Shown here: piece after piece, positions 1 to 64,000 of the stretch | Numbering within the stretch: position 1 is the stretch's first letter | Layout: each line of letters starts with the position of its first letter | Source of the DNA: Candidatus Woesearchaeota archaeon | GTDB taxonomy: Archaea > Nanobdellota > Nanobdellia > Woesearchaeales > GW2011-AR4 | Direction of reading: 5' to 3' | NCBI GenBank assembly: GCA_016184145.1 | Contig: JACPDF010000021.1 | Location: 8,422 to 72,421 of the forward strand | DNA length: 64,000 nt | The notes under the pieces: generated by a model | What the model was told of the DNA's origin: nothing | Database searches by the model: none | The model's input: only the letters and a program-made list of their open reading frames with translations | Made by a program: the position numbers and the translations under genes

Positions 1-21
1 ATAAATTTATTTTTCCTTGTT

Positions 22-810
22 TTGGTTTTGTCTGGATTTTTATTTTCTTTGGCATTCTCTTTGTTTATAATAAGGCATGCGCAGGAAATCAAAAGAGAGA
101 TTCACCCAAAAAATGCCAAGTTAATAACAGGAGTTGTTATTGTTTTGCTGGCTGCTTCCTTCCTGGGTTTCGGGGTTTATGTCGGAGAACATGGGGAAAA
201 AATTACTGGATATGCTGTTGATTCTACAGAAAAAGATGAACAAACCGAGCAGTCGCCACTGGCAACAACAACTCCTCCCGCCACAGAAACCTCAACACAA
301 ACACGACAACCAACAACCAAAAAAATAACTAATACTGAGACTTACCAAGCCGCTTCTATCCTGCTGAAGCTAACTCTGGGGAAATTTGCTGATGTTGGTG
401 TAAGCGATTACTGCAAAGCCCAGTATGACGGCTCTGATTATGGAACAACATCATACAGCATAAATAACCAGCAATTATTAACAGGCCAGGCTAATTTTCA
501 ATCAACTAACAACTGCATAGGAAATGAGACAACAGCAACAGCCCAGTCCCAGAAATCGATCATTGTAGCAGGCTTTACCTACCAAACTTCATGGACAATA
601 ACGCCATGCAAGGAGAATGTGCAATACACAATTTATCTTGGAAACAGCGTTGACGACAGAATTGGAATAGCAATAGGGATAGCAAACAAAGGAACAACGC
701 AATCAGAATCAAAGCGGTTTAGTTACACAAAAAATTACCAGTTTATCTGCATTCAGGCATCTGACACTTCTATAGGGAATAATGGCTATGCTTGCTTTAG
801 TGTGGTTTAG
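22..810 (+). CDS. hypothetical secreted or membrane-anchored protein with a Thr/Pro-rich linker
   Basis: ORF of 262 aa with an N-terminal hydrophobic helix followed by a T/P/Q-rich low-complexity linker and a Cys-containing C-terminal domain. It may continue upstream of the window. Confidence 0.45.
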   Translation: MVLSGFLFSLAFSLFIIRHAQEIKREIHPKNAKLITGVVIVLLAASFLGFGVYVGEHGEKITGYAVDSTEKDEQTEQSPLATTTPPATETSTQTRQPTTKKITNTETYQAASILLKLTLGKFADVGVSDYCKAQYDGSDYGTTSYSINNQQLLTGQANFQSTNNCIGNETTATAQSQKSIIVAGFTYQTSWTITPCKENVQYTIYLGNSVDDRIGIAIGIANKGTTQSESKRFSYTKNYQFICIQASDTSIGNNGYACFSVV

Positions 811-1955
811 GTTAGCTGTATCAGGCTTTGGTTAACCAAAACTTCGTAGAAAGCAACATCAGTTATGTTTAATTTGCTCAGCTGCTTTAAGCTCTCGCAG
901 CTCTGCCTCAAGTATTGGTTTGTAACCTTATCGCATACAGTATAATCCTTCTTATCGATCACAAAATTCATGTAGCATGTATCCTTGCGGTTGTCCTTGC
1001 TTATCTCCCCGCATATCTCGCTCTTTCCGGCTATCTTGGCAACATTGCTTAGGCAGACATCTTTTGTCCTCTCATCCGCCACTTTTATGCAATAAGTCCT
1101 GTCGCCTAAAACCTCTGCTATCTTGTTGAAGCATAAGTCCCTGGAAGTCTGCAACTGCAGCTGATTGCATAATTTTTCTGCTTCCCGACTGTTTTGCTTT
1201 GCTATCTGCTCGACTTTTTCCAAAGTCTCAAATGTGTTGATTGCGGAAGTTCCCGCTGTTTCTTCCCGGGTACCTTCTTTTTCCCCTGGTTTTTCTTGTA
1301 TAATCTCTTCTTGCTCTTCTTCTGTAACTGTCGTATTTTGCTCTTCAATAATTTCTTCTTCAGTTTCTGCAGTTTTCCCTCCGCTTATTTTTACTGGCAA
1401 AGTTGCAACAGCCCTCTGCCCGTTGTATGTTGCTATTGCCCTTAAAACATAATCGCCTGCTTCAGCGCCAGGAGGAATTTCCATAGCTACCTGCTTTGAG
1501 CCTTTTGTCTCTATTGCCCTGGTTTCCTCTTTAAACGTAAGAACATTATTTGTCTTGGTATTGATTAACTCATACCTTAAATTGACATCATACCTGTTTA
1601 GAGAGCCAAGATTGTCAAGCTCTGAAATAAAAGTGATTTCAGCTCCGGCATCAGCAGTTGTCTTTACGCTTTCCAGATTCAGGTCGAGCAATGTTGAAGG
1701 TGTTTTAGATGGCAAAAACTTAACCGTAACCACAACAGCAGCAATCATAACTACAAAGATTGCTGCAATTCCTATTAAAGTAGTAGGAGAGAAATGGATT
1801 ATATGCCTTACCTCTGGACTAGATGTGTACTTTATAGCTTCATCAACATCTGCCGGAGAATAGCCGTATCTTAACAGATAATTCTTTATTGTCTGTGCAT
1901 CAAAACCCCTCCTTGTCTGCTCCTGAATATAATTAACGAGCTTTTTATTTGCCAT
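807..1955 (-). CDS. hypothetical membrane-anchored protein with C-terminal regularly spaced Cys repeats
   Basis: 382 aa. A roughly 60-aa N-terminal cytoplasmic region is followed by a single TM helix (IGIAAIFVVMIAAVVVTV), an acidic E-rich linker, and a C-terminal region with Cys every 11-13 residues. Confidence 0.5.
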   Translation of the reverse strand: MANKKLVNYIQEQTRRGFDAQTIKNYLLRYGYSPADVDEAIKYTSSPEVRHIIHFSPTTLIGIAAIFVVMIAAVVVTVKFLPSKTPSTLLDLNLESVKTTADAGAEITFISELDNLGSLNRYDVNLRYELINTKTNNVLTFKEETRAIETKGSKQVAMEIPPGAEAGDYVLRAIATYNGQRAVATLPVKISGGKTAETEEEIIEEQNTTVTEEEQEEIIQEKPGEKEGTREETAGTSAINTFETLEKVEQIAKQNSREAEKLCNQLQLQTSRDLCFNKIAEVLGDRTYCIKVADERTKDVCLSNVAKIAGKSEICGEISKDNRKDTCYMNFVIDKKDYTVCDKVTNQYLRQSCESLKQLSKLNITDVAFYEVLVNQSLIQLT

Positions 1956-2036
1956 TAGGCTTTCTTTTTCTTGTTGTATATTTAAATGTTATTTTAATTT
2001 TGCTAAAACTCAATGCCGTATTAATATACTTGATAC

Positions 2037-2124
2037 ATACTTAAAATATACTTAATTTTGTATAAATAATACTTTAAAAATACTTAAAATATACTTTATT
2101 TATACTATTTTTTGTATAAATTTG
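2037..2124. promoter_or_regulatory. AT-rich direct repeats in a divergent promoter region
   Basis: Two copies of TACTTAAAATATACTT...TTTTGTATAAAT about 48 bp apart, lying between the divergent genes at 807..1955(-) and 2230..2400(+). Confidence 0.3.
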
Positions 2125-2229
2125 ACAAAAAGCATAAAAAAGTAATAAAAATATTTATATACTAGTATACAAATTATATCATAATTATGACAGAATTTAG
2201 GCTAAAATCAGTCTAAATAGAGTAAAAAT

Positions 2230-2400
2230 ATGGTAAACAACTCCATCCAGATAAGAATTACAGTTTCTAAGGAAATTAATGACTTATTAGAAAAGGCAGC
2301 GAAAAAGCTGGGCAAAAAGAAATCAATGTTAGCTAGGGAGCTTATGGAGCAAAAATTGTATGATTTAAACTTAATACAAAAGGAGCTAAAGGAAATTTAA
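2230..2400 (+). CDS. small ribbon-helix-helix (CopG/Arc-like) DNA-binding protein
   Basis: Unlisted 56-aa ORF, MVNNSIQIRITVSKEINDLLEKAAKKLGKKKSMLARELMEQKL... It shows the beta-strand-helix-helix pattern typical of RHH regulators and lies 1 nt upstream of the module-1 pilin-like gene. Confidence 0.5.
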   Translation: MVNNSIQIRITVSKEINDLLEKAAKKLGKKKSMLARELMEQKLYDLNLIQKELKEI

Positions 2401-2401
2401 G

Positions 2402-4522
2402 ATGATAAAGAAAGCGCAAGTTTCAATTTTCATCATCCTTGGAATAGTGATTTTAGCAGCAGCTGCAGTAGTTTTTTACATAAACACAACAGCGGAAGAA
2501 GAGGAAATCGAGCCCGGAGTTTTCATTTCCACAAAAGAAATACCAACGCAGCTTGACCCTGTAAGCAATTTTGTTACACAATGTCTTGATGATGCGGCTG
2601 TTCGAGGCCTAAAGCTTATAGGCGAACATGGCGGCTATGTAGATATTAACAGCCCAGAGCTTACAAAACAGAATTTCAAAATGAGCAATGATCCTACAGA
2701 AAGTGATGCCGTGGCTTTTGCTCCCCAAAGTGATTTGAAGATTCCATACTGGTGGTACCTCGAAAGCAGCAATAACTGCCAGGAAACATGCAAGTTTGCA
2801 AGCAAAAGGCCTCCATTGAGAGATGAGGATAACTCAATAGAAAAGCAGCTTGATAGGTACATAGAAAAAAACCTGCCGGAATGCATAAACAATTTTGAAA
2901 GCTTAAAGGAACAGGGATTTGAGATTACTCAATCAAGCGCAATAAAAGCTAATACTAAAGTTGCGGAAAATGACGTGGTTGTAGTCTTGGACTATAGTTT
3001 GGAGGCAAAGAAATCAGATACAGCTTCAACTATAGACCAGTTCTTTGTAAGGGTTCCTGTAGACCTGCAGAAAATCTACAGTCTGTCTACAGACATTGCA
3101 AACATGCAGCAGAAATATCGTTTCCTCGAGAGGCAGACAATGAACCTAATCTCATCTTTTTCATCAGTTGATAAGGACAAACTGCCTCCAATTACAGACA
3201 TGAGGTTTGAATTTGGAAGCACAACAAGCTGGAGGAAGTCTGATGTAAAAAACAGCGTTACACAGGTATTGGCAAGCTACATCCCATTTTTCCAGGTTGA
3301 TGGCGCAAAGAACTTCAACCGCGGCTTCTACTCTTCAGGGCTAAAGCAGAGATTATATGACAGCATGATTATTCCCGTTGCAGACCAAGAATACAATAAC
3401 CTTGATGTCACATTTAATTATCTTGATTTCTGGCCTGCATATTTTAACATTAACTGCAATGGAGATATTTGCCAGCCAGAGTCAGCTTCCTCGAACTTAT
3501 TGGCCTTTATTGGGCTGCAAAGGTATGATTTTGCATATGACATTTCATTTCCTGCTTTAGTTGAGGTTTTTGATGAGAACGCATTAAATGGCCGGGGCTA
3601 TAAGTTCAATTTCTTTCTGGAAGCGAACGTAAGGAACAACCAAGAGTTAGAATCGGAGTTTGTGCCTTTACAGGCAGCTAATGTGCCAACAGCATCTTTC
3701 CTTTGCAATATAGAAAACAGGAACAGTGCTGATGTGACTATCAAAGCGATTGATGCTGTTGAAGCAAAGCCATTGGAGGATGTAAGCGTTACCTTGAGTG
3801 TTGCAGGAGAAAGCTGCTACATTGGGAGCACAAATGAGGATGGCACCCTGGTTGCAAAATTTCCAACCGGGACAGCCGGCGCAGTTGTAGGTTTATTAAA
3901 GCCTGATTATATTTCAAAATCGCAATTGTTTGACGCAAGCCCTGACAGGAAGCTTTCTGTCGAAGCAAAGCTTGATCCTGTCAAAGACAAAAAGATTGCT
4001 GTCAAGAAAAAGCTGCTCGAGAAAACAAACAGAGGCTGGGAGTTTACAAATAAGATTTCTGACTTAAAGCCGGAGGAGGAAGCTTTTGTAACTTTAACAA
4101 GGCTAAGTCCGGCAACAGAGGAAGACTTTGATGCGGTTGCAAGCATAAAAGGGACAAATGAAGAGCAGATCAGGCTGGCCCCAGGCAGATATGAAGTCAA
4201 TATAAACACTTTCCTGAGGGAAGACATAAGGATACCGGAAAAGAAAGTGAAGAAAAAAACTGGTTTGTTCTCGGAAGAGGAATTCACTATTCCAGGAATT
4301 GATTTTAACAGCCAGAACCCTTATCCTTCTGGCGGCTTAAGGATGAATGTTACCATAACAGAAGATGACCTGAAGAAAGGCACCATAACATTTTTTGCAG
4401 TAAGCCCTGCCCTGGAAAATGTTCCCGAGCAGCAAAGGTCAATTGACGATCTGAACCAGGCAGCTAAGATTGAAGAATACTCAAGGGTATTCGCACCATT
4501 GCTAAAGCCGGTATTCCAATAA
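2402..4522 (+). CDS. large protein with class-III (prepilin-like) signal motif, family member 1
   Basis: N-terminus MIKKAQ|VSIFIILGIVILAAAAVVFY fits [KR][GA]Q[VA]S plus a hydrophobic stretch. It shares the motifs xPYWWY and NLxxCIxxFxxF with 11741..13621 and 42317..43111. Confidence 0.6.
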   Translation: MIKKAQVSIFIILGIVILAAAAVVFYINTTAEEEEIEPGVFISTKEIPTQLDPVSNFVTQCLDDAAVRGLKLIGEHGGYVDINSPELTKQNFKMSNDPTESDAVAFAPQSDLKIPYWWYLESSNNCQETCKFASKRPPLRDEDNSIEKQLDRYIEKNLPECINNFESLKEQGFEITQSSAIKANTKVAENDVVVVLDYSLEAKKSDTASTIDQFFVRVPVDLQKIYSLSTDIANMQQKYRFLERQTMNLISSFSSVDKDKLPPITDMRFEFGSTTSWRKSDVKNSVTQVLASYIPFFQVDGAKNFNRGFYSSGLKQRLYDSMIIPVADQEYNNLDVTFNYLDFWPAYFNINCNGDICQPESASSNLLAFIGLQRYDFAYDISFPALVEVFDENALNGRGYKFNFFLEANVRNNQELESEFVPLQAANVPTASFLCNIENRNSADVTIKAIDAVEAKPLEDVSVTLSVAGESCYIGSTNEDGTLVAKFPTGTAGAVVGLLKPDYISKSQLFDASPDRKLSVEAKLDPVKDKKIAVKKKLLEKTNRGWEFTNKISDLKPEEEAFVTLTRLSPATEEDFDAVASIKGTNEEQIRLAPGRYEVNINTFLREDIRIPEKKVKKKTGLFSEEEFTIPGIDFNSQNPYPSGGLRMNVTITEDDLKKGTITFFAVSPALENVPEQQRSIDDLNQAAKIEEYSRVFAPLLKPVFQ

Positions 4523-4555
4523 AATGATTTTCAATAAAAAAAACAATGAAAAATT

Positions 4556-4614
4556 CAATAATAAAAATCCATTAAAAAATAATCAACAATAAAATAAGAA
4601 ATAATAATTAAAAA
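4556..4614 (-). repeat. conserved AT-rich ~60-nt intergenic element (copy 1 of 3)
   Basis: The reverse complement reads cattttttaattattatttcttattttattgttgattattttttaatggattttt. This is about 85-90% identical to the segments at 23888..23965 and 58141..58200. Confidence 0.5.
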
Positions 4615-7600
4615 ATGAATAAAAAATACAGACAAAAAATTGCAGTAATGCTAAGCATATTAGTTGTAATGCTGCCGATATATTCTTCCATTGTATTTGC
4701 TAATTTATCCAAAATAGAGGCCCGCGGTAAGGACAATGTGAATAATTATATGAGAGAAGAGGATTTCATCACATTCAAGGCAACCGCTTCCATATCTGGA
4801 GACAGCGCAATAACTCCAAACCAGGTGCTTTTGGGCTCTGATCTGCAGTTTGACAGCTGCAAGGCAGGCATAGACGGCTTTGACTGCACCTTAAGGTTCC
4901 CTGGGAACGGGACAACAGTATTTGACGCAAGGGCCATTCCTTACACAGTAACATTAAAGAATGATGCAGGAAATGTCGTAGAGGCAAAAACCGACAGCAT
5001 TTTTGTTGACAATCTGCCTCCGGAAATTACTTCTTTTAGTGTTGACCAGGCTCTTGTAAGCTCTGGCGTTGTAAGATTTAGTTTTGATGTTGTAGATCAT
5101 GCCTGTGCAGCCTCTTCATGTTCTGGAAAGTGCTCAGGCATCAGCAGGGTTGAGCTTTCTGACAGTAACAGCAATTACAAGGATACCATCACTTTAAACA
5201 CTGACTCATGCACTATTACTAAGGTATTTGAAACATCCTCGTTGGAGTTCTCAGAAGGTGCTCATGTAATATTGGCAAAAGCATTTGATAGGTTTGATCA
5301 GTTATCAACAGCATCAGCAGCCTTTCAGCTTGACAAAAGCGCCCCTTTCATTGACTTAAACACCTTCAAGGTTGTTGATAGCCTGGATATAGACCTAAGC
5401 TCTTTTGGAATTAACCCTGTGCCTGTGACAGTAAAGATTGACATAAAAGACACTGATTTGAATAAGGACAATGTGTTTGCTAATTTAAGCGAGCTTAATA
5501 AAAACGCCGGTCTTGGAAATGCGCAGGCTGCTTGCGGTGCGACTGAAAATGATATAACAACATGCTCATGGCAGATAAGCCTTGCTCCTGACGGCTCTGG
5601 GCTAAAGAAAGTCACTATACTCGCTTCCGACAGCTCTGGAAATAATGCAAAGACAGAGATAACAAAGAGCTTTGGGCTGGACAACGAGGGCCCTGTTGTC
5701 CTTTCTTTGGCTACTTCCCAGGTTATAGACGGCCAGAGCTTTGCTAAATCAAATAATAATACTTTTATTGCCACTTTCAGGGATGAGGCAGGAGTAAAAC
5801 CAACAGACATTAAGCTGCATGCAGACGCTCTTGTTAAGGATGCAGACTCATGCGCTCAAGTAGTGGACATATGGCAGTGCACCTGGAGCAATATCAATCT
5901 CCTCAATCCGGGAAAAGTAAAGGTCTTCATCGATACTGATTCAAAGGACAGGGTAGGTAATGCTGTTTCGGAGAAATTTGAGAGAGAGGTCGTTGTTGAC
6001 TCTGCAAATCCAAAATTGATTCAGCTGGTTGTAAAAGGCATTGGCGGAAAGCAGGAAACAATTGAAGACTTTATTATCGCAGGGGACAAGCTGCAGGTCG
6101 AGGCAGTTATAGAAGATGATAGCCTGCAGAAAGCTGTTGCAGATTTTTCCAGATTTATATTTAATGCCCAAGAGGTTGATGCAGATGCGTGCACAAAGAC
6201 TGGAGAGAAAACAGTTGTATGCTCATGGACTACTTCCAGCATAGACATAGAAGGCTTTATTGATGATTTTATAAGGTTTGAATTTACTGATATTGCAGGC
6301 AATACCCTGGAAGCCAAGGAGCCTTTGAAGGTTTTTGGGGTGACAGGAGGCGAGACTCCTGATTTCTGGCAAAGCGCTGTCCAGTGCTCCCCATCTTTAT
6401 TGGATAGGGAAACAATGCCGCTGATAAACCAGAGGGCTTTTTGTTTGGTTTCTTTAAGGCCAAAATCATTGGTGGATGATCTAGGCACATTCGAGGATGT
6501 GGAGCCCGTAAGCGCAAGCTTAGGGGAATGCAATGGAGATTTAAGCTTTGTTGACGATATTAAATTGGAAAATAATGAATTCAGCAAAGAGCCTTTGATA
6601 AGGATCAACTTCAGGAAGCAGGATGCTAACATAGATAAGCTTGATTTTCTATGCCCTATTGACATAATATCGAGGAAAGGCAACAATATTTTCACAGTGC
6701 CAGAAAAAGAAAATGTAGATATAACTTTCCAGCTCTACAACCAGCCTCTCGGAGAAGTTAGCGAGAGCGTCCAGAAAAAGATTGATGATGCAGTTGAAGA
6801 TTCAAATAATATACTGAAAGTTGCGACTTTCTTCAAAAAGATTTTCTTTTATGGTCAGAGGACTTGCGAAATTGGGAATACAATTGTCAATGTTATAGTT
6901 TTATACAAAGTTGCTGGTAAAGTATGGGCTAATTGGGATGCTGCAACTACAGGAACACCAGCAAATCCACCAGCTAAAGCGCAAAGAATATCCTGGGATA
7001 TTATAACTGAAGAAGCAAGGCAGGAAACTTTAAAGGGATGGCCATTTTTCACAAAAGCATGCAACTTTGTCAATTGCAAGACCGTTATAGATACAGGTTC
7101 TGGTGCATTAAGGGTTGATGAAACGGCTATCACATTTAAGTTTGAAGACCCGGATTCCCTTTTGGGAAAATGGAGGCAGGCAGGAAACGGAATTATTAAA
7201 ACCTTGGATGTTGAGGGTGTTGTAAGCAAATATGTAGGGGGAGGAGGCAAAGAGAGCAACCCTGCTAGGTTCATGAACCCCAAAGACAGCATTGTAGTCG
7301 CATCTTTGACAGCGTGCATTCCTGGAATAATTTACGGCTTGGACAAGTACAGGCAGATACAATGCATGTATGCTGACTGCTTGCAGACGGGCGTTGGCGA
7401 GCAGGGCCTGCCTGTATTTGCATGTGAGGACCAAAAAGGCTATGCCACATGCAAGTATGTTGTAGGAGAGGCTTTCAAAGTCATACCCATAACAGCTGCA
7501 TTTGATTATTATGCAAATTTAATAAAATCCACTTTGGCAAACCCGTTCAAGATATTGGGAGCTGGAATGGCAGCTGCATGCAACCCGGCAATTGTGGCAG

Positions 7601-7776
7601 AGCCATTTAGCTATGAAATTTGCGCAGCGGTAAAAATAGCATCTCTCCTTGGAGTCACAATACAGGAAGTGACATCAATATTTGACTCAAATACATGGAA
7701 GGTGCAGGAAGACTTTTGCGGCAGGCTGGACAAAGGCAGCTCAGAGGAAAAAAGCGGAGGCCTATTTGGGATATAA
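4615..7776 (+). CDS. giant secreted surface protein (1053 aa) with Ig-like repeats and a C-terminal Cys-rich domain
   Basis: Signal peptide MNKKYRQKIAVMLSILVVMLPIYSSIVFA. Repeated beta-rich segments follow. The C-terminal Cys pattern (CxxxGI...CL...AC...YV) recurs in the 2227-aa protein. Confidence 0.7.
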   Translation: MNKKYRQKIAVMLSILVVMLPIYSSIVFANLSKIEARGKDNVNNYMREEDFITFKATASISGDSAITPNQVLLGSDLQFDSCKAGIDGFDCTLRFPGNGTTVFDARAIPYTVTLKNDAGNVVEAKTDSIFVDNLPPEITSFSVDQALVSSGVVRFSFDVVDHACAASSCSGKCSGISRVELSDSNSNYKDTITLNTDSCTITKVFETSSLEFSEGAHVILAKAFDRFDQLSTASAAFQLDKSAPFIDLNTFKVVDSLDIDLSSFGINPVPVTVKIDIKDTDLNKDNVFANLSELNKNAGLGNAQAACGATENDITTCSWQISLAPDGSGLKKVTILASDSSGNNAKTEITKSFGLDNEGPVVLSLATSQVIDGQSFAKSNNNTFIATFRDEAGVKPTDIKLHADALVKDADSCAQVVDIWQCTWSNINLLNPGKVKVFIDTDSKDRVGNAVSEKFEREVVVDSANPKLIQLVVKGIGGKQETIEDFIIAGDKLQVEAVIEDDSLQKAVADFSRFIFNAQEVDADACTKTGEKTVVCSWTTSSIDIEGFIDDFIRFEFTDIAGNTLEAKEPLKVFGVTGGETPDFWQSAVQCSPSLLDRETMPLINQRAFCLVSLRPKSLVDDLGTFEDVEPVSASLGECNGDLSFVDDIKLENNEFSKEPLIRINFRKQDANIDKLDFLCPIDIISRKGNNIFTVPEKENVDITFQLYNQPLGEVSESVQKKIDDAVEDSNNILKVATFFKKIFFYGQRTCEIGNTIVNVIVLYKVAGKVWANWDAATTGTPANPPAKAQRISWDIITEEARQETLKGWPFFTKACNFVNCKTVIDTGSGALRVDETAITFKFEDPDSLLGKWRQAGNGIIKTLDVEGVVSKYVGGGGKESNPARFMNPKDSIVVASLTACIPGIIYGLDKYRQIQCMYADCLQTGVGEQGLPVFACEDQKGYATCKYVVGEAFKVIPITAAFDYYANLIKSTLANPFKILGAGMAAACNPAIVAEPFSYEICAAVKIASLLGVTIQEVTSIFDSNTWKVQEDFCGRLDKGSSEEKSGGLFGI

Positions 7777-7783
7777 TTAAAGA

Positions 7784-10189
7784 ATGAAACATAAAAAACT
7801 GACAAAAAAAGCGCACCAACTAAGCACAATATTGATAGTTATAGTTTCTGTTATTTCCATAATTTCATTTGGGTTTTATACTGAAAATAATCCTGTTTCT
7901 GGTAATAATAAAAATATTGAACTGGAAATTACAGAGTCTGCTACAGGGATGGAAAGTGTTACTGGTATGGTGGTAAGTGGGAAAATTTCTGGACCTGCCA
8001 CACCGCCACCTCCGCCTGCACCCACAGCAACTGCGCCGCCTGCACCTGGAACAACTGCAACAGCTACCCCGCCCAAACCAACTGCGCCACCAGCACCGCT
8101 AGCAAGTCCCGAATCTATAAAAAAAGGCCCTCCAACAGCAAGACCAGTACCAGCAAATGATGGGTATTGGTACTTCAAAGAAAGTGATGGAACTCTTAAA
8201 TGGTATAATCCGAAAAAAGCTGGGACTGACAAGTGGGAAGAAATATTAAATACCTACACTATTACAGCAAGCAAGGGTGGGGAAACAAGAACCTTAAGCA
8301 TCGAAGCTGCAACGCTTAATAAGGCAACAGCCGAATTGACAAAAACCGGTTTTATAATATCGAATGTTGTATCTCCGCAAATAGCACAACAGCCAGCAGT
8401 AGCAGCGGATTTTAGACCTGACACTTTGGGAGGTGCAAATATTGTGAAAAACAGCAAAGGTGAAATGTATTTCGTGCCAACAGGGAAGACTCCTGAGCAA
8501 TATGCGCTTGAATTAAACCAAAAAATTGTAATCCAGAATGAATACAAAAAATTCCTTCAAGATAATAAGCTAAAAGATGATGACAAAAGCAAAAAGTGGT
8601 TTAAGGAGAATCTGCCTCCAGGCATTAATGCCGACCTGGTTAATGATGCCCTAGGAATAGGGGCTGCATCAGCATCTAAACAAGTAGCCATCTCAGTGCA
8701 AAAAATATCGCTTCCAAATGGGAAATTTAAGTTTATATTTGAAGGGAAAGAGTATGATAGTGACAGTGATAGCGAACCTCCTGAATTAACTGCTGCCAAA
8801 AATTTTAAAAAAGAGCATCCGACAGCAAAAAAAACCGATTTTACAGCTGATGGAAACACAGTCTATTCTGAAGGTAATAAATACATACTCCAAACCGGCG
8901 AGGAATATAAGGGCGAAGCCATAAAAAAAGAAAAAATTGGAGGAATTCCTTATGATGTTACTTACTCATTTGAAGGCAAAAAACCTGAACCCACCAAAAT
9001 TAAAATAGATGAAACAGATTTCAACTTAAATTCCAATGTTCTGAGCCAATTAAAGAGCAAAGTTGGCAAAGAAGACACGCTTAAGGTAAGCGAAGGGAAT
9101 TTAGTCCACACAAAAACAGCAAAAAAAACAGAAGGAAAGGAAGGGGAGGACAGCTATAGAGAAGCTACCACTACCACTATTTCAACTTATAATAAAGATG
9201 GATTAAATAGTTTAGTAGTAGATTATATCACAGTTAACAAAGATGGTAATGTCGTTGACAAAAAAAAGACAGTAACAACCTATGAATACGATAAAGGCAA
9301 TAATAAAGACAAACCTTTAAACATTATAGAAACAACTTATGAAAAAGATGAAAATGGAATTATAGATGAGTCAAAGAGTAGGACACTAATCACAGATGCA
9401 ATAACAGGAGAGCCAATAACAGTATTTTATTCAATCGGTCATCCAAGGAAGGGTAAAGAAAATGAGGACCTTGATCTCCTCAAAACCCAGTTTAAATCCA
9501 GGCAGTTCTTCGCCCAGCTTGAATCATCCCTTACAGACTTTAGCGGTTTAGGCTATTACGCAACATTATTCTTCAGCAGGGAAGACCTTGATATCTGGAG
9601 GGAGAATGTTGACAAGATATTCGCTACTTTATATTTAGGTACAGAGTATTGGACTTCTGGCATATGCGCCGCTGCCACAGACCTAGACAGGAGCAGCCAG
9701 GGAGTTGCTTATATTGACACCAAAACAGGCTTAGCGGCAGTAGCTGCGCATATAGAAGCTACACGAAGCGAGCAGATAATAGGGCCTGGAACAGAAGATA
9801 ACAGAACAGGTACAGTAAGGCCTACCAGGGAGTTTTTGTACAAGATAACATTCAACGTAAAGAATGGTGACTATGATACGGATCCAAAAGCCCTGGAAAA
9901 GATGAGGTTTAATATTGTATTAAGGGGGGAAAGGACGGCAAAGCTCTTCAGGAATAATATTGAGGTGAAAAAAGGAAATCAGTTTGGGCATCTTGGAAGA
10001 AATGCAATAGTGCAGTATAGCGACTTTTTCTATAGTACGGCATGCATAGAATTTGAAAATGCTCCGTCATCATGGACTTTAGACAATAATGAATTATGCA
10101 ACACAATTTTAGGACCTTCAGGGCCTACATCTATAGGCCAGCAGCAAACTGCCCAGGAAAGCGCAGGAGGAGATATTCTTGACATATAG
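7784..10189 (+). CDS. secreted protein (801 aa) with a Pro/Thr/Ala-rich linker
   Basis: N-terminal TM/signal region, then a PATPPPPPAPTATAPPAPG linker and a long K/E/T-rich domain. The gene is co-directional and contiguous with 4615..7776. Confidence 0.65.
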   Translation: MKHKKLTKKAHQLSTILIVIVSVISIISFGFYTENNPVSGNNKNIELEITESATGMESVTGMVVSGKISGPATPPPPPAPTATAPPAPGTTATATPPKPTAPPAPLASPESIKKGPPTARPVPANDGYWYFKESDGTLKWYNPKKAGTDKWEEILNTYTITASKGGETRTLSIEAATLNKATAELTKTGFIISNVVSPQIAQQPAVAADFRPDTLGGANIVKNSKGEMYFVPTGKTPEQYALELNQKIVIQNEYKKFLQDNKLKDDDKSKKWFKENLPPGINADLVNDALGIGAASASKQVAISVQKISLPNGKFKFIFEGKEYDSDSDSEPPELTAAKNFKKEHPTAKKTDFTADGNTVYSEGNKYILQTGEEYKGEAIKKEKIGGIPYDVTYSFEGKKPEPTKIKIDETDFNLNSNVLSQLKSKVGKEDTLKVSEGNLVHTKTAKKTEGKEGEDSYREATTTTISTYNKDGLNSLVVDYITVNKDGNVVDKKKTVTTYEYDKGNNKDKPLNIIETTYEKDENGIIDESKSRTLITDAITGEPITVFYSIGHPRKGKENEDLDLLKTQFKSRQFFAQLESSLTDFSGLGYYATLFFSREDLDIWRENVDKIFATLYLGTEYWTSGICAAATDLDRSSQGVAYIDTKTGLAAVAAHIEATRSEQIIGPGTEDNRTGTVRPTREFLYKITFNVKNGDYDTDPKALEKMRFNIVLRGERTAKLFRNNIEVKKGNQFGHLGRNAIVQYSDFFYSTACIEFENAPSSWTLDNNELCNTILGPSGPTSIGQQQTAQESAGGDILDI

Positions 10190-10213
10190 GGCATAAATTA
10201 AAAATATCTTAAC

Positions 10214-10969
10214 ATGAAAAACAACATTATAGCACAAAATTATCTGTTATTGATAAATTCCTTTAAAAGAATAAGTTTAAAGTTCTTTTTAATATTGGCT
10301 TTTGACATTCTTTTTTACTTTATTTTTATGCAGATAGGGAATTTTTTCTTGAAAATAATAGAAAAAAAGGCAGCAAATGTCGACCTTGCGCAAAACCTTC
10401 TTGGATTGAACCAGCAGGCTGCCAGTTCCTTATTGACCTCTGTAAGGGGATTTTTCTTTTTCCTTATCTTTTCCGCAATTTTATTTTTATTATTGATGGT
10501 GATTAACTGGAGCGTCTTCAAGGGCCTTATCTGGACAACAACCGCAGATAAAAAATTTAATTTCGGATTTTTTAAGAAATTTTTATTGCTGAACTTGATT
10601 TGGCTGCCATCCTGGTTTTTGCTCATATTCCTGTTTGCGGTTATAATAAACCCGGAAACATCTCCAATATTCATGATAGTCACTTTAGCTGTAGCATTCT
10701 ACTTCACCAATATACTTTACCCATTATTTCTAAAGGAGAATAAATTAAGAATAATAAAAGAAGCCTTTAAGCTTGGAATTAAAAAAATCCACCAGTTTAT
10801 TGTTCCTTACGCAATAATTATTATTCTGTTTTTTATGATATTAAATGCCTATAATCTTATTGCTATAAGGGTTAATTTGAATCCAAATGTTTTCTTTGGC
10901 ATTCTTCTGGTTTTTATCGCGTGGCTGAGGTATTATTTTGTTGAGATTGTTTACAGCCTGCACAAATGA
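10214..10969 (+). CDS. polytopic membrane protein (module-associated, paralog of 20277..21146)
   Basis: 251 aa with at least 5 predicted TM helices. It shares the segment VINxxVFKGLIW / VVINGLIWYF with 20277..21146. No GxGD prepilin-peptidase motif is present. Confidence 0.55.
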   Translation: MKNNIIAQNYLLLINSFKRISLKFFLILAFDILFYFIFMQIGNFFLKIIEKKAANVDLAQNLLGLNQQAASSLLTSVRGFFFFLIFSAILFLLLMVINWSVFKGLIWTTTADKKFNFGFFKKFLLLNLIWLPSWFLLIFLFAVIINPETSPIFMIVTLAVAFYFTNILYPLFLKENKLRIIKEAFKLGIKKIHQFIVPYAIIIILFFMILNAYNLIAIRVNLNPNVFFGILLVFIAWLRYYFVEIVYSLHK

Positions 10970-11194
10970 TTGTTTTCTACAGAAAACTATTTATATTATA
11001 ATGCAAGAGGGTTATGCAAAAAGGGGTGAGCATGATAAATTTCTATAAATTCCGCTATAAATTGCTCTGTAAAGTAATTTTCTTCACAATTTCACCAAAA
11101 GCCTTAAATATTCATATATAAATTATATATTAAATACTATTGTTAAATATATAAAACATCTATTAAATAGATATAAAACATATATAAAATAATA

Positions 11195-11353
11195 ATGAAA
11201 TTCACAAAAAAAGTCATAAAAACATCCGGAGGCCTAGTTGTAAGGGTTCCTGCAGATATTGTCAGGCTTCTTAGTCTGACAGATAAGGATTATGTTGAGA
11301 TTGATTTGACAAAAATAGACCTTAAAGAATTAAACAAGAAATCAAAATCATGA
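11195..11353 (+). CDS. AbrB/SpoVT/MazE-like swapped-hairpin DNA-binding protein
   Basis: Unlisted 52-aa ORF MKFTKKVIKTSGGLVVRVPADIVRLLSLTDKDYVEIDL..., a typical AbrB-fold signature. Its stop overlaps the next ORF's start (ATGA). Confidence 0.5.
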   Translation: MKFTKKVIKTSGGLVVRVPADIVRLLSLTDKDYVEIDLTKIDLKELNKKSKS

Positions 11354-11574
11354 AAATCAGAGATTTTCAGGACACAAGGAAAACAAAGTTTTCCGGTGTA
11401 CAGGAAATTCAAAGAATTTCCAAGTATGCCAAAAAGGCTTTAGCCTTTTTGTGCATAATGTTTAGAAATACAAAAACAAATGCCAATGAAAAAAACAATA
11501 GGAACATAAAAAATTTGCTCGAACAAAGTTCGGCACCAACTTCATTGGATTCGGCATTTTTGCATGCACAATGA
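11350..11574 (+). CDS. small basic ORF (74 aa) translationally coupled to the AbrB-like gene; possible toxin-like partner
   Basis: A 4-nt ATGA overlap with 11195..11353. No motif is recognised, so whether it codes is uncertain. Confidence 0.25.
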   Translation: MKIRDFQDTRKTKFSGVQEIQRISKYAKKALAFLCIMFRNTKTNANEKNNRNIKNLLEQSSAPTSLDSAFLHAQ

Positions 11575-11740
11575 CAATAAAGCAAAAATGCAGGCAATTA
11601 TTAATTATTTTTCCATGGTTTATGGAGTAAACCCAGAAAAAATTGAAAATTTTTTCGTTGCCGAATAATATTAAAAGTGAAATTAAACAATGACTGAACA
11701 AATGATTGTGAACATTGGATAAAAGATAGTTATTAAAAAA

Positions 11741-13621
11741 ATGTCAAAAAAAAGAGGTCAGGCATCTATATTCATGGTAATGGCAGTAATCATATTGCTC
11801 CTAGGGGCTCTTTTCTTCTATACCCAAAGGGCTTCTCTGGAAAAAGCAGAGCTGATAAGCCCAGAAATAGCGCCTGTGAAAAATTTCATAGACGCGTGCA
11901 TAAGCGATGTCGCAAGGCAGGGCATAACAATACTTGGGTTTAATGGGGGCTATATAAGCTTCCCGGATGAGATAAAAAACAATCCCAGGAGTTATCTGCA
12001 GCTTGGGCCTATAAGCAGCATAAAAAACCCTTACTGGTGGTATGACGGCATTGAAAGCGTTCCGTCAGAAAGCTTCATTGCAAGGCAGATAGAAGATTAC
12101 ATTACCTCAAATCTCGACACATGCATAAGCGACTTTAGCGCCTTTAGCCAGTTTGATGTAAGGCAAAGAGGATCTCTTGGCGTAAAAGTAACCCTTAATG
12201 AAAATGATGTTGCTGTAGATGTGAATTATCCTTTGGAGCTTACAAATAAGCTGAATAGAACCACAATAATGCTTGAAAAGTTCAAGGAAACGCTGCCCAT
12301 CAGGCTTAAGAAAGCCTATGAGATGGCAAAGGACATCTACGAGTCTGAAAAAAAGAATTTTTTCCTTGAATTTAAGACAATGGACCTTATAGCAATGGAC
12401 AAAAATATACCGACAACAGGGATAGAGACAACCTGCGGGGAAAAAGTATGGCGCGTTGACCAGGTGCAGCAAAAGCTGAAGAGGCTTCTCAATGTAAACT
12501 TGCCCTATATCAGCATAGTCAGCTCCGAATTTGATGAGAAGGTCTATGTGCCCAATCCATTCGGAGAAAATACCTATAAGGACTCCTACTATGGCAAGCA
12601 TTACAGCTGGCAAATAACAGACAAAAATTATGCTAATTTAAAAGTTTCATTTGCCTATGAGGAAAACTGGCCAATGCAGTTTTACGCAAGGCCAAGCAAC
12701 AATGGCATAATGAAGTCAAACGCCAAGAAAAGCCAGAGTTTTTTGGATTTTTTCTGCCTGCACATATGGCATTTTACATATGATGTTGTGTACCCTGTAA
12801 GGATCACCATAACTGACAATGCCCCCAAATCCGAGCCGTACCAGTTTAACTTTGCATTTGAGGTAAGCGTGGACCACAACCAGCCGAGAAGGGAAAACTT
12901 CGCATCAACATTATTCGAGCAGGCCGTTCTTGGTAATCAGGAAGAGTATTGCAATGATGTTGTGAATGATATTACCATTTATACAATGGAAAACACGACA
13001 GACCAGAAAGACATAGCCCATGTCAACCTCACATTCACATGCGGGATGTTTACATGCAACATGGGAGAGACAGACTGGCTTAGCTATGGTGCTGCTGCCG
13101 GCCTGACAAAGGCCTTCCCCTACTGCGTAAACGGCATCTTGAGGGGAAGCAAGGAAGGGTTTGAAGATAGCCAAAGATTCATGCGGACAGAGGCCCCAGG
13201 CACATATACGCTTTACCTTAAGCCAGTAAAACAATTTCAGGATTATGAGATTGTGAAACATGACTTTGACAATCCTTCTATTGAAAGCAAATTGAAGGAA
13301 AATGAGAAAGCGTCTATAACAATAAAATCCACGCAAAGTGATTTTGAAACTTTTGGAGTCTATCCTGTTGAAAAGGATTTCCAGATAAAGCTGCTCAATG
13401 ACGACCAGGAATATGAAGTCGCAATTTACCTTTCAGACGAAGACAGCATCATTGGCGGCTACAAGGGGACATGGAAAATTGCCGCATCAACAGTGTCAAA
13501 TTCAAAAAAAATAATATTTCATGTCCTGGAAAAGCAGGGGAATGATGACGAGACAGCTCTCTTTGTTTCAGGGCTTGATTCATACTCGCAAAAAGTTCCG
13601 CAGCCAGAGTTGATAGGATGA
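11741..13621 (+). CDS. large protein with class-III (prepilin-like) signal motif, family member 2
   Basis: MSKKRGQ|ASIFMVMAVIILLLGALFFY, with NPYWWY and NLDTCISDFSAF motifs. It is a paralog of 2402..4522. Its stop overlaps the downstream start (ATGA at 13618). Confidence 0.65.
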   Translation: MSKKRGQASIFMVMAVIILLLGALFFYTQRASLEKAELISPEIAPVKNFIDACISDVARQGITILGFNGGYISFPDEIKNNPRSYLQLGPISSIKNPYWWYDGIESVPSESFIARQIEDYITSNLDTCISDFSAFSQFDVRQRGSLGVKVTLNENDVAVDVNYPLELTNKLNRTTIMLEKFKETLPIRLKKAYEMAKDIYESEKKNFFLEFKTMDLIAMDKNIPTTGIETTCGEKVWRVDQVQQKLKRLLNVNLPYISIVSSEFDEKVYVPNPFGENTYKDSYYGKHYSWQITDKNYANLKVSFAYEENWPMQFYARPSNNGIMKSNAKKSQSFLDFFCLHIWHFTYDVVYPVRITITDNAPKSEPYQFNFAFEVSVDHNQPRRENFASTLFEQAVLGNQEEYCNDVVNDITIYTMENTTDQKDIAHVNLTFTCGMFTCNMGETDWLSYGAAAGLTKAFPYCVNGILRGSKEGFEDSQRFMRTEAPGTYTLYLKPVKQFQDYEIVKHDFDNPSIESKLKENEKASITIKSTQSDFETFGVYPVEKDFQIKLLNDDQEYEVAIYLSDEDSIIGGYKGTWKIAASTVSNSKKIIFHVLEKQGNDDETALFVSGLDSYSQKVPQPELIG

Positions 13622-16600
13622 AAGCAAAAAGAACATTAATCCGGTTTATTGCATTGCTCTTGCTAGAGCTGATAATACTGTATCCAGTGGAGTTTGTATA
13701 CGCCCTGAGCATTTCAAATGTGCAAATAACGGATGTAAGCTCAAACTCGGCAAGGGTGAAATGGTTTACAGATGAGGTTGCAGACGGCAAGGTAAAATAC
13801 GGGCCTACAAAAGACTTAGGATTTACCTCTAGGCATACCACTTTTATTTTTGAGCACAACCAGCTGCTGCAGGGCCTTGACTCGGAAAAAACTTATTTCC
13901 TCGATATAGAGTCATCAAACATCAACGGAGACATTGCAGTAGACAACAACAGCGGTCAGTTCTATTCTTTTACCACAAAAGACATCACGCCTCCCGCAAA
14001 AGTAGAAGGGCTTACTGTAACAGGCAGGACTAAAAATTCCATAGCGATAGCATGGCAGGCATCAAATGCCCAGGATTTAAGCCATTACAACATATTCAGG
14101 AACAATGTAAGGGTTGCAAATGCGACAGACACAATTTTTACAGACACAAACCTCAGCCCGGGATCAGCCTTTTCCTATAAAGTGTCTGCAATAGACTTAT
14201 CTGGAAATGAGGGTGCCCAGTCAGACACTGTAATTGGATCCACTGAAGCATTGGACCTCTCCAGCCCGGTAATAAGCGAAGTGGATATAGCGGAAATCAG
14301 GGACACAACGGCAATAATCATATGGCTGACAAACAAAAACAGCACCTCGATTGTTTTCTTCGGAACCGGCCAAAATCTGGATAGAAAAGAGGAAATTAAA
14401 GAACAAGTAAAAAACCACTCGGTAACCATAGGCAGCCTGGAAAAAGGTATTTCTTACAGCTTTGTTGTAAGTTCCTGCGACGAGGACAATAACTGCGCAA
14501 ACTCTTCAATATCGAGATTTGAAGCTGGACTAGGTGCAAAAGCCCCAAGTCTCAATGCAACAATACCGATGTTTGTGAATAAAAAAGAGATTGACATAAT
14601 AGGATCAACAGAGCCTTTTTCCTCGGTAAAGCTGTTTGTGAATGACTTAAACTTCCCAGTGAGAGCATTAGACAGCAAGGAAACACCAACAGGAGCATTT
14701 GAATTCCAGAATGTGCAGCTGCAGAAAGAGAATGTCATAAAGATTCTTGTTGCGGACAAAGCAGGCAACAAGAATGAAAGCACTTTTAGGGTAAGCGTTG
14801 ACACAGAAAGCCCTGTGGTGATTATCGATCAAGTTCCGGGAATAACATCAAAAAAGAATTTGACAATTGTAGGAACAGTAGATGAGCCTGTCTCCATGAA
14901 TTTCTATCTAAGGTTCGGCTCAAAAGAAAAGCCGGAAAAGATAACGGGGCTTAGTGGAGCTGCAAAAAACAACTCGATAAAGCTTGAATGGGATGAGACA
15001 AAAAATGAAGAATTTAGTCATTACATAATTTATAGGAAAGACATAGGACCTATTGCAATCACAGACTCTAAATCCTACAATTCCTACACTGACTTATTGG
15101 TCAACAAAGGCCAGGAATACACTTATTGGGTCACTGCAGTAGACAAATTCGGCAAGGAAAGCGACAAGTCAGATGTCGTCATGGTAAAAGTAATTGATGG
15201 AAGAAATGATATACCGAAGCCAAAACCTATTGAAATCCTGATAATAGAAAAGCCTGAATTAAGCATAAGCGTGAATAATACATTCTCCGAGTCATTAAAG
15301 ATTGAAAAAGACGGTGAATACACTTTAACAATAGAGGTGCTTGACAGGGCCAACAATAGGGTTGTTATTGAGCGCACAATAACTTTGGACACAAAAAAGC
15401 CTGACATAAAGATCACAAACCCACCATCCGGCACAATGATCTTTGAGAACTATGCGGGTGAGGTTGATGTCAAGGGCACCACAGAGCCGAATGCCAATAT
15501 TCATTTATACATAGAAAGGACTCCATTTGGGGGCTTAAACAAGTCTTTTGATGTAACTGCAATATTAGGGGGCATAGAAAGCATACCCGAGGCAAAATTA
15601 GACGCAAAATGCAGCGCCGGCATTGGGAGCAAAAATTTCTGCCCTGAATCAGCCGATTTCTCAGCTACAGCCGACAGCAGCGGGAATTTTGAATTTGACA
15701 ATGTTGATTTGACAAGCAGGAGCGGAGGGTTCTTAAGCATAGGGGGAGGCGCAAACATAGAGCAGGTCCCAGGAGCTCAGCTCGTACAAGAACTCAGACC
15801 GGAAACAACGAAAACCTCAAGGCTTGTTTTCATAGCAACCGACCTCGCTGGCTTAAGAAATGCAAAAGAGCATACTATAAGGATAGGCACATGCTGGTCG
15901 GGAAACCAAAGCTGGGATTTAATTCCTCTGACAGAGTTCCAGAGCCCGACATTCCTTAGCCCGCAAAGGCTTGCCGAGAACAAGGAAAGCATTTATTTCT
16001 TCTTTAATTACTCCTATATTGGCAGGGGAAAAGACGCAAAGATAGACAGTGTTTCCCTGCAAAAAGCCTGCTCAGGCACAGAAGTTTTAGGCGATAAGAG
16101 GTTTAACACAAGCTGTAAAATATTGCCTTCCGGAGGCTTCTCAACTGCAGTAAATCCGGAAGGGACTGCAACATACACGCAGATTAATCTAAACAGAGTA
16201 GAAAGAATGGACAGGTTTTTGCAGAATGACTGGAAAGATTTCTTCAATTCTGTAAGCAATGAATTGACATTTCCACTGAAGTTCACAATAAGATACAAGC
16301 ATAATGTAGAAGGCAAAGAAGTCATAGAAACGCAAACAACATGCCAGGAGATTACCTATGTATTGGATAACAGCATAATAGATCCGAGGGATATATTGCC
16401 TGACTGGCTTTTGTATGATTTCGTTGATTTCCTGCAAAATTCAATTGAAACAATAAATGATGTCAACCAGCAGCTCACCAAAGTTGTAGAGTTTGTGACT
16501 ATTGGCTGCGTTTCAACCTTCTTTTTAAGGATACCGGTGCAATTCTACAGGCGCCTTATTACTTTCAGCGAGGAAAAAATATTCCTGCTTAAGGACATAA

Positions 16601-19600
16601 CCAGCAAATTTTCTGATGGGCAAATTAAGTTTAATGTCAAAAACGATGAGGATCAGGTATATTGCAATGCTGTTGCGAACAACATCAAAAAAGACTATAA
16701 GCTTGGCACGGATAAAAACTCCTTATTCGGATTAAAGTTAAAGTATTTTAGCGATAAGGATCTAAAAAGATGCTTCCCTGAGGTTGCGGATATATGGGAC
16801 ACAGAAGCATCATTGTACAAAGCCTATAGGTACACTTGCGACAGGATTTTCGGCCATCAGACACCATCAGCATGGACGGAAAACCTTGATGATGAGAAGA
16901 TATACCAGAGAGTCCTGGAAGGCAACCAATGCCCCAATGACCAAAGCGTGTTTGGCAGGCCTATACAGGCAGTTAACTGCAGGGAAGTCTCAAGGCAATT
17001 TTTAATAGAGGAAAATTTCTTTGATGTTGGTAGTGTTTGTTTTGTTCTTCCTATTAGCACATCAGGCAGCAGAGAGAGAGGCAATCAACTTTTCCAGCTG
17101 GGCAAGCCTGTTGAAGGAGGAACAAATGTTTATGAGATAACAAGGGTAAGGGAAAGGGGCTCTTACGCGGAGACAAAGTATGTAATAAAACAATCAGAAA
17201 GGCAGTATCTTACAAATAGGCCTGAGAGATGCGAGCAATTATGCGCTGGTGGTGTTATTCAAGGTTTGCAGAAGGACACAGTGGTAATTGGCGGCATATC
17301 TTATCCTGCTTATCAAACTCCAAAAAAGAATCTGAAGGAGCCTACGGATCCACTTAAAAAAGCAATTCCTGCCTGCGTAAGTGCTGCGCAATGCAACCAG
17401 TGGGCTGAGCAAAAGCCAGAGGCTACATTTGGGGATAATGTGATAAAAATAGATTCTGCAAAAAGGCAGGGCTATACAAGCGACTGCTTCCCGCCAGCAA
17501 CAGACCTTTCCTCAATAAGCGACAATCCCCAGCAAAGGTATGAATGCTGCTGCTTAAACAGCAAAAAGGCTGAAGCACCGACACTATATTATCTTTATGA
17601 TGATCTGAACAGGTATGAGGATGATAAAAACACAAAGCAAAGCGCGTTTCAGTCAAAGAAAAATTTGGATACTCCGGAAAATCTTGCAGATGTAGAATGG
17701 AGCTACAGGTACTGGAAAGAAGGGTATATTGCCTTGTCCAAGGAAACCACGCAATCAGGCAGGAATATCCAGCATAACCAGTATAATCCAAACAGGTACA
17801 TTGAAGGTCGTGATTACCCAGCGTGCTTTGGGCAGAATAATTACCTCTACGAGGGATTTATCAGTCCGGGCGAAGGCGAAGTTGGAAAATTGGTTACAAT
17901 AGATTCCAGGCAACAGTTTGAAAGCGCGTTTTTCTGCGCGAACATAGCAGGCATACAGAACAGGCTTGTCATGCTGAACAACATGCAAAGTGCTTTAGCC
18001 AGCTGCTTAATAGATGTAAGAGAAACCGGAACTTCGGATGCTGCAGCGTGCAAGGAATTCTTTACAAGATATGTCTGCTCTAGTATATGGCAGACAATAA
18101 ATTTTGCCCAAAATTTGTTTTCAGATTCGTGCACATCATCACCCTTAGGAGTCTCGATACAGGATGAGGATGATTATGCTGCGGCTGTAAGCGCGGGCTT
18201 TAGGAGCGCAACCCAGAGCATCACTGATGCCCAATCAGAGCTTGCAGGCGAATATGGAAATGTGCAGCTTAATAATTTGCTAGGTACTGGGGCAGGAGAG
18301 GTTGCAAGGAAAGTCTGCTTGGCAGCATTCGGCTATGACTGGGACCTGAGCCTGCAGAATATTATTAATGCCGCTTACTCCCAATCATTTGAAACTCTTG
18401 TGCAAAAAACAACAGGCACCAGGGAATATTTGACAATAGATCCTACCAACGGCCAGGCAAGATATGACTACAGGGCCTCATGGATAATAAATCCCGGGTG
18501 CGATATCGATAGCTATAAAGTCGAGCTTGCTTGTGTAAGCAGATACGAGCTGAGCAAGGAAGGAGAGTTTATCGACCCGTTATCATCCATTGGAGTGCCT
18601 TCCAGAGGCATAAGATGCGATGCAGTGGGAAGCCCGGACGGAAATAACTGCGATTGCCTAAACCTTGACAAGGAGCAAACAAAGAGCTTCTTTACATCGA
18701 AAGGCAAATTGCTGCAGAACAAGCTTGTGCAGCAGGCCCAGGATGAGGTTGTCTCCTCCCTGTACAGGTACGATCACCTCAAATTCACTTTACGGCCTGA
18801 CAGGAAGCTAAAAGGAGATTTGGCAAAAACTTGCTTCCCGCCGGGGCATGAAGACGGGGTATTTTATTTCCCATTAACAGACAAAACCGCAAGGGACATA
18901 GCAGCATGCAAGCTAGAGCCCATATCAGGGGTTTTCCAGTGCACTGGCGCTTTGGACTTCTGGAGCAAGAAAGGACTGGCTAATATAGTAGATGTAACAA
19001 TAAACGGGGAAAAGGCAAAAGACAATTCATTCACAGTCTTTAAAGGGGAATCATTAATATTGACTCCGACTATATTCAAGACGCCTGGAGCCCCAAATAA
19101 ATGCCTTGTCATGCAGCTTGAGAAGCAGGGAATTGGATTAACTTCACAAGTAGAAACCATAAACGTTGATGGCACATACCAGTATTCTCCGATAACGCTT
19201 GATCAGAATGTCCAGCCTGTTCAGAATCTGGGAATTTTGCCGTCAGCTCAATTTAACGGCTGTACCACAGTAATCAACACAGGAACTCAATGCCAAGAGA
19301 TTATATCAAGGCAAAAGCCTACTATTGGAGTTTTGCAGAGAGGAAATACTCAGGATGTTGATTTGTCTATCACATTCATTGATGAAAAACCGGAAGATGG
19401 AAGGATTGACATAAGTGAAAACAGCCAAGATAAGATGGAAGTAAGTGTATTAGGAAGTGCTGTTGATTCAAGAATATTGGGAAAAGGTGGCTGGTATGAT
19501 GAAAGCAGGAAAAAGCCTGTTATTGACCTGCCACAATACGACATAAAATTGCAGGTAAATACTGTGCCTTTCGCATCAGGAGTAAAATCAGCGATCTACA

Positions 19601-20301
19601 CACAAATAATCCCATCAATCTTCGGTGGTGCAAGCACAACAACCCTTGGCAGTCAAAATATAGCCTCAGATAACATCTGGAAATTAAAGCTAAGCTTATT
19701 CGAGGCTGATGACAATACTTTCCTTTGCAGCAGGTATAATGCAGGAGAAACTGTGCAGTACCAGGGGACAAAGCAGGAAAAAACATACACAATAAGGGTT
19801 GCAGCCCAAAGACAGGATGCAGACGCTCCAAGAGTAACACTAAATATTCAACCTTCTGAAATTAAGCTTGTAGGGGAAACAGCAAAATTGACTGTTGATG
19901 TAACTGACGAGACAAAAGTAGGAAATATTGTTTTTGAATTGGCAAAGCCCGGAGGGCCAAAATTCAATTGGGATGCAGTTAATAATGAAGCCAAAAATTC
20001 GTGCATTCCAAGCGCTTTGCAGGGAAGCGGTGACAGGAAAGTCTGCTCAATAGATATTGACGGCAGCAAGCTGAATGTGGATAAAGCAGGAACATACAGG
20101 GTAACTGTAACAGCATATGATGAGGATAGAATATCACACAAGGATGTAAAGGAAGCCGCAATTGAGGTTTTGTGCGGCCCGTCATCAGATAATTCTTACG
20201 GGATATGTATGAAAGGCGGAAGCTGTGGAAGAGAAAATGTGATAGAAGGGACAACAACGTGCCAGCAGGGATTTGAATGCTGCAGAAAATTCCAGGGTTA
20301 A
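13618..20301 (+). CDS. giant secreted protein (2227 aa) with multiple fibronectin-III-like repeats and Cys-rich domains
   Basis: Signal peptide present. There are at least three FN3-like segments (ISNVQITDVSSNSARVKWFTDE...; PPAKVEGLTVTGRTKNSIAIAW...; SPVISEVDIAEIRDTTAIIIW...). The central and C-terminal Cys-rich regions share a pattern with the 1053-aa protein. Confidence 0.8.
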   Translation: MKAKRTLIRFIALLLLELIILYPVEFVYALSISNVQITDVSSNSARVKWFTDEVADGKVKYGPTKDLGFTSRHTTFIFEHNQLLQGLDSEKTYFLDIESSNINGDIAVDNNSGQFYSFTTKDITPPAKVEGLTVTGRTKNSIAIAWQASNAQDLSHYNIFRNNVRVANATDTIFTDTNLSPGSAFSYKVSAIDLSGNEGAQSDTVIGSTEALDLSSPVISEVDIAEIRDTTAIIIWLTNKNSTSIVFFGTGQNLDRKEEIKEQVKNHSVTIGSLEKGISYSFVVSSCDEDNNCANSSISRFEAGLGAKAPSLNATIPMFVNKKEIDIIGSTEPFSSVKLFVNDLNFPVRALDSKETPTGAFEFQNVQLQKENVIKILVADKAGNKNESTFRVSVDTESPVVIIDQVPGITSKKNLTIVGTVDEPVSMNFYLRFGSKEKPEKITGLSGAAKNNSIKLEWDETKNEEFSHYIIYRKDIGPIAITDSKSYNSYTDLLVNKGQEYTYWVTAVDKFGKESDKSDVVMVKVIDGRNDIPKPKPIEILIIEKPELSISVNNTFSESLKIEKDGEYTLTIEVLDRANNRVVIERTITLDTKKPDIKITNPPSGTMIFENYAGEVDVKGTTEPNANIHLYIERTPFGGLNKSFDVTAILGGIESIPEAKLDAKCSAGIGSKNFCPESADFSATADSSGNFEFDNVDLTSRSGGFLSIGGGANIEQVPGAQLVQELRPETTKTSRLVFIATDLAGLRNAKEHTIRIGTCWSGNQSWDLIPLTEFQSPTFLSPQRLAENKESIYFFFNYSYIGRGKDAKIDSVSLQKACSGTEVLGDKRFNTSCKILPSGGFSTAVNPEGTATYTQINLNRVERMDRFLQNDWKDFFNSVSNELTFPLKFTIRYKHNVEGKEVIETQTTCQEITYVLDNSIIDPRDILPDWLLYDFVDFLQNSIETINDVNQQLTKVVEFVTIGCVSTFFLRIPVQFYRRLITFSEEKIFLLKDITSKFSDGQIKFNVKNDEDQVYCNAVANNIKKDYKLGTDKNSLFGLKLKYFSDKDLKRCFPEVADIWDTEASLYKAYRYTCDRIFGHQTPSAWTENLDDEKIYQRVLEGNQCPNDQSVFGRPIQAVNCREVSRQFLIEENFFDVGSVCFVLPISTSGSRERGNQLFQLGKPVEGGTNVYEITRVRERGSYAETKYVIKQSERQYLTNRPERCEQLCAGGVIQGLQKDTVVIGGISYPAYQTPKKNLKEPTDPLKKAIPACVSAAQCNQWAEQKPEATFGDNVIKIDSAKRQGYTSDCFPPATDLSSISDNPQQRYECCCLNSKKAEAPTLYYLYDDLNRYEDDKNTKQSAFQSKKNLDTPENLADVEWSYRYWKEGYIALSKETTQSGRNIQHNQYNPNRYIEGRDYPACFGQNNYLYEGFISPGEGEVGKLVTIDSRQQFESAFFCANIAGIQNRLVMLNNMQSALASCLIDVRETGTSDAAACKEFFTRYVCSSIWQTINFAQNLFSDSCTSSPLGVSIQDEDDYAAAVSAGFRSATQSITDAQSELAGEYGNVQLNNLLGTGAGEVARKVCLAAFGYDWDLSLQNIINAAYSQSFETLVQKTTGTREYLTIDPTNGQARYDYRASWIINPGCDIDSYKVELACVSRYELSKEGEFIDPLSSIGVPSRGIRCDAVGSPDGNNCDCLNLDKEQTKSFFTSKGKLLQNKLVQQAQDEVVSSLYRYDHLKFTLRPDRKLKGDLAKTCFPPGHEDGVFYFPLTDKTARDIAACKLEPISGVFQCTGALDFWSKKGLANIVDVTINGEKAKDNSFTVFKGESLILTPTIFKTPGAPNKCLVMQLEKQGIGLTSQVETINVDGTYQYSPITLDQNVQPVQNLGILPSAQFNGCTTVINTGTQCQEIISRQKPTIGVLQRGNTQDVDLSITFIDEKPEDGRIDISENSQDKMEVSVLGSAVDSRILGKGGWYDESRKKPVIDLPQYDIKLQVNTVPFASGVKSAIYTQIIPSIFGGASTTTLGSQNIASDNIWKLKLSLFEADDNTFLCSRYNAGETVQYQGTKQEKTYTIRVAAQRQDADAPRVTLNIQPSEIKLVGETAKLTVDVTDETKVGNIVFELAKPGGPKFNWDAVNNEAKNSCIPSALQGSGDRKVCSIDIDGSKLNVDKAGTYRVTVTAYDEDRISHKDVKEAAIEVLCGPSSDNSYGICMKGGSCGRENVIEGTTTCQQGFECCRKFQG

Positions 20302-21146
20302 AAATGGGCTCTAAACATATAGTTATCAGCTCATTGAAAGAATCTTTTTTGCTCATTAAAAAAAACAAAAAGGTATTTTTGCTGGTTTTTATTCTGCAGG
20401 TCTTATTTTTTTTATTGATTGTTATGGTTAATGTTTACCACATGCCGCAGATATTGCAAAGCGCGAAAGATGCCATAGACTATGCTGAGGCATTAAACAT
20501 AAATCCCCAGACTGCCAATATCGACATGCTGCAGAAGAAAAACCCGCTTGGAGAAGACCCATTATTAATAAGCAGAAATTATGATTTAATTATAAAAAAT
20601 TCATTTTATTTGCTGTTTTCTATTTTTTTAATATTTGTTGTTATTAACGGCTTAATATGGTACTTTTCCTCAAATATAAATGAAAAAGGCAAAAATTTGT
20701 TTTCATTGAAGAACATCTTGCGCTATCTCTCAAGATTTTTTATAATAGCCATCATATTATCTGTGCCATTGTATTTTTTTGCTTATGCGCTTGTAAAAAC
20801 ATCTTTCAGCAGCTTTCTCTCCGCAAAGCCAGCGGATTTTGTTCCGTTATTGCTAATCGCAGCCATAGCCATTTATTTCATTTATATATCAATTCCAATA
20901 CTGGATAAAATCAAGTTTAAAAGCCTGGCAAAAAAATTATTTTCAATAGGAACAAAGAACTTCATTCCTGTAATAATTTCCTATTTGATTATTTTAATTT
21001 TGATAATGGCCTCTTTATTTTTGATTTTTTATTTGATAGAGCTGAATCTGTTTTTATTGCTGATTGCTGTTTTATTGTCTATTTTTGTTTTTGCCTGGGC
21101 TAAAATTTATTTTTCAGTTGTTGTTAAGAAGTTAAGCGGCTTGTGA
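20277..21146 (+). CDS. polytopic membrane protein (paralog of 10214..10969)
   Basis: 289 aa with multiple TM helices. It overlaps the 3' end of the giant gene by 25 nt and has the same architecture as 10214..10969. Confidence 0.55.
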   Translation: MLQKIPGLKMGSKHIVISSLKESFLLIKKNKKVFLLVFILQVLFFLLIVMVNVYHMPQILQSAKDAIDYAEALNINPQTANIDMLQKKNPLGEDPLLISRNYDLIIKNSFYLLFSIFLIFVVINGLIWYFSSNINEKGKNLFSLKNILRYLSRFFIIAIILSVPLYFFAYALVKTSFSSFLSAKPADFVPLLLIAAIAIYFIYISIPILDKIKFKSLAKKLFSIGTKNFIPVIISYLIILILIMASLFLIFYLIELNLFLLLIAVLLSIFVFAWAKIYFSVVVKKLSGL

Positions 21147-22472
21147 TTCTTGTGCGGGCTCATTATCATTAGTGGCCTCGGGGGCATTATCAGATGCTTC
21201 AGCCTTATTTGTCGCATAATTGCTGTCTGCATCATCAGGATTAGTTTCTCCATTGGCTGCAGATTTATCTATTGTATCTTCCAATTTGCTTTTTTCTGAA
21301 TCGCTTTTCTCGCTATCATTATTTTTAGTATATTCACTTATCCTATTATTGACATAAGCTGTTGCTTCCTCTCCCTTAAGCCCCATCTCTTCTGCCTCTT
21401 TAACAGCTTCTTCTGCTATGGCTTCCAGCCTGCTCATTACCATAGCCTTGCCGCTATGGAATTCTTCTGCAGTAGCATACCAGTGCCTTGATAAAATATC
21501 GTATATTCTGCCTTGCAATGTGCCATGCCTTGAAGCGGCTCTTTTGGCATTAACCCTGCCGTGCATTGATCTTATATTGAATTCAGAAACATTTTCAGGC
21601 AATCCTTCTTCCTCATAAAGATGCGCTGTCTCGTGCTCTATTACATTTTGGATATATTTATCAACAAATTCTTGTGCTGCCTTTCCCTTATAGCCATGGG
21701 CATATGCATGCTGCCATGCTTCAGATACGAGCTTGTTGGATAAGGCAATATACCTCCTATTTATTGTTACTCCATGAATATGCCTTCTTGGTGAATCTAT
21801 TGCGCCTATGCCTTTAAGCTCTCTTTGCTCATTATAGCCTTCTGACAAAAGGGCATCTCTCCACTCCATAGTCCTATCAGTAAAAGGTACATAACCAATT
21901 CCAGAAACATAATTCGGCCTTTCTGAAATAAGGTATTTCCTGAAAAGGTGCTCTGCAGTTGCCGCTTCATGTATTTTTTTGCCAAAGTCATTATTCGCAA
22001 TATCACCATATATGCTCATTGGTCTTATAGGAACATTAATATTAGTCATAGTAGGGGAAAATTTGCTGTATTTTTGTATTTCCTCCGGGCCGTTAATTAC
22101 AATTCCATCAGTTTGCGGCTTATGCCCAGTTGTAAGAATTGGCTTTTCAGCTGTCCAGGGCAGGAAATATTTAGCCTGGTCTTCCCAAGAATATATGTGC
22201 CCAAAAGCTGCTAGGTCTTTCTTATCAACCTCTGTAGGCCTATAGCATGTGACTACCCTTAATTTGCTATCATCCTGAACGGGGTAATAATGTAGTGTAT
22301 GCACCATTAGGGAATTCCAGTCTTGTGCAGATGAAGTATTATTCCACCAGAATGTTGGCGCCCATGGGCCTTTGCTTGAATTTGCATGAGGAGCGCCTTC
22401 AGAAATTACAGAGTGCTGGCTAAGAGGACCATCATAAAAATCCGCATCCTTATGGCTAAGCTTTGTTGTCAT
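21132..22472 (-). CDS. hypothetical cytoplasmic protein with an HExxH motif and an acidic low-complexity tail
   Basis: 446 aa with ...VIEHETAHLYEEEG... as a possible zinc-binding HExxH. No signal peptide is present. The C-terminal region is D/E/S/N-rich. Confidence 0.45.
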   Translation of the reverse strand: MTTKLSHKDADFYDGPLSQHSVISEGAPHANSSKGPWAPTFWWNNTSSAQDWNSLMVHTLHYYPVQDDSKLRVVTCYRPTEVDKKDLAAFGHIYSWEDQAKYFLPWTAEKPILTTGHKPQTDGIVINGPEEIQKYSKFSPTMTNINVPIRPMSIYGDIANNDFGKKIHEAATAEHLFRKYLISERPNYVSGIGYVPFTDRTMEWRDALLSEGYNEQRELKGIGAIDSPRRHIHGVTINRRYIALSNKLVSEAWQHAYAHGYKGKAAQEFVDKYIQNVIEHETAHLYEEEGLPENVSEFNIRSMHGRVNAKRAASRHGTLQGRIYDILSRHWYATAEEFHSGKAMVMSRLEAIAEEAVKEAEEMGLKGEEATAYVNNRISEYTKNNDSEKSDSEKSKLEDTIDKSAANGETNPDDADSNYATNKAEASDNAPEATNDNEPAQESQAA

Positions 22473-22587
22473 TCTCCACCCAAAATATCATAGTATCATA
22501 TTGTGACTATTTAATAGTGGTAAAAGTAGTATATAAAGCTTTCGGTTTTTTGCAATAGAAAAGGTAGAGAAAGAATGTATATAGAAA

Positions 22588-23202
22588 CTAAGCTTCCTTC
22601 TTTTCTGGAGCACCATATTTCTTGACTACTGCTCTATGGCCATATACAACTCCAACATGGGCTTTTGCCAATTCCTGCCACTGGTTTGCCAGTTCTTCAG
22701 GTTTTTTCTTCTTAAGCTTTTTAGCAACCCCTGGAGGAAGTAATGAAGCGTATTTGTCCATGTACTGCTGCACCATGCCAGTTGCAAGATCAAAGTCGAG
22801 GGGATCTACCTGGCTAAAAACATGTAAATTATAGGCTTCTATCTGTTCCCCCTCCATCCCCTTATGAATTGCATTAAAAACATCTTGCAGTTTTCCACTT
22901 AAAGAATCACTATAAGCTTGACCAACACTGCCAAAACCTCCTTCTTCCTTTCTAATTGAGCTAAGAATTCTATGAGCAAGATGGTAAGCTCTTTCTTTGT
23001 CTATATCAGTACCATAGACTTTTTTATGATGATGCTGAACATATTTTGTTACTTCATCCAGAAATTCTTTATAGTCCTTAACCTTTATCTTTTTAGATTC
23101 GTGAGATGCTCTTGCTTCTGCATGTGGTTGCTGAACCTTTTCATTTATTATAGTTGGGTCTAACATTTCAATTATTTCGTCAAGTGTTGGTTTTTTTGCC
23201 AT
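22588..23202 (-). CDS. hypothetical protein
   Basis: 204-aa ORF, His/Lys-rich, with no recognised motif. Confidence 0.45.
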   Translation of the reverse strand: MAKKPTLDEIIEMLDPTIINEKVQQPHAEARASHESKKIKVKDYKEFLDEVTKYVQHHHKKVYGTDIDKERAYHLAHRILSSIRKEEGGFGSVGQAYSDSLSGKLQDVFNAIHKGMEGEQIEAYNLHVFSQVDPLDFDLATGMVQQYMDKYASLLPPGVAKKLKKKKPEELANQWQELAKAHVGVVYGHRAVVKKYGAPEKKEA

Positions 23203-23260
23203 TTTAGCAAACCTCTAATTTATTAAATATAAACCTTTCGCTTTAAATTTCCTAAATATT

Positions 23261-23887
23261 TTACCGCATAGTGCTAAATTCCTCAAAACTCCTGCACCTT
23301 AAAAAAGGATTGTTCTCCTTCTCATGCTTTATTGTAGAGCTTGGCATGGAGCCGTAATCATGGCCTGGGTAAATCTCAATATTCTCATCCATCTGTTTTA
23401 ATCTCTGTAGGCTCTCATATTGTTTTTTTATATCTCCTCCAAGCATGTCTATCCTTCCGCAGCCCTCCACAAATAATGTATCGCCGGTAAGCATCTTATT
23501 AGTGCCAATTAAAAAGCAAACGCAGCTTGGCTTATGCCCTGGAGTGTAAAGGACGGTGAGTTTTATTTTGCCAATGTCTATCTCGTCCCCTTCATCTATT
23601 GTTTTTATTTTATTAACACCAAGATTTTTAATGTCTTTTTCCCCGTTTTTATGCACATAAACAGCTGCATTTGTAATCTTTGCCATTCCCTTCACGCCAT
23701 CAATATGGTCAAAATCAGTATGAGTGATTAATATTTTATTAATTTTTAAGTTGTATTTTTTTGTAATGTTTAATATTTTGCCATTCTCCCACGCAGGATC
23801 AACCACAGCAGCTTCTTTTGTTTTTTTATCTCCGATAACATAGGCAAAATTCTGCATATGCCCGACTGCAATTTGCTCAAAAATCAT
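23261..23887 (-). CDS. metallo-beta-lactamase-fold hydrolase (glyoxalase II-like)
   Basis: HxHxDH motif (THTDFDHIDG) with downstream His and Asp ligands (PGHKP, GDTLF, PGHDY). Confidence 0.8.
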   Translation of the reverse strand: MIFEQIAVGHMQNFAYVIGDKKTKEAAVVDPAWENGKILNITKKYNLKINKILITHTDFDHIDGVKGMAKITNAAVYVHKNGEKDIKNLGVNKIKTIDEGDEIDIGKIKLTVLYTPGHKPSCVCFLIGTNKMLTGDTLFVEGCGRIDMLGGDIKKQYESLQRLKQMDENIEIYPGHDYGSMPSSTIKHEKENNPFLRCRSFEEFSTMR

Positions 23888-23965
23888 TTTTAATTGCTTT
23901 AAAATTTTATTGAATTATTATTTCATTGTCGATTATTTTTTAAATGGATTTTTAATTATTGGAAC
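23888..23965 (+). repeat. conserved AT-rich ~60-nt intergenic element (copy 2 of 3)
   Basis: tgaattattatttcattgtcgattattttttaaatggatttttaattattgg lies immediately upstream of the start codon of the MBL gene, in the same relative orientation as copy 1. Confidence 0.5.
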
Positions 23966-23994
23966 TTTTATTATTGCTTATCTTATTTATTGGC

Positions 23995-24720
23995 TCAAAT
24001 CCTCCTCGCAAAACTCAAAAAGCCTGAGTGCCCTATAGCCTGTGACCTTGGCCTGACTTTCCTTTCCTCAACTTCCCATTCCCTTTCTATTATCTCGGAT
24101 GTCTTAAGGTAGGCAAAATTGTCATTTTTCCTTATTGCGTCGACAAAATCCATTACCTGTGGCATTGTCGGGCTGTAGGATGCAAGAAAACCTCCTGCCT
24201 TAAGCGATTTTTCAGCGCTTTCCAGGGCTTTCCACGGCTCGGGAAGATCCAAAACAACTAAATCAACATTCTTTTCATCTATGCCGTCATATATGTTCTT
24301 ATTTTTTATTTTGACATTTTTTAGGTTTAGAAATTTAATATTGTTTTTTACTATTTCAATGAAATCTCCCCTTATCTCATATGTTGTAACTTCCTTTGCT
24401 ATATTCGCTAAAAAACATGCTAATGCGCCGCTGCCAGCACCGGCATCCACAACTTTGCTTTTATTGTTAACTCCGGTCTCAGAAACTATTAAGCCGATAT
24501 CCTTCAAAGGAATAATCTGGGCGTTTCTCTTGATTTTTTTGTATAAATCAATGAAAAAAGGGTTGAATATTGTAAATTCCTTTCCTGTGTTTGTCTTTAT
24601 TTTTCCGCTTTTTGCCTTTAAGTCTTTTTTATTAAAATAGCCGAACTGTGTATGCATATCCTTGCTGGTGTCTTTAACCAAAAATCTCTTCCCGAATTTG
24701 TTTATCAATACTCTTGCCAT
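23995..24720 (-). CDS. trmI: tRNA (adenine57/58-N1)-methyltransferase TrmI (GCD14-like)
   Basis: SAM-binding motif VVDAGAGSGALA with typical GCD14/TrmI flanks. The start is placed at the internal ATG (24720); the longer ORF to 24873 adds an implausible Phe-rich extension. Confidence 0.75.
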   Translation of the reverse strand: MARVLINKFGKRFLVKDTSKDMHTQFGYFNKKDLKAKSGKIKTNTGKEFTIFNPFFIDLYKKIKRNAQIIPLKDIGLIVSETGVNNKSKVVDAGAGSGALACFLANIAKEVTTYEIRGDFIEIVKNNIKFLNLKNVKIKNKNIYDGIDEKNVDLVVLDLPEPWKALESAEKSLKAGGFLASYSPTMPQVMDFVDAIRKNDNFAYLKTSEIIEREWEVEERKVRPRSQAIGHSGFLSFARRI

Positions 24721-24913
24721 TCCTCTCCAGAATCCATTGCAATTTAAAAACATTTTTATACCATTAATAAGAAGTATGAATAAAAAGTGATAAAGTGATA
24801 TCATGGCAAAAAAATCGAAAAAGGTATCAAAATCAAGGAAACAGGCAAAAAAGGTAAAATCAAAAAAGCCCAATGTGTGCGAGTTTTGCTGAAAAAAGAG
24901 GTATAGGCAGATA

Positions 24914-25744
24914 ATGCTTGATAATAAAACTGCGTTAATTATTGGTATTTTTCTATTACTTCTATTTTCTATCGCCTATGCACACGAAGCTGAAGAAGAG
25001 ACTCATGAAGAAAGCACTATAAATGCGCATAGCCTTGTATCATCATCATTTAAATATATGATAATTGCCTCAGTTATATCCTTACTGTTCATCATAATTT
25101 CTTTGTATATCCGGGAAAAAAGCGAAAAGGTAAAATGGATCTTGTTTTTGGCAATAATAATTCCAGTAATAGCGTCTACTGCTTACCTTGCTTATTCTAC
25201 AGTCTACTTAAATCTTGTTTCTGAAACCCAAGGCCCAGTGCATTGGCATGCTGATTATGAGGTATGGGTTTGCGACGAAAAAGCGGAGCTGGTTAAGCCC
25301 AAAGGAATCTCTAATAGGATAGGAAGCCCTCTTTTTCACGATCATGGTGACAGCAGAATCCATGTGGAAGGAGTTGTAGCAGATACAAGAAATGTTGACT
25401 TGCATAGTTTCTTTCAGACTGTCGGCGGCGATTTAGACGCGGATATATTGGAAATCCCAAAAGAAAACGAAGTTGTAAAAGTAAAAAATGGTGATTTATG
25501 CAATGGAGAAGAAGCAAAGCTGCAGGCTTTCGTTTACAAAGTGATTAATGCCGATAACGCCAAAAGCTGGATTTTTGAGCAGGAAAAAATAGGTAATTTT
25601 CCAAAATATATTTTATCGCCTTATTCTAATGTGCCACCCGGTGACTGCATAATAATAGAATTTGGCCCTGAAAGTGAAAAAACAGGGCATATTTGCGCTA
25701 CATACGAAGCTGCAATGCAGAGAGGTGAGCTAGTTGGCAGTTGA
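24914..25744 (+). CDS. hypothetical membrane-anchored extracytoplasmic protein
   Basis: 276 aa with two N-terminal TM helices and a soluble domain carrying several Cys and His. It overlaps the next gene by 11 nt. Confidence 0.45.
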   Translation: MLDNKTALIIGIFLLLLFSIAYAHEAEEETHEESTINAHSLVSSSFKYMIIASVISLLFIIISLYIREKSEKVKWILFLAIIIPVIASTAYLAYSTVYLNLVSETQGPVHWHADYEVWVCDEKAELVKPKGISNRIGSPLFHDHGDSRIHVEGVVADTRNVDLHSFFQTVGGDLDADILEIPKENEVVKVKNGDLCNGEEAKLQAFVYKVINADNAKSWIFEQEKIGNFPKYILSPYSNVPPGDCIIIEFGPESEKTGHICATYEAAMQRGELVGS

Positions 25745-26444
25745 AACTTACTTGCCCTCATTGATAACTATAATAACAACCGCTACAATAGATTCAATTA
25801 ATCCATGCGCTATTGGTGTAATAATACTGATGATATCTGTTCTGCTTGCGGCAAGGCAGTCAATAAAAAAAGTCCTTTTCCTGGGAAGCATTTATATTAT
25901 ATCTGTGTATATAGTTTATTTCCTTGCAGGTCTGGGTTTAACATATTATTTTTCAACATTGCCCCTATACCTGACAGAGTATATTGCTATTGCAGTAGCC
26001 TCATTGATTATTATTGGAGGAATTTTAGAGATTAAGGACTATTTCTGGTACGGAAGATGGTTTTCATTGTCTATACCTCACGGACTATCAAAAAAAATAC
26101 ACAAATATGCAACTAAAACCACGATAGTAGGAGTTATACTGCTTGGTGCATTTGTCTCCGGGGTCGAGCTGCCCTGCACTGGTGGTCCATATCTTGCAAT
26201 CATAACATTGCTGTCCCAAAACTTCAACACAACTGCATTTTTCCTGCTGGTGATATACAACATAATTTTTGTCCTGCCTTTGATTGTGATATTGCTGATG
26301 GTAGTGCTTGGAATGAAGCTGCATAAGATAAAAAGATGGAAGCAGGGAGCCAGGCCTTACACGAGACTGCTGATAGGCTTATTGTTAATAGGCTTGGGAT
26401 GGCTGTTAATGCTAATTGCAAATGGAACTGTTAATTTAGGGTAA
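25734..26444 (+). CDS. CcdA/DsbD-like thiol-disulfide transmembrane protein
   Basis: Six TM helices, with Cys in TM1 (SINPCAIGV) and a second membrane-embedded Cys-Pro (ELPCTGGPY), as in the CcdA/DsbD family. Confidence 0.45.
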   Translation: MAVETYLPSLITIITTATIDSINPCAIGVIILMISVLLAARQSIKKVLFLGSIYIISVYIVYFLAGLGLTYYFSTLPLYLTEYIAIAVASLIIIGGILEIKDYFWYGRWFSLSIPHGLSKKIHKYATKTTIVGVILLGAFVSGVELPCTGGPYLAIITLLSQNFNTTAFFLLVIYNIIFVLPLIVILLMVVLGMKLHKIKRWKQGARPYTRLLIGLLLIGLGWLLMLIANGTVNLG

Positions 26445-26446
26445 AA

Positions 26447-26749
26447 ATGAAAAAAATATCAAAAGAAGGGCAGATATGCAAATACTGCATTGTAAAGAGA
26501 AAGGGCCATGCAGAGGAATTTGACGAGAGGAAGGTATATGCCAGCTGCTATGCAGCATGCCTGAATGCGCAGATAGAGCATAAAAAAGCAGAGAAAATAT
26601 GCGAGAAAGTTTCCAGAGAGCTTAAAACATGGGCAAGGAAAAAGAAGTATGCAGACTCAAAAGAGATTTTCAAAAAAGTGACAGCTGCTATAAAAAGGCA
26701 TGATAAGAATGCAGCTTTCATGTACGAAACGCATAGGGATATTTCTTAG
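26447..26749 (+). CDS. ATP-cone domain protein
   Basis: KYCIVKRKGHAEEFDERKVYASCYAAC resembles the ATP-cone signature (V-KR-G--E-FD--KI). The protein is 100 aa. Confidence 0.45.
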   Translation: MKKISKEGQICKYCIVKRKGHAEEFDERKVYASCYAACLNAQIEHKKAEKICEKVSRELKTWARKKKYADSKEIFKKVTAAIKRHDKNAAFMYETHRDIS

Positions 26750-26760
26750 GGATAAAAAAG

Positions 26761-26868
26761 CCTCCGGTGGGATCTGCACCCACGACCTTTGCCTTTTTAG
26801 GCTGCATAGTACCAAGGCTTCGCGGATACTTTTGGTATCTAACGCAATAGCTACTATGCTACGGAGGC
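26761..26868 (-). ncRNA. tRNA-like structured small RNA (non-canonical; possibly an intron-containing or degenerate tRNA)
   Basis: On the minus strand, a 5' GCCUCCG pairs with a 3' CGGAGGC. A T-arm-like GUGGG-UGCAGAU-CCCAC is present. An internal 8-bp helix GCAUAGUA/UACUAUGC encloses a hairpin GAUAC-CAAAA-GUAUC. The element is followed by an oligo-T run. It does not fold as a canonical 76-nt cloverleaf. Confidence 0.3.
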
Positions 26869-26915
26869 GTTAATTAGTGAAAATCTAGGCTTGTTTTTAA
26901 AAATTGCTATATATA

Positions 26916-27776
26916 CTAAGAATATAAGGTGGTCTTTATGTAACTCAAAGGCAAATCATTAAAATTAGGGTAGAAAGTAAGAGGATTTAAACGACCATTC
27001 AAAACCTTAAGCCTTTCATTCAAAGTGGTATAAGGAGGGCAAAATCCAGATTTCTCCCAAATGTTTACTTTAGTAACATGTTTAAGATTCTTAAAACCAA
27101 TGTCTTTTATCCATTTTAAGACATCACTTTTGGAGTCTACTATCACTGAGTGCATAGTATATTCATTTTTTCTTTGTTTTATAGGCTTTTGAATTCTTGG
27201 ATGAAAACCCAAACCTATTAATAAACTATAAACTTCTTCAATTAGAGTATAAGATATTGTAGCTAGTTTTATTTTTGGCCTATAATGAAAAGCATTATAA
27301 ATTGATTTTTTCTTTCTCTTGTTGTAACTTTTGCAAAAATAGATACTTCCATCTGTATCAAACAAACCTCTAATAAAACATATTTTCTCTCTTAGAGTTT
27401 TTATTTTAAAGGGTACAGATATTGCATATTTTTTACCGTTTTTCAAATTAAAATTGCTTTGCAGAAATTGAATAAAATCTCTTTGAAAAACATAAATTCC
27501 ACAAACTCCTACAGATTTATAAATCCTCAACTTTGCCGGATTATTTAATTGACTCGTAAATAAACGATTAAAAGTTGGGACGACAACTTTTTTGTAGAAT
27601 GGGTATTCCTCAACAATATCTCCTGTTAAAGTGTATTGGTAGTGCCGTTTATTAATACTTATACAGCCATCGCCAACATGCCAACCCAGAAATTCTGCTA
27701 ATTCTTCTGAATAATCTTTATTCTCTCCATTATTTGAATTATTTTCAAAATCCAAAATTATATTTTGATTTTTCAT
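26916..27776 (-). CDS. free-standing LAGLIDADG homing endonuclease (two-motif type)
   Basis: Two LAGLIDADG motifs, LAEFLGWHVGDGCIS and IRGLFDTDGSIYF, in a basic 286-aa protein. Confidence 0.8.
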   Translation of the reverse strand: MKNQNIILDFENNSNNGENKDYSEELAEFLGWHVGDGCISINKRHYQYTLTGDIVEEYPFYKKVVVPTFNRLFTSQLNNPAKLRIYKSVGVCGIYVFQRDFIQFLQSNFNLKNGKKYAISVPFKIKTLREKICFIRGLFDTDGSIYFCKSYNKRKKKSIYNAFHYRPKIKLATISYTLIEEVYSLLIGLGFHPRIQKPIKQRKNEYTMHSVIVDSKSDVLKWIKDIGFKNLKHVTKVNIWEKSGFCPPYTTLNERLKVLNGRLNPLTFYPNFNDLPLSYIKTTLYS

Positions 27777-27779
27777 ATT

Positions 27780-28315
27780 TCAGGAATTGGTTTAGGAAAA
27801 AACAAAATAATTAAGATTTGGATATTTAAATACTCTACGCGCGAATGTCCAGTGGAGTATTGGCATGTCCAGTGGGTAAAAAGAGAAGAAATGCGGAGGA
27901 GGGGACTCCCAAATCCTGAGGGATTTGTGGTCTCCCTCTGGGATATTTGAACCCCCGGACCCACTAAGGGACAGGATATCTTCGTTACAACAGAAGTGTC
28001 CAATATGGGCCACTGCTGACCTTAAGTTTCGCAGTGAATTTCTATCCCTCCTGCGCGTTTGGCCAGGCTTCGCTACCTCCGCATCAAAGCCAAAAGAAAA
28101 GAAAACCCTATTTAAACGTTACTGTTAGGAAACTTTTGTATACCCAAGTGACATATGTCACTAGGGAGATATTGAAATATATCGACTACAAAATCAAAAG
28201 GTTGTTTTCAGGTTTGCTCTTCCACTGAAAGGGGTAATAAGGGTTTTTTTGATATCTTTGACGACAAATGGATCTAGCATTGCATTGGTGACAAATGTCA
28301 CTAGGGCGTACACTG
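27780..28315 (-). other. 0.5-kb non-coding region with tRNA-like and palindromic repeat structure
   Basis: No ORF of plausible coding quality. On the minus strand, a 7-bp terminal helix GCGGAGG/CCUCCGC (28082->27891) encloses a tRNA-like 5' end (GCGGAGG-UA-GCGA-AGCCUGGCCAA-ACGC), a T-loop-like GGGGGUUCAAAUAUCCC and several hairpins. Duplicated motifs are GTGACA(T/A)ATGTCACTAGGG (28148..28166, 28288..28306) and ACTGTTAGGAAACTTT (28121..28136, 28312..28327). Confidence 0.35.
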
Positions 28316-28837
28316 TTAGGAAACTTTAATCTTGTACAGCTCAAAAAAGCTCTTCAAGCGTTTATGCAACTCGTAGCAATCAGCTTGTACAGGTCCCTCA
28401 TACCTTTCCGTTATAGTCTGCCCTATTCCCCATATGTATTTGTCATAAAGAGTCCTGAAAAATACGTACAAAGGATTCACCTGAGTCCATCTTGACCTGA
28501 GGATTGTTTCCACCCAGCCATCTATGTTGACAAAAATATTAGCCTCGTTAAACTTTACATACCTCCCTCTCCTTTTCTGACTTACTTCCCTTACATTATC
28601 AAACAAAGCCCTCAGCTTTATCATGTGCTTTACCTCTCTCGCTGGGCTTTTCCATAGTTCAACTGCATATTCTATCCTTTTGCCTTTTGATTTTACTTCC
28701 TCTGATTTTCTCTTTATCTCTTTCTCAAGGCCTTTTTCCCTAGCCCATTTGTCAACTTCTTTATAAAAATCTTCTACTGACAATGGTCCATTGTACTTAA
28801 GCATTAAATCATAAACTACTTGTTTTTTTTCTACCAT
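28316..28837 (-). CDS. unknown-function protein, paralog family member 1 of 3
   Basis: 173 aa. It shares Y-GP...F..I....E.G......SKGK-IE...WK...W-Q-P-F-R-IY--F-YK with 28842..29384 and, more distantly, with 29591..30211. Confidence 0.55.
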   Translation of the reverse strand: MVEKKQVVYDLMLKYNGPLSVEDFYKEVDKWAREKGLEKEIKRKSEEVKSKGKRIEYAVELWKSPAREVKHMIKLRALFDNVREVSQKRRGRYVKFNEANIFVNIDGWVETILRSRWTQVNPLYVFFRTLYDKYIWGIGQTITERYEGPVQADCYELHKRLKSFFELYKIKVS

Positions 28838-28841
28838 TTGA

Positions 28842-29384
28842 TTAATGCGCGGATGCGAAAGGCGCTGCTACCGATATTACCTTATAGCTCCTGTATGTGT
28901 TTAAAAACTGCTCAATGGTGTGGTGCAAATGATGCATGTCATGGGTCAGCTGCTGCTCAAACCTCTCAGTGTAAATTTTGTAGACAAAATTGTTGTAGAT
29001 TGACCTTAAAAACTGAAAAAATGGGAATTGCTCCCATCTGTTTGACTCGTCAAGCTCAAGGTAAGCATCGATATAAATAACCGCCCTTCCGTTCCCAACC
29101 TTGACTTTTTTATTCTCCATTATGGCTTCAACTTTGCTGTAGTCATAAATCAAAATTCTGATTTTAGGCCAATACCTGGCATAATCTGATATTCTTTTCC
29201 AGCATTTTATCTGCCATTCTATTTGTTTTCCCTTGGAGGTGTTATTTTCAAACTCCTTTTCCGTCTTTAAATCCCACCCTCTCTCCTTTAGAAAAGCGGT
29301 TATGTGCTTGAACAATGAGTTGGCATCAAAAGGCCCTTCATAATTAAGCCTTAGATGGTCAACAGTCAGCCTTAACTCAGACAT
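28842..29384 (-). CDS. unknown-function protein, paralog family member 2 of 3
   Basis: 180 aa, 4 nt downstream of member 3's intergenic region and 4 nt upstream of member 1, so members 1 and 2 form an operon. Confidence 0.55.
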   Translation of the reverse strand: MSELRLTVDHLRLNYEGPFDANSLFKHITAFLKERGWDLKTEKEFENNTSKGKQIEWQIKCWKRISDYARYWPKIRILIYDYSKVEAIMENKKVKVGNGRAVIYIDAYLELDESNRWEQFPFFQFLRSIYNNFVYKIYTERFEQQLTHDMHHLHHTIEQFLNTYRSYKVISVAAPFASAH

Positions 29385-29391
29385 GCTAAAA

Positions 29392-29418
29392 ATTCACCTC
29401 GTGAATTTTTGCACACAA
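29392..29418. promoter_or_regulatory. perfect 10-bp inverted repeat at the promoter of paralog 2
   Basis: AAAAATTCAC-ctc-GTGAATTTTT lies 8-35 nt upstream of the ATG of 28842..29384. Confidence 0.4.
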
Positions 29419-29495
29419 GAGCGAAGCTCTGTGCCGAACTCCGTTCGTGCACCGAAAATCTAATGGAAATCTCTTTGAAATTCTTTGAATTTCTA

Positions 29496-29578
29496 AGAGA
29501 TACAGAAAATCTTTGATTTTCTCGTATCTTTGATTTCCAGTAGATACCAAAAATCCTTTGGATTTTTTAGTATCTTTG
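29496..29578. repeat. two adjacent imperfect ~32-bp palindromes between paralogs 3 and 2
   Basis: GATACAGAAAATC-TTT-GATTTTCTCGTATC and GATACCAAAAATCC-TTT-GGATTTTTTAGTATC. These could be a terminator or an operator. Confidence 0.35.
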
Positions 29579-29590
29579 ATTTTCATGTGT

Positions 29591-30211
29591 TTATCTCACC
29601 TTGGCGAAGTACCTGTGTTCATATCCTTCAGCTTCCATCTTTAGCCTTTCTTTAACCAAAGAATGCAGTTTCAGGAAAACATTATAATGCATGGTGTCCC
29701 ACCATATGGCCTCTATCTTTTTCCATATGACATATTTGTGGTAAAAGTTCCTTAAATTGACATAGAAGGCATTTTCCTCCCATCTTTTGTCATAATCAGT
29801 CTCAACCTTTCCTAGGAATTGTATCCACAATCTTCCTTTTGTAAAGGTTTTTTTTGTGCCGTCTTTCATGGCAACTTCCACATCCTGTGTGTCGTATGTA
29901 TGCAGGAACAGCGTGATAACAAAGCGGTAATATTCCTCAACGTCCCTCTTTGCCTCCCACACATGATATGTTTCAGGACCGAAGGGCCCGGGATGCTTCA
30001 CAATATACCTTTTCTCATAAAACTTGAACTTGTTCTTAGTAAAAAAAGAAGCCACAAACTCATACAAATCCTGCATGTCCCAGACCCCCTTATATTGTAT
30101 GTATGTTGGCCATGTAGGCGCTTCCTTATGCGTCCAGGGTAAAGGTTCCACCATGAGAAAATTCCCGTATAGAATGTATATAAATGTTGCGGAAAATTTG
30201 TGATTTCGCAA
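29591..30211 (-). CDS. unknown-function protein, paralog family member 3 of 3
   Basis: 206 aa, a divergent member of the same family, with the motifs Y.G...L..F..F, WE..R, LR.FY.KY. Confidence 0.5.
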   Translation of the reverse strand: MRNHKFSATFIYILYGNFLMVEPLPWTHKEAPTWPTYIQYKGVWDMQDLYEFVASFFTKNKFKFYEKRYIVKHPGPFGPETYHVWEAKRDVEEYYRFVITLFLHTYDTQDVEVAMKDGTKKTFTKGRLWIQFLGKVETDYDKRWEENAFYVNLRNFYHKYVIWKKIEAIWWDTMHYNVFLKLHSLVKERLKMEAEGYEHRYFAKVR

Positions 30212-30233
30212 ATTTTCTCAACCCAGAAAATTT

Positions 30234-30262
30234 CAGAGAAATTTTCGTTGGTTTTGGAATTT
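30234..30262. promoter_or_regulatory. 9-bp inverted repeat upstream of paralog 3
   Basis: GAAAATTTG-tgatttcg-CAAATTTTC lies about 25-50 nt upstream of the ATG at 30211. A TATA-like TTTATATACA sits between the repeat and the start. Confidence 0.4.
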
Positions 30263-30279
30263 TAAAAAAATTCCAAATA

Positions 30280-30358
30280 CCTCGAAAACTCTGTTTTCCG
30301 CTGGTTTTTGTTTTTTTTTTGCAAAAACCTCGAAAACTTGTTTTCCGCTGGTTTCTAC
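30280..30358. repeat. two ~29-bp direct repeats upstream of paralog 3
   Basis: ACCTCGAAAACTCTGTTTTCCGCTGGTTTTT and ACCTCGAAAACTTGTTTTCCGCTGGTTTCT are separated by a T-run. Confidence 0.4.
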
Positions 30359-30360
30359 TG

Positions 30361-30921
30361 CTAAGCAAACAGTTTTTCCTGCTTGGCGCAACTCTCGCAC
30401 AAAACAGTCCCTTTTACTTCCCTCACTTTCTCAGAATACTCACCGCACTCCTGGCATATGCCCTCAGTAGGTATTATCCTGTTTATCGGCTTCCTGCTCT
30501 CTTCCTTTAACTCGAATTTCTCAACTATAAGCTCAAAAAGCTGCGGCTCTATCTTCAGGATGTCTTTTATCGTGAGCAATCCAACTATTTCATTGCCCTG
30601 CACAACCGGAAGATGCCTTATGTTGTTGTCCCTCATCTTTATCAGGGCATCGTAAATGTCCGCATCAGGATTTATTGTTATCAGTTCTGTTTCCATGAAA
30701 TCCCTTACCTTCGCTTTTTTTAGGCTGATGCCCTTCGCAACCGCTTTCCTAACGATGTCTTTTTCAGTTATAATCCCTAAAGATTGCCCATCATCCTTTA
30801 CAACAACAGCGCCTATATGGTTGGAGTCCATAACCCTGGCGCACTCAGGCAGTGTAAAGCCCGACGTAACAGAAATAACATTTATCGTCATCGCATCCGC
30901 AACCTGAATGCCTGATTTCAT
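30361..30921 (-). CDS. CBS-domain pair protein with a C-terminal C4 zinc ribbon
   Basis: Two CBS motifs (…HIGAVVVKDDGQSLGIITEKDI… and …NIRHLPVVQGNEIVGLLTIKDI…) are followed by CQECGEY…CESC. Confidence 0.8.
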   Translation of the reverse strand: MKSGIQVADAMTINVISVTSGFTLPECARVMDSNHIGAVVVKDDGQSLGIITEKDIVRKAVAKGISLKKAKVRDFMETELITINPDADIYDALIKMRDNNIRHLPVVQGNEIVGLLTIKDILKIEPQLFELIVEKFELKEESRKPINRIIPTEGICQECGEYSEKVREVKGTVLCESCAKQEKLFA

Positions 30922-31039
30922 TTTAGGATATAATTGGATTAGGAATTTATAAACTTATTGCTTTAAGGGCTTTTGCAAAGCAAACTTGATATTAATATTA
31001 TAAATTTTAGAGTTTTAATTTTATTATTATAAAAATTAA

Positions 31040-31230
31040 TTTTTATTTAGTAAGCGACTTAATTTTAGGGCAAAATTCAATCCGTCGCTTCACGATTGAT
31101 TTCAAAATTAATACCGAGGCGGAGCGATATGTTTAGAGAGCGACGCCTCGGACTAGATTTGCGGAGCAGATTGAAATAAAATAGCAATAACAACTTAAAC
31201 TTTTGCCGAAGGCGGATTGAAGATAATTCC
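31040..31230. ncRNA. candidate structured non-coding RNA, low confidence
   Basis: AT-rich intergenic region with nested complementarity. GCGAC…GUCGC; CCGAGGCG…CGCCUCGG (31114..31151); and a long-range pairing of TTCAATCCG (about 31076) with CGGATTGAA (about 31207). Confidence 0.2.
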
Positions 31231-31278
31231 TAATTTAAGACTTATTACCCAGCAAGAATTATTTAATTGAAATATTTT

Positions 31279-33153
31279 TTAATAATTAATCAGAATCTCA
31301 ACATCCTTTCCGAATATATTCTTAAGGTTCTCGAATATTGGCTCTTTTATGAAGACTTTTGCAGGTATTTCCACTGTTGCAAGCGCTTTCTCAAGCTCTT
31401 CAATGGAGCTTTTCTGCACTGTTCCCAGGCTGCCGTCATCCTTTATCTTTGCCCTGCTTATCTCTTTCTCCTCGTGGTCAATGTCATGGATTATGAAGGC
31501 ATCCTTGTCCAGCAATATTACCTCTCCGTACCTGCTGCCGTGCTTCACCCTTATCTTTGCCCTTTCCAGCTCCCTCCCTCTTTTCCTCTGCATATACTCC
31601 ACCAAAAACTTGATAAGCTCGTTTGAGTCTTTCTGCACCTTGTCAACCTCGTTCTTCGTAAGCTTCTTCTCATCATAATCTTTTTTTGCCTGTATTATCT
31701 CATTTAAAATCCTTAAGAACTTTGCGGGTATTTTCCCCTGGCTTATCAGCTCGTTCTCAAACAGGTTTACAACCTCCTCATCCTGTACCTTTTCTATTCC
31801 CTCCATCCTCAAAACGTCCCTTATTATAGTCACAATGGTCTCATAAATCTTCACCATGTCCTGCTCTTCCTTCATCTTTTCTATCTGCGTGAACAGCCTC
31901 TTTATCCTCTTGAGGTACTTGTCGCTCTCGTTTAGCAGCTCGTCTATCTCCTTCCCTGTCATGTCTTTTTTCTCGCCGTGCTCTATTGCCTTTCTTGTCT
32001 CTATGACTTTTTCCAGGGTTTTTATGAATTTATCCTCGAGCAGCTTCTCTTTCTGCACGAAAATCTGCCTCATCAGGGATGCGGTTTCTTTAGGTGCCGG
32101 TGGAGGAACGCCATGCAGCATCAATGCTGCCTGCGACGGGGTTAAGATGGCATAATAAATGTCTTCCATGCCTATATCCTTCAGTTTTAATTCCACTCTT
32201 TTGAGCATCTGCTCTCCAGAGCCCATGAACATGTCAATTGCCTCGGCGCTTGGCTTAATTTTGCCCATCTTGAGCAGATATTTCCACGGCATAAATATGC
32301 CCCTATCATAAAATGGAACGCCGTCTCTCAGCAAAGTAAATATTATCGGGTTGGCTTCCCTTAAGCTGTCCCAGAAATCAGTCAGTATATATACCTGGAT
32401 GTTAAGCTTGTTTTTTATCCCGGTTAAATCCCCTGCTTCAATGCCCATCCCTATAATGATGGCCCTTAACTTGTCTTTCAGCTCTGCCCTCGTCATCTTC
32501 TTTACATCAGTGTCGTCAATTACAACCCAGACATCAATGTCTGATGTCGGAGTGGCTCTTCCCTGTATCAGGCTTCCAGCCAGAACATAGCTGATGATAT
32601 ATTTCTCAAACTTCTTAAGGACCATGGTCTTGTGGACTTCCGCAATTTTAATAGCCGCCAGCATGCCCCTGTCAAAGATTGGAGCAGACATCGCTATTAA
32701 TTGCAGCAGCTCATATTTGGCATCATAGCAGTTCTGCCACAATTCCGATAAAATCACGGTCTGCGGCGCAAGGTTTTTGTCAATCTCCTGCGCAATATTG
32801 CCTATTATCACAGAAAGCTTATCCTTAAGCTCAAACTTGGACATTTTCCTGCTGTCAGAATCATCAACAAGAACCAGCACATTTATTTTGTCTTTGTCTT
32901 CCGGCTTCTGCTCTTTCTGCTCTTCCGGCTTTGGAGGAGGCAATAAAGTTATTCCTGCTATGTACTTGTCAAATTTCTCCAATGCTTGCTTCTGGAACTT
33001 GTCCAGCTTTACCTTTATTGCTTTTAGCTTTTCCTGCACATCTTTAGGCAATTTGTCAAAGGCAGCTTTTTCCTGCATAACCATGTCTTTGTCTGGCTTC
33101 TGCTGCTTCTCATTGCCGTTTTTCTTCTCGTATTTCTTTGATTTTTTGGCCAT
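31279..33153 (-). CDS. Pol-beta-superfamily nucleotidyltransferase domain protein (GlnD/DUF294-like), 624 aa
   Basis: Minimal NTase motif GSLIQGRATPTSDIDVWVVIDD, with a second degenerate NTase-like segment (NVLVLVDDSDS). The N- and C-terminal regions are K/E-rich and probably coiled-coil. Confidence 0.5.
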   Translation of the reverse strand: MAKKSKKYEKKNGNEKQQKPDKDMVMQEKAAFDKLPKDVQEKLKAIKVKLDKFQKQALEKFDKYIAGITLLPPPKPEEQKEQKPEDKDKINVLVLVDDSDSRKMSKFELKDKLSVIIGNIAQEIDKNLAPQTVILSELWQNCYDAKYELLQLIAMSAPIFDRGMLAAIKIAEVHKTMVLKKFEKYIISYVLAGSLIQGRATPTSDIDVWVVIDDTDVKKMTRAELKDKLRAIIIGMGIEAGDLTGIKNKLNIQVYILTDFWDSLREANPIIFTLLRDGVPFYDRGIFMPWKYLLKMGKIKPSAEAIDMFMGSGEQMLKRVELKLKDIGMEDIYYAILTPSQAALMLHGVPPPAPKETASLMRQIFVQKEKLLEDKFIKTLEKVIETRKAIEHGEKKDMTGKEIDELLNESDKYLKRIKRLFTQIEKMKEEQDMVKIYETIVTIIRDVLRMEGIEKVQDEEVVNLFENELISQGKIPAKFLRILNEIIQAKKDYDEKKLTKNEVDKVQKDSNELIKFLVEYMQRKRGRELERAKIRVKHGSRYGEVILLDKDAFIIHDIDHEEKEISRAKIKDDGSLGTVQKSSIEELEKALATVEIPAKVFIKEPIFENLKNIFGKDVEILINY

Positions 33154-33360
33154 GCTAAAAAATCTCCAATTTTATTCATTTTTGTGTTTGTTGTATTATA
33201 TTTAAAGCTTTTGCTATTTAAAATTCTTGGTAAAATTCCGTTTTTAATAAAAATATTTATAAACGAGTCTGTTTCCAAGCTTTATATGCAAAAATATCCA
33301 GCAAATAGCAGGACTGAATGACTTATTCTTGATTTAGGTAGCTATAACTCTGAAAACCTA

Positions 33361-34467
33361 GTGGTCAAAATGAGCATAACGGAAAAGCAAAAACACCAGC
33401 TGAAAAAATTAATCAAGGAGCTTGAGCAATATAAGGGCAGACATACGGAATTGGTTAGTGTCTATATTCCGCAGGATTATGATATTGTAAAGATCATAAA
33501 CCACCTTGACCAGGAGAAAGGCACCGCTACCAACATAAAATCCGCTTCTACAAGGAAGAATGTCACAGACGCCCTGGAGAGGATGATTCAGCACCTGCGC
33601 CTGTTCAAAAGGACTCCTGAAAACGGCCTTGCTGTTTTTTCAGGCAATGTTGCGGAGAGGGAAGGCCAGCAGGACTTCAAGGTGTGGAGCATTGAGCCTC
33701 CTATCCCATTGAAAACCAGAATCTATCGCTGCGACAAGGAGTTTGTCCTTGAACTGCTAAGGGACATGATGGAAACCAAGGAAGTTTACGGCCTTGTGAT
33801 AGTGGACAGGAGGGACGCTATAATAGCCCATCTCAAGGGAAAAACAATAATTCCCCTATTAAAGACGCATTCTGAAGTTCCGGGAAAGACGAAAGCCGGC
33901 GGGCAATCTGCCGCGCGTTTTGAGAGATTAAGGGAAGGCGCAAAAAAGGACCATTTCAAGAAAGTTGCAGAATATATGAAAGAGAAATTCTTAACGGATA
34001 AAAATCTCAAAGGCATAATTGTTGGCGGCCCGGGACCGACAAAATACGACTTTATTGATTCCGGCTACATAACCGCAGACGTCAGGAACAAAATCATTGC
34101 AATAAAAGACCTGAGCTACACAGGCGAATTTGGCTTGCAGGAGCTTCTGGAAAAAAGCGGGGACGTGCTTGCAGAAGAAGGCGTAATGGAGGAAAAGAAA
34201 ATTGTTGGAAGGTTTTTTGAGCTTCTTTCAACAAAGCCGGGAATGGTGTCTTATGGCGTGGAAGAGACGATGAAAAACCTGAAAATGGGGACTGTCGAGA
34301 CATTATTGATTTCAGAAACGCTGGAAGATGAAAAAATAGAGGAATTTGAAAAGGAAGCGGAAAAAGTAGGGACTGATGTAAAAATAATCTCAACAGAGAC
34401 AAGGGAAGGTGCTCAGCTGATGGAAATGGGAAAAGTCGCTGCCATCCTGAGGTATGAGGTAAGGTAA
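33361..34467 (+). CDS. prf1: peptide chain release factor aRF1
   Basis: NIKS motif (TATNIKSAS) and GGQ motif (KTKAGGQSAARF), with the typical aRF1 domain order. Confidence 0.9.
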   Translation: MVKMSITEKQKHQLKKLIKELEQYKGRHTELVSVYIPQDYDIVKIINHLDQEKGTATNIKSASTRKNVTDALERMIQHLRLFKRTPENGLAVFSGNVAEREGQQDFKVWSIEPPIPLKTRIYRCDKEFVLELLRDMMETKEVYGLVIVDRRDAIIAHLKGKTIIPLLKTHSEVPGKTKAGGQSAARFERLREGAKKDHFKKVAEYMKEKFLTDKNLKGIIVGGPGPTKYDFIDSGYITADVRNKIIAIKDLSYTGEFGLQELLEKSGDVLAEEGVMEEKKIVGRFFELLSTKPGMVSYGVEETMKNLKMGTVETLLISETLEDEKIEEFEKEAEKVGTDVKIISTETREGAQLMEMGKVAAILRYEVR

Positions 34468-34468
34468 T

Positions 34469-35113
34469 GTGTCAATTATAACTGACGCTTTTGAGGACTT
34501 GTTTCCTGAAAAAAACATCGAGGACTTCAATTTTAAGATAAATTATAATGGCAAGTTCAAGCCGTATAATGCCAATGTAAAATACACAAGGAATTCTTTT
34601 GCCTTTAATTTGAGCAAAAAATGGAAAAATGTAAGCAGGGAAATACAAATTGGCCTGTTACAGGAATTATTGTTAAAAATTTTCAAAACAAAAAAAAATA
34701 CTTTTAACATTGACTTATACAATAATTTCATGAAGAAAATATATATAGCTGCCCCGAAGACAAAAATAGACTCTTTTCTTGAGGAATCCTTTGACAGGGT
34801 AAATGAAAAATATTTCATTGGCATAGTCGAGAAGCCAAACCTCATATGGCACAGCTCTATAAGGCGCTTAGGAAGCTATGAGTACGGCTCTGACACGATA
34901 TCCATAAGCCGTGTTCTGGAAAATGACCTGGATGCATTGGATTATGTAATGCATCATGAGATGCTGCACAAAAAGCTCAAGTTTGACAATAAAAACGGAA
35001 GCTGCAGGCACCATACAAAAGCATTTAGGGAGCTGGAAAGGAAGTTTGAAAACAGCAATGAGATGGAAGAGAGGCTGAAAATCATTGCGGGGCATGGCAT
35101 GAGAAAGAGATAG
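34469..35113 (+). CDS. SprT-like / DUF45-type putative zinc metallopeptidase
   Basis: HExxH in VMHHEMLHKK, followed by a Cys/His cluster (GSCRHH). GTG start 1 nt after the aRF1 stop. Confidence 0.45.
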   Translation: MSIITDAFEDLFPEKNIEDFNFKINYNGKFKPYNANVKYTRNSFAFNLSKKWKNVSREIQIGLLQELLLKIFKTKKNTFNIDLYNNFMKKIYIAAPKTKIDSFLEESFDRVNEKYFIGIVEKPNLIWHSSIRRLGSYEYGSDTISISRVLENDLDALDYVMHHEMLHKKLKFDNKNGSCRHHTKAFRELERKFENSNEMEERLKIIAGHGMRKR

Positions 35114-35123
35114 AGAAAAAAAG

Positions 35124-36206
35124 ATGAAAATAAAAATATATATTTCACTAATCTTAGTTTTCATATTAAATTTTTTTATAGTGAATGCTATTGATTCTGT
35201 TACAGATGCACTGATAGAAGGTCAAACAAAAACATATACGATTGACGGCAAGACTTATGAAGTTACACCGAATTTTATTGACTCGGACGAAGCACAGTAT
35301 ATTGTTAATGGTAGAGTAACTAAAAAATTGAAAGCTGGTGATACTTATAATATATCAGAAGACATAGTAATTGGTGTAATAAACATTTTGTACCAAGACT
35401 ATGCTGGTGGCATTCACAGCACAACATTTGCTCTTACCCAAATAGAGCGATGTGGCAATAGTATATGCGGTGAAGGAGAAACATGCTCATCATGCCAACA
35501 AGATTGCGGCTGTGTTTCAGGATATGCGTGCCAATCAGAACAATGTATACAAGTAGTATTCTGCGGAGATAATAAATGCGGCCCTGAAGAAACTTGTGAA
35601 AAAGATAATTGCTGCTATGGAAGAACTGTTGATTTGAATTCTGATAGATACTATTGCGGTTCTTGCGGCAATGTTTGTATTACTAATCAAGACTGTATTT
35701 CTGGCATCTGTAAATTTCCTGAATATTGTGGAGATGACGCTTGCAATTCAAACGAGAACTGTGGAACTTGTGCTGAAGATTGTGCTTGTGCAAAAAACAC
35801 AAGATGTGAGTTAAATAAATGTGTAACTTACTGTGGTAACGGAATTTGCGAATCAAATGAGAAAGGTATTTGCAAAGCAGATTGCAAATGGTGCGGTGAT
35901 AGCAGTTGCAATGGCAATGAAGATTATAAAAAGTGTCCTCAAGATTGTGAAAGACCAATTATTTGCAGCGATAAAATATGTGATAATAATGAAAACTGTT
36001 GCATAGATTGTGGTTGTGATATTGGTTACGAGTGCATAAGTAATTCTTGTGTTTTAGCTTATGAATGCATATCAAATTCTGATTGTGGTGGTAATGAGGT
36101 CTGCATCAATAATAAATGTGTTTTAGTTGCTCAAAATACAATAAAAGAAGGACAAAATGTTTTGCAAGTTGTTATTAAATGGTTTTTTGGTTTATTTAGG
36201 AGGTAG
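35124..36206 (+). CDS. secreted Cys-rich protein with about 8 tandem CGxxxC…E.C..C..DC modules
   Basis: Signal peptide, then repeated modules such as CGNSICGEGETCSSCQQDCGC and CGDDACNSNENCGTCAEDCAC. Confidence 0.6.
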   Translation: MKIKIYISLILVFILNFFIVNAIDSVTDALIEGQTKTYTIDGKTYEVTPNFIDSDEAQYIVNGRVTKKLKAGDTYNISEDIVIGVINILYQDYAGGIHSTTFALTQIERCGNSICGEGETCSSCQQDCGCVSGYACQSEQCIQVVFCGDNKCGPEETCEKDNCCYGRTVDLNSDRYYCGSCGNVCITNQDCISGICKFPEYCGDDACNSNENCGTCAEDCACAKNTRCELNKCVTYCGNGICESNEKGICKADCKWCGDSSCNGNEDYKKCPQDCERPIICSDKICDNNENCCIDCGCDIGYECISNSCVLAYECISNSDCGGNEVCINNKCVLVAQNTIKEGQNVLQVVIKWFFGLFRR

Positions 36207-36208
36207 AT

Positions 36209-36457
36209 ATGGGTTTAAAAGAGTGGTGGAAAAGACTAAAGTATTGGAAAAGAGGTTTATATACAACTTTGGTCATTTATTTATTATTAAATATTCTTTA
36301 TTTAGGTTACACTACATATACTTCTAAAAAAATAATTTGTCTAACATTTGGTGGGGGCTTCAAATGTAACATTTTTGAATTTTTATTCACGTCTCTTGCT
36401 GGATTTCCTTGGTATTTCATCTTTATAGGTTTACCTATCATAATAATTTTTGGATGA
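36209..36457 (+). CDS. small membrane protein
   Basis: 82 aa with two hydrophobic helices, immediately downstream of the Cys-rich protein. Confidence 0.35.
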   Translation: MGLKEWWKRLKYWKRGLYTTLVIYLLLNILYLGYTTYTSKKIICLTFGGGFKCNIFEFLFTSLAGFPWYFIFIGLPIIIIFG

Positions 36458-36513
36458 TTGGTTTAATAAAATCAAAAAATGATAAGAAAATTAACTAGAT
36501 TTTCCGGGGTATT

Positions 36514-36568
36514 TGAAAAGAGTGAATTGTGAGCGAGTGAAACAAGTTTACTCGCATCTCCTCCTTTT
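36514..36568 (+). ncRNA. conserved intergenic hairpin element (copy 1 of 2)
   Basis: AGTGAATTGTGAGCGAGTGAAACAAGTTTACTCGCATCTCC. The inner stem is GCGAGTGAAAC/GTTTACTCGC with one bulged C, flanked by GAAAAGAG…CTCCTTTTC. Copy 2 is at 39645..39696. Confidence 0.4.
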
Positions 36569-36621
36569 CAAAACATTTAAATATAACTCCGTTTTTTTCT
36601 AACATACTATTTGGTGATTGA

Positions 36622-36831
36622 ATGAGCTCAAAGATTCTTCCTTTGGCTGCTATGGAAAAGATACTCAAGCAGTGCGGCGCTGACCGCGTTTCGGATAAGG
36701 CCAAAGTCGCTTTAAAGACTGTTGTCGAGGAAATTGCAGATAGGATAGCAGTCAAGGCAATACAGCTTGCTGTCCATGCGGGAAGGAAGACCGTAAAGGC
36801 AAGGGATATCAAGCTCGCTGCCAAAGGGTAG
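36622..36831 (+). CDS. archaeal histone (HMfB-like)
   Basis: 69-aa histone fold: LPLAAMEKILKQCGADRVSDKAKVALKTVVEEIADRIAVKAIQLAVHAGRKTVKARDIKLAAKG. Confidence 0.9.
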   Translation: MSSKILPLAAMEKILKQCGADRVSDKAKVALKTVVEEIADRIAVKAIQLAVHAGRKTVKARDIKLAAKG

Positions 36832-36944
36832 TCATAAAATTTATAAGTTATATGTCAAAAACACGCCGAAAATTCCGATTGCACAATCGGGATTTTCCAG
36901 CGTCTCAAATTATTGTCTTAATTTTCTGCAAAAAAGGTGATTTT

Positions 36945-37337
36945 ATGGCAACAAAGATGCAGTCTGTTGGAAGCTTGCAAAAAGGCAGCTATATTGTGCT
37001 TGAAGGCGCTGCCTGTAGGGTTGTTGACATGCAGGTCTCAAGGCCCGGCAAGCACGGCCACGCGAAAGTAAGGCTGACAGCAGTCGGCATTGTGGATGAG
37101 AAAAAAAGGGTTGTTGTAATGCCAGGCCACGATAATGTGGAAGTGCCGATAATAGAGAAGAAGACAGCCCAGGTCCTGTCTATACAGGGAGATACCGCAA
37201 ATGTCATGGATTCCGAGACATACGAGACATTTGACCTAAAAATACCTGAAGAATTAAAGGGGCAGGTTGCGGAAGGAATAAGTGTCCTGTACTGGGTCGT
37301 GCTTAGCGACAAAGTTATGAAGCAGATAAAAGGTTAA
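36945..37337 (+). CDS. eif5a: translation initiation factor 5A (aIF5A)
   Basis: Hypusine loop SRPGKHGHAKVR. The start is taken at the internal ATG (MATKMQ…); the longer ORF from 36852 adds an implausible leader. Confidence 0.9.
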   Translation: MATKMQSVGSLQKGSYIVLEGAACRVVDMQVSRPGKHGHAKVRLTAVGIVDEKKRVVVMPGHDNVEVPIIEKKTAQVLSIQGDTANVMDSETYETFDLKIPEELKGQVAEGISVLYWVVLSDKVMKQIKG

Positions 37338-37432
37338 AACAATAGTTAAAGCATTCAAGGATAAGATTAAAAAATAAGAAGCTGCAAAAACCACCGTAGG
37401 TGGTGCCAAAAATACACAGAGGATTTTTGAGT

Positions 37433-37594
37433 ATGGTAAAATTTGCTGAGGCGGAAGCAAGGAAGTTTAGGAATATTTTTGTCTGCAAGAACTGCAGCAC
37501 TAAAATAAGGGCCAATAACATGAAAATCATACAGGGCAGGATAAAGTGCAGAAGATGCAACAGCAACAAATTTCGCTCAGTAAGGAAGAAATAA
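37433..37594 (+). CDS. rpl40e: 50S ribosomal protein L40e
   Basis: MVKFAEAEARKFRNIFVCKNCSTKIRANN…CRRCNSNKFRSVRKK, with the zinc-ribbon C4 pattern typical of L40e. Confidence 0.8.
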   Translation: MVKFAEAEARKFRNIFVCKNCSTKIRANNMKIIQGRIKCRRCNSNKFRSVRKK

Positions 37595-37595
37595 A

Positions 37596-38777
37596 ATGCC
37601 ATTGGAATTCCAGACCACAGCAGCTATTGTTTTTCTGGTTCTTCTCTCATTATTTGTCTATGCAAAAAGGAAAAACCTGCATACTCATGGGCTTTTTCCA
37701 TTGATTTATTTCTCAATGTACAGGACGCAGATTGGCTTGAAGTTTATGGATAGGTTTGCAGGGAAATTTAACAAAACCATGAAGTTCCTTGGCTATGCAG
37801 GGATTTTAGTTGGATTCTTGGGCATGGCTCTGTTGTCATTTTCCTTGCTGCAGAATTTATACAATCTTATTGCAACGCCGGAAGCGCAGCCTGGCGTGGG
37901 CTTGGTGCTTCCTTTCAAGGTAAAAGGCGCTTTCTTCGTGCCATTCTTTTACTGGATTATTGCCATATTCATCATTGCTTTAGTCCACGAGTATGCACAT
38001 GGAGTTATAGCCCGCGCCCATAACCTTAAGGTAAAATCTTCAGGCTTTGCTTTTTTAGGGATTTTAATACCAGTTATACCTGCTGCATTTGTGGAGCCGG
38101 ACGAAAAAACTTTGAGAAAAAGGCCTCATAAGCAGCAGCTTTCTGTGTTCGCTGCAGGCCCATTTTCCAATATAATCCTGGCATTTATTGTGCTGGGCTT
38201 TTCATTCCTCATTTTATCTCCAATTGCAGATAATATGATGGAATATTCTGGAGTTGAGATAACGGGGTTTATCGAAGGCAATTATCCTGCTGAATCATCC
38301 GGAATCGCAAAAGGCGAGGTTGTAAAAAGCATCAACGGGAAAAAAATAGAGACTCTTGATGATTTCTCAGGAATATTAAAAGAGAAAAAGCCGGGTAATA
38401 CAATAAGGCTTGAAACTGACAAAAACACTTATAACCTAAAGCTCGGAAAAAATCCAGAGGACGAGAGCCTGGCTTACTTGGGCGTTTATGTCCAGCAGGA
38501 ATCCAGAGTGAAAGAGTCCTTCAAGGAGAAGTATGGCAGTTTTATCCCTGCAGCAATAATATGGATTGCTGGCTTGTTCAGCTGGCTGATAATACTCAAT
38601 TTGGGAATTGGGCTTTTTAACCTAGTCCCTATCGGCCCATTGGACGGCGGCCGTATGCTGCAGCTTGTCCTCCACAGGTTTTTTGAGAGGAAGAAAGCCG
38701 ACAAGGTGTGGTATTATGTGAGCATGGTCTTTCTGCTGATTGTTGTAGCCAATATAGGAGCTGCCTTCATCAAGTAA
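37596..38777 (+). CDS. site-2 protease (M50 family) with PDZ domain
   Basis: HExxH in TM (LVHEYAHGVIA), the LDG motif (PIGPLDGGRM), and a central PDZ-like segment. Confidence 0.85.
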   Translation: MPLEFQTTAAIVFLVLLSLFVYAKRKNLHTHGLFPLIYFSMYRTQIGLKFMDRFAGKFNKTMKFLGYAGILVGFLGMALLSFSLLQNLYNLIATPEAQPGVGLVLPFKVKGAFFVPFFYWIIAIFIIALVHEYAHGVIARAHNLKVKSSGFAFLGILIPVIPAAFVEPDEKTLRKRPHKQQLSVFAAGPFSNIILAFIVLGFSFLILSPIADNMMEYSGVEITGFIEGNYPAESSGIAKGEVVKSINGKKIETLDDFSGILKEKKPGNTIRLETDKNTYNLKLGKNPEDESLAYLGVYVQQESRVKESFKEKYGSFIPAAIIWIAGLFSWLIILNLGIGLFNLVPIGPLDGGRMLQLVLHRFFERKKADKVWYYVSMVFLLIVVANIGAAFIK

Positions 38778-38808
38778 GTTTTTAAATTATAATCAAATAC
38801 TGGTTCTT

Positions 38809-39570
38809 ATGATAGAAATAATTTTAATGGAGCCCAGGAAGCAGGAAAATGTTGGAGCAGTGGCAAGGGCCATGAAGAACTTTGACTTTGAATATCTTGT
38901 TTTGATTGCTCCTAAATGCAAAATAGGCAAGAAAGCAAGAAAAGTGGCAAAGCATGCCAATGATATTCTTGATAAAGCAAAAATAAAAAAATTTGATTAT
39001 TTGAAAAATTACGATTATTTGATTGGAACAACCGCAATTTTAGGCACCGATTATAACATACCAAGAAATACGATAAGCATTGAGCAATTAAGCAATAAGT
39101 TATCAGCAATAATAGGGAAAAAGAAAACCGATAATAAAAAAAATTTCAACAAAAAGAAGGGCTATAATAATAAAAATACACCCTCTAATAATTTAAAAAT
39201 TGGCATTTTGATTGGAAGGGAAACCATTGGATTGAAGAATGAAGAGATTAATTTATGCGATATCCTTGTTACGATACCAACTTCAAAAAAATACCCTACG
39301 CTTAACATAAGCCACTCTGCTGCCATAATGCTTTATGAACTGTTCAAAAGAATAAATGATGAAAAATCCAACTCACACATCAGCTTCGCAACAAAGAAAG
39401 ACAAGGAGATTATTATGAAATACATAAACCATGTTTTGAATAAGATGGAATTCCCGACAAAAGAAAAGAAAGAAACCCAGAGAAAAGTCTGGAAACGGGT
39501 CATTGGAAAAGCCATGCTGACAAAAAGGGAGGCTTTTTCTGTTATGGGGTTTCTGAGAAAATTAAAATAG
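38809..39570 (+). CDS. SPOUT-class (SpoU/TrmH family) RNA methyltransferase
   Basis: N-terminal EPRKQENVGAVARAMKNF and C-terminal IGRETIGL…NISHSAAIMLYEL, with a K/N-rich insertion. Confidence 0.6.
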   Translation: MIEIILMEPRKQENVGAVARAMKNFDFEYLVLIAPKCKIGKKARKVAKHANDILDKAKIKKFDYLKNYDYLIGTTAILGTDYNIPRNTISIEQLSNKLSAIIGKKKTDNKKNFNKKKGYNNKNTPSNNLKIGILIGRETIGLKNEEINLCDILVTIPTSKKYPTLNISHSAAIMLYELFKRINDEKSNSHISFATKKDKEIIMKYINHVLNKMEFPTKEKKETQRKVWKRVIGKAMLTKREAFSVMGFLRKLK

Positions 39571-39644
39571 GCTCTGTAAAAATCTCGCATACGCTCGGGT
39601 TAGCAGCTTCGAATTTTTTATGTTTATTTTAATTGCTGATATTT

Positions 39645-39696
39645 CCAGTGAATTGTGAGCGAGTGAGAAAAAATGAGCTCACTCGCATCTCACTGG
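39645..39696 (+). ncRNA. conserved intergenic hairpin element (copy 2 of 2)
   Basis: CCAGTGAATTGTGAGCGAGTGAGAAAAAATGAGCTCACTCGCATCTCACTGG. The outer 7-bp and inner 9-bp stems are separated by an asymmetric internal loop (ATTGTGA / ATC). Confidence 0.4.
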
Positions 39697-39826
39697 AGCA
39701 TCCCCTTTGTCAGCTTAATGTACATCTAAATTAAATTCGACCTTAAGGCTGCTAACCTTCATTTTCTACAGAGCCGCTAAATTAAAATAACAATATTTTT
39801 ATATTAAATAAATGAAAAGCTAAAGC

Positions 39827-40375
39827 ATGGCAAATGCGTGGGATAATCTGCTTTCTGGCTTTAGCGAGATTTTCTCATCGCCTTTGAAAGATCCCTCAAT
39901 TTGGTGGCTTCTTGCTCCTATAATATTGTTCTGGCTCGTCATTGAGATTTACTTCGGAAGGCACAAGAAGGAAAAGCTCGGCTGGAACACTGCCTTGGGA
40001 AATGGCCTTAACATGTTCTGGATTATGATAATAAGCTTAAAGGTTTTATTTGAAGGGCAGCTGGGGCTTCACAATCTTGATAAGCTGGTTTTTGTCGTTT
40101 TTATTGCCTTATATTCAATTTTCATAATATTTGTCTCCTTTACCCATAAGATAAAGGAAAATGTATTTTTCCTTGTCGCTTCGCCTACTATTGTGTATTA
40201 TCTGTCAGGTATAGCTATTTTGTGGGTGTACAACTTGCTTGCAATAAATATTTGGGTGATAATAGACTTAATAACCCTTTACATAATAATATTGATCTTT
40301 GAGGCAATATTGAAGAAAGCTATTCCTACTGCCCCTGCAGAAGGGCATACGGAAATGCAGCTTGGGAGAATTTAA
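39827..40375 (+). CDS. hypothetical polytopic membrane protein
   Basis: 182 aa with about 5 TM helices. Confidence 0.45.
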   Translation: MANAWDNLLSGFSEIFSSPLKDPSIWWLLAPIILFWLVIEIYFGRHKKEKLGWNTALGNGLNMFWIMIISLKVLFEGQLGLHNLDKLVFVVFIALYSIFIIFVSFTHKIKENVFFLVASPTIVYYLSGIAILWVYNLLAINIWVIIDLITLYIIILIFEAILKKAIPTAPAEGHTEMQLGRI

Positions 40376-40441
40376 TAACTATATAGTAGTAAAAATAGAA
40401 AGATTTATATAGTAGTTCTTACATGGTAATACCTGATAAAA

Positions 40442-40738
40442 ATGAATGCAAGCCATAAAGCAGATAATGAAAATTATATGAATAGTATGGTTAATGCCAT
40501 ATATAATGCTAACTGGAAAAAAATTGCCAAGTACGCTGCTTCTGCAGGGGCTGGAGCTGCTGCGTTGGGATTTGCAGGCTATGAATTCGGGCGTGATATT
40601 GCTGATTTATTCGTAGAATCAAAAATGGGTATTGAAAGGGCTGTCGTAGGAGACCTAATTGCCAAAGTCAGCCCTTATGCAGGCGGAGTAATTGGCATGT
40701 TAGCTGCATATGTTTCAGATAAAATACAAAAAAAATAG
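40442..40738 (+). CDS. small Gly/Ala-rich hypothetical protein
   Basis: 98-aa ORF with AGAGAAALGFAGYEFG and GGVIGMLAAY segments. Confidence 0.3.
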   Translation: MNASHKADNENYMNSMVNAIYNANWKKIAKYAASAGAGAAALGFAGYEFGRDIADLFVESKMGIERAVVGDLIAKVSPYAGGVIGMLAAYVSDKIQKK

Positions 40739-40763
40739 TCAATTTCTTAGTTTTAACATTAGC

Positions 40764-42314
40764 CTAACATGCATTACGGCTTTTCAGTGTTCCGCACAAA
40801 AGCGCAGCAGGCATATCATTAACATTGTTTCTTGAAGTGACATAGACCGGAAGCAATACCTGCCTCATAAACAAGTCATTAGAAAATTGTAAAGACTGTT
40901 TAGTGGCTCTGTCTTTGATATTAGGATAAAAATCTACAGAGCTTCTGCCATTCTGAATTGTATAGACCATCTCCGACCCTGCCTTGAATCCGCCCATAGA
41001 AGACATGAAACTATCAAACCTCTCCCTTTGGGATTGCACCTGAGGATTATTAATTATTATTTTTCCAGTTTTTTCTGTGTACGGCACTCCGGATCTTATT
41101 ATTTCTTTTTGAAATTCAGATTTGATCTCTTCAGGAGTTAGTGCTTTGCTCACCTTCGGCATTATCCTCATCGTAATCGGGTCAGCATACTTAGCAACAA
41201 AATTCTGGAAATTCTTATCTTCATTTGGATTTTCAGGCAATTTACCCACTAAAATCTCGTAATCTTTCTTGAGCTGATCAGCATCAAACTCCAGCTGTGC
41301 ATCATAAGCATGGACAAATAAAACACTCCTTTTATAAAGCCCCACTCTTTCAGACTTAGGGTTGCTATACGCTACAAAACTCCCATCCATGGAAACTCCT
41401 GCTTTATGGCCGCTTTGCAGGTTCTTCAGAATCATATTTTTATCGCCTCTCCCCATATCCGAATCAACATTTATCTTGCCATTGTCAAAAGTAAATTTAA
41501 GTCCCCCGTTAATAACCCGGATTCCTTTTCCATTTACATCTACTGAGTCATAAGGGCTGTTTTTTGTAAATTGGGCAGAAAAATCCCTTCCTGCTAAAAG
41601 CGCTCTTCTGTTCGCTTGGTCAAATAAAACATAGCTGTTTTTGCCGGAATTAAATCCAAGATCAACCTTGGTATTTTGCGTGTTTATCGTAGTTTGTAAA
41701 AATTCTGCTGAAGAATGTTCCTGCAGGGTATAGCGGCCGTCTTTCACGCTCAGCATGCCGCTCTTCAGCGTAACCTCTCCGGCATTGTTTTTTATTGAAA
41801 CGTCTGAGCCGCTAATATACCTTTCACCTGCGGTGCCGGACACATCAAACTTTTTTGATGATGTTATCTGGTTGCTGTCTAACTTTACTGGTGCATTGGT
41901 GTTTGGCTTGATAGTAATGCTCCCATCTTGATTAACAGTAATTGCACCATCAAAGCCCTTAAAGCTGTTCAGGTTTAAATCAGTAGTTTGGGTTTTTACA
42001 AGGCCATTATTGAATGTTACTTGACCGCTGACCGCTACACTGCTGCTGGAATAAAAAGACAGTATTTTTGATTGGACTCCCATAGACGCTTTGCTAAAAA
42101 CTGATTCAACCTGGCCTATTGTTCCTTCCTTAAAAAGCCTCTCGACACCAAGCTGGTTGTTTTCCAGCGCATTTGCAATAGCTATGGGATTGTTGAAGTT
42201 CAATGCCCCATTAGCCTCAAATGAGGTGTCTTGGGCCATTGCAGACATAAAGTTCAGCAGTAAAACAGCTAAGATAACAATTGCAATATTTGTTGTTTTT
42301 TTTATTTTTTCCAT
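40764..42314 (-). CDS. secreted protein (516 aa), module-3 cargo
   Basis: Signal peptide MEKIKKTTNIAIVILAVLLLNFMSAMA and a T/S/N-rich beta-type composition. It lies immediately downstream of the pilin-like gene 42317..43111. Confidence 0.6.
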   Translation of the reverse strand: MEKIKKTTNIAIVILAVLLLNFMSAMAQDTSFEANGALNFNNPIAIANALENNQLGVERLFKEGTIGQVESVFSKASMGVQSKILSFYSSSSVAVSGQVTFNNGLVKTQTTDLNLNSFKGFDGAITVNQDGSITIKPNTNAPVKLDSNQITSSKKFDVSGTAGERYISGSDVSIKNNAGEVTLKSGMLSVKDGRYTLQEHSSAEFLQTTINTQNTKVDLGFNSGKNSYVLFDQANRRALLAGRDFSAQFTKNSPYDSVDVNGKGIRVINGGLKFTFDNGKINVDSDMGRGDKNMILKNLQSGHKAGVSMDGSFVAYSNPKSERVGLYKRSVLFVHAYDAQLEFDADQLKKDYEILVGKLPENPNEDKNFQNFVAKYADPITMRIMPKVSKALTPEEIKSEFQKEIIRSGVPYTEKTGKIIINNPQVQSQRERFDSFMSSMGGFKAGSEMVYTIQNGRSSVDFYPNIKDRATKQSLQFSNDLFMRQVLLPVYVTSRNNVNDMPAALLCGTLKSRNAC

Positions 42315-42316
42315 TT

Positions 42317-43111
42317 TTAGGCTGCATTCACGTTATGATCAATAGCAAAAACAAAGACATAGGGCTTGTTGCTAAGTTTTGTTTGATTGTCTTCTACAGC
42401 TATAATGGTGACATTTGCTGTTTTAGGAATCAGCTCAAAATAAAGGTTGTTTGCGTCACCCAGCTCTATAAGGCAGCTGATGCATATACTCCCCAAATGA
42501 GTCAGCTGGTCATCGGTTATATTCTCAGCTAAGCTATAAACCAGGCTTAGCCTGGAAGGGATTACAACCAAAAAATCCTCCATGGTTGATGATTTTTGCC
42601 CCTTTTCAACTGCTATTGGGAAATTTAGGCTGAATGCAACAGTGTCTTCATTTATTGAAGTTGCAGTTGAGAATCCGCTTCTTGTAATTTTATAGCCAAG
42701 ATTATTGAAGTCTTTAAAATCATCAATGCAACTATCTAAGTTTTCGTCTATATAATTTGAAATCTCATTTTCTATTGTTTGCAGGCTGGGCATTACATTT
42801 TCGCCATTGAATAGGTAAACAGCATGGAAGAAATTGTAAAAAATTCCTTTGGAATCTATTTTATGGCTTGGTTCGTTGAAAAATCCCCCTTGAAGCCCTG
42901 TAAAGTATAATGCGCTCTCCCCTGTACTCTTCAGGCATAAATCCACATAACTTTTTATTGGAGTGGACAAGTCTGAAGAAGCGGATTGTATTTTTACTTC
43001 CTGTTTTATCTCTTCCACTTGGTGATTTAAATAGAAAAGGAACCCGGCAATTATGAGAATAACAAAGCTAAAAAGTATGAATATGCTAACCTGTCCTCTT
43101 CTTTTATCCAT
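42317..43111 (-). CDS. protein with class-III (prepilin-like) signal motif, family member 3
   Basis: MDKRRGQ|VSIFILFSFVILIIAGFLFY. It shares NLDSCIDDFKDF with the other two members. Confidence 0.6.
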   Translation of the reverse strand: MDKRRGQVSIFILFSFVILIIAGFLFYLNHQVEEIKQEVKIQSASSDLSTPIKSYVDLCLKSTGESALYFTGLQGGFFNEPSHKIDSKGIFYNFFHAVYLFNGENVMPSLQTIENEISNYIDENLDSCIDDFKDFNNLGYKITRSGFSTATSINEDTVAFSLNFPIAVEKGQKSSTMEDFLVVIPSRLSLVYSLAENITDDQLTHLGSICISCLIELGDANNLYFELIPKTANVTIIAVEDNQTKLSNKPYVFVFAIDHNVNAA

Positions 43112-43153
43112 TTTTCAATTTTTATAAATTAAATTTGGTTAATTGAGATAGAA

Positions 43154-43471
43154 TTATTTGCTTTTCTTGTCAAAATATCCCCTGGCCTTCTCATTGCCCA
43201 TCGGCTTTGCTTTCTCTCCTAAGCCATAGTATGTCTTCTCAGCTTCACCGCCCCAGGAATATTCCCCTTTTTCCCTCTGCACTTTGCTTACCTTGAATTC
43301 TCCTAAAGCAAGCCCTTTCTTCAGATGGTAATATATGCTACGCATGGTTACTTTAGGAAATATTGCAGTATAGGCCTTGTAAATCTCATACCCATATCCT
43401 TCTTCCATGAAATAAAGAATTTCTATAATGTTCTGCCTTATTTCTGACCTTACTGGACGACCTTTTGGCAT
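43154..43471 (-). CDS. PadR-like winged-helix transcriptional regulator
   Basis: GYEIYKAY…SIYYHLKKGLALGEFKVSKVQREKGEYSWGGEAEKTYYGL matches the PadR HTH plus wing pattern. It sits directly upstream of module 3. Confidence 0.5.
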   Translation of the reverse strand: MPKGRPVRSEIRQNIIEILYFMEEGYGYEIYKAYTAIFPKVTMRSIYYHLKKGLALGEFKVSKVQREKGEYSWGGEAEKTYYGLGEKAKPMGNEKARGYFDKKSK

Positions 43472-43567
43472 AACAGCTTTATTTAATAATTAGTATTTAT
43501 ATCTTTCTATATTGAAAATAAGTATGTAACACAAAATTTAAATAAGATATAATAAACGAACAAAGCA

Positions 43568-44983
43568 ATGTTAAATAAAAAGGGTGCATCTTTTGGGACT
43601 ATAATCGCCGTCTTTGGTTCTATCCTTATTGCCTTGGGAATTGGTTGGCTTATAGCACAAAACTGGCATCAAATTCCAGCCGCATTGAAAATCATAATTC
43701 TTCTTTCTTCTACAAGTGGCGCTTATGTTGCAGGTTCAATGCTACGAATAAGGGGTTATGCAAACATAGGAAAAAGTTTGTTAGTTTTGGGAGCACTGTT
43801 GTACACTTGGAGCATCTTCCTAATAGCCCAGATATTTTTTACTGAATCAAGTTTGCAGGGTACGACCAATTTAATGTTGATTGCGTGGCTCGGTGTGCTG
43901 GCTGCCTCATATGCCCTCAATTCATCAGCCAGCCTTGTTGTTGCGTTGGTTGAATTTGTTATCTGGTTATCACTACAATTCTTCGCATTTTATGACGATA
44001 ATTATTACCGCGATCCATCTTTCGGATTGCTTACAATAATTTATTTGGCTGTAGGAGTTTTATTGTATGGAATGAGCCTACTACATCGAGCACGACAACA
44101 TAAGTTTGGTTCTGTATACCAATGGTGGACTGGCTTTTATCTTCTTTTGTTCGCTTACATCCTGTCATTTCAAATAGTCCTGCCCCATTTATGGAGTGGA
44201 AGAGTTGGATTTTCAGCTCCACTTATATTAGTGATTGTAGTTACGGCACTTGCATTGATTGTAATGCAGTCTGGCCTTATTTTTGCAAAACGTAGTGGAA
44301 ATCTCAATAAGAGAGAGTTAATTGGTGTCTCTTTGTTTACAATCTTTCTTATGTTGGTCATAATATCGACAATTTACTCGATTGGAAAAGAGGGATACTG
44401 CAATAGCCGCAACTATAATGAGGGAGCGGATTGTAATCGATTTAATGACTATAGAGAATCCTGCTTGAATGAAAAAAATTGTTATTGGTCTCCTGAGGAC
44501 TATAACGGGATTTTTGGAGGAAATAAAAATCCTCCGATTTCGCTTTGGCTAGTCTGGATTTTCTCCAACTTAGTGTTCCTTGGAATAATTCTCGTTATAA
44601 TCGGTTATGGGACTTGGCAGAAGCAGCCCAGGATAATTAATCTCGGAATTTTCTTCTTTGCGTTAGACATTCTTTCAAGATACATCGGATTCATAATGGA
44701 TTTCTGGGGCTACACAAGCCTGGCTATCACGTTTATCATTGGAGGGGTCATTCTTATCATCGGTGGTTTTTACACCGAAAAATGGAGAAGAAAACTTGTA
44801 GCACAAGCAAGATCCGAGACTGGAGAAATTGGAGAGGTAAAGAAAGAAGAAGTTTCTCAACAAAATGCAGTTGGTCCAAAAGATCAGGTAATCAAAGCGC
44901 AACGACAGCAAATCCAGCAACTACAGAAACAGGTGCAGACTTTAAAATCCTTGATCCAGCAACAAAAAACAAAGAAAAAATGA
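43568..44983 (+). CDS. hypothetical polytopic membrane protein with a C-terminal Q-rich coiled coil
   Basis: 471 aa with at least 10 TM helices. The C-terminus reads QRQQIQQLQKQVQTLKSLIQQQKTKKK. Confidence 0.55.
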   Translation: MLNKKGASFGTIIAVFGSILIALGIGWLIAQNWHQIPAALKIIILLSSTSGAYVAGSMLRIRGYANIGKSLLVLGALLYTWSIFLIAQIFFTESSLQGTTNLMLIAWLGVLAASYALNSSASLVVALVEFVIWLSLQFFAFYDDNYYRDPSFGLLTIIYLAVGVLLYGMSLLHRARQHKFGSVYQWWTGFYLLLFAYILSFQIVLPHLWSGRVGFSAPLILVIVVTALALIVMQSGLIFAKRSGNLNKRELIGVSLFTIFLMLVIISTIYSIGKEGYCNSRNYNEGADCNRFNDYRESCLNEKNCYWSPEDYNGIFGGNKNPPISLWLVWIFSNLVFLGIILVIIGYGTWQKQPRIINLGIFFFALDILSRYIGFIMDFWGYTSLAITFIIGGVILIIGGFYTEKWRRKLVAQARSETGEIGEVKKEEVSQQNAVGPKDQVIKAQRQQIQQLQKQVQTLKSLIQQQKTKKK

Positions 44984-45492
44984 AAGAACTTACAAGATTG
45001 ATGCTGGCACTGGGTATTTTACTGGGTATCGCAGGAGTGTTCATACTTTATCTGTCATGGCCTTTGCTTACAGGAACAACTGTAATTCTGAAAACGCAGC
45101 CTGTTGATCCTTTTGACATATTTAGAGGGCAGTATATGACAATAAATTATGAAATAAGCAATGTTGAGCTGCCGGAAGAAATAAAAGAAGGTGACAATGT
45201 TTATGTCTTATTGAAAGAAGGGGATGATAAAATATGGCACGCTGAAAGAGTTTCACCAAACAAGCCAGACAACGGGGTTTTTATCAAAGGCACGGCTAGG
45301 CAGTCATGGAGAGGCTTAACGGTTGAGTATGGAATTGAACAATATTTTTTTGAAAGAAATGCAGAGCTCCCATTGAGAGATTTGGATGTAAAGGCTAAAA
45401 TCGGAAGCTCTGGGCAGGCAAGAATAGTCGGGCTTCTTCAGTATGGAAAGCCTATTAATATAACTTACAGGGATGTAACCTTGACTTCTTAG
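44980..45492 (+). CDS. GDYXXLXY-domain membrane-anchored protein (COG4929-like)
   Basis: Start taken at the internal ATG overlapping the upstream stop (ATGA). One TM helix, then DPFDIFRGQYMTINY resembling the GDYxxLxY motif. Confidence 0.4.
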   Translation: MKELTRLMLALGILLGIAGVFILYLSWPLLTGTTVILKTQPVDPFDIFRGQYMTINYEISNVELPEEIKEGDNVYVLLKEGDDKIWHAERVSPNKPDNGVFIKGTARQSWRGLTVEYGIEQYFFERNAELPLRDLDVKAKIGSSGQARIVGLLQYGKPINITYRDVTLTS

Positions 45493-45528
45493 AAAAAAGT
45501 TAAATATATAAACCAGCGAAGAATTGTT

Positions 45529-46134
45529 ATGTTTATGCCAAAATTCAAGCACATAATATTAGCGGTTGCAATCGCAATAGTCTTTGCTTTCTTTGTCGGA
45601 TTTGGAATATCTGCTTTTTATCCGACTCCGAAGTATGAGGATTTCTGCGGCCAAAGGGAATTTAAGGAAATGGTAACAAAAGAGTCATGCGAAACTGCCA
45701 ATGGAAAATGGAACCCCGCAGAGATTGCAAGGGCAGTGCCTGCAAAGATTGGTCCGAACCAGCTTCTATGCACAAAGCTTTCTGAAAAGGACAATGCTAT
45801 CACATTGGACTGCCAGTCTCAGGAGCAGCTTGAGAACCAGGGCTACTGCGACTTGTATTATTACTGCAGCCAGGAATTCAGCAAGGTAAATGAAAAATAC
45901 AATAGAAATGTTTTCATAATAGCAACCGGCATCGGTATAATAGCATTAATTGTAGGGATTGCCTTAAAGCTCGCATCAGTAAGCGCTGGCTTAATGGGCG
46001 GCGGAATTCTGGCAATAATCTACGGTACAGTAAGGTATTGGAGCGATCTGCCTGATTACGGAAGATTCATAATTTTAGGAATAACTCTGGTAATTTTGAT
46101 ATGGCTTGGGTACAAGAGAATAAATAAGAGTTAA
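45529..46134 (+). CDS. hypothetical membrane protein
   Basis: 201 aa with an N-terminal TM, a Cys-containing soluble domain and two C-terminal TM helices. Confidence 0.45.
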   Translation: MFMPKFKHIILAVAIAIVFAFFVGFGISAFYPTPKYEDFCGQREFKEMVTKESCETANGKWNPAEIARAVPAKIGPNQLLCTKLSEKDNAITLDCQSQEQLENQGYCDLYYYCSQEFSKVNEKYNRNVFIIATGIGIIALIVGIALKLASVSAGLMGGGILAIIYGTVRYWSDLPDYGRFIILGITLVILIWLGYKRINKS

Positions 46135-46140
46135 TTGTTT

Positions 46141-49100
46141 TTATTTTCTCTTAAGCCTTTTTTCTTCCTTAGACACAGCTACTATTGTCTTAAGTATGGC
46201 ATCAGGAGTCAAAGACATTGAGTCTATTCCACATTCAACTAAAAATCTCGCAAATTCTTGGGAAGAACTCGGAGCATCGCCGCATATCCCCACTTTCTTC
46301 TTGTTTTTCTTCGCTACCCTGATTATATCCGCAACCAATATTTTCACAGCCGGATTATTCTCGTCATAAATATGGCTCACTAAAGCTGAATCCCTATCTA
46401 ATCCAAGAGTTAATTGCGTTAAATCATTTGTTCCTATGCTAAACCCGTCAAAAATCTTTGAAAATTCGTCGCCTAAAATCACATTGCTTGGGATTTCGCA
46501 CATTACATAAAGCTCCAAGCCGTTTTTATGCTGCCTTAATCCGTGCTTGTCCATCTCCTCAATCACTTTTTTAGCTTCCTCTACTGTCCTGCAGAAAGGA
46601 ACCATAACTTTTATGTTTGTTAATCCCATCTGGTCCCTTGCTTTTTTGAGCGCTTTGCATTCCAAAGCAAAAGCTTCCTTATATTTTTCAGAATAATATC
46701 TTGAAGCGCCTCTCCATCCTAGCATCGGGTTTTCCTCTTTTGGCTCAAATTCCTCTCCGCCTATAAGGTTTGCATACTCATTGCTTTTGAAATCCGAGAG
46801 CCTTGCAATGACATCATTGGGATAGAAGGCTGCCGCAAGTGTTGCAACTCCTTCAGCAAGCTTGTCGATGAAAAAGAATTCCAGCTTTTTGCCGTGATAG
46901 CCGCGAGTGGCTTTCAGGATTGCATTTCTTGTATTTTCGTTCTTTATTTTATCGAAATGCAGCAAGGCAAGAGGATGGACTTTTATGTAGCTGCTTATTA
47001 TGAATTCCTGCCTCGCCAAGCCAATGCCGTCATTTGGTATAAAGCTGAGCTCAAAAGCCTGCTCAGGATTTCCCAGGTTCATCATTATCTTTGTCTTTGG
47101 CTTTTTTAGCTTGCTAAGGTCTGTTTTTTTAACCTGGAATTTTAACAGGCCGTCATAAACAAAGCCGTCGCTTCCTTCAGCGCAGCTTACGGTTATTTTC
47201 TGCCCGTTCTTTATTTTCTCTGTCCCGTTTCCTGTGCCTACAACGCATGGTATTCCCAGCTCCCTTGCTACAATTGCTGCATGACAGTTATTGACCAAAA
47301 TAGGAGTGTATCTGGTGGTAAAAACAATATAATTATGGTTGTCTTCGACAGTAATATTGTAGACATCCTGCTCTCCAAGATCTCTGCTATAATCCACCCT
47401 CTGCATCCTTAAGTCGGATTCCAGTATCCTAGCGAGATTTTCTCTCAGGTTTTCAGGGCAAAGTGGCAGTATGTTATCTCTTATTTTATCGCCGTCAATC
47501 AGCAAATTTTTGTCCACATAAGGCCTTATTCTCCCCTTATAGTTTACCTTGTCAATTATATCACCGATTATTTGCTTGGCTCCAAAAAACCTTGTGCCTT
47601 GGGTTTTTCTGCTGTAAGCGCCCTTAACCCTCTTCGTATGCTGCAGCAGTTCATTCACCCTTTCCACAATCTGTATATTTGCTATGGTCCTGTTCCTGCT
47701 TATTTGAGGCACTATTCCTAATCTCAGGCAACAGACAACAATAGCCTGCAACAGCGGTTTATTGGAACAAAAGATGTTTATCCTGCTGGATTTGTGGCTG
47801 TAAGTGCCGTCGCCATCTATTACTCCTGCAAGAAAGCTAAAGATAAGTTCTTCGTCTGCTGACAGCAAAGTCTTTACCAGATTATGCTTATGCTCGAGCA
47901 GCTCAGTAGCAACTTGTTTGCTGTAAACCCTGTAAGCATTTGCATTTCCTGTTACCTTTTTCCCTCTTATAAAGCCGCTTGACTCTTTTTTCTTAGAAAC
48001 AGAAAAAGTCTTATGAAAAACCTCTTTCATGTAAGTTTGCATTGTAGAGATAAAATTCTCTTTCTCCGCAATTGGCTTCTGTACGAAAGTAACTACGCCA
48101 TGTCTTCTTGTTAGGTATATATTTCCGTCTGTGCTTATTGCACCCAGCAGATAAGCCAGTTTCCTATCTTTTTCGTTGCTCTCATTCAAAGAAGGTATTT
48201 TTTGGACTATGCTCATCATTTCATTGTCTTTTATAACCCCCCTTATCTCCTTAGCCACTAGACTCCTGTTCTCAAAAGTCAGAATCTTGTGGTCTGGCGT
48301 CAAGCCTAATGTATTATATTTCGCGCGTCCTGTCTGGGACACCCCTATTTCAATTGCATTATTTTTTCTTTTCATGGATGCTATAATCCTTTTCCACTCA
48401 ACTTTCAATGTTTTTTTATTCAGGGACGGAACATAAAGACCTTCATAATCCTCAAATACATCCTCAAATTTCATAAAACCCTTATTTGTAAGAAGAATTG
48501 TGTCTGCGGTAAAGCACGTCTTGCCCCCCCTGTTTGTAACAATAGCGGCAGCGGACTTCATTATAGGCTCCCAGTCGGGGTCTGTCATCTCGGTAACTAA
48601 AACATCTCCCTTATTGAAATTCTCAATGTCCCTCACGCTGTTAATAATGTGGGCTTTTCCCTGCCCTATCTTGTCGCCTATGCTCAATCCGGCAACTAAA
48701 AGCCTGCCTTTTTCCTTGAGTTCGTATTTCTCAAGTATTTTCACATTCTTCTGGCTCTGGACTGTCTCGGGCCTTGCCTGCACAATATACAGCTTGTTGC
48801 TTCTGCCGTCTTTTGCCCACTCCATGTCCATTGGCTTGAATTTGCCGGCTTTCCTTGAATAATGCTCTTCAATGATTACTGCCCATTTTGCCAATGTCAG
48901 GACTCCATCATCATTTATGCAGAATTTGTTCCTGAACGCTTCTGAAACATCAACATTCTTTGTAGCGCTTTTTTCCCCTATATGGCTGTAAACCATCTTA
49001 ATTTGTTTTGTGCCTAACTTTTTGCTTATTATCGGCTTAAAGCCTTTTTTTAGTGTTGGCTTGAAAACATAGAACTGGTCCGGGTTTACAGATCCCTGCA

Positions 49101-49797
49101 CGATATTCTCGCCAAGGCCGTAAGCGGCATTTATCAAGACCGCATCCTTGAACCCTGACTCTGTGTCGATGGAAAACATTACCCCCGAGCTTGCAAGGTC
49201 AGACCTCACCATCTTCTGTATGCCTATGCTTAAGGCTATCTTGAAATGGTCAAAGCCCTTGTCCACCCTGTAGGAAATTGCCCTGTTTGTGAATAATGAA
49301 GCGAAACACTTCTTGCAGTCATCTATCAAGGCATGCTCTCCCTTGACATTAAGGTAAGTTTCCTGCTGGCCGGCAAAGCTTGCATCCGGCAAATCTTCTG
49401 CTGTCGCCGAGCTTCTTACAGCAACATCTGTCTCCGGCGTATTGTATTCTTTTGAAAGCCTTTTGTACGCTTCCCTTATTTCCTTCTCCAGTTCCTCTGG
49501 AAATTCCGAGTCAAGGATTAATTCCCTCACTTTCCTTCCGCGCTCGGTAAGATTCCTTAAGTCATGCGTGTCCAAATCAGAAAGTATTTCTTTTATTTTT
49601 TCCTCAATTCTCGCCTTTTTGAGAAAAAGCCTGTAAGCAGCTGCTGTAACTGCAAAGCCATTTGGTATATTAACTCCTTTTTTAGTCAGGTTGCGGTACA
49701 TTTCTCCAAGGGAAGCATTTTTGCCCCCTACAAGGGGAACATCCTCTATTCCCAGCTCCTTAAACCACAGAATGAAAGCCTTTTTCTTGTCCATCAA
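46141..49797 (-). CDS. ppsA: phosphoenolpyruvate synthase (PpsA) interrupted by an intein
   Basis: N-terminal PEP-utilizer ATP-grasp region, with the mobile His domain TNRGGKT/CHAAIVARELGIPCVVG split by a 410-aa insertion. The C-terminal PEP/TIM-barrel region includes the catalytic Cys (ICGDAP). Confidence 0.9.
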   Translation of the reverse strand: MMDKKKAFILWFKELGIEDVPLVGGKNASLGEMYRNLTKKGVNIPNGFAVTAAAYRLFLKKARIEEKIKEILSDLDTHDLRNLTERGRKVRELILDSEFPEELEKEIREAYKRLSKEYNTPETDVAVRSSATAEDLPDASFAGQQETYLNVKGEHALIDDCKKCFASLFTNRAISYRVDKGFDHFKIALSIGIQKMVRSDLASSGVMFSIDTESGFKDAVLINAAYGLGENIVQGSVNPDQFYVFKPTLKKGFKPIISKKLGTKQIKMVYSHIGEKSATKNVDVSEAFRNKFCINDDGVLTLAKWAVIIEEHYSRKAGKFKPMDMEWAKDGRSNKLYIVQARPETVQSQKNVKILEKYELKEKGRLLVAGLSIGDKIGQGKAHIINSVRDIENFNKGDVLVTEMTDPDWEPIMKSAAAIVTNRGGKTCFTADTILLTNKGFMKFEDVFEDYEGLYVPSLNKKTLKVEWKRIIASMKRKNNAIEIGVSQTGRAKYNTLGLTPDHKILTFENRSLVAKEIRGVIKDNEMMSIVQKIPSLNESNEKDRKLAYLLGAISTDGNIYLTRRHGVVTFVQKPIAEKENFISTMQTYMKEVFHKTFSVSKKKESSGFIRGKKVTGNANAYRVYSKQVATELLEHKHNLVKTLLSADEELIFSFLAGVIDGDGTYSHKSSRINIFCSNKPLLQAIVVCCLRLGIVPQISRNRTIANIQIVERVNELLQHTKRVKGAYSRKTQGTRFFGAKQIIGDIIDKVNYKGRIRPYVDKNLLIDGDKIRDNILPLCPENLRENLARILESDLRMQRVDYSRDLGEQDVYNITVEDNHNYIVFTTRYTPILVNNCHAAIVARELGIPCVVGTGNGTEKIKNGQKITVSCAEGSDGFVYDGLLKFQVKKTDLSKLKKPKTKIMMNLGNPEQAFELSFIPNDGIGLARQEFIISSYIKVHPLALLHFDKIKNENTRNAILKATRGYHGKKLEFFFIDKLAEGVATLAAAFYPNDVIARLSDFKSNEYANLIGGEEFEPKEENPMLGWRGASRYYSEKYKEAFALECKALKKARDQMGLTNIKVMVPFCRTVEEAKKVIEEMDKHGLRQHKNGLELYVMCEIPSNVILGDEFSKIFDGFSIGTNDLTQLTLGLDRDSALVSHIYDENNPAVKILVADIIRVAKKNKKKVGICGDAPSSSQEFARFLVECGIDSMSLTPDAILKTIVAVSKEEKRLKRK
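47287..48516 (-). mobile_element. intein with LAGLIDADG homing-endonuclease domain inside ppsA
   Basis: The insertion begins with Cys (CFTADTILL) and ends with …ILVNN followed by Cys +1 (CHAAIV). Internal LAGLIDADG motifs are LAYLLGAISTDGNIY and FSFLAGVIDGDGTYS. Confidence 0.8.
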
Positions 49798-49874
49798 ACT
49801 ACCTCTTTAACAATAAAAAATAAGAAAGAAAGGGTATTTAAATGTTTTTGGGTTATGGCATCAAAACAGATTTA

Positions 49875-50960
49875 TCACAAATCACTATAGGCTTCCTCAA
49901 GCAATTTAATAGTGGTCTCCAATGGAAGACATTTATCTGTTATGGATGTTCCAAAGCGTAAAGCAGATTTATCCAATGTCGAGAGGTCTACAGGAACTGG
50001 CTGGTTCCCATCTTCAATATGGGATTCTACCATTAATCCTACAACCCCTTTGTTTCCGTCCACTCTTTGCCTGATTCCTTCCTGGAATACTATGACCTGT
50101 CTTTTATAATCCTTTTTATACTCTGTTTCCCATTCAACAAGGGTATTATCATGGCTGCAGTCAATGATTAGTCTGTTAGGAATGCCTCGCTCAGATAACA
50201 TTTTCTGAGCTTTTTCGACCGAGCCTTGATCATAATTAGGTCCTGTATCCCCTCCTCTTAGGACTATATGTGCATAAGCATTTCCTCTGGTGTATATCAA
50301 TGCGATATTTCCATCCGGATCTAATCCAGGAAACACATGATTGTCCCTAGCTGCTATAACTCCGTTTACCGCTACGCTTATATCCCCATGAGTATCATTC
50401 TTTATCCCTACTGGCATTGACAGCCCGGATGCCAATTCCCTGTGCACAGGAGAATATGCTGTCCTTGCTCCTATTGCAGCCCATGCGATCATGTCTGAAT
50501 TATACTGCGGTGTTATTGTTTCAAGGTATTCAGTAGCAGCGGACATGCCTTCTTTTGCCATAATGTTTAATATTCTTCTCGCTTCCCTGTAGCCCTCGTT
50601 TATATCATAGGTCCCGTCAAGATGTGGATCGTTTATCAGCCCTTTCCACCCGAGGCTTGTTCTTGGCTTTTCAAAATAAGCCCTCATGACAACATATATT
50701 TTGTTGGCCACTTTCTCTGCCACGGGCCTAATTGCGGACGCATATGCCTGGGCGTTTTCCGCATCATGCAAAGAGCAGGGACCCACAATAGCCAGCAGTC
50801 TCTCATCTTTCCCGTCAAGAATGCTCTGTATTGCATCCCTAGACGATTTTACCAACTCGTAAGCTGCTTCTGTCCTTGGAACGTCGTGTATTATTTGTCT
50901 AGGTGAGACAAGCGGCGAATATCTAACAACATTTACATCAGTCACTCCGTTATTTTTCAT
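49875..50960 (-). CDS. aroG: 3-deoxy-7-phosphoheptulonate (DAHP) synthase, class I (AroG-like)
   Basis: …LLAIVGPCS…KPRTS…GLINDPHLDG… throughout. The 361-aa length is typical of type I-alpha. Confidence 0.85.
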   Translation of the reverse strand: MKNNGVTDVNVVRYSPLVSPRQIIHDVPRTEAAYELVKSSRDAIQSILDGKDERLLAIVGPCSLHDAENAQAYASAIRPVAEKVANKIYVVMRAYFEKPRTSLGWKGLINDPHLDGTYDINEGYREARRILNIMAKEGMSAATEYLETITPQYNSDMIAWAAIGARTAYSPVHRELASGLSMPVGIKNDTHGDISVAVNGVIAARDNHVFPGLDPDGNIALIYTRGNAYAHIVLRGGDTGPNYDQGSVEKAQKMLSERGIPNRLIIDCSHDNTLVEWETEYKKDYKRQVIVFQEGIRQRVDGNKGVVGLMVESHIEDGNQPVPVDLSTLDKSALRFGTSITDKCLPLETTIKLLEEAYSDL

Positions 50961-51207
50961 TTTCTGCCTCCTTAAATTTTATTCTTGAATTTTAAGTAGA
51001 ATATTAAAATAAAAACCTCAGAAGCCCTTGTTTTCATCCCGCGCTTATTGGCTTTTCAGGCCGCGCTTGGAAGGAACTTATCAAGAGCAATTAAACTATC
51101 TAGAACCAATAGCTAAAGCCAAAAAATGAATTTGCCCTCATGAATTATAAGATTAAGAAGCTTATTTATATATTTTTTGTTTTGCTTGGCTTTATTTAAT
51201 GCTGGAT

Positions 51208-52191
51208 TTATGGTTTCTTCTTCATCACTTTGATTGGCATTTTTTTCATTTGCCTTAAAGCCTCATTGTAAGTCAATAATTTATTCTTTGCGCCATGGTA
51301 TTTGATAACGGATTCCGCATTTGTCATTCCCAGTTTTATTGCAAATTCCACATCATTTTTCCTTATAATTCCGGACAAAAAAGAAGAGGCAAAAGCATCT
51401 CCTGCCCCTGTTGTTTCCACGACCTTTACCTTGTGCGGCTTTGCATGGTAGAAATAATTTTGGTCAGAAACATAGACGCCATGCCCTCCATCAGTAATTG
51501 CAACTATTTTTGGCCCTGATTTATGCAGTTTTTTCAGCAGGTTTTCTATTTTGTTCTTTCCCGCTAAAATATTTGCTTCTTCCTTGTTCAAAACCAGGAT
51601 GTTTGTCCTTTTTAATATTGGCTTTAGGTAATTAATTCCCTTTTTTGCAAGGTAAGAGCTTATGTTAAACGATATATTTATCCTGTTTTTCTCTGCGTAT
51701 AAAGCCAGTTTTTCCATTGTTTTATAAGACTCCCCCATCATAGTGGAAAAATAGAACCATTTTGTTTTCAGCCTGCTTAATTTTACCTCATTAAGCCTTA
51801 AGTCATTGTTTGAGCCCCTGAAAACAAGAATTGTCCTGTCATGCTTCACGCTGTCCAGTATTACTGAATATCCTGTCCTGGAATTTGGCTTCCTGACTAT
51901 TAAAGATGTATTTACATGCTCTTTTTGCAGGTCCAGCATTACCCTGCGGGAATTTTCAAATGTGCCTATCTTTCCCAGGAAAGCCGCTTTATGGCCTAGC
52001 CTTGCCAGGGAAACTGCAGTATTAGTCCCTCCGCCCCCTGTTGTAAGGATTAATTCATCTACAAGTATCTTAGAGCCTACGGGGTAGGCTATGAAGTCCC
52101 TGCCCTTCTCTTTTATCATGTCGCAGAACTCTGTCCTTACAAAAACATCAACAGTAGCTGAACCAACAGTTATTACATCAAACATAACCAA
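51208..52191 (-). CDS. PfkB-family carbohydrate kinase
   Basis: GG motif (GGGGTNTAVSLARLG) and the anion-hole motif (TTGAGDAFASSFL). Confidence 0.8.
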   Translation of the reverse strand: MVMFDVITVGSATVDVFVRTEFCDMIKEKGRDFIAYPVGSKILVDELILTTGGGGTNTAVSLARLGHKAAFLGKIGTFENSRRVMLDLQKEHVNTSLIVRKPNSRTGYSVILDSVKHDRTILVFRGSNNDLRLNEVKLSRLKTKWFYFSTMMGESYKTMEKLALYAEKNRINISFNISSYLAKKGINYLKPILKRTNILVLNKEEANILAGKNKIENLLKKLHKSGPKIVAITDGGHGVYVSDQNYFYHAKPHKVKVVETTGAGDAFASSFLSGIIRKNDVEFAIKLGMTNAESVIKYHGAKNKLLTYNEALRQMKKMPIKVMKKKP

Positions 52192-52361
52192 ATCTTAAAC
52201 TAATCCCTTTAAATAATTTATTATTCCTCCAATTTTAGGCTCGCCCAATACGGCTCGCATCATTGGTATGTATCTTTCCCAGCCGCCTCATTGACGGCGG
52301 CAATAAAGGCTATATTAGATGTCTTGGGAATTACATTTCTTAGAATGAATAAACTTTACTT

Positions 52362-53411
52362 TTAGCTTATCCTGTCCAAAACTTCATGCGCATCTATGCT
52401 TGTTAAAGTTTCCTTGATTTTTTCCCAGTCTTTGCCGAATTTTACTGAAAAGAATGTCTTTAGCATATCTTTCTCGTTATTGCCTATTCTTGCATTTTTG
52501 TCCGCTTCTATTAAGCCATAGGGATAGCCTATAAAGACAGGGTCTTTGGCATTATCCGATAATAATGGGATTACTTCTCCTAATTTATCTTTTTGTTCCT
52601 TGTATATCTCAAACCTGAAAATATGCTTTGCCTTTTCATGCAGCTTTACAAAGGAAATGTCTGCTTTATGCTGATCACTTTTAATATCTGCAACAGGATT
52701 GTAATACCATTTTCCCTCTGCTTTAAATTTATTTAATGCGTTGTTTATTGAGTTTCCCTTGTCTGTCATCAAGGTAGTTGTTTTGCTCAGTCCGGAAACT
52801 ATAACGCCCTTTTTAATTGCCTTTCCATATAGGCTGTCAATGTATTTCCTTTCATTGGTAAAAGTGCATTGCAAGCTTCCATCTAAAACAATAATATCAT
52901 TTTCATTTAAATTGTCTATAATATCTGCTGCTGTTTTTAACTCCGAAAACCTTCTTATGAGGTTTGAGACATTGGAAATATTGGCTCTCGTAATGCCTTG
53001 TTTTATTGTCTCATCAAAAGAGCTTATCAGCAAGTCGCCCTTATCAGGAATTATATTTTCCTTGCTTATTGTTTCCGTATTGTAAAAAATCTCATTGTCT
53101 TTGTCAATGGCATTTGTAAAGGCATAAAACTCCTTTTTTCCTGACTTTGTTCTTTTGTTGTTTTGGAATATAGAATAATAAACCCTTATCAGGCTTAAGG
53201 AGAAATTGGCTGACTTTATTATTTCCGAGCTTCCGCCGTCTACAAAGGCTATTTTATTGCTTTTATTTTCCGAATTTTGAATCGAATGAAAGTTATTTTT
53301 ATCAAATGGGAAAGCCCTGTAATCTGGATCTGAGAATTTTACATGATTGTCTTTAGATTCAAGGGAATTATTTTTTACCAATTCTATTATTTTGTCGAAC
53401 ATGTCTTGCAT
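52362..53411 (-). CDS. NurA-like 5'-3' nuclease domain protein (tentative)
   Basis: IAFVDGGS and IIVLDGSL segments, with a C-terminal GYPYGLIEADKNARI resembling the NurA C-terminal motif. No herA, mre11 or rad50 gene is adjacent. Confidence 0.4.
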   Translation of the reverse strand: MQDMFDKIIELVKNNSLESKDNHVKFSDPDYRAFPFDKNNFHSIQNSENKSNKIAFVDGGSSEIIKSANFSLSLIRVYYSIFQNNKRTKSGKKEFYAFTNAIDKDNEIFYNTETISKENIIPDKGDLLISSFDETIKQGITRANISNVSNLIRRFSELKTAADIIDNLNENDIIVLDGSLQCTFTNERKYIDSLYGKAIKKGVIVSGLSKTTTLMTDKGNSINNALNKFKAEGKWYYNPVADIKSDQHKADISFVKLHEKAKHIFRFEIYKEQKDKLGEVIPLLSDNAKDPVFIGYPYGLIEADKNARIGNNEKDMLKTFFSVKFGKDWEKIKETLTSIDAHEVLDRIS

Positions 53412-53589
53412 AGCGAGAAAGCAATAGCCTGAATATATAAAAATATTGGGTTTCTACAAATTTTATGATATTCAATTTATGTAGACGCCTATAGAAAGGC
53501 TTACGCGTAAATCTTTTTAGAGACGCTTTCGCATAAAATTAGATTTTATACGTTCAGAACAAGTTCTAAGTTTTTGTCTTTATTTTTGT

Positions 53590-55635
53590 TTATCTACCTA
53601 AAGCAAATTCTACAGAATCTCCAGTTTCTGTTTTAACTAAATTATTGACTAATAACATTTCTCCTTTTGGAAGTTTTTGGGTTTCTCCTGATTTTAAATA
53701 GTCAGATAACCAACCATTAATCATTATCCTAACTCCTTGTGGTCCAATATAAAGTAACAATGTTTCATAGTCAACTCTATTAATGGTGTAAGTTTTGGTT
53801 TCTCCTAAAGTTATAGTATCTACAATTGAATCCCTATATTTATTTACGAAATTATCGAGTTCGGAGTAAAATACGGAGGTATTTTCATTAATAGTGAATC
53901 TTTCACTTGTTACAACTTCTTCCTTGCTTATTAGATCCATAATTGTAACTTCATAAACGTATTCTCCATCAGGATAATCATTCAAAGAAGCATATACAAA
54001 ATGTCCCAATAATGGTGATGTAAGTGTTTCCCCATCATCACCAAAAGCATTAGTTTCATAGTACATTCTCTCTCCATTTGAGTTGTATACGGTTTCGTCC
54101 ATATTGAAATGTATTTTGCCATTAGAGTCTTCCTCAAGATTGGTAGCAAAAGGTTCAAAACATATAGTTTCTTGGGGGGAAAATATTCTTGGGGTTCTTG
54201 AATTACAATTGAATCCATCATAAGCTCCAATTTTATACCAATCCACAATAAAGGATACTTTATTATCAACAATAACAAAATTTTTTGTTATTTTGGCTTG
54301 CTTTTTTCCTATTCTATCTTTAACTACAAGTTCAAATGTATAATTTCCTGAAGATAATGCACTTAACTGGTGTTGCACTCCTAAAGATTCTTCAGCAATA
54401 GGGTTTAATATGTTATTTCTCAAAACTCTTAACCCACTTTCCTCATAGATATTTTTACTTTCTTGAATAATCCCTCCTGAACTATTCCGTATGAACGAGT
54501 CCATATCAAAAAGATGTAATCCTTCTTGATTTTTATCAAACTTACTAACATTGTAGGCGTGGACACATATGGAATCTTTTTTTGTATATGCATTATTGCT
54601 TTTACTAACGCAACCTTGGCCTTCTGCCATAACCCCTAGCATATCGTTCATTATTGTCAATTTGTTATTGTAATTTTCTCCAACTTTTAGAGTTTTATTT
54701 ACATATTTTCCTTTGTTACTAATCCTATCATAAACAGCAATATCATAAGTGTACGTCCCAGGACCATTTTTCGCAATAGTTTTACTCAAAGTTAACTCTA
54801 AAGTATGTTTTTTAAGGAAATTATTGTTAAAGAGGTTATCACTTGGTTCAATATGCCCTTCTTTATCTAGAAATTTATCAAAACTAGTTAGTAGTTTGCC
54901 TTTATCATCATAAATCCATAATCCTAAATCAAACCAGTAAAGACCATCCTCTCCTTTTTCCAATGGTCCTATATTGTTAAAGATGATGCAAAAGTCATCA
55001 TCAAAAGTAAAATCATTATCCTCAACTTCAATACATTTGTCTCCGGCTAGGACACCTAAAACTGCATCATCAACATTCAAAGTTCCATTAAATTCTAATT
55101 TTTTCTCTTTAAATAGGTAATCAACTGCCGAATTAGTGAAATTATAGACCTTCTTGCAAATAGTTACATAATAATTTGATTTTGCATTATCACATATGCT
55201 TTGGTTCCTTTCTGATACGGCTATTCTAGTTATGCAATCATTATAAGTCTGTTTTGAATTTATGTTGGAACCGCATATCTCCAATACTGAATTTGTAGGA
55301 TTAACAATATCAACTTCCTTAGATTCTGTTTGCAAGGCAATAGTTATGCCAAGAGCAACAGAGAGAATATAAAATAGCACATATCCAACAACTATAAGTA
55401 AAACTATTACTATTAGTGTCTTTTTGATGCCTTCTCTAATTTTGCTTTTTGCATCTTTTACAACTGTTGTTTCTGCTATCTTATCATGCAATCCTTGCTT
55501 TTTATTATCCCATATAATCATTAAATAACCTATTCCTAATGCCAATGTAGAGAGCCATTTTGAGAAATATCTTATAACTGAATCAGAAATAGAAATATTA
55601 TTGCCTTTGGAATCAATAACCTTACACTTCATCAA
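53590..55635 (-). CDS. RDD-family membrane protein with a large extracytoplasmic C-terminal domain
   Basis: The annotated TTG/ATG start is followed by the end of an RDD domain (…GYLMIIWDNKKQGLHDKIAETTVV), then a TM helix and 550 aa of extracellular sequence. The RDD domain continues upstream in frame (see findings). Confidence 0.55.
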   Translation of the reverse strand: MMKCKVIDSKGNNISISDSVIRYFSKWLSTLALGIGYLMIIWDNKKQGLHDKIAETTVVKDAKSKIREGIKKTLIVIVLLIVVGYVLFYILSVALGITIALQTESKEVDIVNPTNSVLEICGSNINSKQTYNDCITRIAVSERNQSICDNAKSNYYVTICKKVYNFTNSAVDYLFKEKKLEFNGTLNVDDAVLGVLAGDKCIEVEDNDFTFDDDFCIIFNNIGPLEKGEDGLYWFDLGLWIYDDKGKLLTSFDKFLDKEGHIEPSDNLFNNNFLKKHTLELTLSKTIAKNGPGTYTYDIAVYDRISNKGKYVNKTLKVGENYNNKLTIMNDMLGVMAEGQGCVSKSNNAYTKKDSICVHAYNVSKFDKNQEGLHLFDMDSFIRNSSGGIIQESKNIYEESGLRVLRNNILNPIAEESLGVQHQLSALSSGNYTFELVVKDRIGKKQAKITKNFVIVDNKVSFIVDWYKIGAYDGFNCNSRTPRIFSPQETICFEPFATNLEEDSNGKIHFNMDETVYNSNGERMYYETNAFGDDGETLTSPLLGHFVYASLNDYPDGEYVYEVTIMDLISKEEVVTSERFTINENTSVFYSELDNFVNKYRDSIVDTITLGETKTYTINRVDYETLLLYIGPQGVRIMINGWLSDYLKSGETQKLPKGEMLLVNNLVKTETGDSVEFALGR

Positions 55636-55880
55636 TAGTTTCCCAACTGTTCCACCATATTTTGAGGTGATAAATATTTCGTAAATTGCTTCTGCTATTA
55701 TATTTACAGCAATACTTATCAGTGTTATTTTTATTAATGAGAATGGAAGATAAATAAAAAATCTTCCTATAATCCAAAAGGCAATAAAAAATATGATAGA
55801 ATCGATAGCAGCAGCGATAAATCTGATTCCGAATCCAATATAATCCTTATCGCTGGTAATTCTACTACCCCCAATAATTA

Positions 55881-56426
55881 TTATAGTTTTTTAGATGCCT
55901 TGAACATTAGCATAATCTCAAGCACAATCAATGGTACCATGATCAACAACCCAATAAAAAACAGGAAAACTGTTATAAAGGATATTCCCCCAATGATATT
56001 GAGAACTCCTGTTGCTGTCGCTAATGCTCCAAACTCTTTTTTTAGTCTTAATAGCCCGATTCCAAAAGGAATGCTCAGAGCACCGAATAAAATAAATATT
56101 ACCACTCCGAATATAATTTGCGTTAAAGTTGAATCATTTTGGGGTAAAAAAATTGTTGCATATGTAACTATTGTAGCAATGATTACCAAGTAAGTGGAAA
56201 TGCCCAATAATTTATTTTTAGTTTTGTCAGCAATAATCTTGAAACCCCACATAAAATAGAGATAGCTTCCAAGCGAAATTATTGTTATAAGAACATAAAC
56301 TGGAAAGAGATTGCCAGTAAGTTTATCTGCCTCCCTTAAATATTCAAAAATAGCTGCTGGAATAAAGAAAATAGCAGCTACTATACCTGCAATAGCAGCA
56401 TTATTAAGATTTTTATTCATTTTCAC
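55881..56426 (-). CDS. hypothetical polytopic membrane protein
   Basis: 181 aa with 5-6 TM helices. Confidence 0.45.
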   Translation of the reverse strand: MKMNKNLNNAAIAGIVAAIFFIPAAIFEYLREADKLTGNLFPVYVLITIISLGSYLYFMWGFKIIADKTKNKLLGISTYLVIIATIVTYATIFLPQNDSTLTQIIFGVVIFILFGALSIPFGIGLLRLKKEFGALATATGVLNIIGGISFITVFLFFIGLLIMVPLIVLEIMLMFKASKKL

Positions 56427-56611
56427 ACCCCCAATTGAATTATATATTAAGCTAAGAGTTTAAATATAAAACTTTCTATTTATATGAAGCCCTCTAAACC
56501 CCGTAAACGCTCTGCCTTGCATCATTAAGGTATGGCTGCACGGTAATCAGTTCTTTCCTAAGCAAAATCTCAAGGGCATGCCTTACTGTTCTTTCCGGCA
56601 GATAAGTCAGG

Positions 56612-57460
56612 TTAATGAGCTCTTTCTGGGTTAGATTGCCTTCGTAGGAAAGTGTTTGGTACTAATTTCACCGTCCTTTTCTTTAGTTTATCCTCAATTG
56701 CATACTCTTTTGAAAACTGGACAAAGCATGCATCATACTTTGACTTCTCAATGCTTAAAGAGTCTTTCCTTAGTGGAACCCTTACATCCCCGTCCATAAT
56801 AACAATAGGAGCAGTCGCATGTATGTTATTTATCAAAACAGAAGAATCATTAGGGATTATTATAGATGTCTTTTTTTCTATTGATGATATTGGGGTAACA
56901 GAAAGGACGGAAGGCTCGTCCAGGATAATAGGCCCGTGAGCTGAATAGCTGTACCCTGTGCTTCCAGTAGGGGTTGCCACAATCAAGCCATCAGCGCTGT
57001 CCTTCCACAACAATTCATCGTTTATATTTAGGTCATATCTGACCAAAGAAGCTGATTTAGAGGAAAATATGCCTATATCATTCAGGGCTGAATATTTTTT
57101 ATTGTCAACTTTGGCAACAATCCTTGACCTTTTAAAAATATCAAATTTGTTCTTATTAATCAAATTAATATGATTCTCAAAATTATTGGCGTCAGACTGG
57201 GCAAGAAAGCTCTGCATGGAAGCTATGCCCAGGACTGGAATCTCCCTTTTGCCCAGCTCCCTGAACGTCCTTAATATTATATTGTCGTCCCCGACAGCTA
57301 AAATAAAATCTGGCTCAGCTTCATTCAGGGATTTTTTAGCGCCAATAAGATTTATACTCTTGTCAATGGCAAATTTAATATTTTTTTTGTTTAAATAATG
57401 GATTATCCTATTGGCTAATTCCAATGATACAGAATCCTTCCTTGTAGTTATATAGTACAT
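56612..57460 (-). CDS. nadK: NAD kinase
   Basis: DGLIVATPTGSTGYSYSAHGPII, the NAD-kinase signature, with an upstream GDDNIIL segment. Confidence 0.8.
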   Translation of the reverse strand: MYYITTRKDSVSLELANRIIHYLNKKNIKFAIDKSINLIGAKKSLNEAEPDFILAVGDDNIILRTFRELGKREIPVLGIASMQSFLAQSDANNFENHINLINKNKFDIFKRSRIVAKVDNKKYSALNDIGIFSSKSASLVRYDLNINDELLWKDSADGLIVATPTGSTGYSYSAHGPIILDEPSVLSVTPISSIEKKTSIIIPNDSSVLINNIHATAPIVIMDGDVRVPLRKDSLSIEKSKYDACFVQFSKEYAIEDKLKKRTVKLVPNTFLRRQSNPERAH

Positions 57461-57590
57461 ATTGCCTTAATAATGCCTTTTTTAATATAAATTTTGCTGT
57501 TTATAGGCAAATTTTGCCGCTTTTTTCCAAATACAAATAAAAATTGCCTCTACAAATAACTATTTTAAAAAGCTGGTTCATCCAAGCAAT

Positions 57591-58109
57591 ATGGATGCCC
57601 ATAAAGCATTGTCAGATATAGTAAAAGATGAAAAAGGCATTAACGATGATGAAAGAGTTGCTGATGGTATTTCTATTGCTATTGTTGATAGGTATATTAT
57701 TGAGATTATAAGAGTATCCAAGATGTATAAGTTTGAATTAAGGGTAATGCCAAAGGCAAAAAAGCAGGAAACACCAGAAAAAGAAAGTGCCCAAATAACA
57801 GGCATAGAGGAGCAGGTAAGCAAAACAATCAAAGATGGCAATGAAGAAAAGCAGGAAATCAACCATTACATTTCAATAAAAGAAACATTCAAAGATGATA
57901 ATGTTACATACGCTGATGCCAGGATAAAAGTTAAGGACAAGGATTACAAATATACTGTTGAAAAGCCAAACACAAGATACCAGGAGTTGTGGGAGAAGAC
58001 AGGCTTTTACCAGGAAAAAACCACGCAGGCTAAGGTAAGAGTGCAGCTATGGCCGGAGCATCTGCCATACGACCATTTCAAGAGGAAAAGGGCTTTCTTA
58101 TTCTGCTAA
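57591..58109 (+). CDS. hypothetical K/E-rich protein
   Basis: 172-aa ORF with no recognised motif. Confidence 0.4.
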   Translation: MDAHKALSDIVKDEKGINDDERVADGISIAIVDRYIIEIIRVSKMYKFELRVMPKAKKQETPEKESAQITGIEEQVSKTIKDGNEEKQEINHYISIKETFKDDNVTYADARIKVKDKDYKYTVEKPNTRYQELWEKTGFYQEKTTQAKVRVQLWPEHLPYDHFKRKRAFLFC

Positions 58110-58140
58110 TTAGTCTTTGTAAGTTTAATCTTTATTGATT

Positions 58141-58200
58141 AATTATTATTTTATTGTTGATTATTTTTTAATGGATTTTTGATTATTGGTAAATTATTTT
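58141..58200 (+). repeat. conserved AT-rich ~60-nt intergenic element (copy 3 of 3)
   Basis: aattattattttattgttgattattttttaatggatttttgattattgg. Relative to the nearest gene start it is in the opposite orientation to copies 1 and 2. Confidence 0.5.
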
Positions 58201-58308
58201 TAGTTTATCTAATTTTAATTAGTCGTATTATTATTTCTTATTCTGATTATTAGCATTTTATGCTCCTTTCCAATACATTTTTAAATAAAATTAAGTTTTT
58301 CTAAAATC

Positions 58309-60543
58309 ATGTATGAATTAATCATAACAGAAAAGCCTACTGCAGCGAATAGGATAGCAGAGGCTTTGGCTGACGGAAAACCAATCAAGGAAAATGCAAG
58401 TGGTGTCCCGTATTACAAAGTAACGAGGGGGAAGAAAGACATAATAGTAGCTTGCGCTGTTGGCCATTTATACAGCTTAACCCAGAAAGAAGGCAAGAAA
58501 TGGAACTTTCCAGAATTTAACATCGAATGGAAGCCTGCTGGAGAGGTAAGCAAGAGGTCAGATTTCTCAAAAAAATACCTGAATGTAATAAAGAAATTGT
58601 CCAAGGAAGCGAATGAATTCACGGTAGCGACAGATTTTGATGTTGAAGGAGAAGTAATAGGGTTAAATGTCATTAGATATGCATGCAAGAAAAAAGACGC
58701 AAACCGGATGAAGTTTTCCACATTGACAAAGCCGGATTTGATTGAAGCGTATGAAAACAAACTGTCAAGTTTGGACTGGGGCCAGGCTAATGCTGGAGAA
58801 ACAAGACATTTCCTCGACTGGTACAACGGGATAAACTACTCAAGGGCATTAACCTCATCGATAAAAGCCGCAGGCTCATTTAAGCTCATGTCCACAGGCA
58901 GAGTCCAGGGGCCTGCATTAAAGATAATTGTGGACAGGGAAAAAGAGATAAAAGCATTTAAGCCAGTTCCATTCTGGCAGATTGAGCTGCAGGGAGATGT
59001 AAGCAAAGGGCAGATAATAGCATGGCACAAGGAAGACAAGTTCTGGGAAAAGGAAAAAGCAGATGAGGTAATAAAAAAAACAAAAAATGCCAAAGAAGCC
59101 ACAGTAGAAAGCACGGAAAAAAGGCAGTACCAGCAAACACCTCCAACTCCATTTGACCTAACCACGCTGCAAATAGAAGCATACCGCTGCCATAGGATAA
59201 GCCCTAAGGAAACATTGCAGATAGCACAAGAGCTGTACACCTCAGGATTCATCTCTTATCCGAGAACCTCCTCCCAAATCCTATCAGAAAAACTCGGCTT
59301 CAGGAAAATATTTTCAGAGCTTGCAAGGCAAAAAAATTATTCTGATTTAATAAATAAATTGTTGTCTAAAAAAACCTTAAAGCCAAATAATGGAAAAAAG
59401 GCTGATCCTGCCCATCCTGCTATCTATCCCACAGGCATACAGCCGGGAAACCTCAGCCAGAGAGAAGAAAAAATATATGATTTGATTGTAAAAAGATTCA
59501 TGGCAACTTTCTCGGAAGCAGCAACAAGGGAAACAGCAACAATAGACATAAATTGCAAAGAAGAGATTTTCATAGCAAAAGGAACAAGGACAACAGAAAA
59601 AGGATGGCATCTCTTTTATCAGCCATACGTGAACATAGAAGAGGAAGAGCTTCCAGCGGTAAGCAAGAATGATCAAGTTGCAGTCAAAAAAATAAAATTG
59701 CATGAAAAGGAAACGCAGCCGCCAAAGCGCTACACTCCAGCTTCCATAATAAAGGAATTAGAAAAAAGGAATTTAGGAACCAAAGCAACAAGGTCGGAGA
59801 TTGTAGACACTCTGTTCAATAGAGGCTATGTAACAGGAAAAGCAATAGAAGCGACAAACTTGGGAATAAAAACAGTAGAAACCCTGGAAACATACGCCCC
59901 GAAGATAGTCGATGAGGAATTAACAAGGCATTTTGAAGAGGAAATGGAGGAAATAAGGGAAGGCAAAAGAAAGGGGAAGGAAGTTCTGGAAGAGGCAAAA
60001 GAGGCAATAACAAATATAATTGTGGATTTCAAAAAGAAAGAGAAAGACATAGGAAAAAAACTGCTGGAAGCCAACATAGAGACCAGGGATGCTTTAAGCA
60101 ATTTGGGAAAATGTCCAAAGTGCAATCAGGGAGACCTGCAAATAAGAAGAGGCAAGTTTGGAAGCTTTGTGGCATGCAACCAGTATCCAAAGTGCAAGAC
60201 TACATTCTCATTGCCTAAAAACACATTGATAAAGCCGGCGCAAAAATCATGCGAAACATGCACTTTTCCCAAGGTATTGGCAATAAGGAAAGGGAAACAG
60301 CCCATGGAATTCTGCCTGAACCCAAAATGCCCCACAAAGCACGTGGAAGGCGCAGCAGGAAGAGAGGCAAAAGCCATAGCCAAGGGAGAAATAGAAAAAA
60401 GCTGCCCGGAATGTAAGGAAGGAAACCTGGTTTTAAGAGGCTCAATTTATGGAAAATTCTACGGCTGCTCCAATTACCCAAAGTGCAAATACACGGAAAA
60501 GCTCGGAGAAGGTCCGTTAAAAGAGGACTTTGCCAAAAAGTAA
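58309..60543 (+). CDS. topA: DNA topoisomerase type IA (TopA/Topo III-like) with C-terminal zinc ribbons
   Basis: Toprim N-terminus (LIITEKPTAANRIAEAL…DFDVEGE). Three C-terminal C4 zinc-ribbon repeats (CPKCNQGDL…CNQYPKC). Confidence 0.9.
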   Translation: MYELIITEKPTAANRIAEALADGKPIKENASGVPYYKVTRGKKDIIVACAVGHLYSLTQKEGKKWNFPEFNIEWKPAGEVSKRSDFSKKYLNVIKKLSKEANEFTVATDFDVEGEVIGLNVIRYACKKKDANRMKFSTLTKPDLIEAYENKLSSLDWGQANAGETRHFLDWYNGINYSRALTSSIKAAGSFKLMSTGRVQGPALKIIVDREKEIKAFKPVPFWQIELQGDVSKGQIIAWHKEDKFWEKEKADEVIKKTKNAKEATVESTEKRQYQQTPPTPFDLTTLQIEAYRCHRISPKETLQIAQELYTSGFISYPRTSSQILSEKLGFRKIFSELARQKNYSDLINKLLSKKTLKPNNGKKADPAHPAIYPTGIQPGNLSQREEKIYDLIVKRFMATFSEAATRETATIDINCKEEIFIAKGTRTTEKGWHLFYQPYVNIEEEELPAVSKNDQVAVKKIKLHEKETQPPKRYTPASIIKELEKRNLGTKATRSEIVDTLFNRGYVTGKAIEATNLGIKTVETLETYAPKIVDEELTRHFEEEMEEIREGKRKGKEVLEEAKEAITNIIVDFKKKEKDIGKKLLEANIETRDALSNLGKCPKCNQGDLQIRRGKFGSFVACNQYPKCKTTFSLPKNTLIKPAQKSCETCTFPKVLAIRKGKQPMEFCLNPKCPTKHVEGAAGREAKAIAKGEIEKSCPECKEGNLVLRGSIYGKFYGCSNYPKCKYTEKLGEGPLKEDFAKK

Positions 60544-60618
60544 TATCAGAATTTCTTGACAATAAATTAAAACTGCAATTGAATCAAAACAAAAAGCATT
60601 AAAAACAGCGTTTTATTT

Positions 60619-62421
60619 GTGATATTCATGAAAAGATTACTTATTTTTATGTTTTTGGTGTTATTGCTAGTGCCTATTGCAAATGCCAAAAGCGGCCACA
60701 TGAAGCTCTTGGCGGTCTCGGATAGGGAAAACGGCCAAGTTGGGGGCATAGCAGACTTATACCTGGAAATCAATCCCGGCTCAGGGCGCGTTTTTCTGGA
60801 GACTTTTCCCCTGACAAAAGTAGACACCCAGATATCAACAAGGCTTGCAAAAGAGATAGCTTGCGATTATGCAGATGCTGATTGCAGCAAATACGACTTT
60901 TTCTACACAATAACTGCAGATAGCCCAATAATAGCAGGCCCGAGCGCAGGCGCGGCAATAACAGCCCTTACATTTTCCCTGATAAGAGATGTTCCTCTTG
61001 ACAAAAACACAGCAATTACAGGAACAATAAACTCAGGCGGCTTAATAGGGCCCGTTGGCGGCTTAAAGGCAAAGATAGAGGCTGCATCAAAAGATGGAAT
61101 AAAAAAAGTCCTTATACCCCTGGGGGAAGCCATAGACAGAGAAGATAATACCACGGCAGACAATGAAACCGCTCCAGAAAATGAGACCTTTGACCTCGAA
61201 GAGCTGAGGGAAAAATATGGCATCAAAATAATTGAAGTGTCAACCATAGACGAGGCTTTGTTTGAGTTTACCGGAAAAAGATTCAGGGAAAAAAAGAGCA
61301 ACCTTACAATAAGCCAGAACTACAAAGACACCATGAAGCTTCTCGCAATACAGCTATGTTCAAGAAGCACCAGGCTGAGGGATGAAACTGCGAATTTTGC
61401 TGTTGACAACAGGACAAGGCAGGTAATGGAAAATGCAGTTAACCTCTCCATAAAAGGCAGGGATTCCTTCAAGCAGGATATGTTTTACTCCTCGGCAAGC
61501 TACTGCTTTGGCTCGAATGTTGAATTCAATTATTTGTCATTGCTCCATCAAAATCCGACGGAAAAGGAGATTATTAAAAAATCCCAGGATCTAAAGGACG
61601 AGTCAAAGCAGTTTAATGATGAGATAGAAAATGAGGAATTGAAGACAATAACAGACCTTGAATCCTATATGGTAGTTAAAGAGCGCTTAAAAGAGGCTGA
61701 TGACTTCCTTGGTCTTGTCCTTGAAACAATAGAAAACAAAAACTCAAGCCTGCATAACCTGGCTTATGCGGAAGAAAGGCTCAATTCCGCGAAATCATGG
61801 TCGCAGTTCCTGAAAAATACAGGGAAGGAATTCAACTTGAACCAGGATGTAATTAAAAATGCCTGCAGGACAAAGCTTGCAGAAGTGGAGGAAAGATTGC
61901 AGTATGTGCAGCTTTACCTGCCCCAGAGCCTTGAAAGCACAAGGAAAGAGCTTGATTATGCGTATAAGGACCTTGAAGAAGGAAACTATGAATTGTGCCT
62001 GTTCATGGCAAGCAAGGCAAAGGCCAATGTTGATACAGTCCTCAGCGTGTTTGGAGTGGCAACAGACAACGTCAAGACTGTAGTTGAAAATAAGCTGGAG
62101 ATTGCAGAAAGGAACCTTGTTGAGGAAACAGAGAAAGGGGTCTTTCCCATACTTGGCTACAGCTATTTCGAATACGCAAACTCATTAAAGGACTCTGATA
62201 TTTTCTCTGCTTTGCTCTATTCCGGATATGCCTTGGAATTAAGCAGTTTAGACATTTACTTTAAAAGCAAAAATATAACGCCGCAAGCAGCAGAGTTTTC
62301 CTGGAGCATCGATAAAAATCTTGCTGTTGGATTAATAGCCGGGTTAATATTCGGAATTGCCATCACAAGAGCGTATTATTTTGGTAAAAATCCTAAAAAG
62401 AAAGCAAAAAGAAAAAGATGA
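60619..62421 (+). CDS. extracytoplasmic membrane-anchored Lon-protease-domain (S16) protein
   Basis: Signal peptide, then a Lon proteolytic domain with catalytic Ser (IAGPSAGAAITALTFSL) and Lys (TGTINSGGLIGPVGGLKAKIEAASKDGIKKVLIP). A long helical region and a C-terminal TM with a basic tail follow. Confidence 0.75.
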   Translation: MIFMKRLLIFMFLVLLLVPIANAKSGHMKLLAVSDRENGQVGGIADLYLEINPGSGRVFLETFPLTKVDTQISTRLAKEIACDYADADCSKYDFFYTITADSPIIAGPSAGAAITALTFSLIRDVPLDKNTAITGTINSGGLIGPVGGLKAKIEAASKDGIKKVLIPLGEAIDREDNTTADNETAPENETFDLEELREKYGIKIIEVSTIDEALFEFTGKRFREKKSNLTISQNYKDTMKLLAIQLCSRSTRLRDETANFAVDNRTRQVMENAVNLSIKGRDSFKQDMFYSSASYCFGSNVEFNYLSLLHQNPTEKEIIKKSQDLKDESKQFNDEIENEELKTITDLESYMVVKERLKEADDFLGLVLETIENKNSSLHNLAYAEERLNSAKSWSQFLKNTGKEFNLNQDVIKNACRTKLAEVEERLQYVQLYLPQSLESTRKELDYAYKDLEEGNYELCLFMASKAKANVDTVLSVFGVATDNVKTVVENKLEIAERNLVEETEKGVFPILGYSYFEYANSLKDSDIFSALLYSGYALELSSLDIYFKSKNITPQAAEFSWSIDKNLAVGLIAGLIFGIAITRAYYFGKNPKKKAKRKR

Positions 62422-62599
62422 TTACAAAACCCCGGCAATGCTTGCACACTGCCAGGGAAAAAGAGGTGATAGATTATTGTTATCCACGTTAGTGGATACC
62501 GAAAACCGTTAGGTTTTCAGGTAATTACTTAACAATAGTCTAACTTTATTGTTACTTCAAAATAGTATTAGTATTTAAAGTTTTCGATGTTTTGGCAAA

Positions 62600-63580
62600 A
62601 TGAGGCATATTTCACTGATAATATATGCTATTTTCTTATTAACGATAAGTGCGTGTTCTTATGCCCCAACAGCAAATCTGATTAAGGAGGAAAAGGTAGT
62701 TTATGAGGACGATATAGATGTTAAAGCGTATTTTTGCCCTAGGGAAAACTGCACTTCTATACTAGAAAATGCTATAAATAATGCAAAAAGCTCTTTGCAC
62801 TGCGCTTTTTATGATATTGATTCAGATAGAATAATAAAAGCGATAGTGAAAAAGAGCCGCGATGCTGATGTAAAGATTGTCATAGATAAAAACAATTATC
62901 AAAATCAGATAAGAGGGCTAGGAATAAGGATCGCTGATTCAAAGCAGTACATGCACAACAAATTCTGCATCATTGACAATAAAATTGTATTGACAGGAAG
63001 CACTAACCCGACAAATAATGATTTGACGTTAAATAATAACAATATTGTAGTTATAGCCTCAAGGTATATTGCAGAAAATTATGAGGATGAGTTTAATGAA
63101 TTGTGGAATGGCATTCTGGCAGCAGGAAATAATGTGAAGTATGACAAAATAAATTCAAACGATGTTTTATTGGAAAATTATTTCTGCCCCGAAGATGACT
63201 GCAAAAGAAAGGTTATAGAAGCTTTAAAAAATGCAAAACAAAGCATTTACTTTATGACGTTTTCTTTTACTGACGAGGATATTGCTGATGCGGCTTTAAT
63301 GAGCGATTTGGATATCAAGGGGGTTTTTGAGACGATGCAGGCTGGCAGCCAATATTCCCAGTTCCAAAGATTAAAGGATTTTAATATTGATGTAAAAAAG
63401 GATAAAAACAAAAAGAATATGCACCATAAGGTATTCATAATAGACAATGAGACCATAATAACAGGCTCCTATAACCCGACAGGCTCGGGAAACTACAGGA
63501 ACGACGAGAATTTAATCGTAATCAGGAACAAGGACATTGCAAAAGGCTTTGTCGAGGAGTTTGAGCTTTTGCGGCAATGA
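62600..63580 (+). CDS. phospholipase-D-superfamily protein with two HKD motifs (lipoprotein-like signal)
   Basis: HNKFCIIDNKIVLTGSTNPT and HHKVFIIDNETIITGSYNPT. The N-terminal LLTISAC resembles a lipobox. Confidence 0.8.
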   Translation: MRHISLIIYAIFLLTISACSYAPTANLIKEEKVVYEDDIDVKAYFCPRENCTSILENAINNAKSSLHCAFYDIDSDRIIKAIVKKSRDADVKIVIDKNNYQNQIRGLGIRIADSKQYMHNKFCIIDNKIVLTGSTNPTNNDLTLNNNNIVVIASRYIAENYEDEFNELWNGILAAGNNVKYDKINSNDVLLENYFCPEDDCKRKVIEALKNAKQSIYFMTFSFTDEDIADAALMSDLDIKGVFETMQAGSQYSQFQRLKDFNIDVKKDKNKKNMHHKVFIIDNETIITGSYNPTGSGNYRNDENLIVIRNKDIAKGFVEEFELLRQ

Positions 63581-64000
63581 TTTTTTCTTATTTTCCTTGG
63601 AAGCAAAAAGCAGCCTTACCGCCTCCGAGAGTGTATCATTGGTTTCTATTTGCGCCTCGATTTTTCCATCATCAGGCTCATTGATTTCATCAGCTCCCAT
63701 TGGAACATCTTTGGCAGCATCATTATCCTCCCGGACATCCTCTTTTCCTTCCATATCGTCGTCTGGGGGCGTTGGAAGATAAGAGACTGAGGATGAAGCG
63801 TATCCTGTGGTTTCTTCATCTTTAGCAGGACCAAAATAAAAGACTTCTTCTTCGTAATCTTCGTAAGAGAACTGCATGTCTGCGGAATTGAAGAGATCAT
63901 CTTTATGGCCCCTGTAAGGTATGTAATGCCAGTGATAAAGTATGTCTTCCACTGTGAATACCCTCCTCACAACGCCATCGGATTCCAGCCTGTTCTGCAT
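63512..64000 (-). CDS. hypothetical acidic protein, N-terminus at or beyond the window edge
   Basis: D/E-rich ORF reaching the window end. Confidence 0.3.
   Translation of the reverse strand: MQNRLESDGVVRRVFTVEDILYHWHYIPYRGHKDDLFNSADMQFSYEDYEEEVFYFGPAKDEETTGYASSSVSYLPTPPDDDMEGKEDVREDNDAAKDVPMGADEINEPDDGKIEAQIETNDTLSEAVRLLFASKENKKKSLPQKLKLLDKAFCNVLVPDYD

Follow-up and report, generated by a model that had tools for sequence, protein, structure and literature searches.

The tRNA-Leu(UAA) genes of bacteria and plastids can carry a group I intron, a self-splicing ribozyme located between positions 34 and 35. In T4-like phages and cyanophages, free-standing endonucleases cooperate with ORF-less introns in a process called collaborative homing. 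Cas1-type casposases make duplications of approximately 14 to 16 bp next to tRNA genes. Multiple and noncanonical tRNA introns have been reported in DPANN archaea, including Woesearchaeota, as have splicing endonucleases of DPANN lineages that are able to cut noncanonical sites (PMC5829648). Such multi-intron genes, described in Thermoproteales and in DPANN archaea including a Woesearchaeota genome, exhibit bulge-helix-bulge or relaxed junctions, rapid intron gain and loss between relatives, and a tendency to be missed by standard tRNA finders (PMC5829648). The mechanism by which archaeal protein-spliced tRNA introns spread is considered unknown in a review (PMC4090602). Among insertion sequences, members of the IS481 family end in TGT…ACA, and target duplications of 15 bp are made by archaeal representatives such as ISMac4 (PMC10045372).

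Here we analyzed a 64-kb (64,000-nt) stretch of a Candidatus Woesearchaeota (DPANN archaeon) genome, hereafter called the window, with a focus on positions 27780 to 28315. The sequence features listed for this region in an initial annotation were all found, with coordinates off by no more than 1 to 2 bases. Its label as ORF-free is sound insofar as the mechanical ORFs that are present (61 to 76 aa) are unsupported, although such ORFs do exist. We conclude with high confidence that the 0.5-kb stretch is composed of a tRNA-Leu(UAA) gene with three introns, a 176-bp IS481-like MITE, and the promoter region of a LAGLIDADG gene (Table 1). Both the multi-intron tRNA gene and the miniature element belong to already known kinds and are ordinary archaeal features.

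Table 1. Features assigned to the 0.5-kb region and its borders, in window coordinates
Feature	Coordinates	Strand	Basis or remark
Apparent tRNA-Leu(UAA) gene, 191-nt precursor region	27892..28082	-	In silico splicing, ARAGORN, orthologs
Exon 1, tRNA positions 1-30: acceptor 5′ strand, D-arm, anticodon-stem 5′ strand	28050..28082	-	Same sequence as L010 exon
Intron 1, 22 nt, noncanonical position 30/31, AGGGAUAGAAAUUCACUGCGAA	28028..28049	-	Ortholog comparison
Exon 2, positions 31-37, ACUUAAG, anticodon UAA	28021..28027	-	Joined to exon 1 in L007, L010, L013
Intron 2, 43 nt, canonical position 37/38	27978..28020	-	Occurs in all orthologs, sequence divergent
Exon 3, positions 38-59: anticodon-stem 3′ strand, long variable arm, T-stem 5′ strand, T-loop	27946..27977	-	
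Intron 3, 40 nt, T-loop position 59/60, includes GAGGGA…UCCCUC hairpin	27906..27945	-	
Exon 4, positions 60-73: T-stem 3′ strand, acceptor 3′ strand, A73	27892..27905	-	CCA not encoded
Putative archaeal TATA box TTTAAATA	28109..28116	-	3′ end 27 nt upstream of tRNA 5′ end
Oligo-T tract UUUCUUCUCUUUUU, immediately 3′ of tRNA	27878..27891	-	Read from sequence
Non-autonomous IS481-like element (MITE), 176 bp, TGT…ACA termini, no coding capacity	28137..28312	.	
Left terminal inverted repeat TGTATACCCAAGTGACATATGTCAC	28137..28161	+	Palindrome 1 of the initial annotation
Right terminal inverted repeat, reverse complement TGTACGCCCTAGTGACATTTGTCAC	28288..28312	-	Palindrome 2 of the initial annotation
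Target-site duplication, promoter-proximal copy CTGTTAGGAAACTTT	28122..28136	.	16th matching base A28121 ambiguous
Target-site duplication, ORF-proximal copy	28313..28327	.	
Two direct copies of CCACTGGACAT	27845..27875 (27875-27865 and 27855-27845)	-	

The tRNA-Leu(UAA) gene and its orthologs

On the minus strand, a 7-bp terminal helix formed by GCGGAGG (28082 to 28076) and CCUCCGC (27899 to 27893) encloses a unit of 191 nt (28082 to 27892), and its 5′ end, GCGGAGG-UA-GCGAAGCCUGGCCAAACGC, has the acceptor and D-arm resemblance that had been described. Once the introns are removed in silico, ARAGORN calls the spliced sequence as tRNA-Leu(taa) of 86 nt. The resulting class II cloverleaf has a 7-bp acceptor stem and leucine identity features, namely a long variable arm, discriminator A73, and a Leu anticodon.

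The near-canonical T-loop reported earlier is only partly correct. The sequence GGGGG-UUCAAAU is indeed the 5′ strand of the T-stem plus the T-loop, but the AUCCC that follows is not the 3′ strand of this stem; these are the first bases of the 40-nt intron 3, and the true T-stem partner, CCCCU, lies beyond it. Two hairpins noted in the same region are also present. GAGGGA…UCCCUC is the stem of intron 3, whereas GGACA…UGUCC joins intron 2 to exon positions 42 to 46, and the latter pairing covaries in 11 of 23 orthologs vs 10% in a cross-control. The original description of this unit as a tRNA-like domain correctly identified its tRNA nature but understated it, since the unit is apparently a complete and functional tRNA-Leu(UAA) gene with three archaeal introns of the bulge-helix-bulge type.

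Orthologous tRNA loci are located downstream of the same 173-aa gene as in the window, and five of them (L007, L010, L011, L013, and L015) yield the same 86-nt product from differing sets of introns. One of these, L010, carries the 37/38 intron only and is matched by the Rfam tRNA model with a score of 44.4 bits (L010:869-985). Its exons are identical to those of the window, and introns 1 and 3 are missing exactly at the predicted boundaries. Orthologs that lack an intron are collinear with the window across the predicted junctions, both at 30/31 (intron 1 missing in L007, L010, and L013) and at 59/60 (intron 3 missing in L007, L010, L011, and L015). The 30/31 site is occupied in L011, L015, and more than 20 further loci, and the 59/60 site holds a 70-nt intron in L013 and a 39-nt intron in L045. 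At least six intron positions are in use among orthologs of this single tRNA gene in closely related Woesearchaeota. At the level of sequence comparison, these alignments show the exon/intron boundaries, and the cloverleaf of the predicted product and the helix/bulge geometry are likewise shown. The prospect that homologous regions in relatives would be unalignable is not borne out for the tRNA, whose exons are conserved among orthologous loci; it holds for the upstream spacer alone, which is hypervariable among relatives.

The putative TATA box lies within a block, (T)AG(Y)AAYRTTTAAATA…GGTTTTCTTTTCTTTT, that is kept in six of six aligned orthologous loci, and we infer its promoter function from the archaeal promoter consensus. 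The oligo-T tract is a probable archaeal terminator; T-rich tracts are also present 3′ of the tRNA in L042 and L045.

Standard tRNA finders miss this gene because three small introns split its sequence. ARAGORN called no tRNA in the window in default or intron mode, and a scan of the window against Rfam gave no match at gathering thresholds. At permissive E-values, the Rfam matches (a miRNA, an Enterococcus sRNA, and a snoRNA) were noise only, all far below threshold. A relaxed ARAGORN mode returned three candidates. Those at 36048-36141 and 58765-58987 were rejected as tRNAs, being ordinary coding-like sequence with no T-arm. The third, at 26759-26868, was called as tRNA-His with a wrong intron, and its real identity is tRNA-Thr(GGU) with two introns. 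This gene (26868..26759) corresponds to what had been described as a first tRNA-like domain.

The silence of the standard detectors, together with the degenerate outer helix of intron 1 and the mismatched central helix of intron 2 described below, would fit a different origin for the 191-nt unit, as a pseudogene derived from a tRNA, or as a structured, tRNA-like RNA that splicing does not turn into a working tRNA. We regard this as very unlikely. None of the four exon blocks is disrupted, and each has the same sequence as its counterpart in the single-intron ortholog L010; the mature tRNA sequence is conserved while the flanking proteins of relatives are just 65 to 83% identical and the introns diverge freely. 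The promoter and terminator are conserved as well, and no other copy of tRNA-Leu(UAA) was seen in the syntenic regions.

Splice-site geometry and predicted processing

Each intron has a 4-bp helix, and the two predicted splice sites are each displaced by 2 nt in the 3′ direction from one of its strands. All four pairs form in intron 1 (CGCA/UGCG, with 3-nt bulges GG^A and AA^A) and in intron 3 (UUCA/UGGG, with bulges AA^U and AG^U), and the outer helix of intron 3 is the 5-bp T-stem. For intron 2, the helix C32UUA35/GAAG forms three of four pairs in the window, with one A·G mismatch, and all four in L011 and L013. Thus, the bulge-helix-bulge motif is strict-like in intron 3 only, and introns 1 and 2 are relaxed. 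The outer intron helix of intron 1 is weak or degenerate in the window, resulting in a bulge-helix-loop at best. When 16 introns of six orthologs were considered, the 4-bp helix located 2 nt upstream of the cuts was fully paired in 11 and paired at three of four positions in 5, where the chance expectation for full pairing is about 2%.

A strict bulge-helix-bulge for intron 2 was rejected, as the MFE and suboptimal folds show other pairings instead. These folds pair introns 1 and 2 extensively (CACUGC/GCAGUG); the canonical helix of intron 2 also faces competition from an intron-internal hairpin (CUUC/GAAG). By inspection, none of the single-intron models of the anticodon arm yields a loop of 7 nt that contains U33 and an anticodon for Leu or Ser. 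Two introns are therefore required in this arm, which the orthologs later confirmed.

From this arrangement, transcription would start from the TATA promoter approximately 27 nt upstream and end at the oligo-T tract. The archaeal tRNA splicing endonuclease would then cut at the bulge-helix-bulge sites. Intron 1 is probably removed first, because the anticodon stem flanking the 37/38 site becomes contiguous only after its removal. The four exons would be joined, presumably by an RtcB-type ligase, to form the 86-nt class II tRNA-Leu.

The window gene shares with the bacterial and plastid tRNA-Leu(UAA) both the tRNA species and an interrupted anticodon arm. However, its junctions at 30/31 and 37/38 fit protein-spliced archaeal introns rather than a group I intron, and group I models have no Rfam match in the window. 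The gene also resembles the archaeal multi-intron genes (PMC5829648), with which it shares its junction types, fast intron turnover, and invisibility to standard finders. New relative to those genes is this specific instance, in which introns interrupt tRNA-Leu(UAA) at 30/31, 37/38, and 59/60; intron 1 has only a bulge-helix-loop in the window.

A probable miniature element between the upstream gene and the tRNA promoter

Two duplicated motif pairs had been described upstream of the tRNA, and both are present. The first comprises GTGACATATGTCACTAGGG (28148-28166) and GTGACAAATGTCACTAGGG (28288-28306), which are 95% identical, and the second is ACTGTTAGGAAACTTT, which occurs exactly twice (28121-28136 and 28312-28327). 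It had gone unnoticed that the two pairs are nested, wherein the 16-mers directly abut 25-nt inverted repeats. These repeats are 84% complementary and delimit a segment with the ends 28137 TGTATACCC… and …GGGCGTACA 28312. Each repeat is internally palindromic, with GTGACAWATGTCAC as its core, and this core has two occurrences and no others in the 64 kb. The miniature element is present as a single copy within the 64 kb, and the only ORF overlapping it is a 52-aa mechanical ORF.

Exact direct repeats of at least 15 nt within 400 nt are rare by chance; they are expected 0.095 times per simulated 64-kb window, and 11 of 200 first-order Markov simulations contained any such repeat. The ACTGTTAGGAAACTTT pair is a 15-bp (apparently 16-bp) target-site duplication of the element. 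The final three codons of the ORF at 28316..28837 on the minus strand, along with its stop codon, fall within the ORF-proximal copy. L011 provides a collinear counterpart of the promoter-proximal copy, in which the end of the upstream ORF and its stop codon are fused directly to the promoter without interruption. This “empty-site” relative is distant, with a flanking protein 71% identical, and is not a sister strain; Logan contigs L001-L006 match the window exactly and hence carry no information on a strain-level empty site. Staggered cutting at insertion would have duplicated the target, leaving the element flanked on one side by the upstream ORF's stop codon and on the other by the tRNA promoter. 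By restoring both this stop codon and the bases immediately 5′ of the TATA box, the duplication probably made an insertion so close to a promoter tolerable.

A scan of a genome collection that did not include the source genome revealed the same termini (TGTRYRCCCAAGTGACATATGTCAC) in MAGs of Nanoarchaeota, Woesearchaeota, Pacearchaeota, and Methanosarcinales, where they frequently lie at the ends of contigs. In DPANN and Methanosarcinales MAGs, such termini delimit copies of IS/MITE elements. A complete 934-bp copy from a different DPANN genome (L037:6050-6983) has the same termini and a 15-bp target duplication and encodes a 279-aa DDE transposase. The best family for this protein is IS481 (E=6e-49) and Pfam rve passes, although its NCBIfam IS481 score of 167 bits does not reach the curated cut-off (224 bits). 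In L034, a 15-bp duplication surrounds a 36-bp element consisting of the two termini alone. The element resembles IS481 members with 15-bp duplications (ISMac4, ISA0963-1, and the eukaryotic IS481EU; PMC10045372) in its TGT…ACA termini, short inverted repeats, and 15/16-bp duplication, and in the single DDE (rve) transposase of its full-length relative. Unlike those members, the window copy is 176 bp long and ORF-less, with internally palindromic inverted repeats; the subthreshold transposase score and the existence of copies reduced to two termini are further differences.

The palindromic 14-mers lie 140 bp apart beside a promoter and so have the look of operators. The palindromes and 16-mers could accordingly be sites for a transcription factor or the LAGLIDADG protein that regulate the tRNA gene or its neighbors, and transposon ends can in principle be co-opted for such a role. 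We consider this reading improbable. The palindrome, searched as GTGACAWWTGTCAC, has no match in the loci fetched for their LAGLIDADG homologs (L042-L126), nor in HEG-less orthologous loci, and it is missing from the orthologous tRNA-Leu promoters (L007, L010, L011, L013, and L015). Elsewhere it marks the ends of an element that encodes a transposase and those of repeats that break assemblies, with 15-bp duplications at their flanks, and the 16-mer merely copies the last codons of the upstream gene. No connection was found between the palindromes and the neighboring LAGLIDADG gene. Thus, the earlier proposal of protein-binding sites survives insofar as the terminal inverted repeats would be bound by a transposase, but not for homing-endonuclease or regulator targets. 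The companion proposal, that the motifs are pieces of a structured RNA, finds nothing above noise in Rfam. An origin as a casposon- or integrase-derived remnant has a very low probability. A duplication of 15 to 16 bp, terminal inverted repeats, and a gene 3′ end beside a tRNA gene do recall casposon sites. However, we rejected this origin because the complete relative bounded by these termini (L037) encodes not Cas1 but a DDE/rve transposase, apparently of the IS481 type; moreover, TGT…ACA ends with 15-bp duplications are documented in archaeal IS481 members (PMC10045372).

The adjacent LAGLIDADG gene and the turnover of tRNA introns

The segment from 27780 to 27890 probably serves as the promoter region for the downstream free-standing LAGLIDADG gene (26916..27776), whose predicted product is 286 aa long. 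The two CCACTGGACAT repeats sit between the tRNA terminator and the TATA box of this gene (27830-27823), and the same motif is found upstream of homologous LAGLIDADG genes in L042, L045, L047, L048, L053, L055, L059, and L060.

Members of this LAGLIDADG family adjoin, or are located inside, tRNA-Leu(UAA) in many Woesearchaeota. An insert at 30/31 is present in 23 of 23 distinct loci with an intact member beside the tRNA gene, a count that is uncorrected for shared ancestry. In L069, the insert at this position is 816 nt long and contains the endonuclease ORF, whose stop codon is the anticodon UAA. A group I intron was considered for the long endonuclease-bearing insert of L069, L080, and L083 and set aside, as there was no Rfam match. 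The only allele that has an adjacent homolog but no 30/31 intron (L106/L107) carries a homolog truncated to approximately 50 codons. Loci that lack the endonuclease gene are mixed, with three lacking the 30/31 intron and two having it.

This pattern raises the possibility, which we put forward tentatively and hold to be somewhat less probable than its converse, that a cooperative homing unit is made up of the 22-nt 30/31 intron and the free-standing LAGLIDADG gene located approximately 115 nt 3′ of the tRNA. The endonuclease would cut intron-less tRNA-Leu(UAA) DNA across the 30/31 junction, the intron would shield its own allele against cutting, and repair would copy the intron and endonuclease gene together. 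A duplicated 3′ end in L057 would instead point to the T-arm or 3′ end as a possible cut site. As in collaborative homing, a conserved gene is interrupted by an ORF-less intron, and a free-standing LAGLIDADG gene is found no more than about 150 bp away. Whenever the endonuclease gene is intact, the intron is also present, and in a relative (L069) the gene is located inside the intron. Unlike the phage systems, the intron here is a protein-spliced archaeal tRNA intron rather than a group I intron, and the cutting specificity is putative. If this side observation holds, homing endonucleases would be tied to the spread of archaeal tRNA introns, which would provide a DNA-level mobility mechanism for protein-spliced introns.

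This 64-kb stretch of a DPANN genome has zero tRNA genes according to default tools and actually has two, for Leu(UAA) and Thr(GGU). Multi-intron tRNA genes make MAGs seem “tRNA-incomplete,” and intron-aware annotation is required. The probable miniature element would document IS481-type activity, with unusual 15-bp duplications, in ultrasmall archaea. The many intron positions of one tRNA gene among close relatives constitute a compact data set on the turnover of protein-spliced introns.

The tRNA-Leu(UAA) gene and its introns

Judged from its sequence, the minus-strand domain that the initial annotation described as tRNA-like is a real tRNA-Leu(UAA) gene with three introns. The domain begins with GCGGAGG-UA-GCGAAGCCUGGCCAAACGC, ends with CCUCCGC-A and contains exon-like blocks similar to archaeal class-II tRNA. 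No tRNA was called by ARAGORN or Rfam on the unspliced DNA of the whole 64 kb. In-silico splicing, wherein inserts of 22 nt after position 30, 43 nt at 37/38 and 40 nt in the T-loop at 59/60 (introns 1, 2 and 3) were taken out, yields an 86-nt product that ARAGORN folds as tRNA-Leu(UAA) with a 7-bp acceptor stem, a long variable arm and A73.

Homologs of the upstream 173-aa ORF place the organism in Candidatus Woesearchaeota and gave access to syntenic loci (L numbers denote fetched loci). The same 86-nt tRNA-Leu(UAA) is obtained from the orthologs after excision of differing inserts. Introns are present at 37/38 only in L010, whose exons are exactly those of the window; at 8/9, in the D-loop and at 37/38 in L007; at 8/9, 30/31 and 37/38 in L011 and L015; and at 8/9, 37/38 and 59/60 in L013. 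Because the orthologs yield the same tRNA with other inserts removed, the intron boundaries are not an artefact of the chosen cuts. The L010 gene (869-985) matches the Rfam tRNA model at 44.4 bits, and the tRNA-Thr ortholog adjoining it does so at 52.6 bits. TRNA disruption is increased in DPANN archaea, one Woesearchaeota genome included, and disrupted tRNA genes are described as still escaping detection (PMC5829648). Thus, the three-intron gene belongs to a known kind of feature.

In six genes, the window's included, the tetranucleotide that stops 2 nt short of each 5′ cut was compared with its counterpart 2 nt short of the 3′ cut. This central helix pairs at 4/4 positions in 11 of 16 introns and at 3/4 in five, and the predicted helices are placed as in the bulge-helix-bulge motif cut by the archaeal splicing endonuclease. 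Intron 3 has a near-strict motif, with the T-stem as outer helix, the central helix UUCA/UGGG and bulges AA^U and AG^U; the previously noted GAGGGA/UCCCUC hairpin is part of its stem. In intron 1 the helix is CGCA/UGCG, flanked by bulges GG^A and AA^A, and the outer helix is weak; the intron 2 helix (CUUA/GAAG) carries one mismatch. Since the latter helix and the anticodon stem become contiguous only once intron 1 is removed, intron removal would be ordered, intron 1 preceding intron 2. The GGACA/UGUCC hairpin, also noted previously, joins intron 2 to exon positions 42-46, and covariation of the equivalent pairing is seen in 11 of 23 orthologs (GUGGCA/UGUCAC, CCGACA/UGUCGG, GGAGCA/UGUUCC), compared with 10% in a cross-control.

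Introns 1 and 2 share extensive complementarity (CACUGC/GCAGUG, GAUAGAA/UUCUGUU), leaving exon 2 in an apical loop, and an internal CUUC/GAAG hairpin of intron 2 mimics the anticodon-loop pairing; competing substrate conformers are possible. An 11-nt 5′ leader of tRNA-Leu, ATGCCAGGCAA, occurs in L007 (5712-5727), L011 (1508-1523), L013 and L015, is complementary to the D-loop sequence GCCUGG and can lengthen the outer helix of the 8/9 intron's splice motif. It is found only in orthologs with the 8/9 intron; the window and L010 have neither.

Features of the window
Feature	Position	Strand	Remarks
tRNA-Leu(UAA)	28082..27892	-	introns at 30/31, 37/38 and 59/60
Promoter block with TTTAAATA	27 nt 5′ of tRNA-Leu		conserved in relatives
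Oligo-T tract	directly 3′ of tRNA-Leu
Introns 1 + 2	27978-28049	-	mutually complementary
Two direct copies of CCACTGGACAT	27845-27875	-	20 nt apart; conserved 5′ of homologous LAGLIDADG genes
Motif CCACTGGACA(T)	27845-27875, between tRNA-Leu terminator and LAGLIDADG TATA box (27830-27823)		the two copies of the row above; also in many homologous loci
LAGLIDADG ORF	26916..27776	-	two-motif protein, Pfam PF14528
tRNA-Thr(GGU)	26759-26868	-	introns of 22 nt at 28/29 and 15 nt at 37/38
Putative miniature element	28137-28312		TGT…ACA, 176 bp; by analogy with related elements
Target duplication	28122-28136 / 28313-28327		15 bp; 16th matching base ambiguous
Tandem paralogous ORFs	28316-30211	-	173, 180 and 206 aa
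Exact direct repeats	30292-30355; 2037-2096		16-17 nt, within 50 nt

Origin of the duplicated palindromic motifs

Both duplicated motif pairs were confirmed as exact copies, with GTGACAWATGTCACTAGGG at 28148 and 28288 and ACTGTTAGGAAACTTT at 28121 and 28312. A repeat finder identifies a 25-nt inverted repeat (28137-28161 / 28288-28312, 84% complementary) that is directly abutted by the 16-mers, so the two pairs are one nested unit (direct-inverted…inverted-direct). Simulated windows contain on average 0.095 exact direct repeats of at least 15 nt spaced within 400 nt.

The spacer between the upstream ORF stop and the tRNA promoter is hypervariable in relatives, measuring 0 nt in L011, ~45 nt in L013 and ~165-190 nt in L015, L007 and L010, where the sequence is unrelated. 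The ORF end and promoter of L011, AAAGTTGCTTAATAGCAATATTTAAATA, are collinear with AAAGTTTCCTAACAGTAACGTTTAAATA, the promoter-proximal repeat copy and promoter of the window; this suggests that the window represents that junction plus a 191-bp insertion comprising the element and its duplicated target. Through the duplication, the last three codons and stop of the upstream gene stayed intact at one end of the element, as did the bases immediately 5′ of the TATA box at the other end.

A scan for CCCWAGTGACATWTGTCAC in one genome per prokaryotic species returned 25 loci. The archaeal matches have the full terminus TGTRYRCCCAAGTGACATATGTCAC in common and often lie at the edge of a contig, a position typical of multi-copy repeats. 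A complete 934-bp element with the same ends and a perfect 15-bp duplication, GTCTAATATCCTCAA, is present in a Nanoarchaeota MAG (L037:6050-6983). It encodes a 279-aa DDE protein that also matches Pfam rve and whose best family is IS481 (E=6e-49, a full-length alignment but below the curated cut-off). In Woesearchaeota locus L034 (6326-6390), a 36-bp element consists of two termini only (TGTACACCCAAGTGACAT abutting ATGTCACTTGGCACTACA), again with a perfect 15-bp duplication, CGGTAAAATAGAATA. Palindromic 36-bp elements of this two-termini form also occur in L028, L031 and L039.

IS481 elements have TGT…ACA ends, and archaeal members such as ISMac4 generate 15-bp duplications, with 15/16 bp in relatives (PMC10045372). 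By analogy, the duplicated palindromic motifs are most readily explained by an IS481-like miniature element, of which they form the terminal inverted repeats and the target duplication. A casposon-derived element was considered for its long duplication, but is disfavoured because the related full-length L037 element has a DDE transposase. The initial annotation had suggested endonuclease or regulator sites, a reading abandoned here. The palindrome is absent from the fetched loci with a LAGLIDADG homolog (L042-L126); the palindromes as targets of the adjacent LAGLIDADG protein find no support in these sequences. The IS481-like assignment instead makes them transposon ends. Elsewhere in the window, CCAGCGGAAAACA…GTTTTCGAGG occurs twice 3′ of a CBS-domain gene, and an AT-rich spacer contains two copies of ATACTTAAAATATACTT.

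The LAGLIDADG gene and the intron at 30/31

The LAGLIDADG protein is 100% identical to NCBI HYU50_01980 from a Woesearchaeota MAG. Loci L007, L010, L011, L013 and L015 have no LAGLIDADG gene; tRNA-Thr(GGU) lies 5-80 nt 3′ of tRNA-Leu in all of these except L011, where an adenine glycosylase gene takes its place. Homologs of 50-74% identity directly adjoin tRNA-Leu(UAA) in L042, L043, L045 and loci from a metagenome scan, mostly on the 3′ side and in some cases 5′ or inverted, and the outer neighbours differ. An insert is present at 30/31 in 23/23 distinct loci wherein an intact homolog adjoins tRNA-Leu(UAA), a count that disregards phylogeny. The sole allele lacking the 30/31 intron and having an adjacent homolog (L106:1200-1726 / L107) carries, 3′ of the tRNA, a remnant truncated at ~50 codons.

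In L069 (1453-2367), tRNA-Leu(UAA) has an 816-nt insert at 30/31 that holds a 45%-identical, 270-aa LAGLIDADG ORF (1495-2307), the stop codon of which is the UAA anticodon of the tRNA. The insert has the same bulge-helix-bulge geometry (CGCA/UGUG, GG^U, AA^A), and no Rfam group I intron model matches it. The overall pattern, which is correlative and not phylogeny-corrected, fits a homing-endonuclease life cycle in which the 30/31 intron and the endonuclease gene would move as a unit.

Several further observations concern this neighbourhood. The PF14528 family is tightly linked to Woesearchaeota tRNA-Leu(UAA) (the window, L042, L043, L045 and L047-L069), and gene presence varies between relatives that share synteny (L011, empty; L042, filled). 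L080 and L083 apparently are additional cases of a tRNA whose intron houses an endonuclease gene. L057 (273-1380) has a complete tRNA-Leu(UAA) with a T-stem intron, then a LAGLIDADG gene, then an orphan tRNA 3′-end copy (GTGGGTTCGAATCCCATCTCTCGCA), as if a cassette had been inserted into the T-arm. The repeated CCACTGGACAT is loosely similar to the intron-less 30/31 junction (GCAGGACTT). The tRNA-Thr(GGU) gene corresponds to the 'first tRNA-like domain' of the initial annotation, and its 22-nt intron ends in GCGAA, like Leu intron 1. Its unusual D-loop (AGUAGCUA, no GG) and T-loop (UGCAGAU) are both kept in L007, L010, L013 and L048, and the L007 copy has a T-loop intron. The three tandem ORFs have no Pfam domain; their family is conserved and syntenic in many Woesearchaeota and lies upstream of tRNA-Leu in every locus examined.

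A review of tRNA introns gives the mechanism of archaeal tRNA-intron transposition as unknown and leaves homing endonucleases unmentioned (PMC4090602). The association of tRNA-Leu, the LAGLIDADG gene and the 30/31 intron is what gives this locus its main interest.

Follow-up and report, generated by a model that had tools for sequence, protein, structure and literature searches.

Proteins of the SRPBCC/Bet v 1-like group (START, PYR/PYL/RCAR, AHSA1/YndB, Ups1/PRELI and aromatase/cyclase proteins) are about 150-200 aa long and combine an aromatic-rich interior with the helix-grip element order of strand, helix, antiparallel sheet and long C-terminal helix. The TBP-like fold has the unit beta-alpha-beta4-alpha, and one TBP repeat is about 90 aa. 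The Cyt/volvatoxin A2 toxins are single alpha/beta domains of about 200 aa. At the level of gene organization, the archaeal proteasome alpha/beta and prefoldin alpha/beta subunits are paralogues of one fold that occur side by side. Woesearchaeota are tiny DPANN archaea that rank with the most widespread of those still uncultured, and for most genes specific to their lineage no role has been assigned.

We analyzed three adjacent genes, m1, m2 and m3, in a 64-kb stretch of Woesearchaeota DNA (the window). Their products match the SRPBCC/Bet v 1-like proteins in size, element order and aromatic interior, but are predicted to have five long strands (11-21 residues) where Bet v 1 has seven, one short helix where Bet v 1 has two, and a C-terminal helix that is nearly twice as long. 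Unlike those proteins, they are found as a fixed three-paralogue operon. With the TBP-like fold, the m2 and m3 models share an identical order of secondary structure elements, but at 170-187 aa the family has far longer strands and helix. With hetero-oligomers built from duplicated subunits, the genes share a fixed order, tight spacing and single-copy relatives elsewhere; however, they have no homology to proteasome or prefoldin subunits and their assembly is putative. The best overall explanation, which we favor tentatively, is that the three-paralogue operon encodes a hetero-oligomeric module of the helix-grip type, whose likeliest cargo would be a hydrophobic ligand.

Genes, promoter and spacer

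The three minus-strand ORFs lie where an earlier sequence-only reading had placed them. They and the features that surround them are as follows.

26916-27776: LAGLIDADG homing endonuclease gene, near the operon
28316-28837, minus strand: m1, third operon gene, 173 aa, 4 nt past the m2 stop codon
28842-29384, minus strand: m2, second operon gene, 180 aa
29385..29590, minus strand: m3-m2 spacer, 206 nt, strongly predicted RNA structure
29591-30154, minus strand: m3, first operon gene, 187 aa from the ATG at 30154
30177..30184, minus strand: TATA box TTTATATA, putative operon promoter, read from sequence
30361..30921, minus strand: CBS-pair protein of 186 aa, carrying a zinc ribbon at its C-terminus, upstream and co-directional (Pfam CBS 1.5e-28)

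Pairwise BLASTP related m1 to m2 (27% identity over 169 aa, E=1e-24), m2 to m3 (25% identity over 130 aa, E=2e-7) and m1 to m3 (E=2e-4). The distant pair was confirmed by family profiles, with the m3 HMM matching m2 at 5e-16, the m2 HMM matching m3 at 6e-13 and the m1 HMM matching m3 at 4e-9. The alignments mark m1, m2 and m3 as true, old paralogues, and the family HMMs found no further paralogue within the 64-kb window. The three proteins had been described as clearly related, at about 170-205 aa. The paralogy holds, whereas m3 is far more divergent than this phrase implies, and it is also shorter. Translation of m3 almost certainly begins with the ATG at 30154 rather than with the TTG at 30211, which would give 206 aa, because m3 homologues are 186-187 aa long and the conserved TATA box would sit inside the longer frame.

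Each of the three genes has from 80 to >200 orthologues at 45-90% identity, and m3 is the most conserved of the paralogues. A comparison of dN/dS among the three copies, as had been proposed, is meaningless at about 25% identity, and orthologue comparisons were used instead. Non-synonymous differences amounted to 0.10-0.26 per site, with synonymous sites saturated at 0.65-0.9. All in all, m1, m2 and m3 are real genes under purifying selection.

The TATA box lies 23-30 nt upstream of the m3 ATG by its coordinates, or 27-34 nt by a second count, a position that implies a very short leader or none. Of 62 related loci, 58 conserve a homologous TTTAAATA box in front of m3, together with about 30 nt after it. 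TATA-like sites occur at that position in 58/62 loci, before m2 in two and before m1 in five, whilst sites resembling a Shine-Dalgarno sequence precede m2 in 37 of the 62. Since TATA-like sites are nearly confined to the m3 position, we read the promoter before m3 as that of the entire m3-m2-m1 operon. Thus, the promoter that had been assigned to m3 does exist, but it is not private to m3. The gap of 4 nt that had been noted between m1 and m2 was confirmed, and the two genes are translationally close.

Most relatives have 1-20 nt separating m3 from m2, compared with 206 nt in this window, and the spacer is a lineage-specific insertion. Its predicted fold has an MFE of -74.5 kcal/mol (z=-9.8). 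The last hairpin (29388-29410) contains a Shine-Dalgarno-like GAGGTGA (29394-29400) that precedes the m2 ATG by 9 nt. The 3' 65 nt of the spacer are 100% identical in the related locus L084, where nucleotide identity is 85% for m2 and 76% for m1. A 66-aa ORF within the spacer (29386-29586) has no family match and is regarded as spurious.

Inheritance and nearby mobile DNA

The family, which comprises 1887 or more clusters at 50% identity, is undescribed in databases and merits a curated family entry. The three proteins gave nothing above noise in Pfam, NCBIfam, PHROG and PADLOC, nor did 150 diverse family members in curated libraries, and a PDB sequence search gave no significant match for the family. 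This agrees with the sequence-only reading, which recognized no family; the profile searches did not place the proteins in a housekeeping family. The name "Uridine kinase" on the m2 homologue P0008, in one source, is supported by no kinase model. Records named "Bacteroidetes" or "Methanosarcinales" were treated as binning or naming artefacts, all of their neighbours being archaeal DPANN genes.

A survey of species-representative Woesearchaeota/Nanoarchaeota loci found the genes arranged as m3-m2-m1 in 62 of 66, separated at the median by 8 nt and 4 nt. In a neighbour-joining tree, the genes of each operon position form a single clade in 59 of 60 loci, and the single-copy family members of two loci (L079 and L075) are basal on the m3 side. 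Two or four copies of the family occur in other lineages. We infer that the three-gene set arose by duplication from a single gene. Taken together, the fixed order, the TATA box found before m3 only, the per-position clades and the purifying selection show, at the level of sequence comparison, a vertically inherited, Woesearchaeota-specific operon of core lineage-specific genes. We regard it, with high confidence, as a conserved core operon that is kept across Woesearchaeota. Its importance to the cell is marked by its near-universal retention in the sampled species, its consensus promoter, the purifying selection and the size of the undescribed family to which it belongs.

It had been suggested that the triplet may belong, along with the homing endonuclease and tRNA-like genes, to the cargo of a mobile or hypervariable island. 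Mobile DNA does lie nearby, as the LAGLIDADG gene and as a 176-bp MITE-like element that has inverted ends, shows a target duplication of 16 bp and abuts the m1 stop codon. However, close relatives carry the operon and neither of the two. The flanks are syntenic, the window being collinear with the groundwater Woesearchaeota MAG GCA_016180235.1 from eRF1 through a DsbD-like gene. The composition is normal, with an operon GC of 0.375-0.410 (mean of the window's genes, 0.387) and GC3 also inside the window range. No family copies were found in phage, plasmid and IMG/VR viral collections. Added to the fixed order and the separate clade for each position, this makes island cargo extremely improbable. 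The endonuclease gene and the MITE-like element are instead, by their distribution, insertions beside the operon, mobile DNA that only landed nearby. Nor does the downstream tRNA belong to an island; it is an ancestral neighbour, and a tRNA-Leu gene lies directly after m1 in nearly all loci. ARAGORN and Rfam scans miss the intron-laden tRNAs here.

Predicted fold and its likenesses

The products of m1, m2 and m3 are about 20 kDa, aromatic-rich and cysteine-free. The m3 protein is the most aromatic in the window (20.9% F+W+Y), and m2 lies above the window's 90th percentile. With a highest 19-residue hydropathy of 0.71, and no signal peptide or hydrophobic segment, the three proteins are predicted to be soluble and cytoplasmic. 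The AlphaFold models of m2 and m3 are confident (pLDDT 85.7 and 84.4; pTM 0.75 and 0.77) and run from one strand and a short helix through four long antiparallel strands to an amphipathic, aromatic C-terminal helix of 42-45 residues (beta-alpha-beta4-long-alpha). DSSP assigned E2-18, H21-34, four strands and H122-166 to the m2 model, and E17-25, H27-40, four strands and H129-170 to the m3 model, and the helix-grip element order is present in both.

In Foldseek searches, the m3 model had eight PDB matches at E<1e-3, all of them PYR/PYL abscisic-acid receptors, and START, Ups1 and aromatase/cyclase proteins came next. Independently, MtN13, CERT-START, PYL1 and Ups1 were among the top matches of the m2 model. 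The helix-grip matches reached E=1.3e-4 and a probability of 0.97. Among PDB sequences, the m3 profile matched YndB best, a START-type protein that aligned in the same register, at E=0.076 and thus below significance. Superposition on helix-grip domains at a TM above about 0.5 was not obtained; TM was 0.16-0.28, with an rmsd of 14-18 Å. Permissive searches (E up to 0.1 or 10) with SRPBCC Pfam models (START, Bet_v_1, AHSA1, Polyketide_cyc, CoxG and others) matched 0 of 265 family members (150+115). As the best matches superpose poorly, the fold assignment is not secure, and we consider the chances of a helix-grip-type fold (START/Bet v 1, SRPBCC-like) to be about even.

Two other likenesses were rejected. 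The Pfam model RtcR matched 36 of 115 m3 members weakly (best E=0.021), and was set aside for two reasons: the matches come from closely related members and are not independent, and the RtcR N-terminal domain has a Rossmann-like fold. The VapW antitoxin was the best PDB sequence match of the superfamily profile (E=0.017), through only one helix-rich stretch of 43 residues. The predicted topology lacks the ferredoxin-like beta-alpha-beta-beta-alpha-beta core of VapW/VapD (Cas2-like), and the published description of the VapW fold differs from it (PMC11980593).

The Cyt fold, which shares with the family a single alpha/beta domain of about 200 aa, gave m2 its best TM scores, 0.29-0.35 for volvatoxin A2 and Cyt1Aa (probability 0.99 for 1pp0_A), and both toxins recur among the m3 matches. 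Many DPANN archaea are host-dependent (PMC6349945), and an episymbiont might use membrane-active or pore-forming proteins of this kind on host membranes. However, even the best superposition (TM 0.35, E about 0.008) stays below 0.4, with E-values of around 0.01, so that the similarity reaches no reliable threshold, and there is no secreted or crystal-toxin context. The toxins are secreted and patchy, whereas the family genes are cytoplasmic by sequence and belong to the conserved chromosomal core. Their strict vertical inheritance, fixed three-gene stoichiometry and housekeeping-like promoter are also atypical of toxins, and we find a pore-forming role very unlikely.

The TBP-domain element order raises the alternative that the exposed face of a TBP- or Whirly-like sheet in the hetero-oligomer contacts RNA or DNA through aromatic and basic residues, for example in an RNA chaperone or chromatin protein. 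A pI of about 9.1-9.3 in all three families, the high aromatic content, a consensus promoter that suggests high expression and the adjacent tRNA-Leu gene are consistent with such a role. A basic pI is nevertheless ordinary in the window (median 8.5, with 43% of proteins above 9), and the downstream tRNA gene, having a TATA box of its own, need not be adjacent for a functional reason. No TBP-family member was found among the structural or sequence matches, no nucleic-acid-binding protein among the top 50 Foldseek matches of either model, and no known nucleic-acid-binding motif in family-library searches. We consider nucleic-acid binding an unlikely function.

Possible functions and partners

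The whole-superfamily alignment is without conserved stretches, and a pattern search was run with the m3 alignment instead. Only Y15, G17, G52, W117 and L153 are conserved at 90% or more superfamily-wide, and no polar residue is conserved across the superfamily, which suggests that the complex probably binds rather than catalyzes. Our best guess, held with low confidence, is a non-enzymatic, hetero-oligomeric binding module of the helix-grip type. A single transcript would supply m1, m2 and m3 in equal amounts. Judging from gene order only, the three proteins probably assemble as a hetero-oligomer, which would be cytoplasmic and would descend from a homo-oligomeric ancestor through gene duplication. 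The carrier function discussed below aside, the family would be a clean example of the passage from a homo-oligomer to a fixed three-gene hetero-oligomer.

In such a module, the long helix would pack on the curved sheet and line a hydrophobic site; the amphipathic, aromatic character of the helix and the high aromatic content are indirect support for a putative cavity of this kind. The helix-grip topology, together with the best structural matches, makes a hydrophobic ligand (lipid or isoprenoid) the likeliest cargo, although we consider the proposal of a hydrophobic-ligand carrier rather doubtful. If true, this function bears on the question of DPANN lipid supply. Genes for lipid biosynthesis are missing from many DPANN archaea, and the membrane lipids of Nanoarchaeum appear to come from its host (PMC6349945). 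A further step, in which a DPANN-specific lipid or isoprenoid carrier works with the CBS/zinc-ribbon protein and a surface-exposed membrane protein to take up or distribute membrane lipids that the reduced cell cannot make, seems improbable. A lipid-carrier complex, should it exist, would be a first molecular handle on how DPANN archaea acquire host lipids.

Partners of the binding module are suggested by the neighbouring genes. In 27 loci, a divergently oriented gene beside the operon encodes a single-pass membrane protein of about 480 aa, with a signal plus TM segment. A homologue of this protein is encoded immediately downstream of the L079 single-copy family gene. The complex may also act with this protein in these other lineages; the protein is absent from this 64-kb window. 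The same linkage would suit an Eag/SciW-like adaptor or chaperone that cradles hydrophobic or TM segments of a membrane protein and has no small-molecule cargo. SciW (6xrb, 9mvg) and 3lyd gave the lowest rmsd of the Foldseek list (6-9 Å, probability 0.69-0.87), and m2 and m3 have conserved C-terminal tails that are modelled with low confidence, as expected of docking motifs. Against this, the TM scores are only 0.24-0.38, the secondary structure order of Eag chaperones differs, and the membrane protein is not linked to the operon in the clade that contains this window. We consider a chaperone role quite unlikely.

The hetero-oligomeric binding module may act, in addition, with the CBS/zinc-ribbon protein, a module of the nucleotide-sensing type. 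This protein is a probable functional partner of the family on the basis of gene neighbourhood: in about 21 loci a full-length orthologue lies upstream of m3 at a distance of 33-383 nt, and an orthologue also adjoins the single-copy family genes of L079 and L075.

An operon of three paralogous genes

Three consecutive minus-strand genes of the window encode related proteins, as the sequence-only reading had it. Their open reading frames and promoter element are as follows.

28316-28837, minus strand: m1, 173 aa
28842-29384, minus strand: m2, 180 aa
29591-30154, minus strand: m3, 187 aa after start correction (listed as 29591-30211, 206 aa)
30177-30184, minus strand: TATA box TTTATATA, 23-30 nt upstream of the m3 ATG at 30154

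The m3 start was corrected on the basis of the length of its homologues (186-187 aa) and of the TATA box upstream of the ATG at 30154, an equivalent of which is kept in relatives. BLASTP related m1 to m2 (27% identity, E = 1e-24), m2 to m3 (25% identity, E = 2e-7) and m1 to m3 (E = 2e-4). Family profiles built from orthologs confirmed the paralogy of the distant pair, with the m3 HMM matching m2 at 5e-16 and the m1 HMM matching m3 at 4e-9. No further paralog was found in the window by the family HMMs.

We surveyed related genomes via a pattern search with the m3 alignment, using one genome per GTDB species, which returned 66 loci. In 62 of these, the open reading frames as classified by the family HMMs read m3, m2, m1 along a single strand. 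The other four are two loci in which the contig end precedes the third gene (L024 and L056), one in which just two m3-like genes are seen before the contig end (L037), and a divergent single-copy locus (L075). The median gaps are 8 nt for m3-m2 and 4 nt for m2-m1. The latter equals the spacing of m1 and m2 in the window, in keeping with the proposal that these two belong to one operon. A TATA-like box is present 19-40 nt upstream of m3 in 58/62 loci, of m2 in 2/62 and of m1 in 5/62, while an SD-like motif lies ahead of m2 in 37/62. Between species in which synonymous sites are saturated, the stretch of approximately 35 nt that runs from the TATA box up to the m3 ATG is strikingly alike. Taken together, these sequence features describe m3-m2-m1 as a single transcription unit, whose promoter is strong and whose leader is short or absent. 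The promoter previously assigned to m3 exists, but it is that of the whole unit rather than of m3 alone. All three genes are under purifying selection, with pN of 0.10-0.26 and pS of 0.65-0.9 against orthologs, and dN/dS of 0.06-0.17 where dS is estimable.

All named homologs come from metagenome-assembled genomes of Woesearchaeota or Nanoarchaeota (DPANN). The window is collinear with the groundwater Woesearchaeota genome GCA_016180235.1 over the genes for eRF1, an SprT-like protein, a 624-aa nucleotidyltransferase-like protein, a CBS protein, m3, m2, m1, an ATP-cone protein and a DsbD-like protein. Amino acid identity to this genome is 93% for eRF1, 82% for m3, 79% for m1 and 67% for m2. The 624-aa protein (31279-33153, minus strand), for which the nucleotidyltransferase-domain match is only weak, surpasses eRF1 in conservation, at 95%, and its gene precedes the CBS gene in 10 related loci. 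The GC and GC3 of m1, m2 and m3 are inside the spread of the window's genes, and no relative of the family was found in phage, plasmid or IMG/VR collections. The region is ordinary chromosome. Together with the retention of the operon in 62/66 loci, this excludes the earlier suggestion that the triplet is cargo of a mobile or hypervariable island, a suspicion explained by neighboring insertions (a 176-bp element and a homing-endonuclease gene).

An uncurated family and its predicted fold

A profile search of 1.84 billion cluster representatives retrieved 1887 proteins at E<=1e-3, 1190 of them at E<=1e-10. The best 150 of the 1887 matches are all 102-222 aa long, mostly 165-190 aa, and many of these fit the m1 and m2 profiles with equal scores, indicating that they come from more distant lineages. 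In line with the initial failure to recognize a family, neither the three proteins nor 150 + 115 members searched singly had a significant match in Pfam, NCBIfam, PHROG, PADLOC or PDB sequences.

A neighbor-joining tree of 201 sequences, calculated without bootstrap support and indicative only, placed positions 1, 2 and 3 each in one clade in 59/60 loci, with the deepest split between m3 and m1+m2. On this tree, the extra gene of the four-gene loci (L045, L060 and L062) is a later m3 duplicate, and the single-copy forms are basal on the m3 side. Copy number varies from one (L079 and L075) to two in tandem (L076) and three (L080), and L082 holds two complete tandem copies and a truncated third at the contig end. 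In the divergent lineage of L076 (4253-6125), L077 and L078, the two tandem family genes and a GTPase-OapB-OapC (origin-associated protein) set are transcribed in divergent directions.

The proteins have few or no cysteines (family medians 0-1). Aromatic content reaches 20.9% in m3, the highest in the window, and 16.1% in m2, above the 90th percentile. In a rival reading, the proteins may bind nucleic acid; their pI of ~9.2 is unremarkable against a window median of 8.5. In another, they may be Cyt-like membrane-active proteins; they lack any hydrophobic segment (maximum 19-residue hydropathy 0.71). Conservation of at least 90% across the superfamily is confined to Y15, G17, G52, W117 and L153 (numbered as in m2), which speaks against a common catalytic site.

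AlphaFold2 models built with deep alignments, following the initial proposal of structure prediction, were confident for both m2 (pLDDT 85.7, pTM 0.75) and m3 (pLDDT 84.4, pTM 0.77). The two models agree in topology: an initial strand is followed by a helix of 14 residues, by four long antiparallel strands (11-21 residues) and by a C-terminal helix of 42-45 residues. The short C-terminal tails are modeled with low confidence despite their conservation within m2 and within m3. Foldseek comparison of the m3 model to the PDB gave eight matches at E<=1e-3, all PYR/PYL receptors (best E = 1.3e-4, probability 0.97), followed by START domains, Ups1, aromatase/cyclases and SMU.440. The m2 model had no PDB match at E<=1e-3, and independently listed MtN13, CERT-START, PYL1 and Ups1. 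These hits are all members of the helix-grip (SRPBCC / Bet v 1-like) class. Among PDB sequences, the m3 profile scored best against the START-type protein YndB of B. subtilis, in the same register from helix 1 to strand 4, but only at E = 0.076. Judging from the models, the family shares element order and local packing with helix-grip proteins. Since two defining tests failed, we conclude that membership of the helix-grip superfamily is not established. The operon is conserved and lineage-specific, and the protein family that it encodes is uncurated, its predicted fold being helix-grip-like.

Partner genes and a possible role

Clustering of the flanking open reading frames of the 66 loci revealed two recurrent contexts. 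In clade A, which includes the window, a gene for a CBS pair with a C-terminal zinc ribbon lies 33-383 nt upstream on the same strand (~21 loci). In clade B (27 loci), a gene for a ~480-aa protein lies in divergent orientation to m3. Beyond a signal or anchor at its N terminus, this protein has a second transmembrane segment and, at its C terminus, a weak DUF11-like domain; the 64-kb window encodes no homolog of it. At the divergent single-copy locus L079, one strand carries the CBS/zinc-ribbon gene, the family gene and then a 458-aa homolog of the membrane protein (E = 1e-9), and at L075 the CBS/zinc-ribbon ortholog adjoins the single family gene. Thus, these partners were apparently linked to the family before the duplications took place, and this link offers the best clue to function so far. 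The m1-m3 proteins might alternatively be a protein-binding chaperone for the membrane partner.

The operon combines one promoter with three tightly spaced paralogs in fixed order, and its products are soluble and aromatic-rich, with a helix-grip-like topology and without conserved catalytic residues. The mechanism that we infer is held with low confidence. The three proteins would be made in equimolar amounts from one promoter and may assemble into a hetero-oligomer descended from a homo-oligomer. Their role would be binding rather than catalytic, with a hydrophobic ligand as the most likely cargo, in cooperation with the CBS-type sensor and the membrane protein. Lipid biosynthesis genes are absent from many DPANN, and Nanoarchaeum apparently takes lipids from its host (PMC6349945), which makes a lipid-handling role for the operon attractive, but unproven.

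Insertions and tRNA genes around the operon

Several elements flank or interrupt the genes in the window.

29385-29590, minus strand: m3-m2 spacer, 206 nt
28137-28312 (with flanks 28121-28327): 176-bp element directly after the m1 stop codon, with 25-nt inverted ends bearing the palindrome GTGACAWATGTCAC
27892-28082, minus strand: tRNA-Leu(UAA) gene, with its own TATA box at 28109-28116
26916-27776, minus strand: free-standing LAGLIDADG homing-endonuclease gene (Pfam LAGLIDADG_3, E = 4.9e-10), between the tRNA-Leu and tRNA-Thr-like genes
~26760-26870, minus strand: second tRNA-like gene, probably tRNA-Thr(GGU) with insertions

The m3-m2 spacer is 1-20 nt in most relatives. That of the window folds with an MFE of -74.5 kcal/mol (z = -9.8 against shuffled controls), and its last (3') 65 nt match those of the closest relative, L084, at 100%, against 76-85% identity in the flanking coding DNA. 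The m2 Shine-Dalgarno-like sequence lies in the terminal hairpin, AAAAATTCAC-GAG-GTGAATTTTT, which recurs in other long-spacer loci. The spacer may act as a regulatory RNA, or it may stem from a young mobile insertion.

The 176-bp element has an exact 16-nt direct repeat, ACTGTTAGGAAACTTT, on each side, the second copy overlapping the m1 stop codon, and its target is uninterrupted in L084 (~1175-1205). It resembles a MITE-like insertion whose target duplication is unusually long; neither the window nor the retrieved loci yielded a second copy.

A tRNA-Leu(UAA) gene lies directly 3' of m1 in nearly all loci. Since it has its own TATA box, we treat this adjacency as conserved synteny only. Relative to its L083 ortholog, whose single intron occupies the canonical site, the window gene (missed by ARAGORN and Rfam) carries two additional insertions, one of 22 nt ahead of the anticodon loop and one of 40 nt within the T-loop; the extra insertion of the L084 gene is a different one and follows position 9. 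The second tRNA-like gene, likewise undetected by ARAGORN and Rfam in the window, is conserved in L001, L083 and L084, and at the corresponding position in L018 and L032 ARAGORN reports tRNA-Thr(ggt). Just 5 nt separate the two tRNA genes in L083 and L084, and in L001 the syntenic gap could not accommodate the endonuclease gene, indicating that the latter is a recent insertion.

Between the CBS gene and the m3 promoter, 30271-30354 holds two repeat copies ~47 nt apart (TGTTTTCCGCTGGTTT exact, TTCCAAATACCTCGAAAACT at 90%), both of which include a GAAAAC...GTTTTC palindrome and are the only ones in the window.

What the first reader, a model, noticed from the sequence alone, without database searches (positions are those of the whole stretch)
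40764..43471. Third, unlinked copy of the module: PadR-like regulator, class-III-signal protein, secreted 516-aa protein
On the minus strand a PadR-like wHTH gene (43471->43154) directly precedes the third pilin-like paralog (43111->42317). That gene abuts a 516-aa secreted protein (42314->40764) with only a 2-nt gap. The logic of regulator, class-III-signal protein and secreted cargo matches the two tandem modules, although the regulator belongs to a different fold family each time (RHH, AbrB, PadR).
Basis: inference. Interest (0 to 1): 0.6.

Follow-up and report, generated by a model that had tools for sequence, protein, structure and literature searches.

The report
Prepilin-like anchor plus secreted partner cassette
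In this Woesearchaeota (DPANN archaeon) genome, a protein with a pilin-type signal and a fast-evolving secreted partner form a widespread, unannotated two-gene surface cassette, here sitting behind a lineage-wide PadR-fold DNA-binding gene that is probably not its dedicated regulator.

Summary
The three ORFs are real and lie exactly where stated: 105 aa, a 42-nt gap, 264 aa, a 2-nt gap, 516 aa, all on the minus strand.

The 264-aa protein is a true paralog of the 626-aa and 706-aa proteins over about 200 N-terminal residues. It belongs to a very large family with no Pfam or NCBIfam model (1,386 clusters at E<=1e-30). The family has a conserved prepilin-type N-terminus, K-[KR]-[GAS]-Q-x-[ST]-x-F.

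Where sequence downstream was available, nearly every family member is followed at once by a gene with a Sec-type signal peptide. That partner varies widely in size and sequence. This pair is the real module.

The 105-aa protein matches no PadR sequence model, but its predicted fold matches PadR structures best. It is 51-90% identical across 46 species and carries a conserved palindrome at its own promoter. Most of those species have no adjacent cassette. In close relatives the cassette lies downstream, upstream or inverted relative to it.

The gene is probably co-transcribed with the cassette here. I do not think it is a cassette-specific regulator. The function of the cassette, surface display or adhesion, is inferred and not shown.

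The parts
43504..43518 (-). Operator-like near-palindrome TTTTCAATATAGAAA (TTTC-n-ATAT-n-GAAA), 47 nt upstream of the wHTH ATG
   Evidence: It is the only exact match in the window. The same motif sits at a fixed -46 to -62 (mostly -46 to -51) from the ATG in 25 orthologous loci, while the surrounding sequence is not conserved.
43494..43502 (-). TATA-like box ATATAAATA, centred about 27 nt upstream of the wHTH ATG, which would imply a leaderless or near-leaderless transcript
   Evidence: Read from the sequence. It is conserved as (A/C)TATAAATA next to the palindrome in orthologous loci. Its promoter function is inferred.
43154..43471 (-). 105-aa PadR-fold winged-helix protein with an N-terminal RGRP-type basic arm; a conserved gene across Woesearchaeota
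   Evidence: The AF2 model has pLDDT 88.9 with topology a1-b-a2-a3-long beta hairpin-a4. The best Foldseek PDB hits are PadR-family proteins: 9qbd_B E 1.5e-4, then 6abq, LmrR, 5dym, 5x11, 4esb, 3hhh. More than 1,000 clusters were found, the listed ones at 73-90% identity, and 46 GTDB species carry it. There is no Pfam or PDB sequence hit.
43112..43153 (-). 42-nt spacer between the wHTH gene and the 264-aa gene, with no oligo-T terminator; its TATA-like TTTATAAA lies only 10-17 nt from the ATG
   Evidence: Read from the sequence. The equivalent spacers in co-directional relatives are 1-25 nt.
42317..43111 (-). 264-aa class-III-signal (prepilin-like) protein, a short-form member of a very large unannotated DPANN family
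   Evidence: BLASTP to the 626- and 706-aa paralogs gives E 6e-26 and 1e-22. A profile search found 8,326 clusters at E<=1e-3 and 1,386 at E<=1e-30. The AF2 model has pLDDT 89.8. No PDB structure or sequence match was found. No Pfam, NCBIfam or PHROG family matched.
43025..43111 (-). Class III signal region: leader MDKRRG, predicted cleavage G6|Q7, then QVSIFILFSFVILIIAGFLF
   Evidence: The motif K-[KR]-[GAS]-Q-[IV]-[TS]-[ILV]-F, followed by about 21 uncharged residues, with a leader mostly 4-7 aa long, occurs in 122 of 154 top family members. Cleavage itself was not tested.
40764..42314 (-). 516-aa exported partner with a Sec-type signal peptide (residues 1-27, AMA|QD); fast-evolving, with no known domain
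   Evidence: It has only three homologs, at 46-47% identity, each next to a 264-aa-type gene. Distant versions occur in L010 and L022. N-X-S/T sequons number 0, 1, 0 and 0 in the four homologs against 5-7 expected each. No Pfam, NCBIfam or PHROG hit was found.
40728..40735 (-). T8 run 29-36 nt after the 516-aa stop codon, a candidate archaeal oligo-T terminator for the unit
   Evidence: Read from the sequence. It overlaps the 3' end of the convergent 98-aa gene. Terminator function is inferred.
40442..40738 (+). 98-aa small glycine-rich membrane protein, convergent, which travels with the cassette in relatives
   Evidence: Homologs at 39-41% identity sit in the same position after the partner gene in L007 and L056, including the rearranged L008/L056 layout.
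2402..4522 (+). 706-aa long-form paralog (module 1), followed by a 1053-aa Sec-signal protein at 4615-7776
11741..13621 (+). 626-aa long-form paralog (module 2), followed by an overlapping 2227-aa Sec-signal protein at 13618-20301

Best explanation
The functional unit is a two-gene surface cassette, with a small convergent membrane-protein gene (98 aa) travelling alongside it.

The 264-aa protein enters the membrane through a prepilin-type (class III) signal. It is probably cut by a prepilin peptidase between G6 and Q7. That leaves a hydrophobic N-terminal helix carrying a cysteine-stabilised alpha/beta ectodomain.

The translationally coupled 516-aa protein is exported through Sec. It is then held or presented at the cell surface by the 264-aa protein, either at the membrane or as a minor or tip subunit of a type-IV-like fibre. 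The partner is the variable, presumably ligand- or host-binding, component.

The upstream 105-aa gene encodes a PadR-fold winged-helix protein conserved across Woesearchaeota. It probably binds the palindrome next to its own TATA box. In this genome the cassette sits directly behind it and is most likely transcribed from that promoter as a three-gene mRNA. The wHTH protein is not a cassette-specific regulator.

Shown: gene structure, paralogy, the conserved signal motif, the conserved gene pairing, the PadR fold, the conserved palindrome, and the variable arrangements.

Inferred: signal cleavage, physical interaction between the two proteins, surface display or adhesion, autoregulation, and co-transcription.
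For: Pairing:
- About 20 family genes had sequence available downstream. Nearly all are followed on the same strand, at a gap of -65 to +92 nt (L025's called ORF overlaps by 209 nt), by a gene that opens with a Sec-type signal peptide. The partners range from 453 to 2227 aa and are mostly unrelated in sequence.
- Exceptions are the 1084-aa and 1116-aa forms (L039, L051), which carry the family domain at the N-terminus of one long protein.
- A natural 16-bp deletion fuses the pair in frame in L058.

Signal: the conserved K-[KR]-[GAS]-Q-x-[ST]-x-F motif plus about 21 uncharged residues occurs in 122 of 154 members.

Export of the partner:
- It has an n-h-c signal with an AxA cleavage site.
- The family nearly lacks N-X-S/T sequons, with 1 observed against about 24 expected over four homologs. 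Cytoplasmic control proteins match expectation.

Evolutionary rates: against L007 the wHTH is 75% identical, the anchor 56% and the partner 46%. Against L010 the values are 85%, 25% and 25%. Fast change in the exposed components fits surface proteins.

wHTH:
- The fold matches PadR structures best.
- A palindrome sits at a fixed -46 to -62 from the ATG (mostly -46 to -51) in 25 orthologous loci.
- Co-directional spacers are 1-42 nt.
- Three different arrangements occur among close relatives, and 34 of 43 evaluable loci have no cassette.
Against: - No prepilin peptidase, pilus ATPase or platform gene lies in the 64-kb window. The rest of the genome could not be scanned.
- The ectodomain model has no Foldseek match to any pilin, and residues 31-50 are of lower confidence. 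A canonical pilin fold is therefore not shown.
- No interaction between the two proteins was tested, and the partner's structure could not be predicted.
- Family genes are about 20-fold concentrated at the 3' flank of the wHTH gene. That could reflect a real regulatory link that my operator search missed.
- There are no transcript data.
Confidence: 0.55

Rival explanations
1. The 105-aa PadR-like protein is the dedicated transcriptional regulator of the downstream pair. Each of the three modules would then be a regulator-anchor-cargo unit using a different regulator fold.
For: - The co-directional arrangement is tight here and in L007, L022, L023, L025 and L052, with spacers of 1-42 nt.
- Family genes are enriched at the wHTH 3' flank: 9 of 43 loci against 1 hit elsewhere.
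- In module 1 the 56-aa RHH-like ORF is conserved at 81% identity, in the same position, before a 715-aa homolog in L063.
- The fold is PadR-like.
Against: - The wHTH gene persists at 51-90% identity in 34 of 43 evaluable species that have no adjacent cassette.
- The cassette is upstream of it in L008 and L056 and inverted in L010 and L011.
- The operator palindrome is absent upstream of independently placed family genes and of modules 1 and 2, with at least 4 mismatches in 15 positions.
- Several cassettes have no nearby small regulator.
Confidence: 0.2
2. The 264-aa protein is not pilin-like. Its N-terminus would be an uncleaved signal anchor, and the ectodomain would be a membrane-tethered assembly factor or thiol-disulfide foldase, acting through its CxxC motif, for the co-translated secreted partner.
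For: - C210-x-x-C213 is nearly invariant in the ~250-aa subfamily and sits at the start of a helix in the model.
- There is a weak match to the ResA thiol-disulfide oxidoreductase model at residues 205-259 (E 0.0017, far below the curated cutoff).
- No pilus machinery lies nearby, and the fold has no pilin match.
Against: - Invariant Q(+1) and F(+5) with a [KR][GAS] site 4-7 residues from the start are hard to explain for a plain signal anchor.
- In the pairwise alignments the 626- and 706-aa paralogs match the 264-aa protein only up to about residue 205, before the CxxC segment. Their own partners are the cysteine-rich ones.
- The 516-aa partner has only two cysteines, and they are not conserved.
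Confidence: 0.15
3. The adjacency has no functional meaning. The space between the convergent wHTH gene and the 182-aa membrane-protein gene would simply be a permissive insertion or recombination site where fast-evolving surface-gene cassettes accumulate.
For: - The conserved backbone is wHTH followed by the convergent 182-199-aa gene and the M50 peptidase gene. Cassettes of different partner families, in both orientations, are found between them.
- Cassettes also occur at other places in the same conserved housekeeping region in L065.
Against: - Spacers of 1-25 nt in five co-directional relatives leave no room for an independent promoter. Expression there must depend on the wHTH promoter.
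- The association recurs in distant lineages with different flanking genes (L039, L051).
Confidence: 0.1

Closest known systems
Archaeal class III signal peptide proteins: type IV pilins, Epd minor pilins cleaved by EppA, and Pfam PF04021 (motif QxSxExxxL, recalled from memory)
   Same: A short basic leader, a [KR][GAS] site, Q at +1, S/T at +3 and about 20 hydrophobic residues.
   Different: - F replaces E at +5.
- No Pfam pilin or class III model is matched; only a sub-threshold TadE/G-like hit appears, in the 626-aa paralog.
- The ectodomain is 220 aa or more, with two conserved cysteine pairs and no structural match.
- No pilus machinery genes are nearby.
Minor pilin plus PilY1-type tip adhesin in bacterial type IV pili, and the PilY-like adhesins proposed for archaeal systems (PMC4858521; bioRxiv 10.64898/2026.04.22.720090)
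   Same: A pilin-type protein is encoded next to a large Sec-exported, variable surface protein that is thought to be presented by it.
   Different: The partners have no PilY1, DUF2341 or vWA domain. The pairs stand alone among housekeeping genes rather than inside a pilus operon. No interaction has been shown.
Non-pilin surface proteins with class III signals in Sulfolobus, i.e. the sugar-binding proteins of the 'bindosome' processed by PibD (from established knowledge)
   Same: A prepilin-type signal is used to anchor or assemble a globular extracellular protein rather than to build a fibre.
   Different: There is no substrate-binding-protein domain, no Bas-like assembly genes are seen, and the obligatory Sec-exported partner has no counterpart in that system.
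PadR-family regulators, short PadR-s2 type such as LmrR
   Same: The protein is about 105 aa with a winged helix plus one C-terminal helix. The best PDB fold matches are PadR proteins. A palindromic site lies at its own promoter.
   Different: It matches neither the Pfam PadR model nor any PDB sequence. It has an RGRP basic N-terminal arm and an extended wing with an invariant YSWG. It is conserved like a core gene across a whole lineage rather than sitting beside an efflux or detoxification gene.
[quoted passage not shown] S-layer-like proteins' (PMC6393860)
   Same: It is DPANN-wide, unannotated and secreted, and it is encoded next to large surface proteins with Ig-like domains. Here the 2227-aa partner carries fn3 and Ig-like domains.
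   Different: Identity with this family could not be tested because no NEQ255 sequence was available. That paper proposes no class III signal, pairing rule or mechanism.

Membership tests
Type IV pilin-like / class III signal peptide proteins | N-terminal class III signal: a short basic leader, a [KR][GAS] cleavage site and about 20 hydrophobic residues | tested here: met
   The sequence reads MDKRRG|QVSIF followed by a 19-residue hydrophobic run. The motif is present in 122 of 154 top family members, with a leader mostly 4-7 aa long.
Type IV pilin-like / class III signal peptide proteins | Cleavage by a prepilin peptidase (PibD, FlaK or EppA) | not testable with these tools
   This needs biochemistry. 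No A24-family peptidase gene is in the window, and the rest of the genome was not available.
Type IV pilin-like / class III signal peptide proteins | Pilin fold: a long N-terminal helix whose C-terminal half packs on an antiparallel beta-sheet | tested here: inconclusive
Type IV pilin-like / class III signal peptide proteins | Match to curated pilin or class III models (Pfam Pilin_N, Class_IIIsignal, TadE) | tested here: not met
   There is no hit for the 264-aa protein. The only related hit is a sub-threshold PF13400 Tad match (E 0.018) for the 626-aa paralog.
Type IV pilin-like / class III signal peptide proteins | Encoded with the pilus ATPase and platform genes | tested here: not met
   None is present in the 64-kb window or in the flanks of about 20 family genes examined.
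PadR family transcription regulators | Match to the Pfam PadR model or to PadR sequences in the PDB | tested here: not met
   None of 24 family members matches PadR at E<=1. The profile search of PDB sequences gives Rex as its best hit, at E 0.21.
PadR family transcription regulators | Winged-helix fold with a C-terminal dimerisation helix (PadR-s2 architecture) | tested here: met
   The AF2 model has pLDDT 88.9. Nine of the top 13 Foldseek PDB hits are PadR-family chains aligned over 96-111 columns, with a best E of 1.5e-4.
PadR family transcription regulators | Binds an inverted-repeat operator, commonly at its own promoter | tested here: inconclusive
   A conserved near-palindrome abuts the TATA box at a fixed distance from the ATG in 25 orthologous loci. 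Binding was not tested.
Sec (SPase I) secreted proteins: the 516-aa partner | An n-h-c signal peptide with an AxA cleavage site and no further membrane segment | tested here: met
   The N-terminus reads MEKIKKTT-NIAIVILAVLLLNFMS-AMA|QD, and homologs have equivalent signals. This is by inspection only; no SignalP-type predictor was available. Sequon depletion supports export.
Minor pilin / PilY1-type adhesin pair | The partner carries a PilY1, DUF2341 or vWA adhesin domain | tested here: not met
   There are no Pfam hits for the 516-aa protein. The other partners show only fn3 and Ig-like domains.
DPANN dark-matter cluster cls.004306 (NEQ255) | Sequence similarity to NEQ255 | not testable with these tools
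The lead comes from PMC6393860.

The most novel reading that the evidence does not exclude
DPANN archaea of the Woesearchaeota/Nanoarchaeota group carry a lineage-wide, undescribed surface-display system. It would consist of a prepilin-signal anchor protein with a new cysteine-stabilised fold, thousands of sequence clusters and several copies per genome. Each anchor would be hard-wired by translational coupling, and occasionally by fusion, to a hypervariable, non-glycosylated Sec-exported partner. These pairs would be the host- or substrate-recognition repertoire of these episymbionts, analogous to but independent of the minor-pilin/PilY1 tip complexes.
Probability: 0.3. Interest if true: 0.75.

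Novelty: new variant of a known kind. Interest (0 to 1): 0.55.

Why it matters
How DPANN archaea recognise and attach to hosts is largely unknown, and most of their surface proteins are unannotated. This analysis defines a very large family with a pilin-type signal and no Pfam or NCBIfam model. It gives a simple, testable genomic rule: each anchor gene is followed by a tightly coupled, fast-evolving secreted partner. That rule yields a concrete candidate set for attachment determinants.

The analysis also separates this pair from a neighbouring PadR-fold gene. That gene is interesting in itself, because it is highly conserved across the lineage and has a conserved palindrome at its promoter, which gives a ready EMSA target.

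Tried and rejected
- Pfam, NCBIfam and PHROG scans of all three proteins and both paralogs gave nothing meaningful.
- PDB sequence searches with single sequences and with profiles gave nothing.
- Foldseek of the 264-aa model against the PDB gave no hit at E<=1e-3.
- The 516-aa structure was not predicted. I used the last prediction job on the wHTH protein instead.
- A viral or mobile origin was rejected: the viral contig collection holds no relatives of the anchor or the wHTH protein and there are no PHROG hits.
- The metagenome locus scan returned only four loci, and the first attempt failed for lack of conserved columns.
- The search for the wHTH palindrome upstream of other family genes and of the other two modules found nothing above chance: 22 matches against 17 expected at <=3 mismatches.
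- The bacterial sigma-70 promoter and terminator scanner was not used, because it does not apply to archaea.
- No tRNA or Rfam RNA is present in the window.
- MarR and ArsR/SmtB comparisons by hhalign gave no alignment.
- Cluster look-ups gave no informative names, only 'hypothetical protein'.
Full report
**Source and observation**

The window comes from a Candidatus Woesearchaeota (DPANN) metagenome-assembled genome; NCBI names the two proteins HYU50_02060 and HYU50_02065.

- 105 aa at 43154-43471
- 264 aa at 42317-43111
- 516 aa at 40764-42314

The spacers are 42 nt and 2 nt. Identical copies of the three-gene block occur in several independent sequencing runs. Each protein has homologs elsewhere, so these are real genes.

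Residue numbers in alignments A1-A6 and in both models are one lower than true protein numbering. I accidentally trimmed the start codon rather than the stop codon of these minus-strand genes. True numbering is used below.

**The 264-aa protein**

It is a genuine paralog of the 626-aa (11741-13621) and 706-aa (2402-4522) proteins, with BLASTP E 6e-26 and 1e-22. The similarity covers only the first ~200 residues. A family HMM finds exactly these three copies in the window.

No Pfam, NCBIfam or PHROG model matches it. The word-index search found only four close relatives.

A profile search of 1.84 billion cluster representatives found far more:
- 8,326 clusters at E<=1e-3
- 6,148 clusters at E<=1e-10
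- 1,386 clusters at E<=1e-30

The best 150 hits align over nearly the whole profile. Most are ~250 aa, and there are further size classes at ~360-440 aa and ~700 aa. Members that carry any source name are called 'hypothetical protein'.

In 122 of 154 top members the N-terminus reads K-[KR]-[GAS]-Q-[IV]-[TS]-[ILV]-F, followed by about 21 uncharged residues. The leader before it is mostly 4-7 residues. Here the sequence is MDKRRG|QVSIF. This is the archaeal class III (prepilin) signal pattern. Q at +1 and S/T at +3 resemble the EppA-type substrates, as I recall them, but F replaces E at +5.

Cys59 and Cys128 are nearly invariant. In the short subfamily so are Cys210 and Cys213, which form a CxxC.

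AlphaFold2 gives a confident model with pLDDT 89.8. It has an N-terminal helix with a lower-confidence stretch over residues 31-50, followed by helix-plus-antiparallel-sheet units.

Foldseek against the PDB finds nothing at E<=1e-3, and a profile search of PDB sequences finds nothing. The signal is therefore pilin-type, but a pilin fold is not demonstrated. No pilus ATPase, platform or peptidase gene lies in the window.

**The 516-aa protein**

It starts with a classical n-h-c signal peptide ending AMA|QD. This was read by inspection. It has no other hydrophobic segment and no recognisable domain.

Only three homologs were found, at 46-47% identity. Each is encoded right after a 264-aa-type gene. 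More distant versions follow the family gene in L010 and L022. The protein is unrelated to the 1053-, 801- and 2227-aa proteins of the other two modules.

The family almost completely lacks N-X-S/T sequons. Counts are 0, 1, 0 and 0 against 5-7 expected per protein, while cytoplasmic proteins in the window match expectation. Such avoidance only makes sense for a protein exposed to the external glycosylation machinery, so it independently supports export.

**The real module is the pair**

About 20 family genes had sequence available downstream: the window, loci found through the wHTH gene, metagenome loci, and contigs of unrelated family members. In nearly all of them the next gene on the same strand starts between -65 and +92 nt (L025's called ORF overlaps by 209 nt), often overlapping by 4 nt. 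It opens with a Sec-type signal peptide.

The partner ranges from 453 to 2227 aa and is mostly unrelated in sequence between cassettes. Exceptions are the 1084-aa and 1116-aa forms in L039 and L051, where the family domain heads one long protein.

L058 is a natural variant of L022 with a 16-bp deletion that fuses anchor and partner in frame. Tight coupling, hypervariable partners and occasional fusion point to a physical partnership. I read the class-III-signal protein as the anchor or presenter of the Sec-exported protein.

A small convergent membrane-protein gene (98 aa, 40442-40738) travels with this particular cassette in relatives.

**The 105-aa protein**

No PadR model or PDB sequence matches it or 23 relatives. 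Its single-comparison E-value is 0.016 and its probability only 2.8%. MarR and SmtB give nothing.

The AlphaFold2 model (pLDDT 88.9) is a winged helix with a long beta-hairpin wing and one C-terminal helix. Nine of the top 13 Foldseek PDB hits are PadR-family chains: 9qbd_B at E 1.5e-4, then 6abq, LmrR variants, 5dym, 5x11 and 4esb. 3hhh and 3elk rank lower. 'PadR-like' is therefore supported at fold level.

The protein is strikingly conserved. More than 1,000 90%-identity clusters were found, the listed ones at 73-90% identity. It is present in 46 GTDB species representatives of Woesearchaeota/Nanoarchaeota at 51-85% identity. It evolves far more slowly than its neighbours:

| Relative | wHTH | Anchor | Partner |
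|---|---|---|---|
| L007 | 75% | 56% | 46% |
| L010 | 85% | 25% | 25% |

**Is it the module's regulator?**

Evidence for a link:
- In the window and in L007, L022, L023, L025 and L052 the family gene follows the wHTH gene co-directionally. The spacer is 42 nt in the window and 1-25 nt in the relatives.
- The window spacer has no oligo-T run, and its TATA-like element is too close to the ATG to serve it. A T8 run follows the 516-aa gene. Co-transcription is therefore likely here.
- Across 43 evaluable wHTH loci, 9 have a family gene in the 3' flank. Only 1 further hit occurs in the remaining sequence of ~450 kb.

Evidence against a dedicated role:
- 34 of 43 evaluable loci have no cassette. There the wHTH gene is followed by the convergent 182-199-aa membrane-protein gene and the M50 peptidase gene, which form the same backbone as in the window, or by housekeeping genes.
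- In L008 and L056 the same cassette lies upstream of the wHTH gene and has its own promoter region. In L010 and L011 it is inverted.
- A conserved near-palindrome, TTTC-n-ATAT-n-GAAA, abuts the TATA box at -46 to -62 from the wHTH ATG (mostly -46 to -51) in 25 orthologous loci, while the flanking sequence is not conserved. This operator-like site is absent upstream of independently placed family genes and upstream of modules 1 and 2.
- Other cassettes have no small regulator gene nearby.

I conclude that the wHTH protein is a lineage-wide, probably autoregulated DNA-binding protein. The cassette has repeatedly come to sit behind its gene, using its promoter in this genome. It is not a cassette-specific regulator.

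The 52-aa ORF before module 2 has only a sub-threshold AbrB/MazE-type hit.

**Comparison with known systems**

The closest analogies are:
- archaeal class III signal proteins
- the minor-pilin/PilY1 adhesin pairing
- Sulfolobus surface proteins that use prepilin signals without forming fibres

Membership in curated pilin families fails on sequence models and is inconclusive on fold.

Literature on archaeal type IV systems notes that DPANN pilins are too divergent to recognise (PMC6393860, PMC4858521). [quoted passage not shown] I could not test that.

Pili are implicated in attachment of ultra-small groundwater cells to hosts (PMC9938205).

**Verdict**

The anchor-partner cassette is a new variant of a known kind: a pilin-type surface protein paired with a variable secreted protein. 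It belongs to a large unannotated family. The mechanism (cleavage, interaction, adhesion) is inferred.

Noticed in passing
window 43494-43518 (-); also L007, L008, L010-L023, L025, L026, L031, L033, L041, L044, L056: A near-palindrome TTTC-n-ATAT-n-GAAA lies directly upstream of a TATA-like box, at a fixed -46 to -62 (mostly -46 to -51) from the ATG of the conserved 105-aa wHTH gene, in 25 orthologous loci. The surrounding sequence is not conserved. It is a candidate autoregulatory operator for a lineage-wide PadR-fold protein.
   Followed up: yes
window 40764-42314 (-) and homologs P0007-P0009; also 7784-10189 (+): The 516-aa secreted family almost entirely lacks N-X-S/T glycosylation sequons (0, 1, 0 and 0 observed against 5-7 expected each). 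The 801-aa protein has 1 against 7.5 expected. Cytoplasmic proteins in the window match expectation.
   Followed up: partly
L058:81-1976 compared with L022:2722-4873: A metagenome variant 99.6% identical to L022 carries a 16-bp deletion at the anchor/partner junction. The deletion fuses the two ORFs in frame into a 631-aa protein. It could be a real population variant or an assembly error.
   Followed up: partly
window 3702-3716 (+) and 4528-4542 (+): A one-mismatch copy of the wHTH palindrome (TTTGCAATATAGAAA, identical to the wHTH-promoter version in L041 and L044) lies inside the 706-aa ORF. A two-mismatch copy lies in the 92-nt spacer between the 706-aa and 1053-aa genes. Neither is above chance by the shuffle control.
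   Followed up: partly
window 46141-49797 (-): The PEP synthase gene carries an intein with a LAGLIDADG homing-endonuclease domain (1218 aa). The ortholog in L056 is intein-free at 800 aa. A second free-standing LAGLIDADG ORF lies at 26916-27776.
   Followed up: partly
window 2230-2400 (+) and L063:5838-6017: The 56-aa RHH-like ORF that ends 1 nt before the 706-aa gene is 81% identical to a 59-aa ORF in the same position before a 715-aa homolog in another metagenome. It is a real, conserved small gene despite having no Pfam hit.
   Followed up: partly
window 43154-43471 (-), residues 1-12: The wHTH protein starts with an invariant (K/R)GRP-x-x-S-x-IRQN segment that resembles an AT-hook-like basic arm. 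This segment has low confidence in the model. It may contact the minor groove of the AT-rich operator.
   Followed up: no
L039:6313-9567 (-) and L051:6324-9674 (-): In two distant Woesearchaeota the family domain heads 1084-aa and 1116-aa proteins (46% identical to each other). These lie convergent to, and directly abutting, the wHTH gene, and have no separate Sec-signal partner.
   Followed up: no
window 33361-39570 compared with L065: The housekeeping neighbourhood (eRF1, IF5A, M50 peptidase) is conserved in another lineage, L065. There an unrelated anchor-partner cassette (246 aa + 750 aa) is inserted at a different position in the same region.
   Followed up: no
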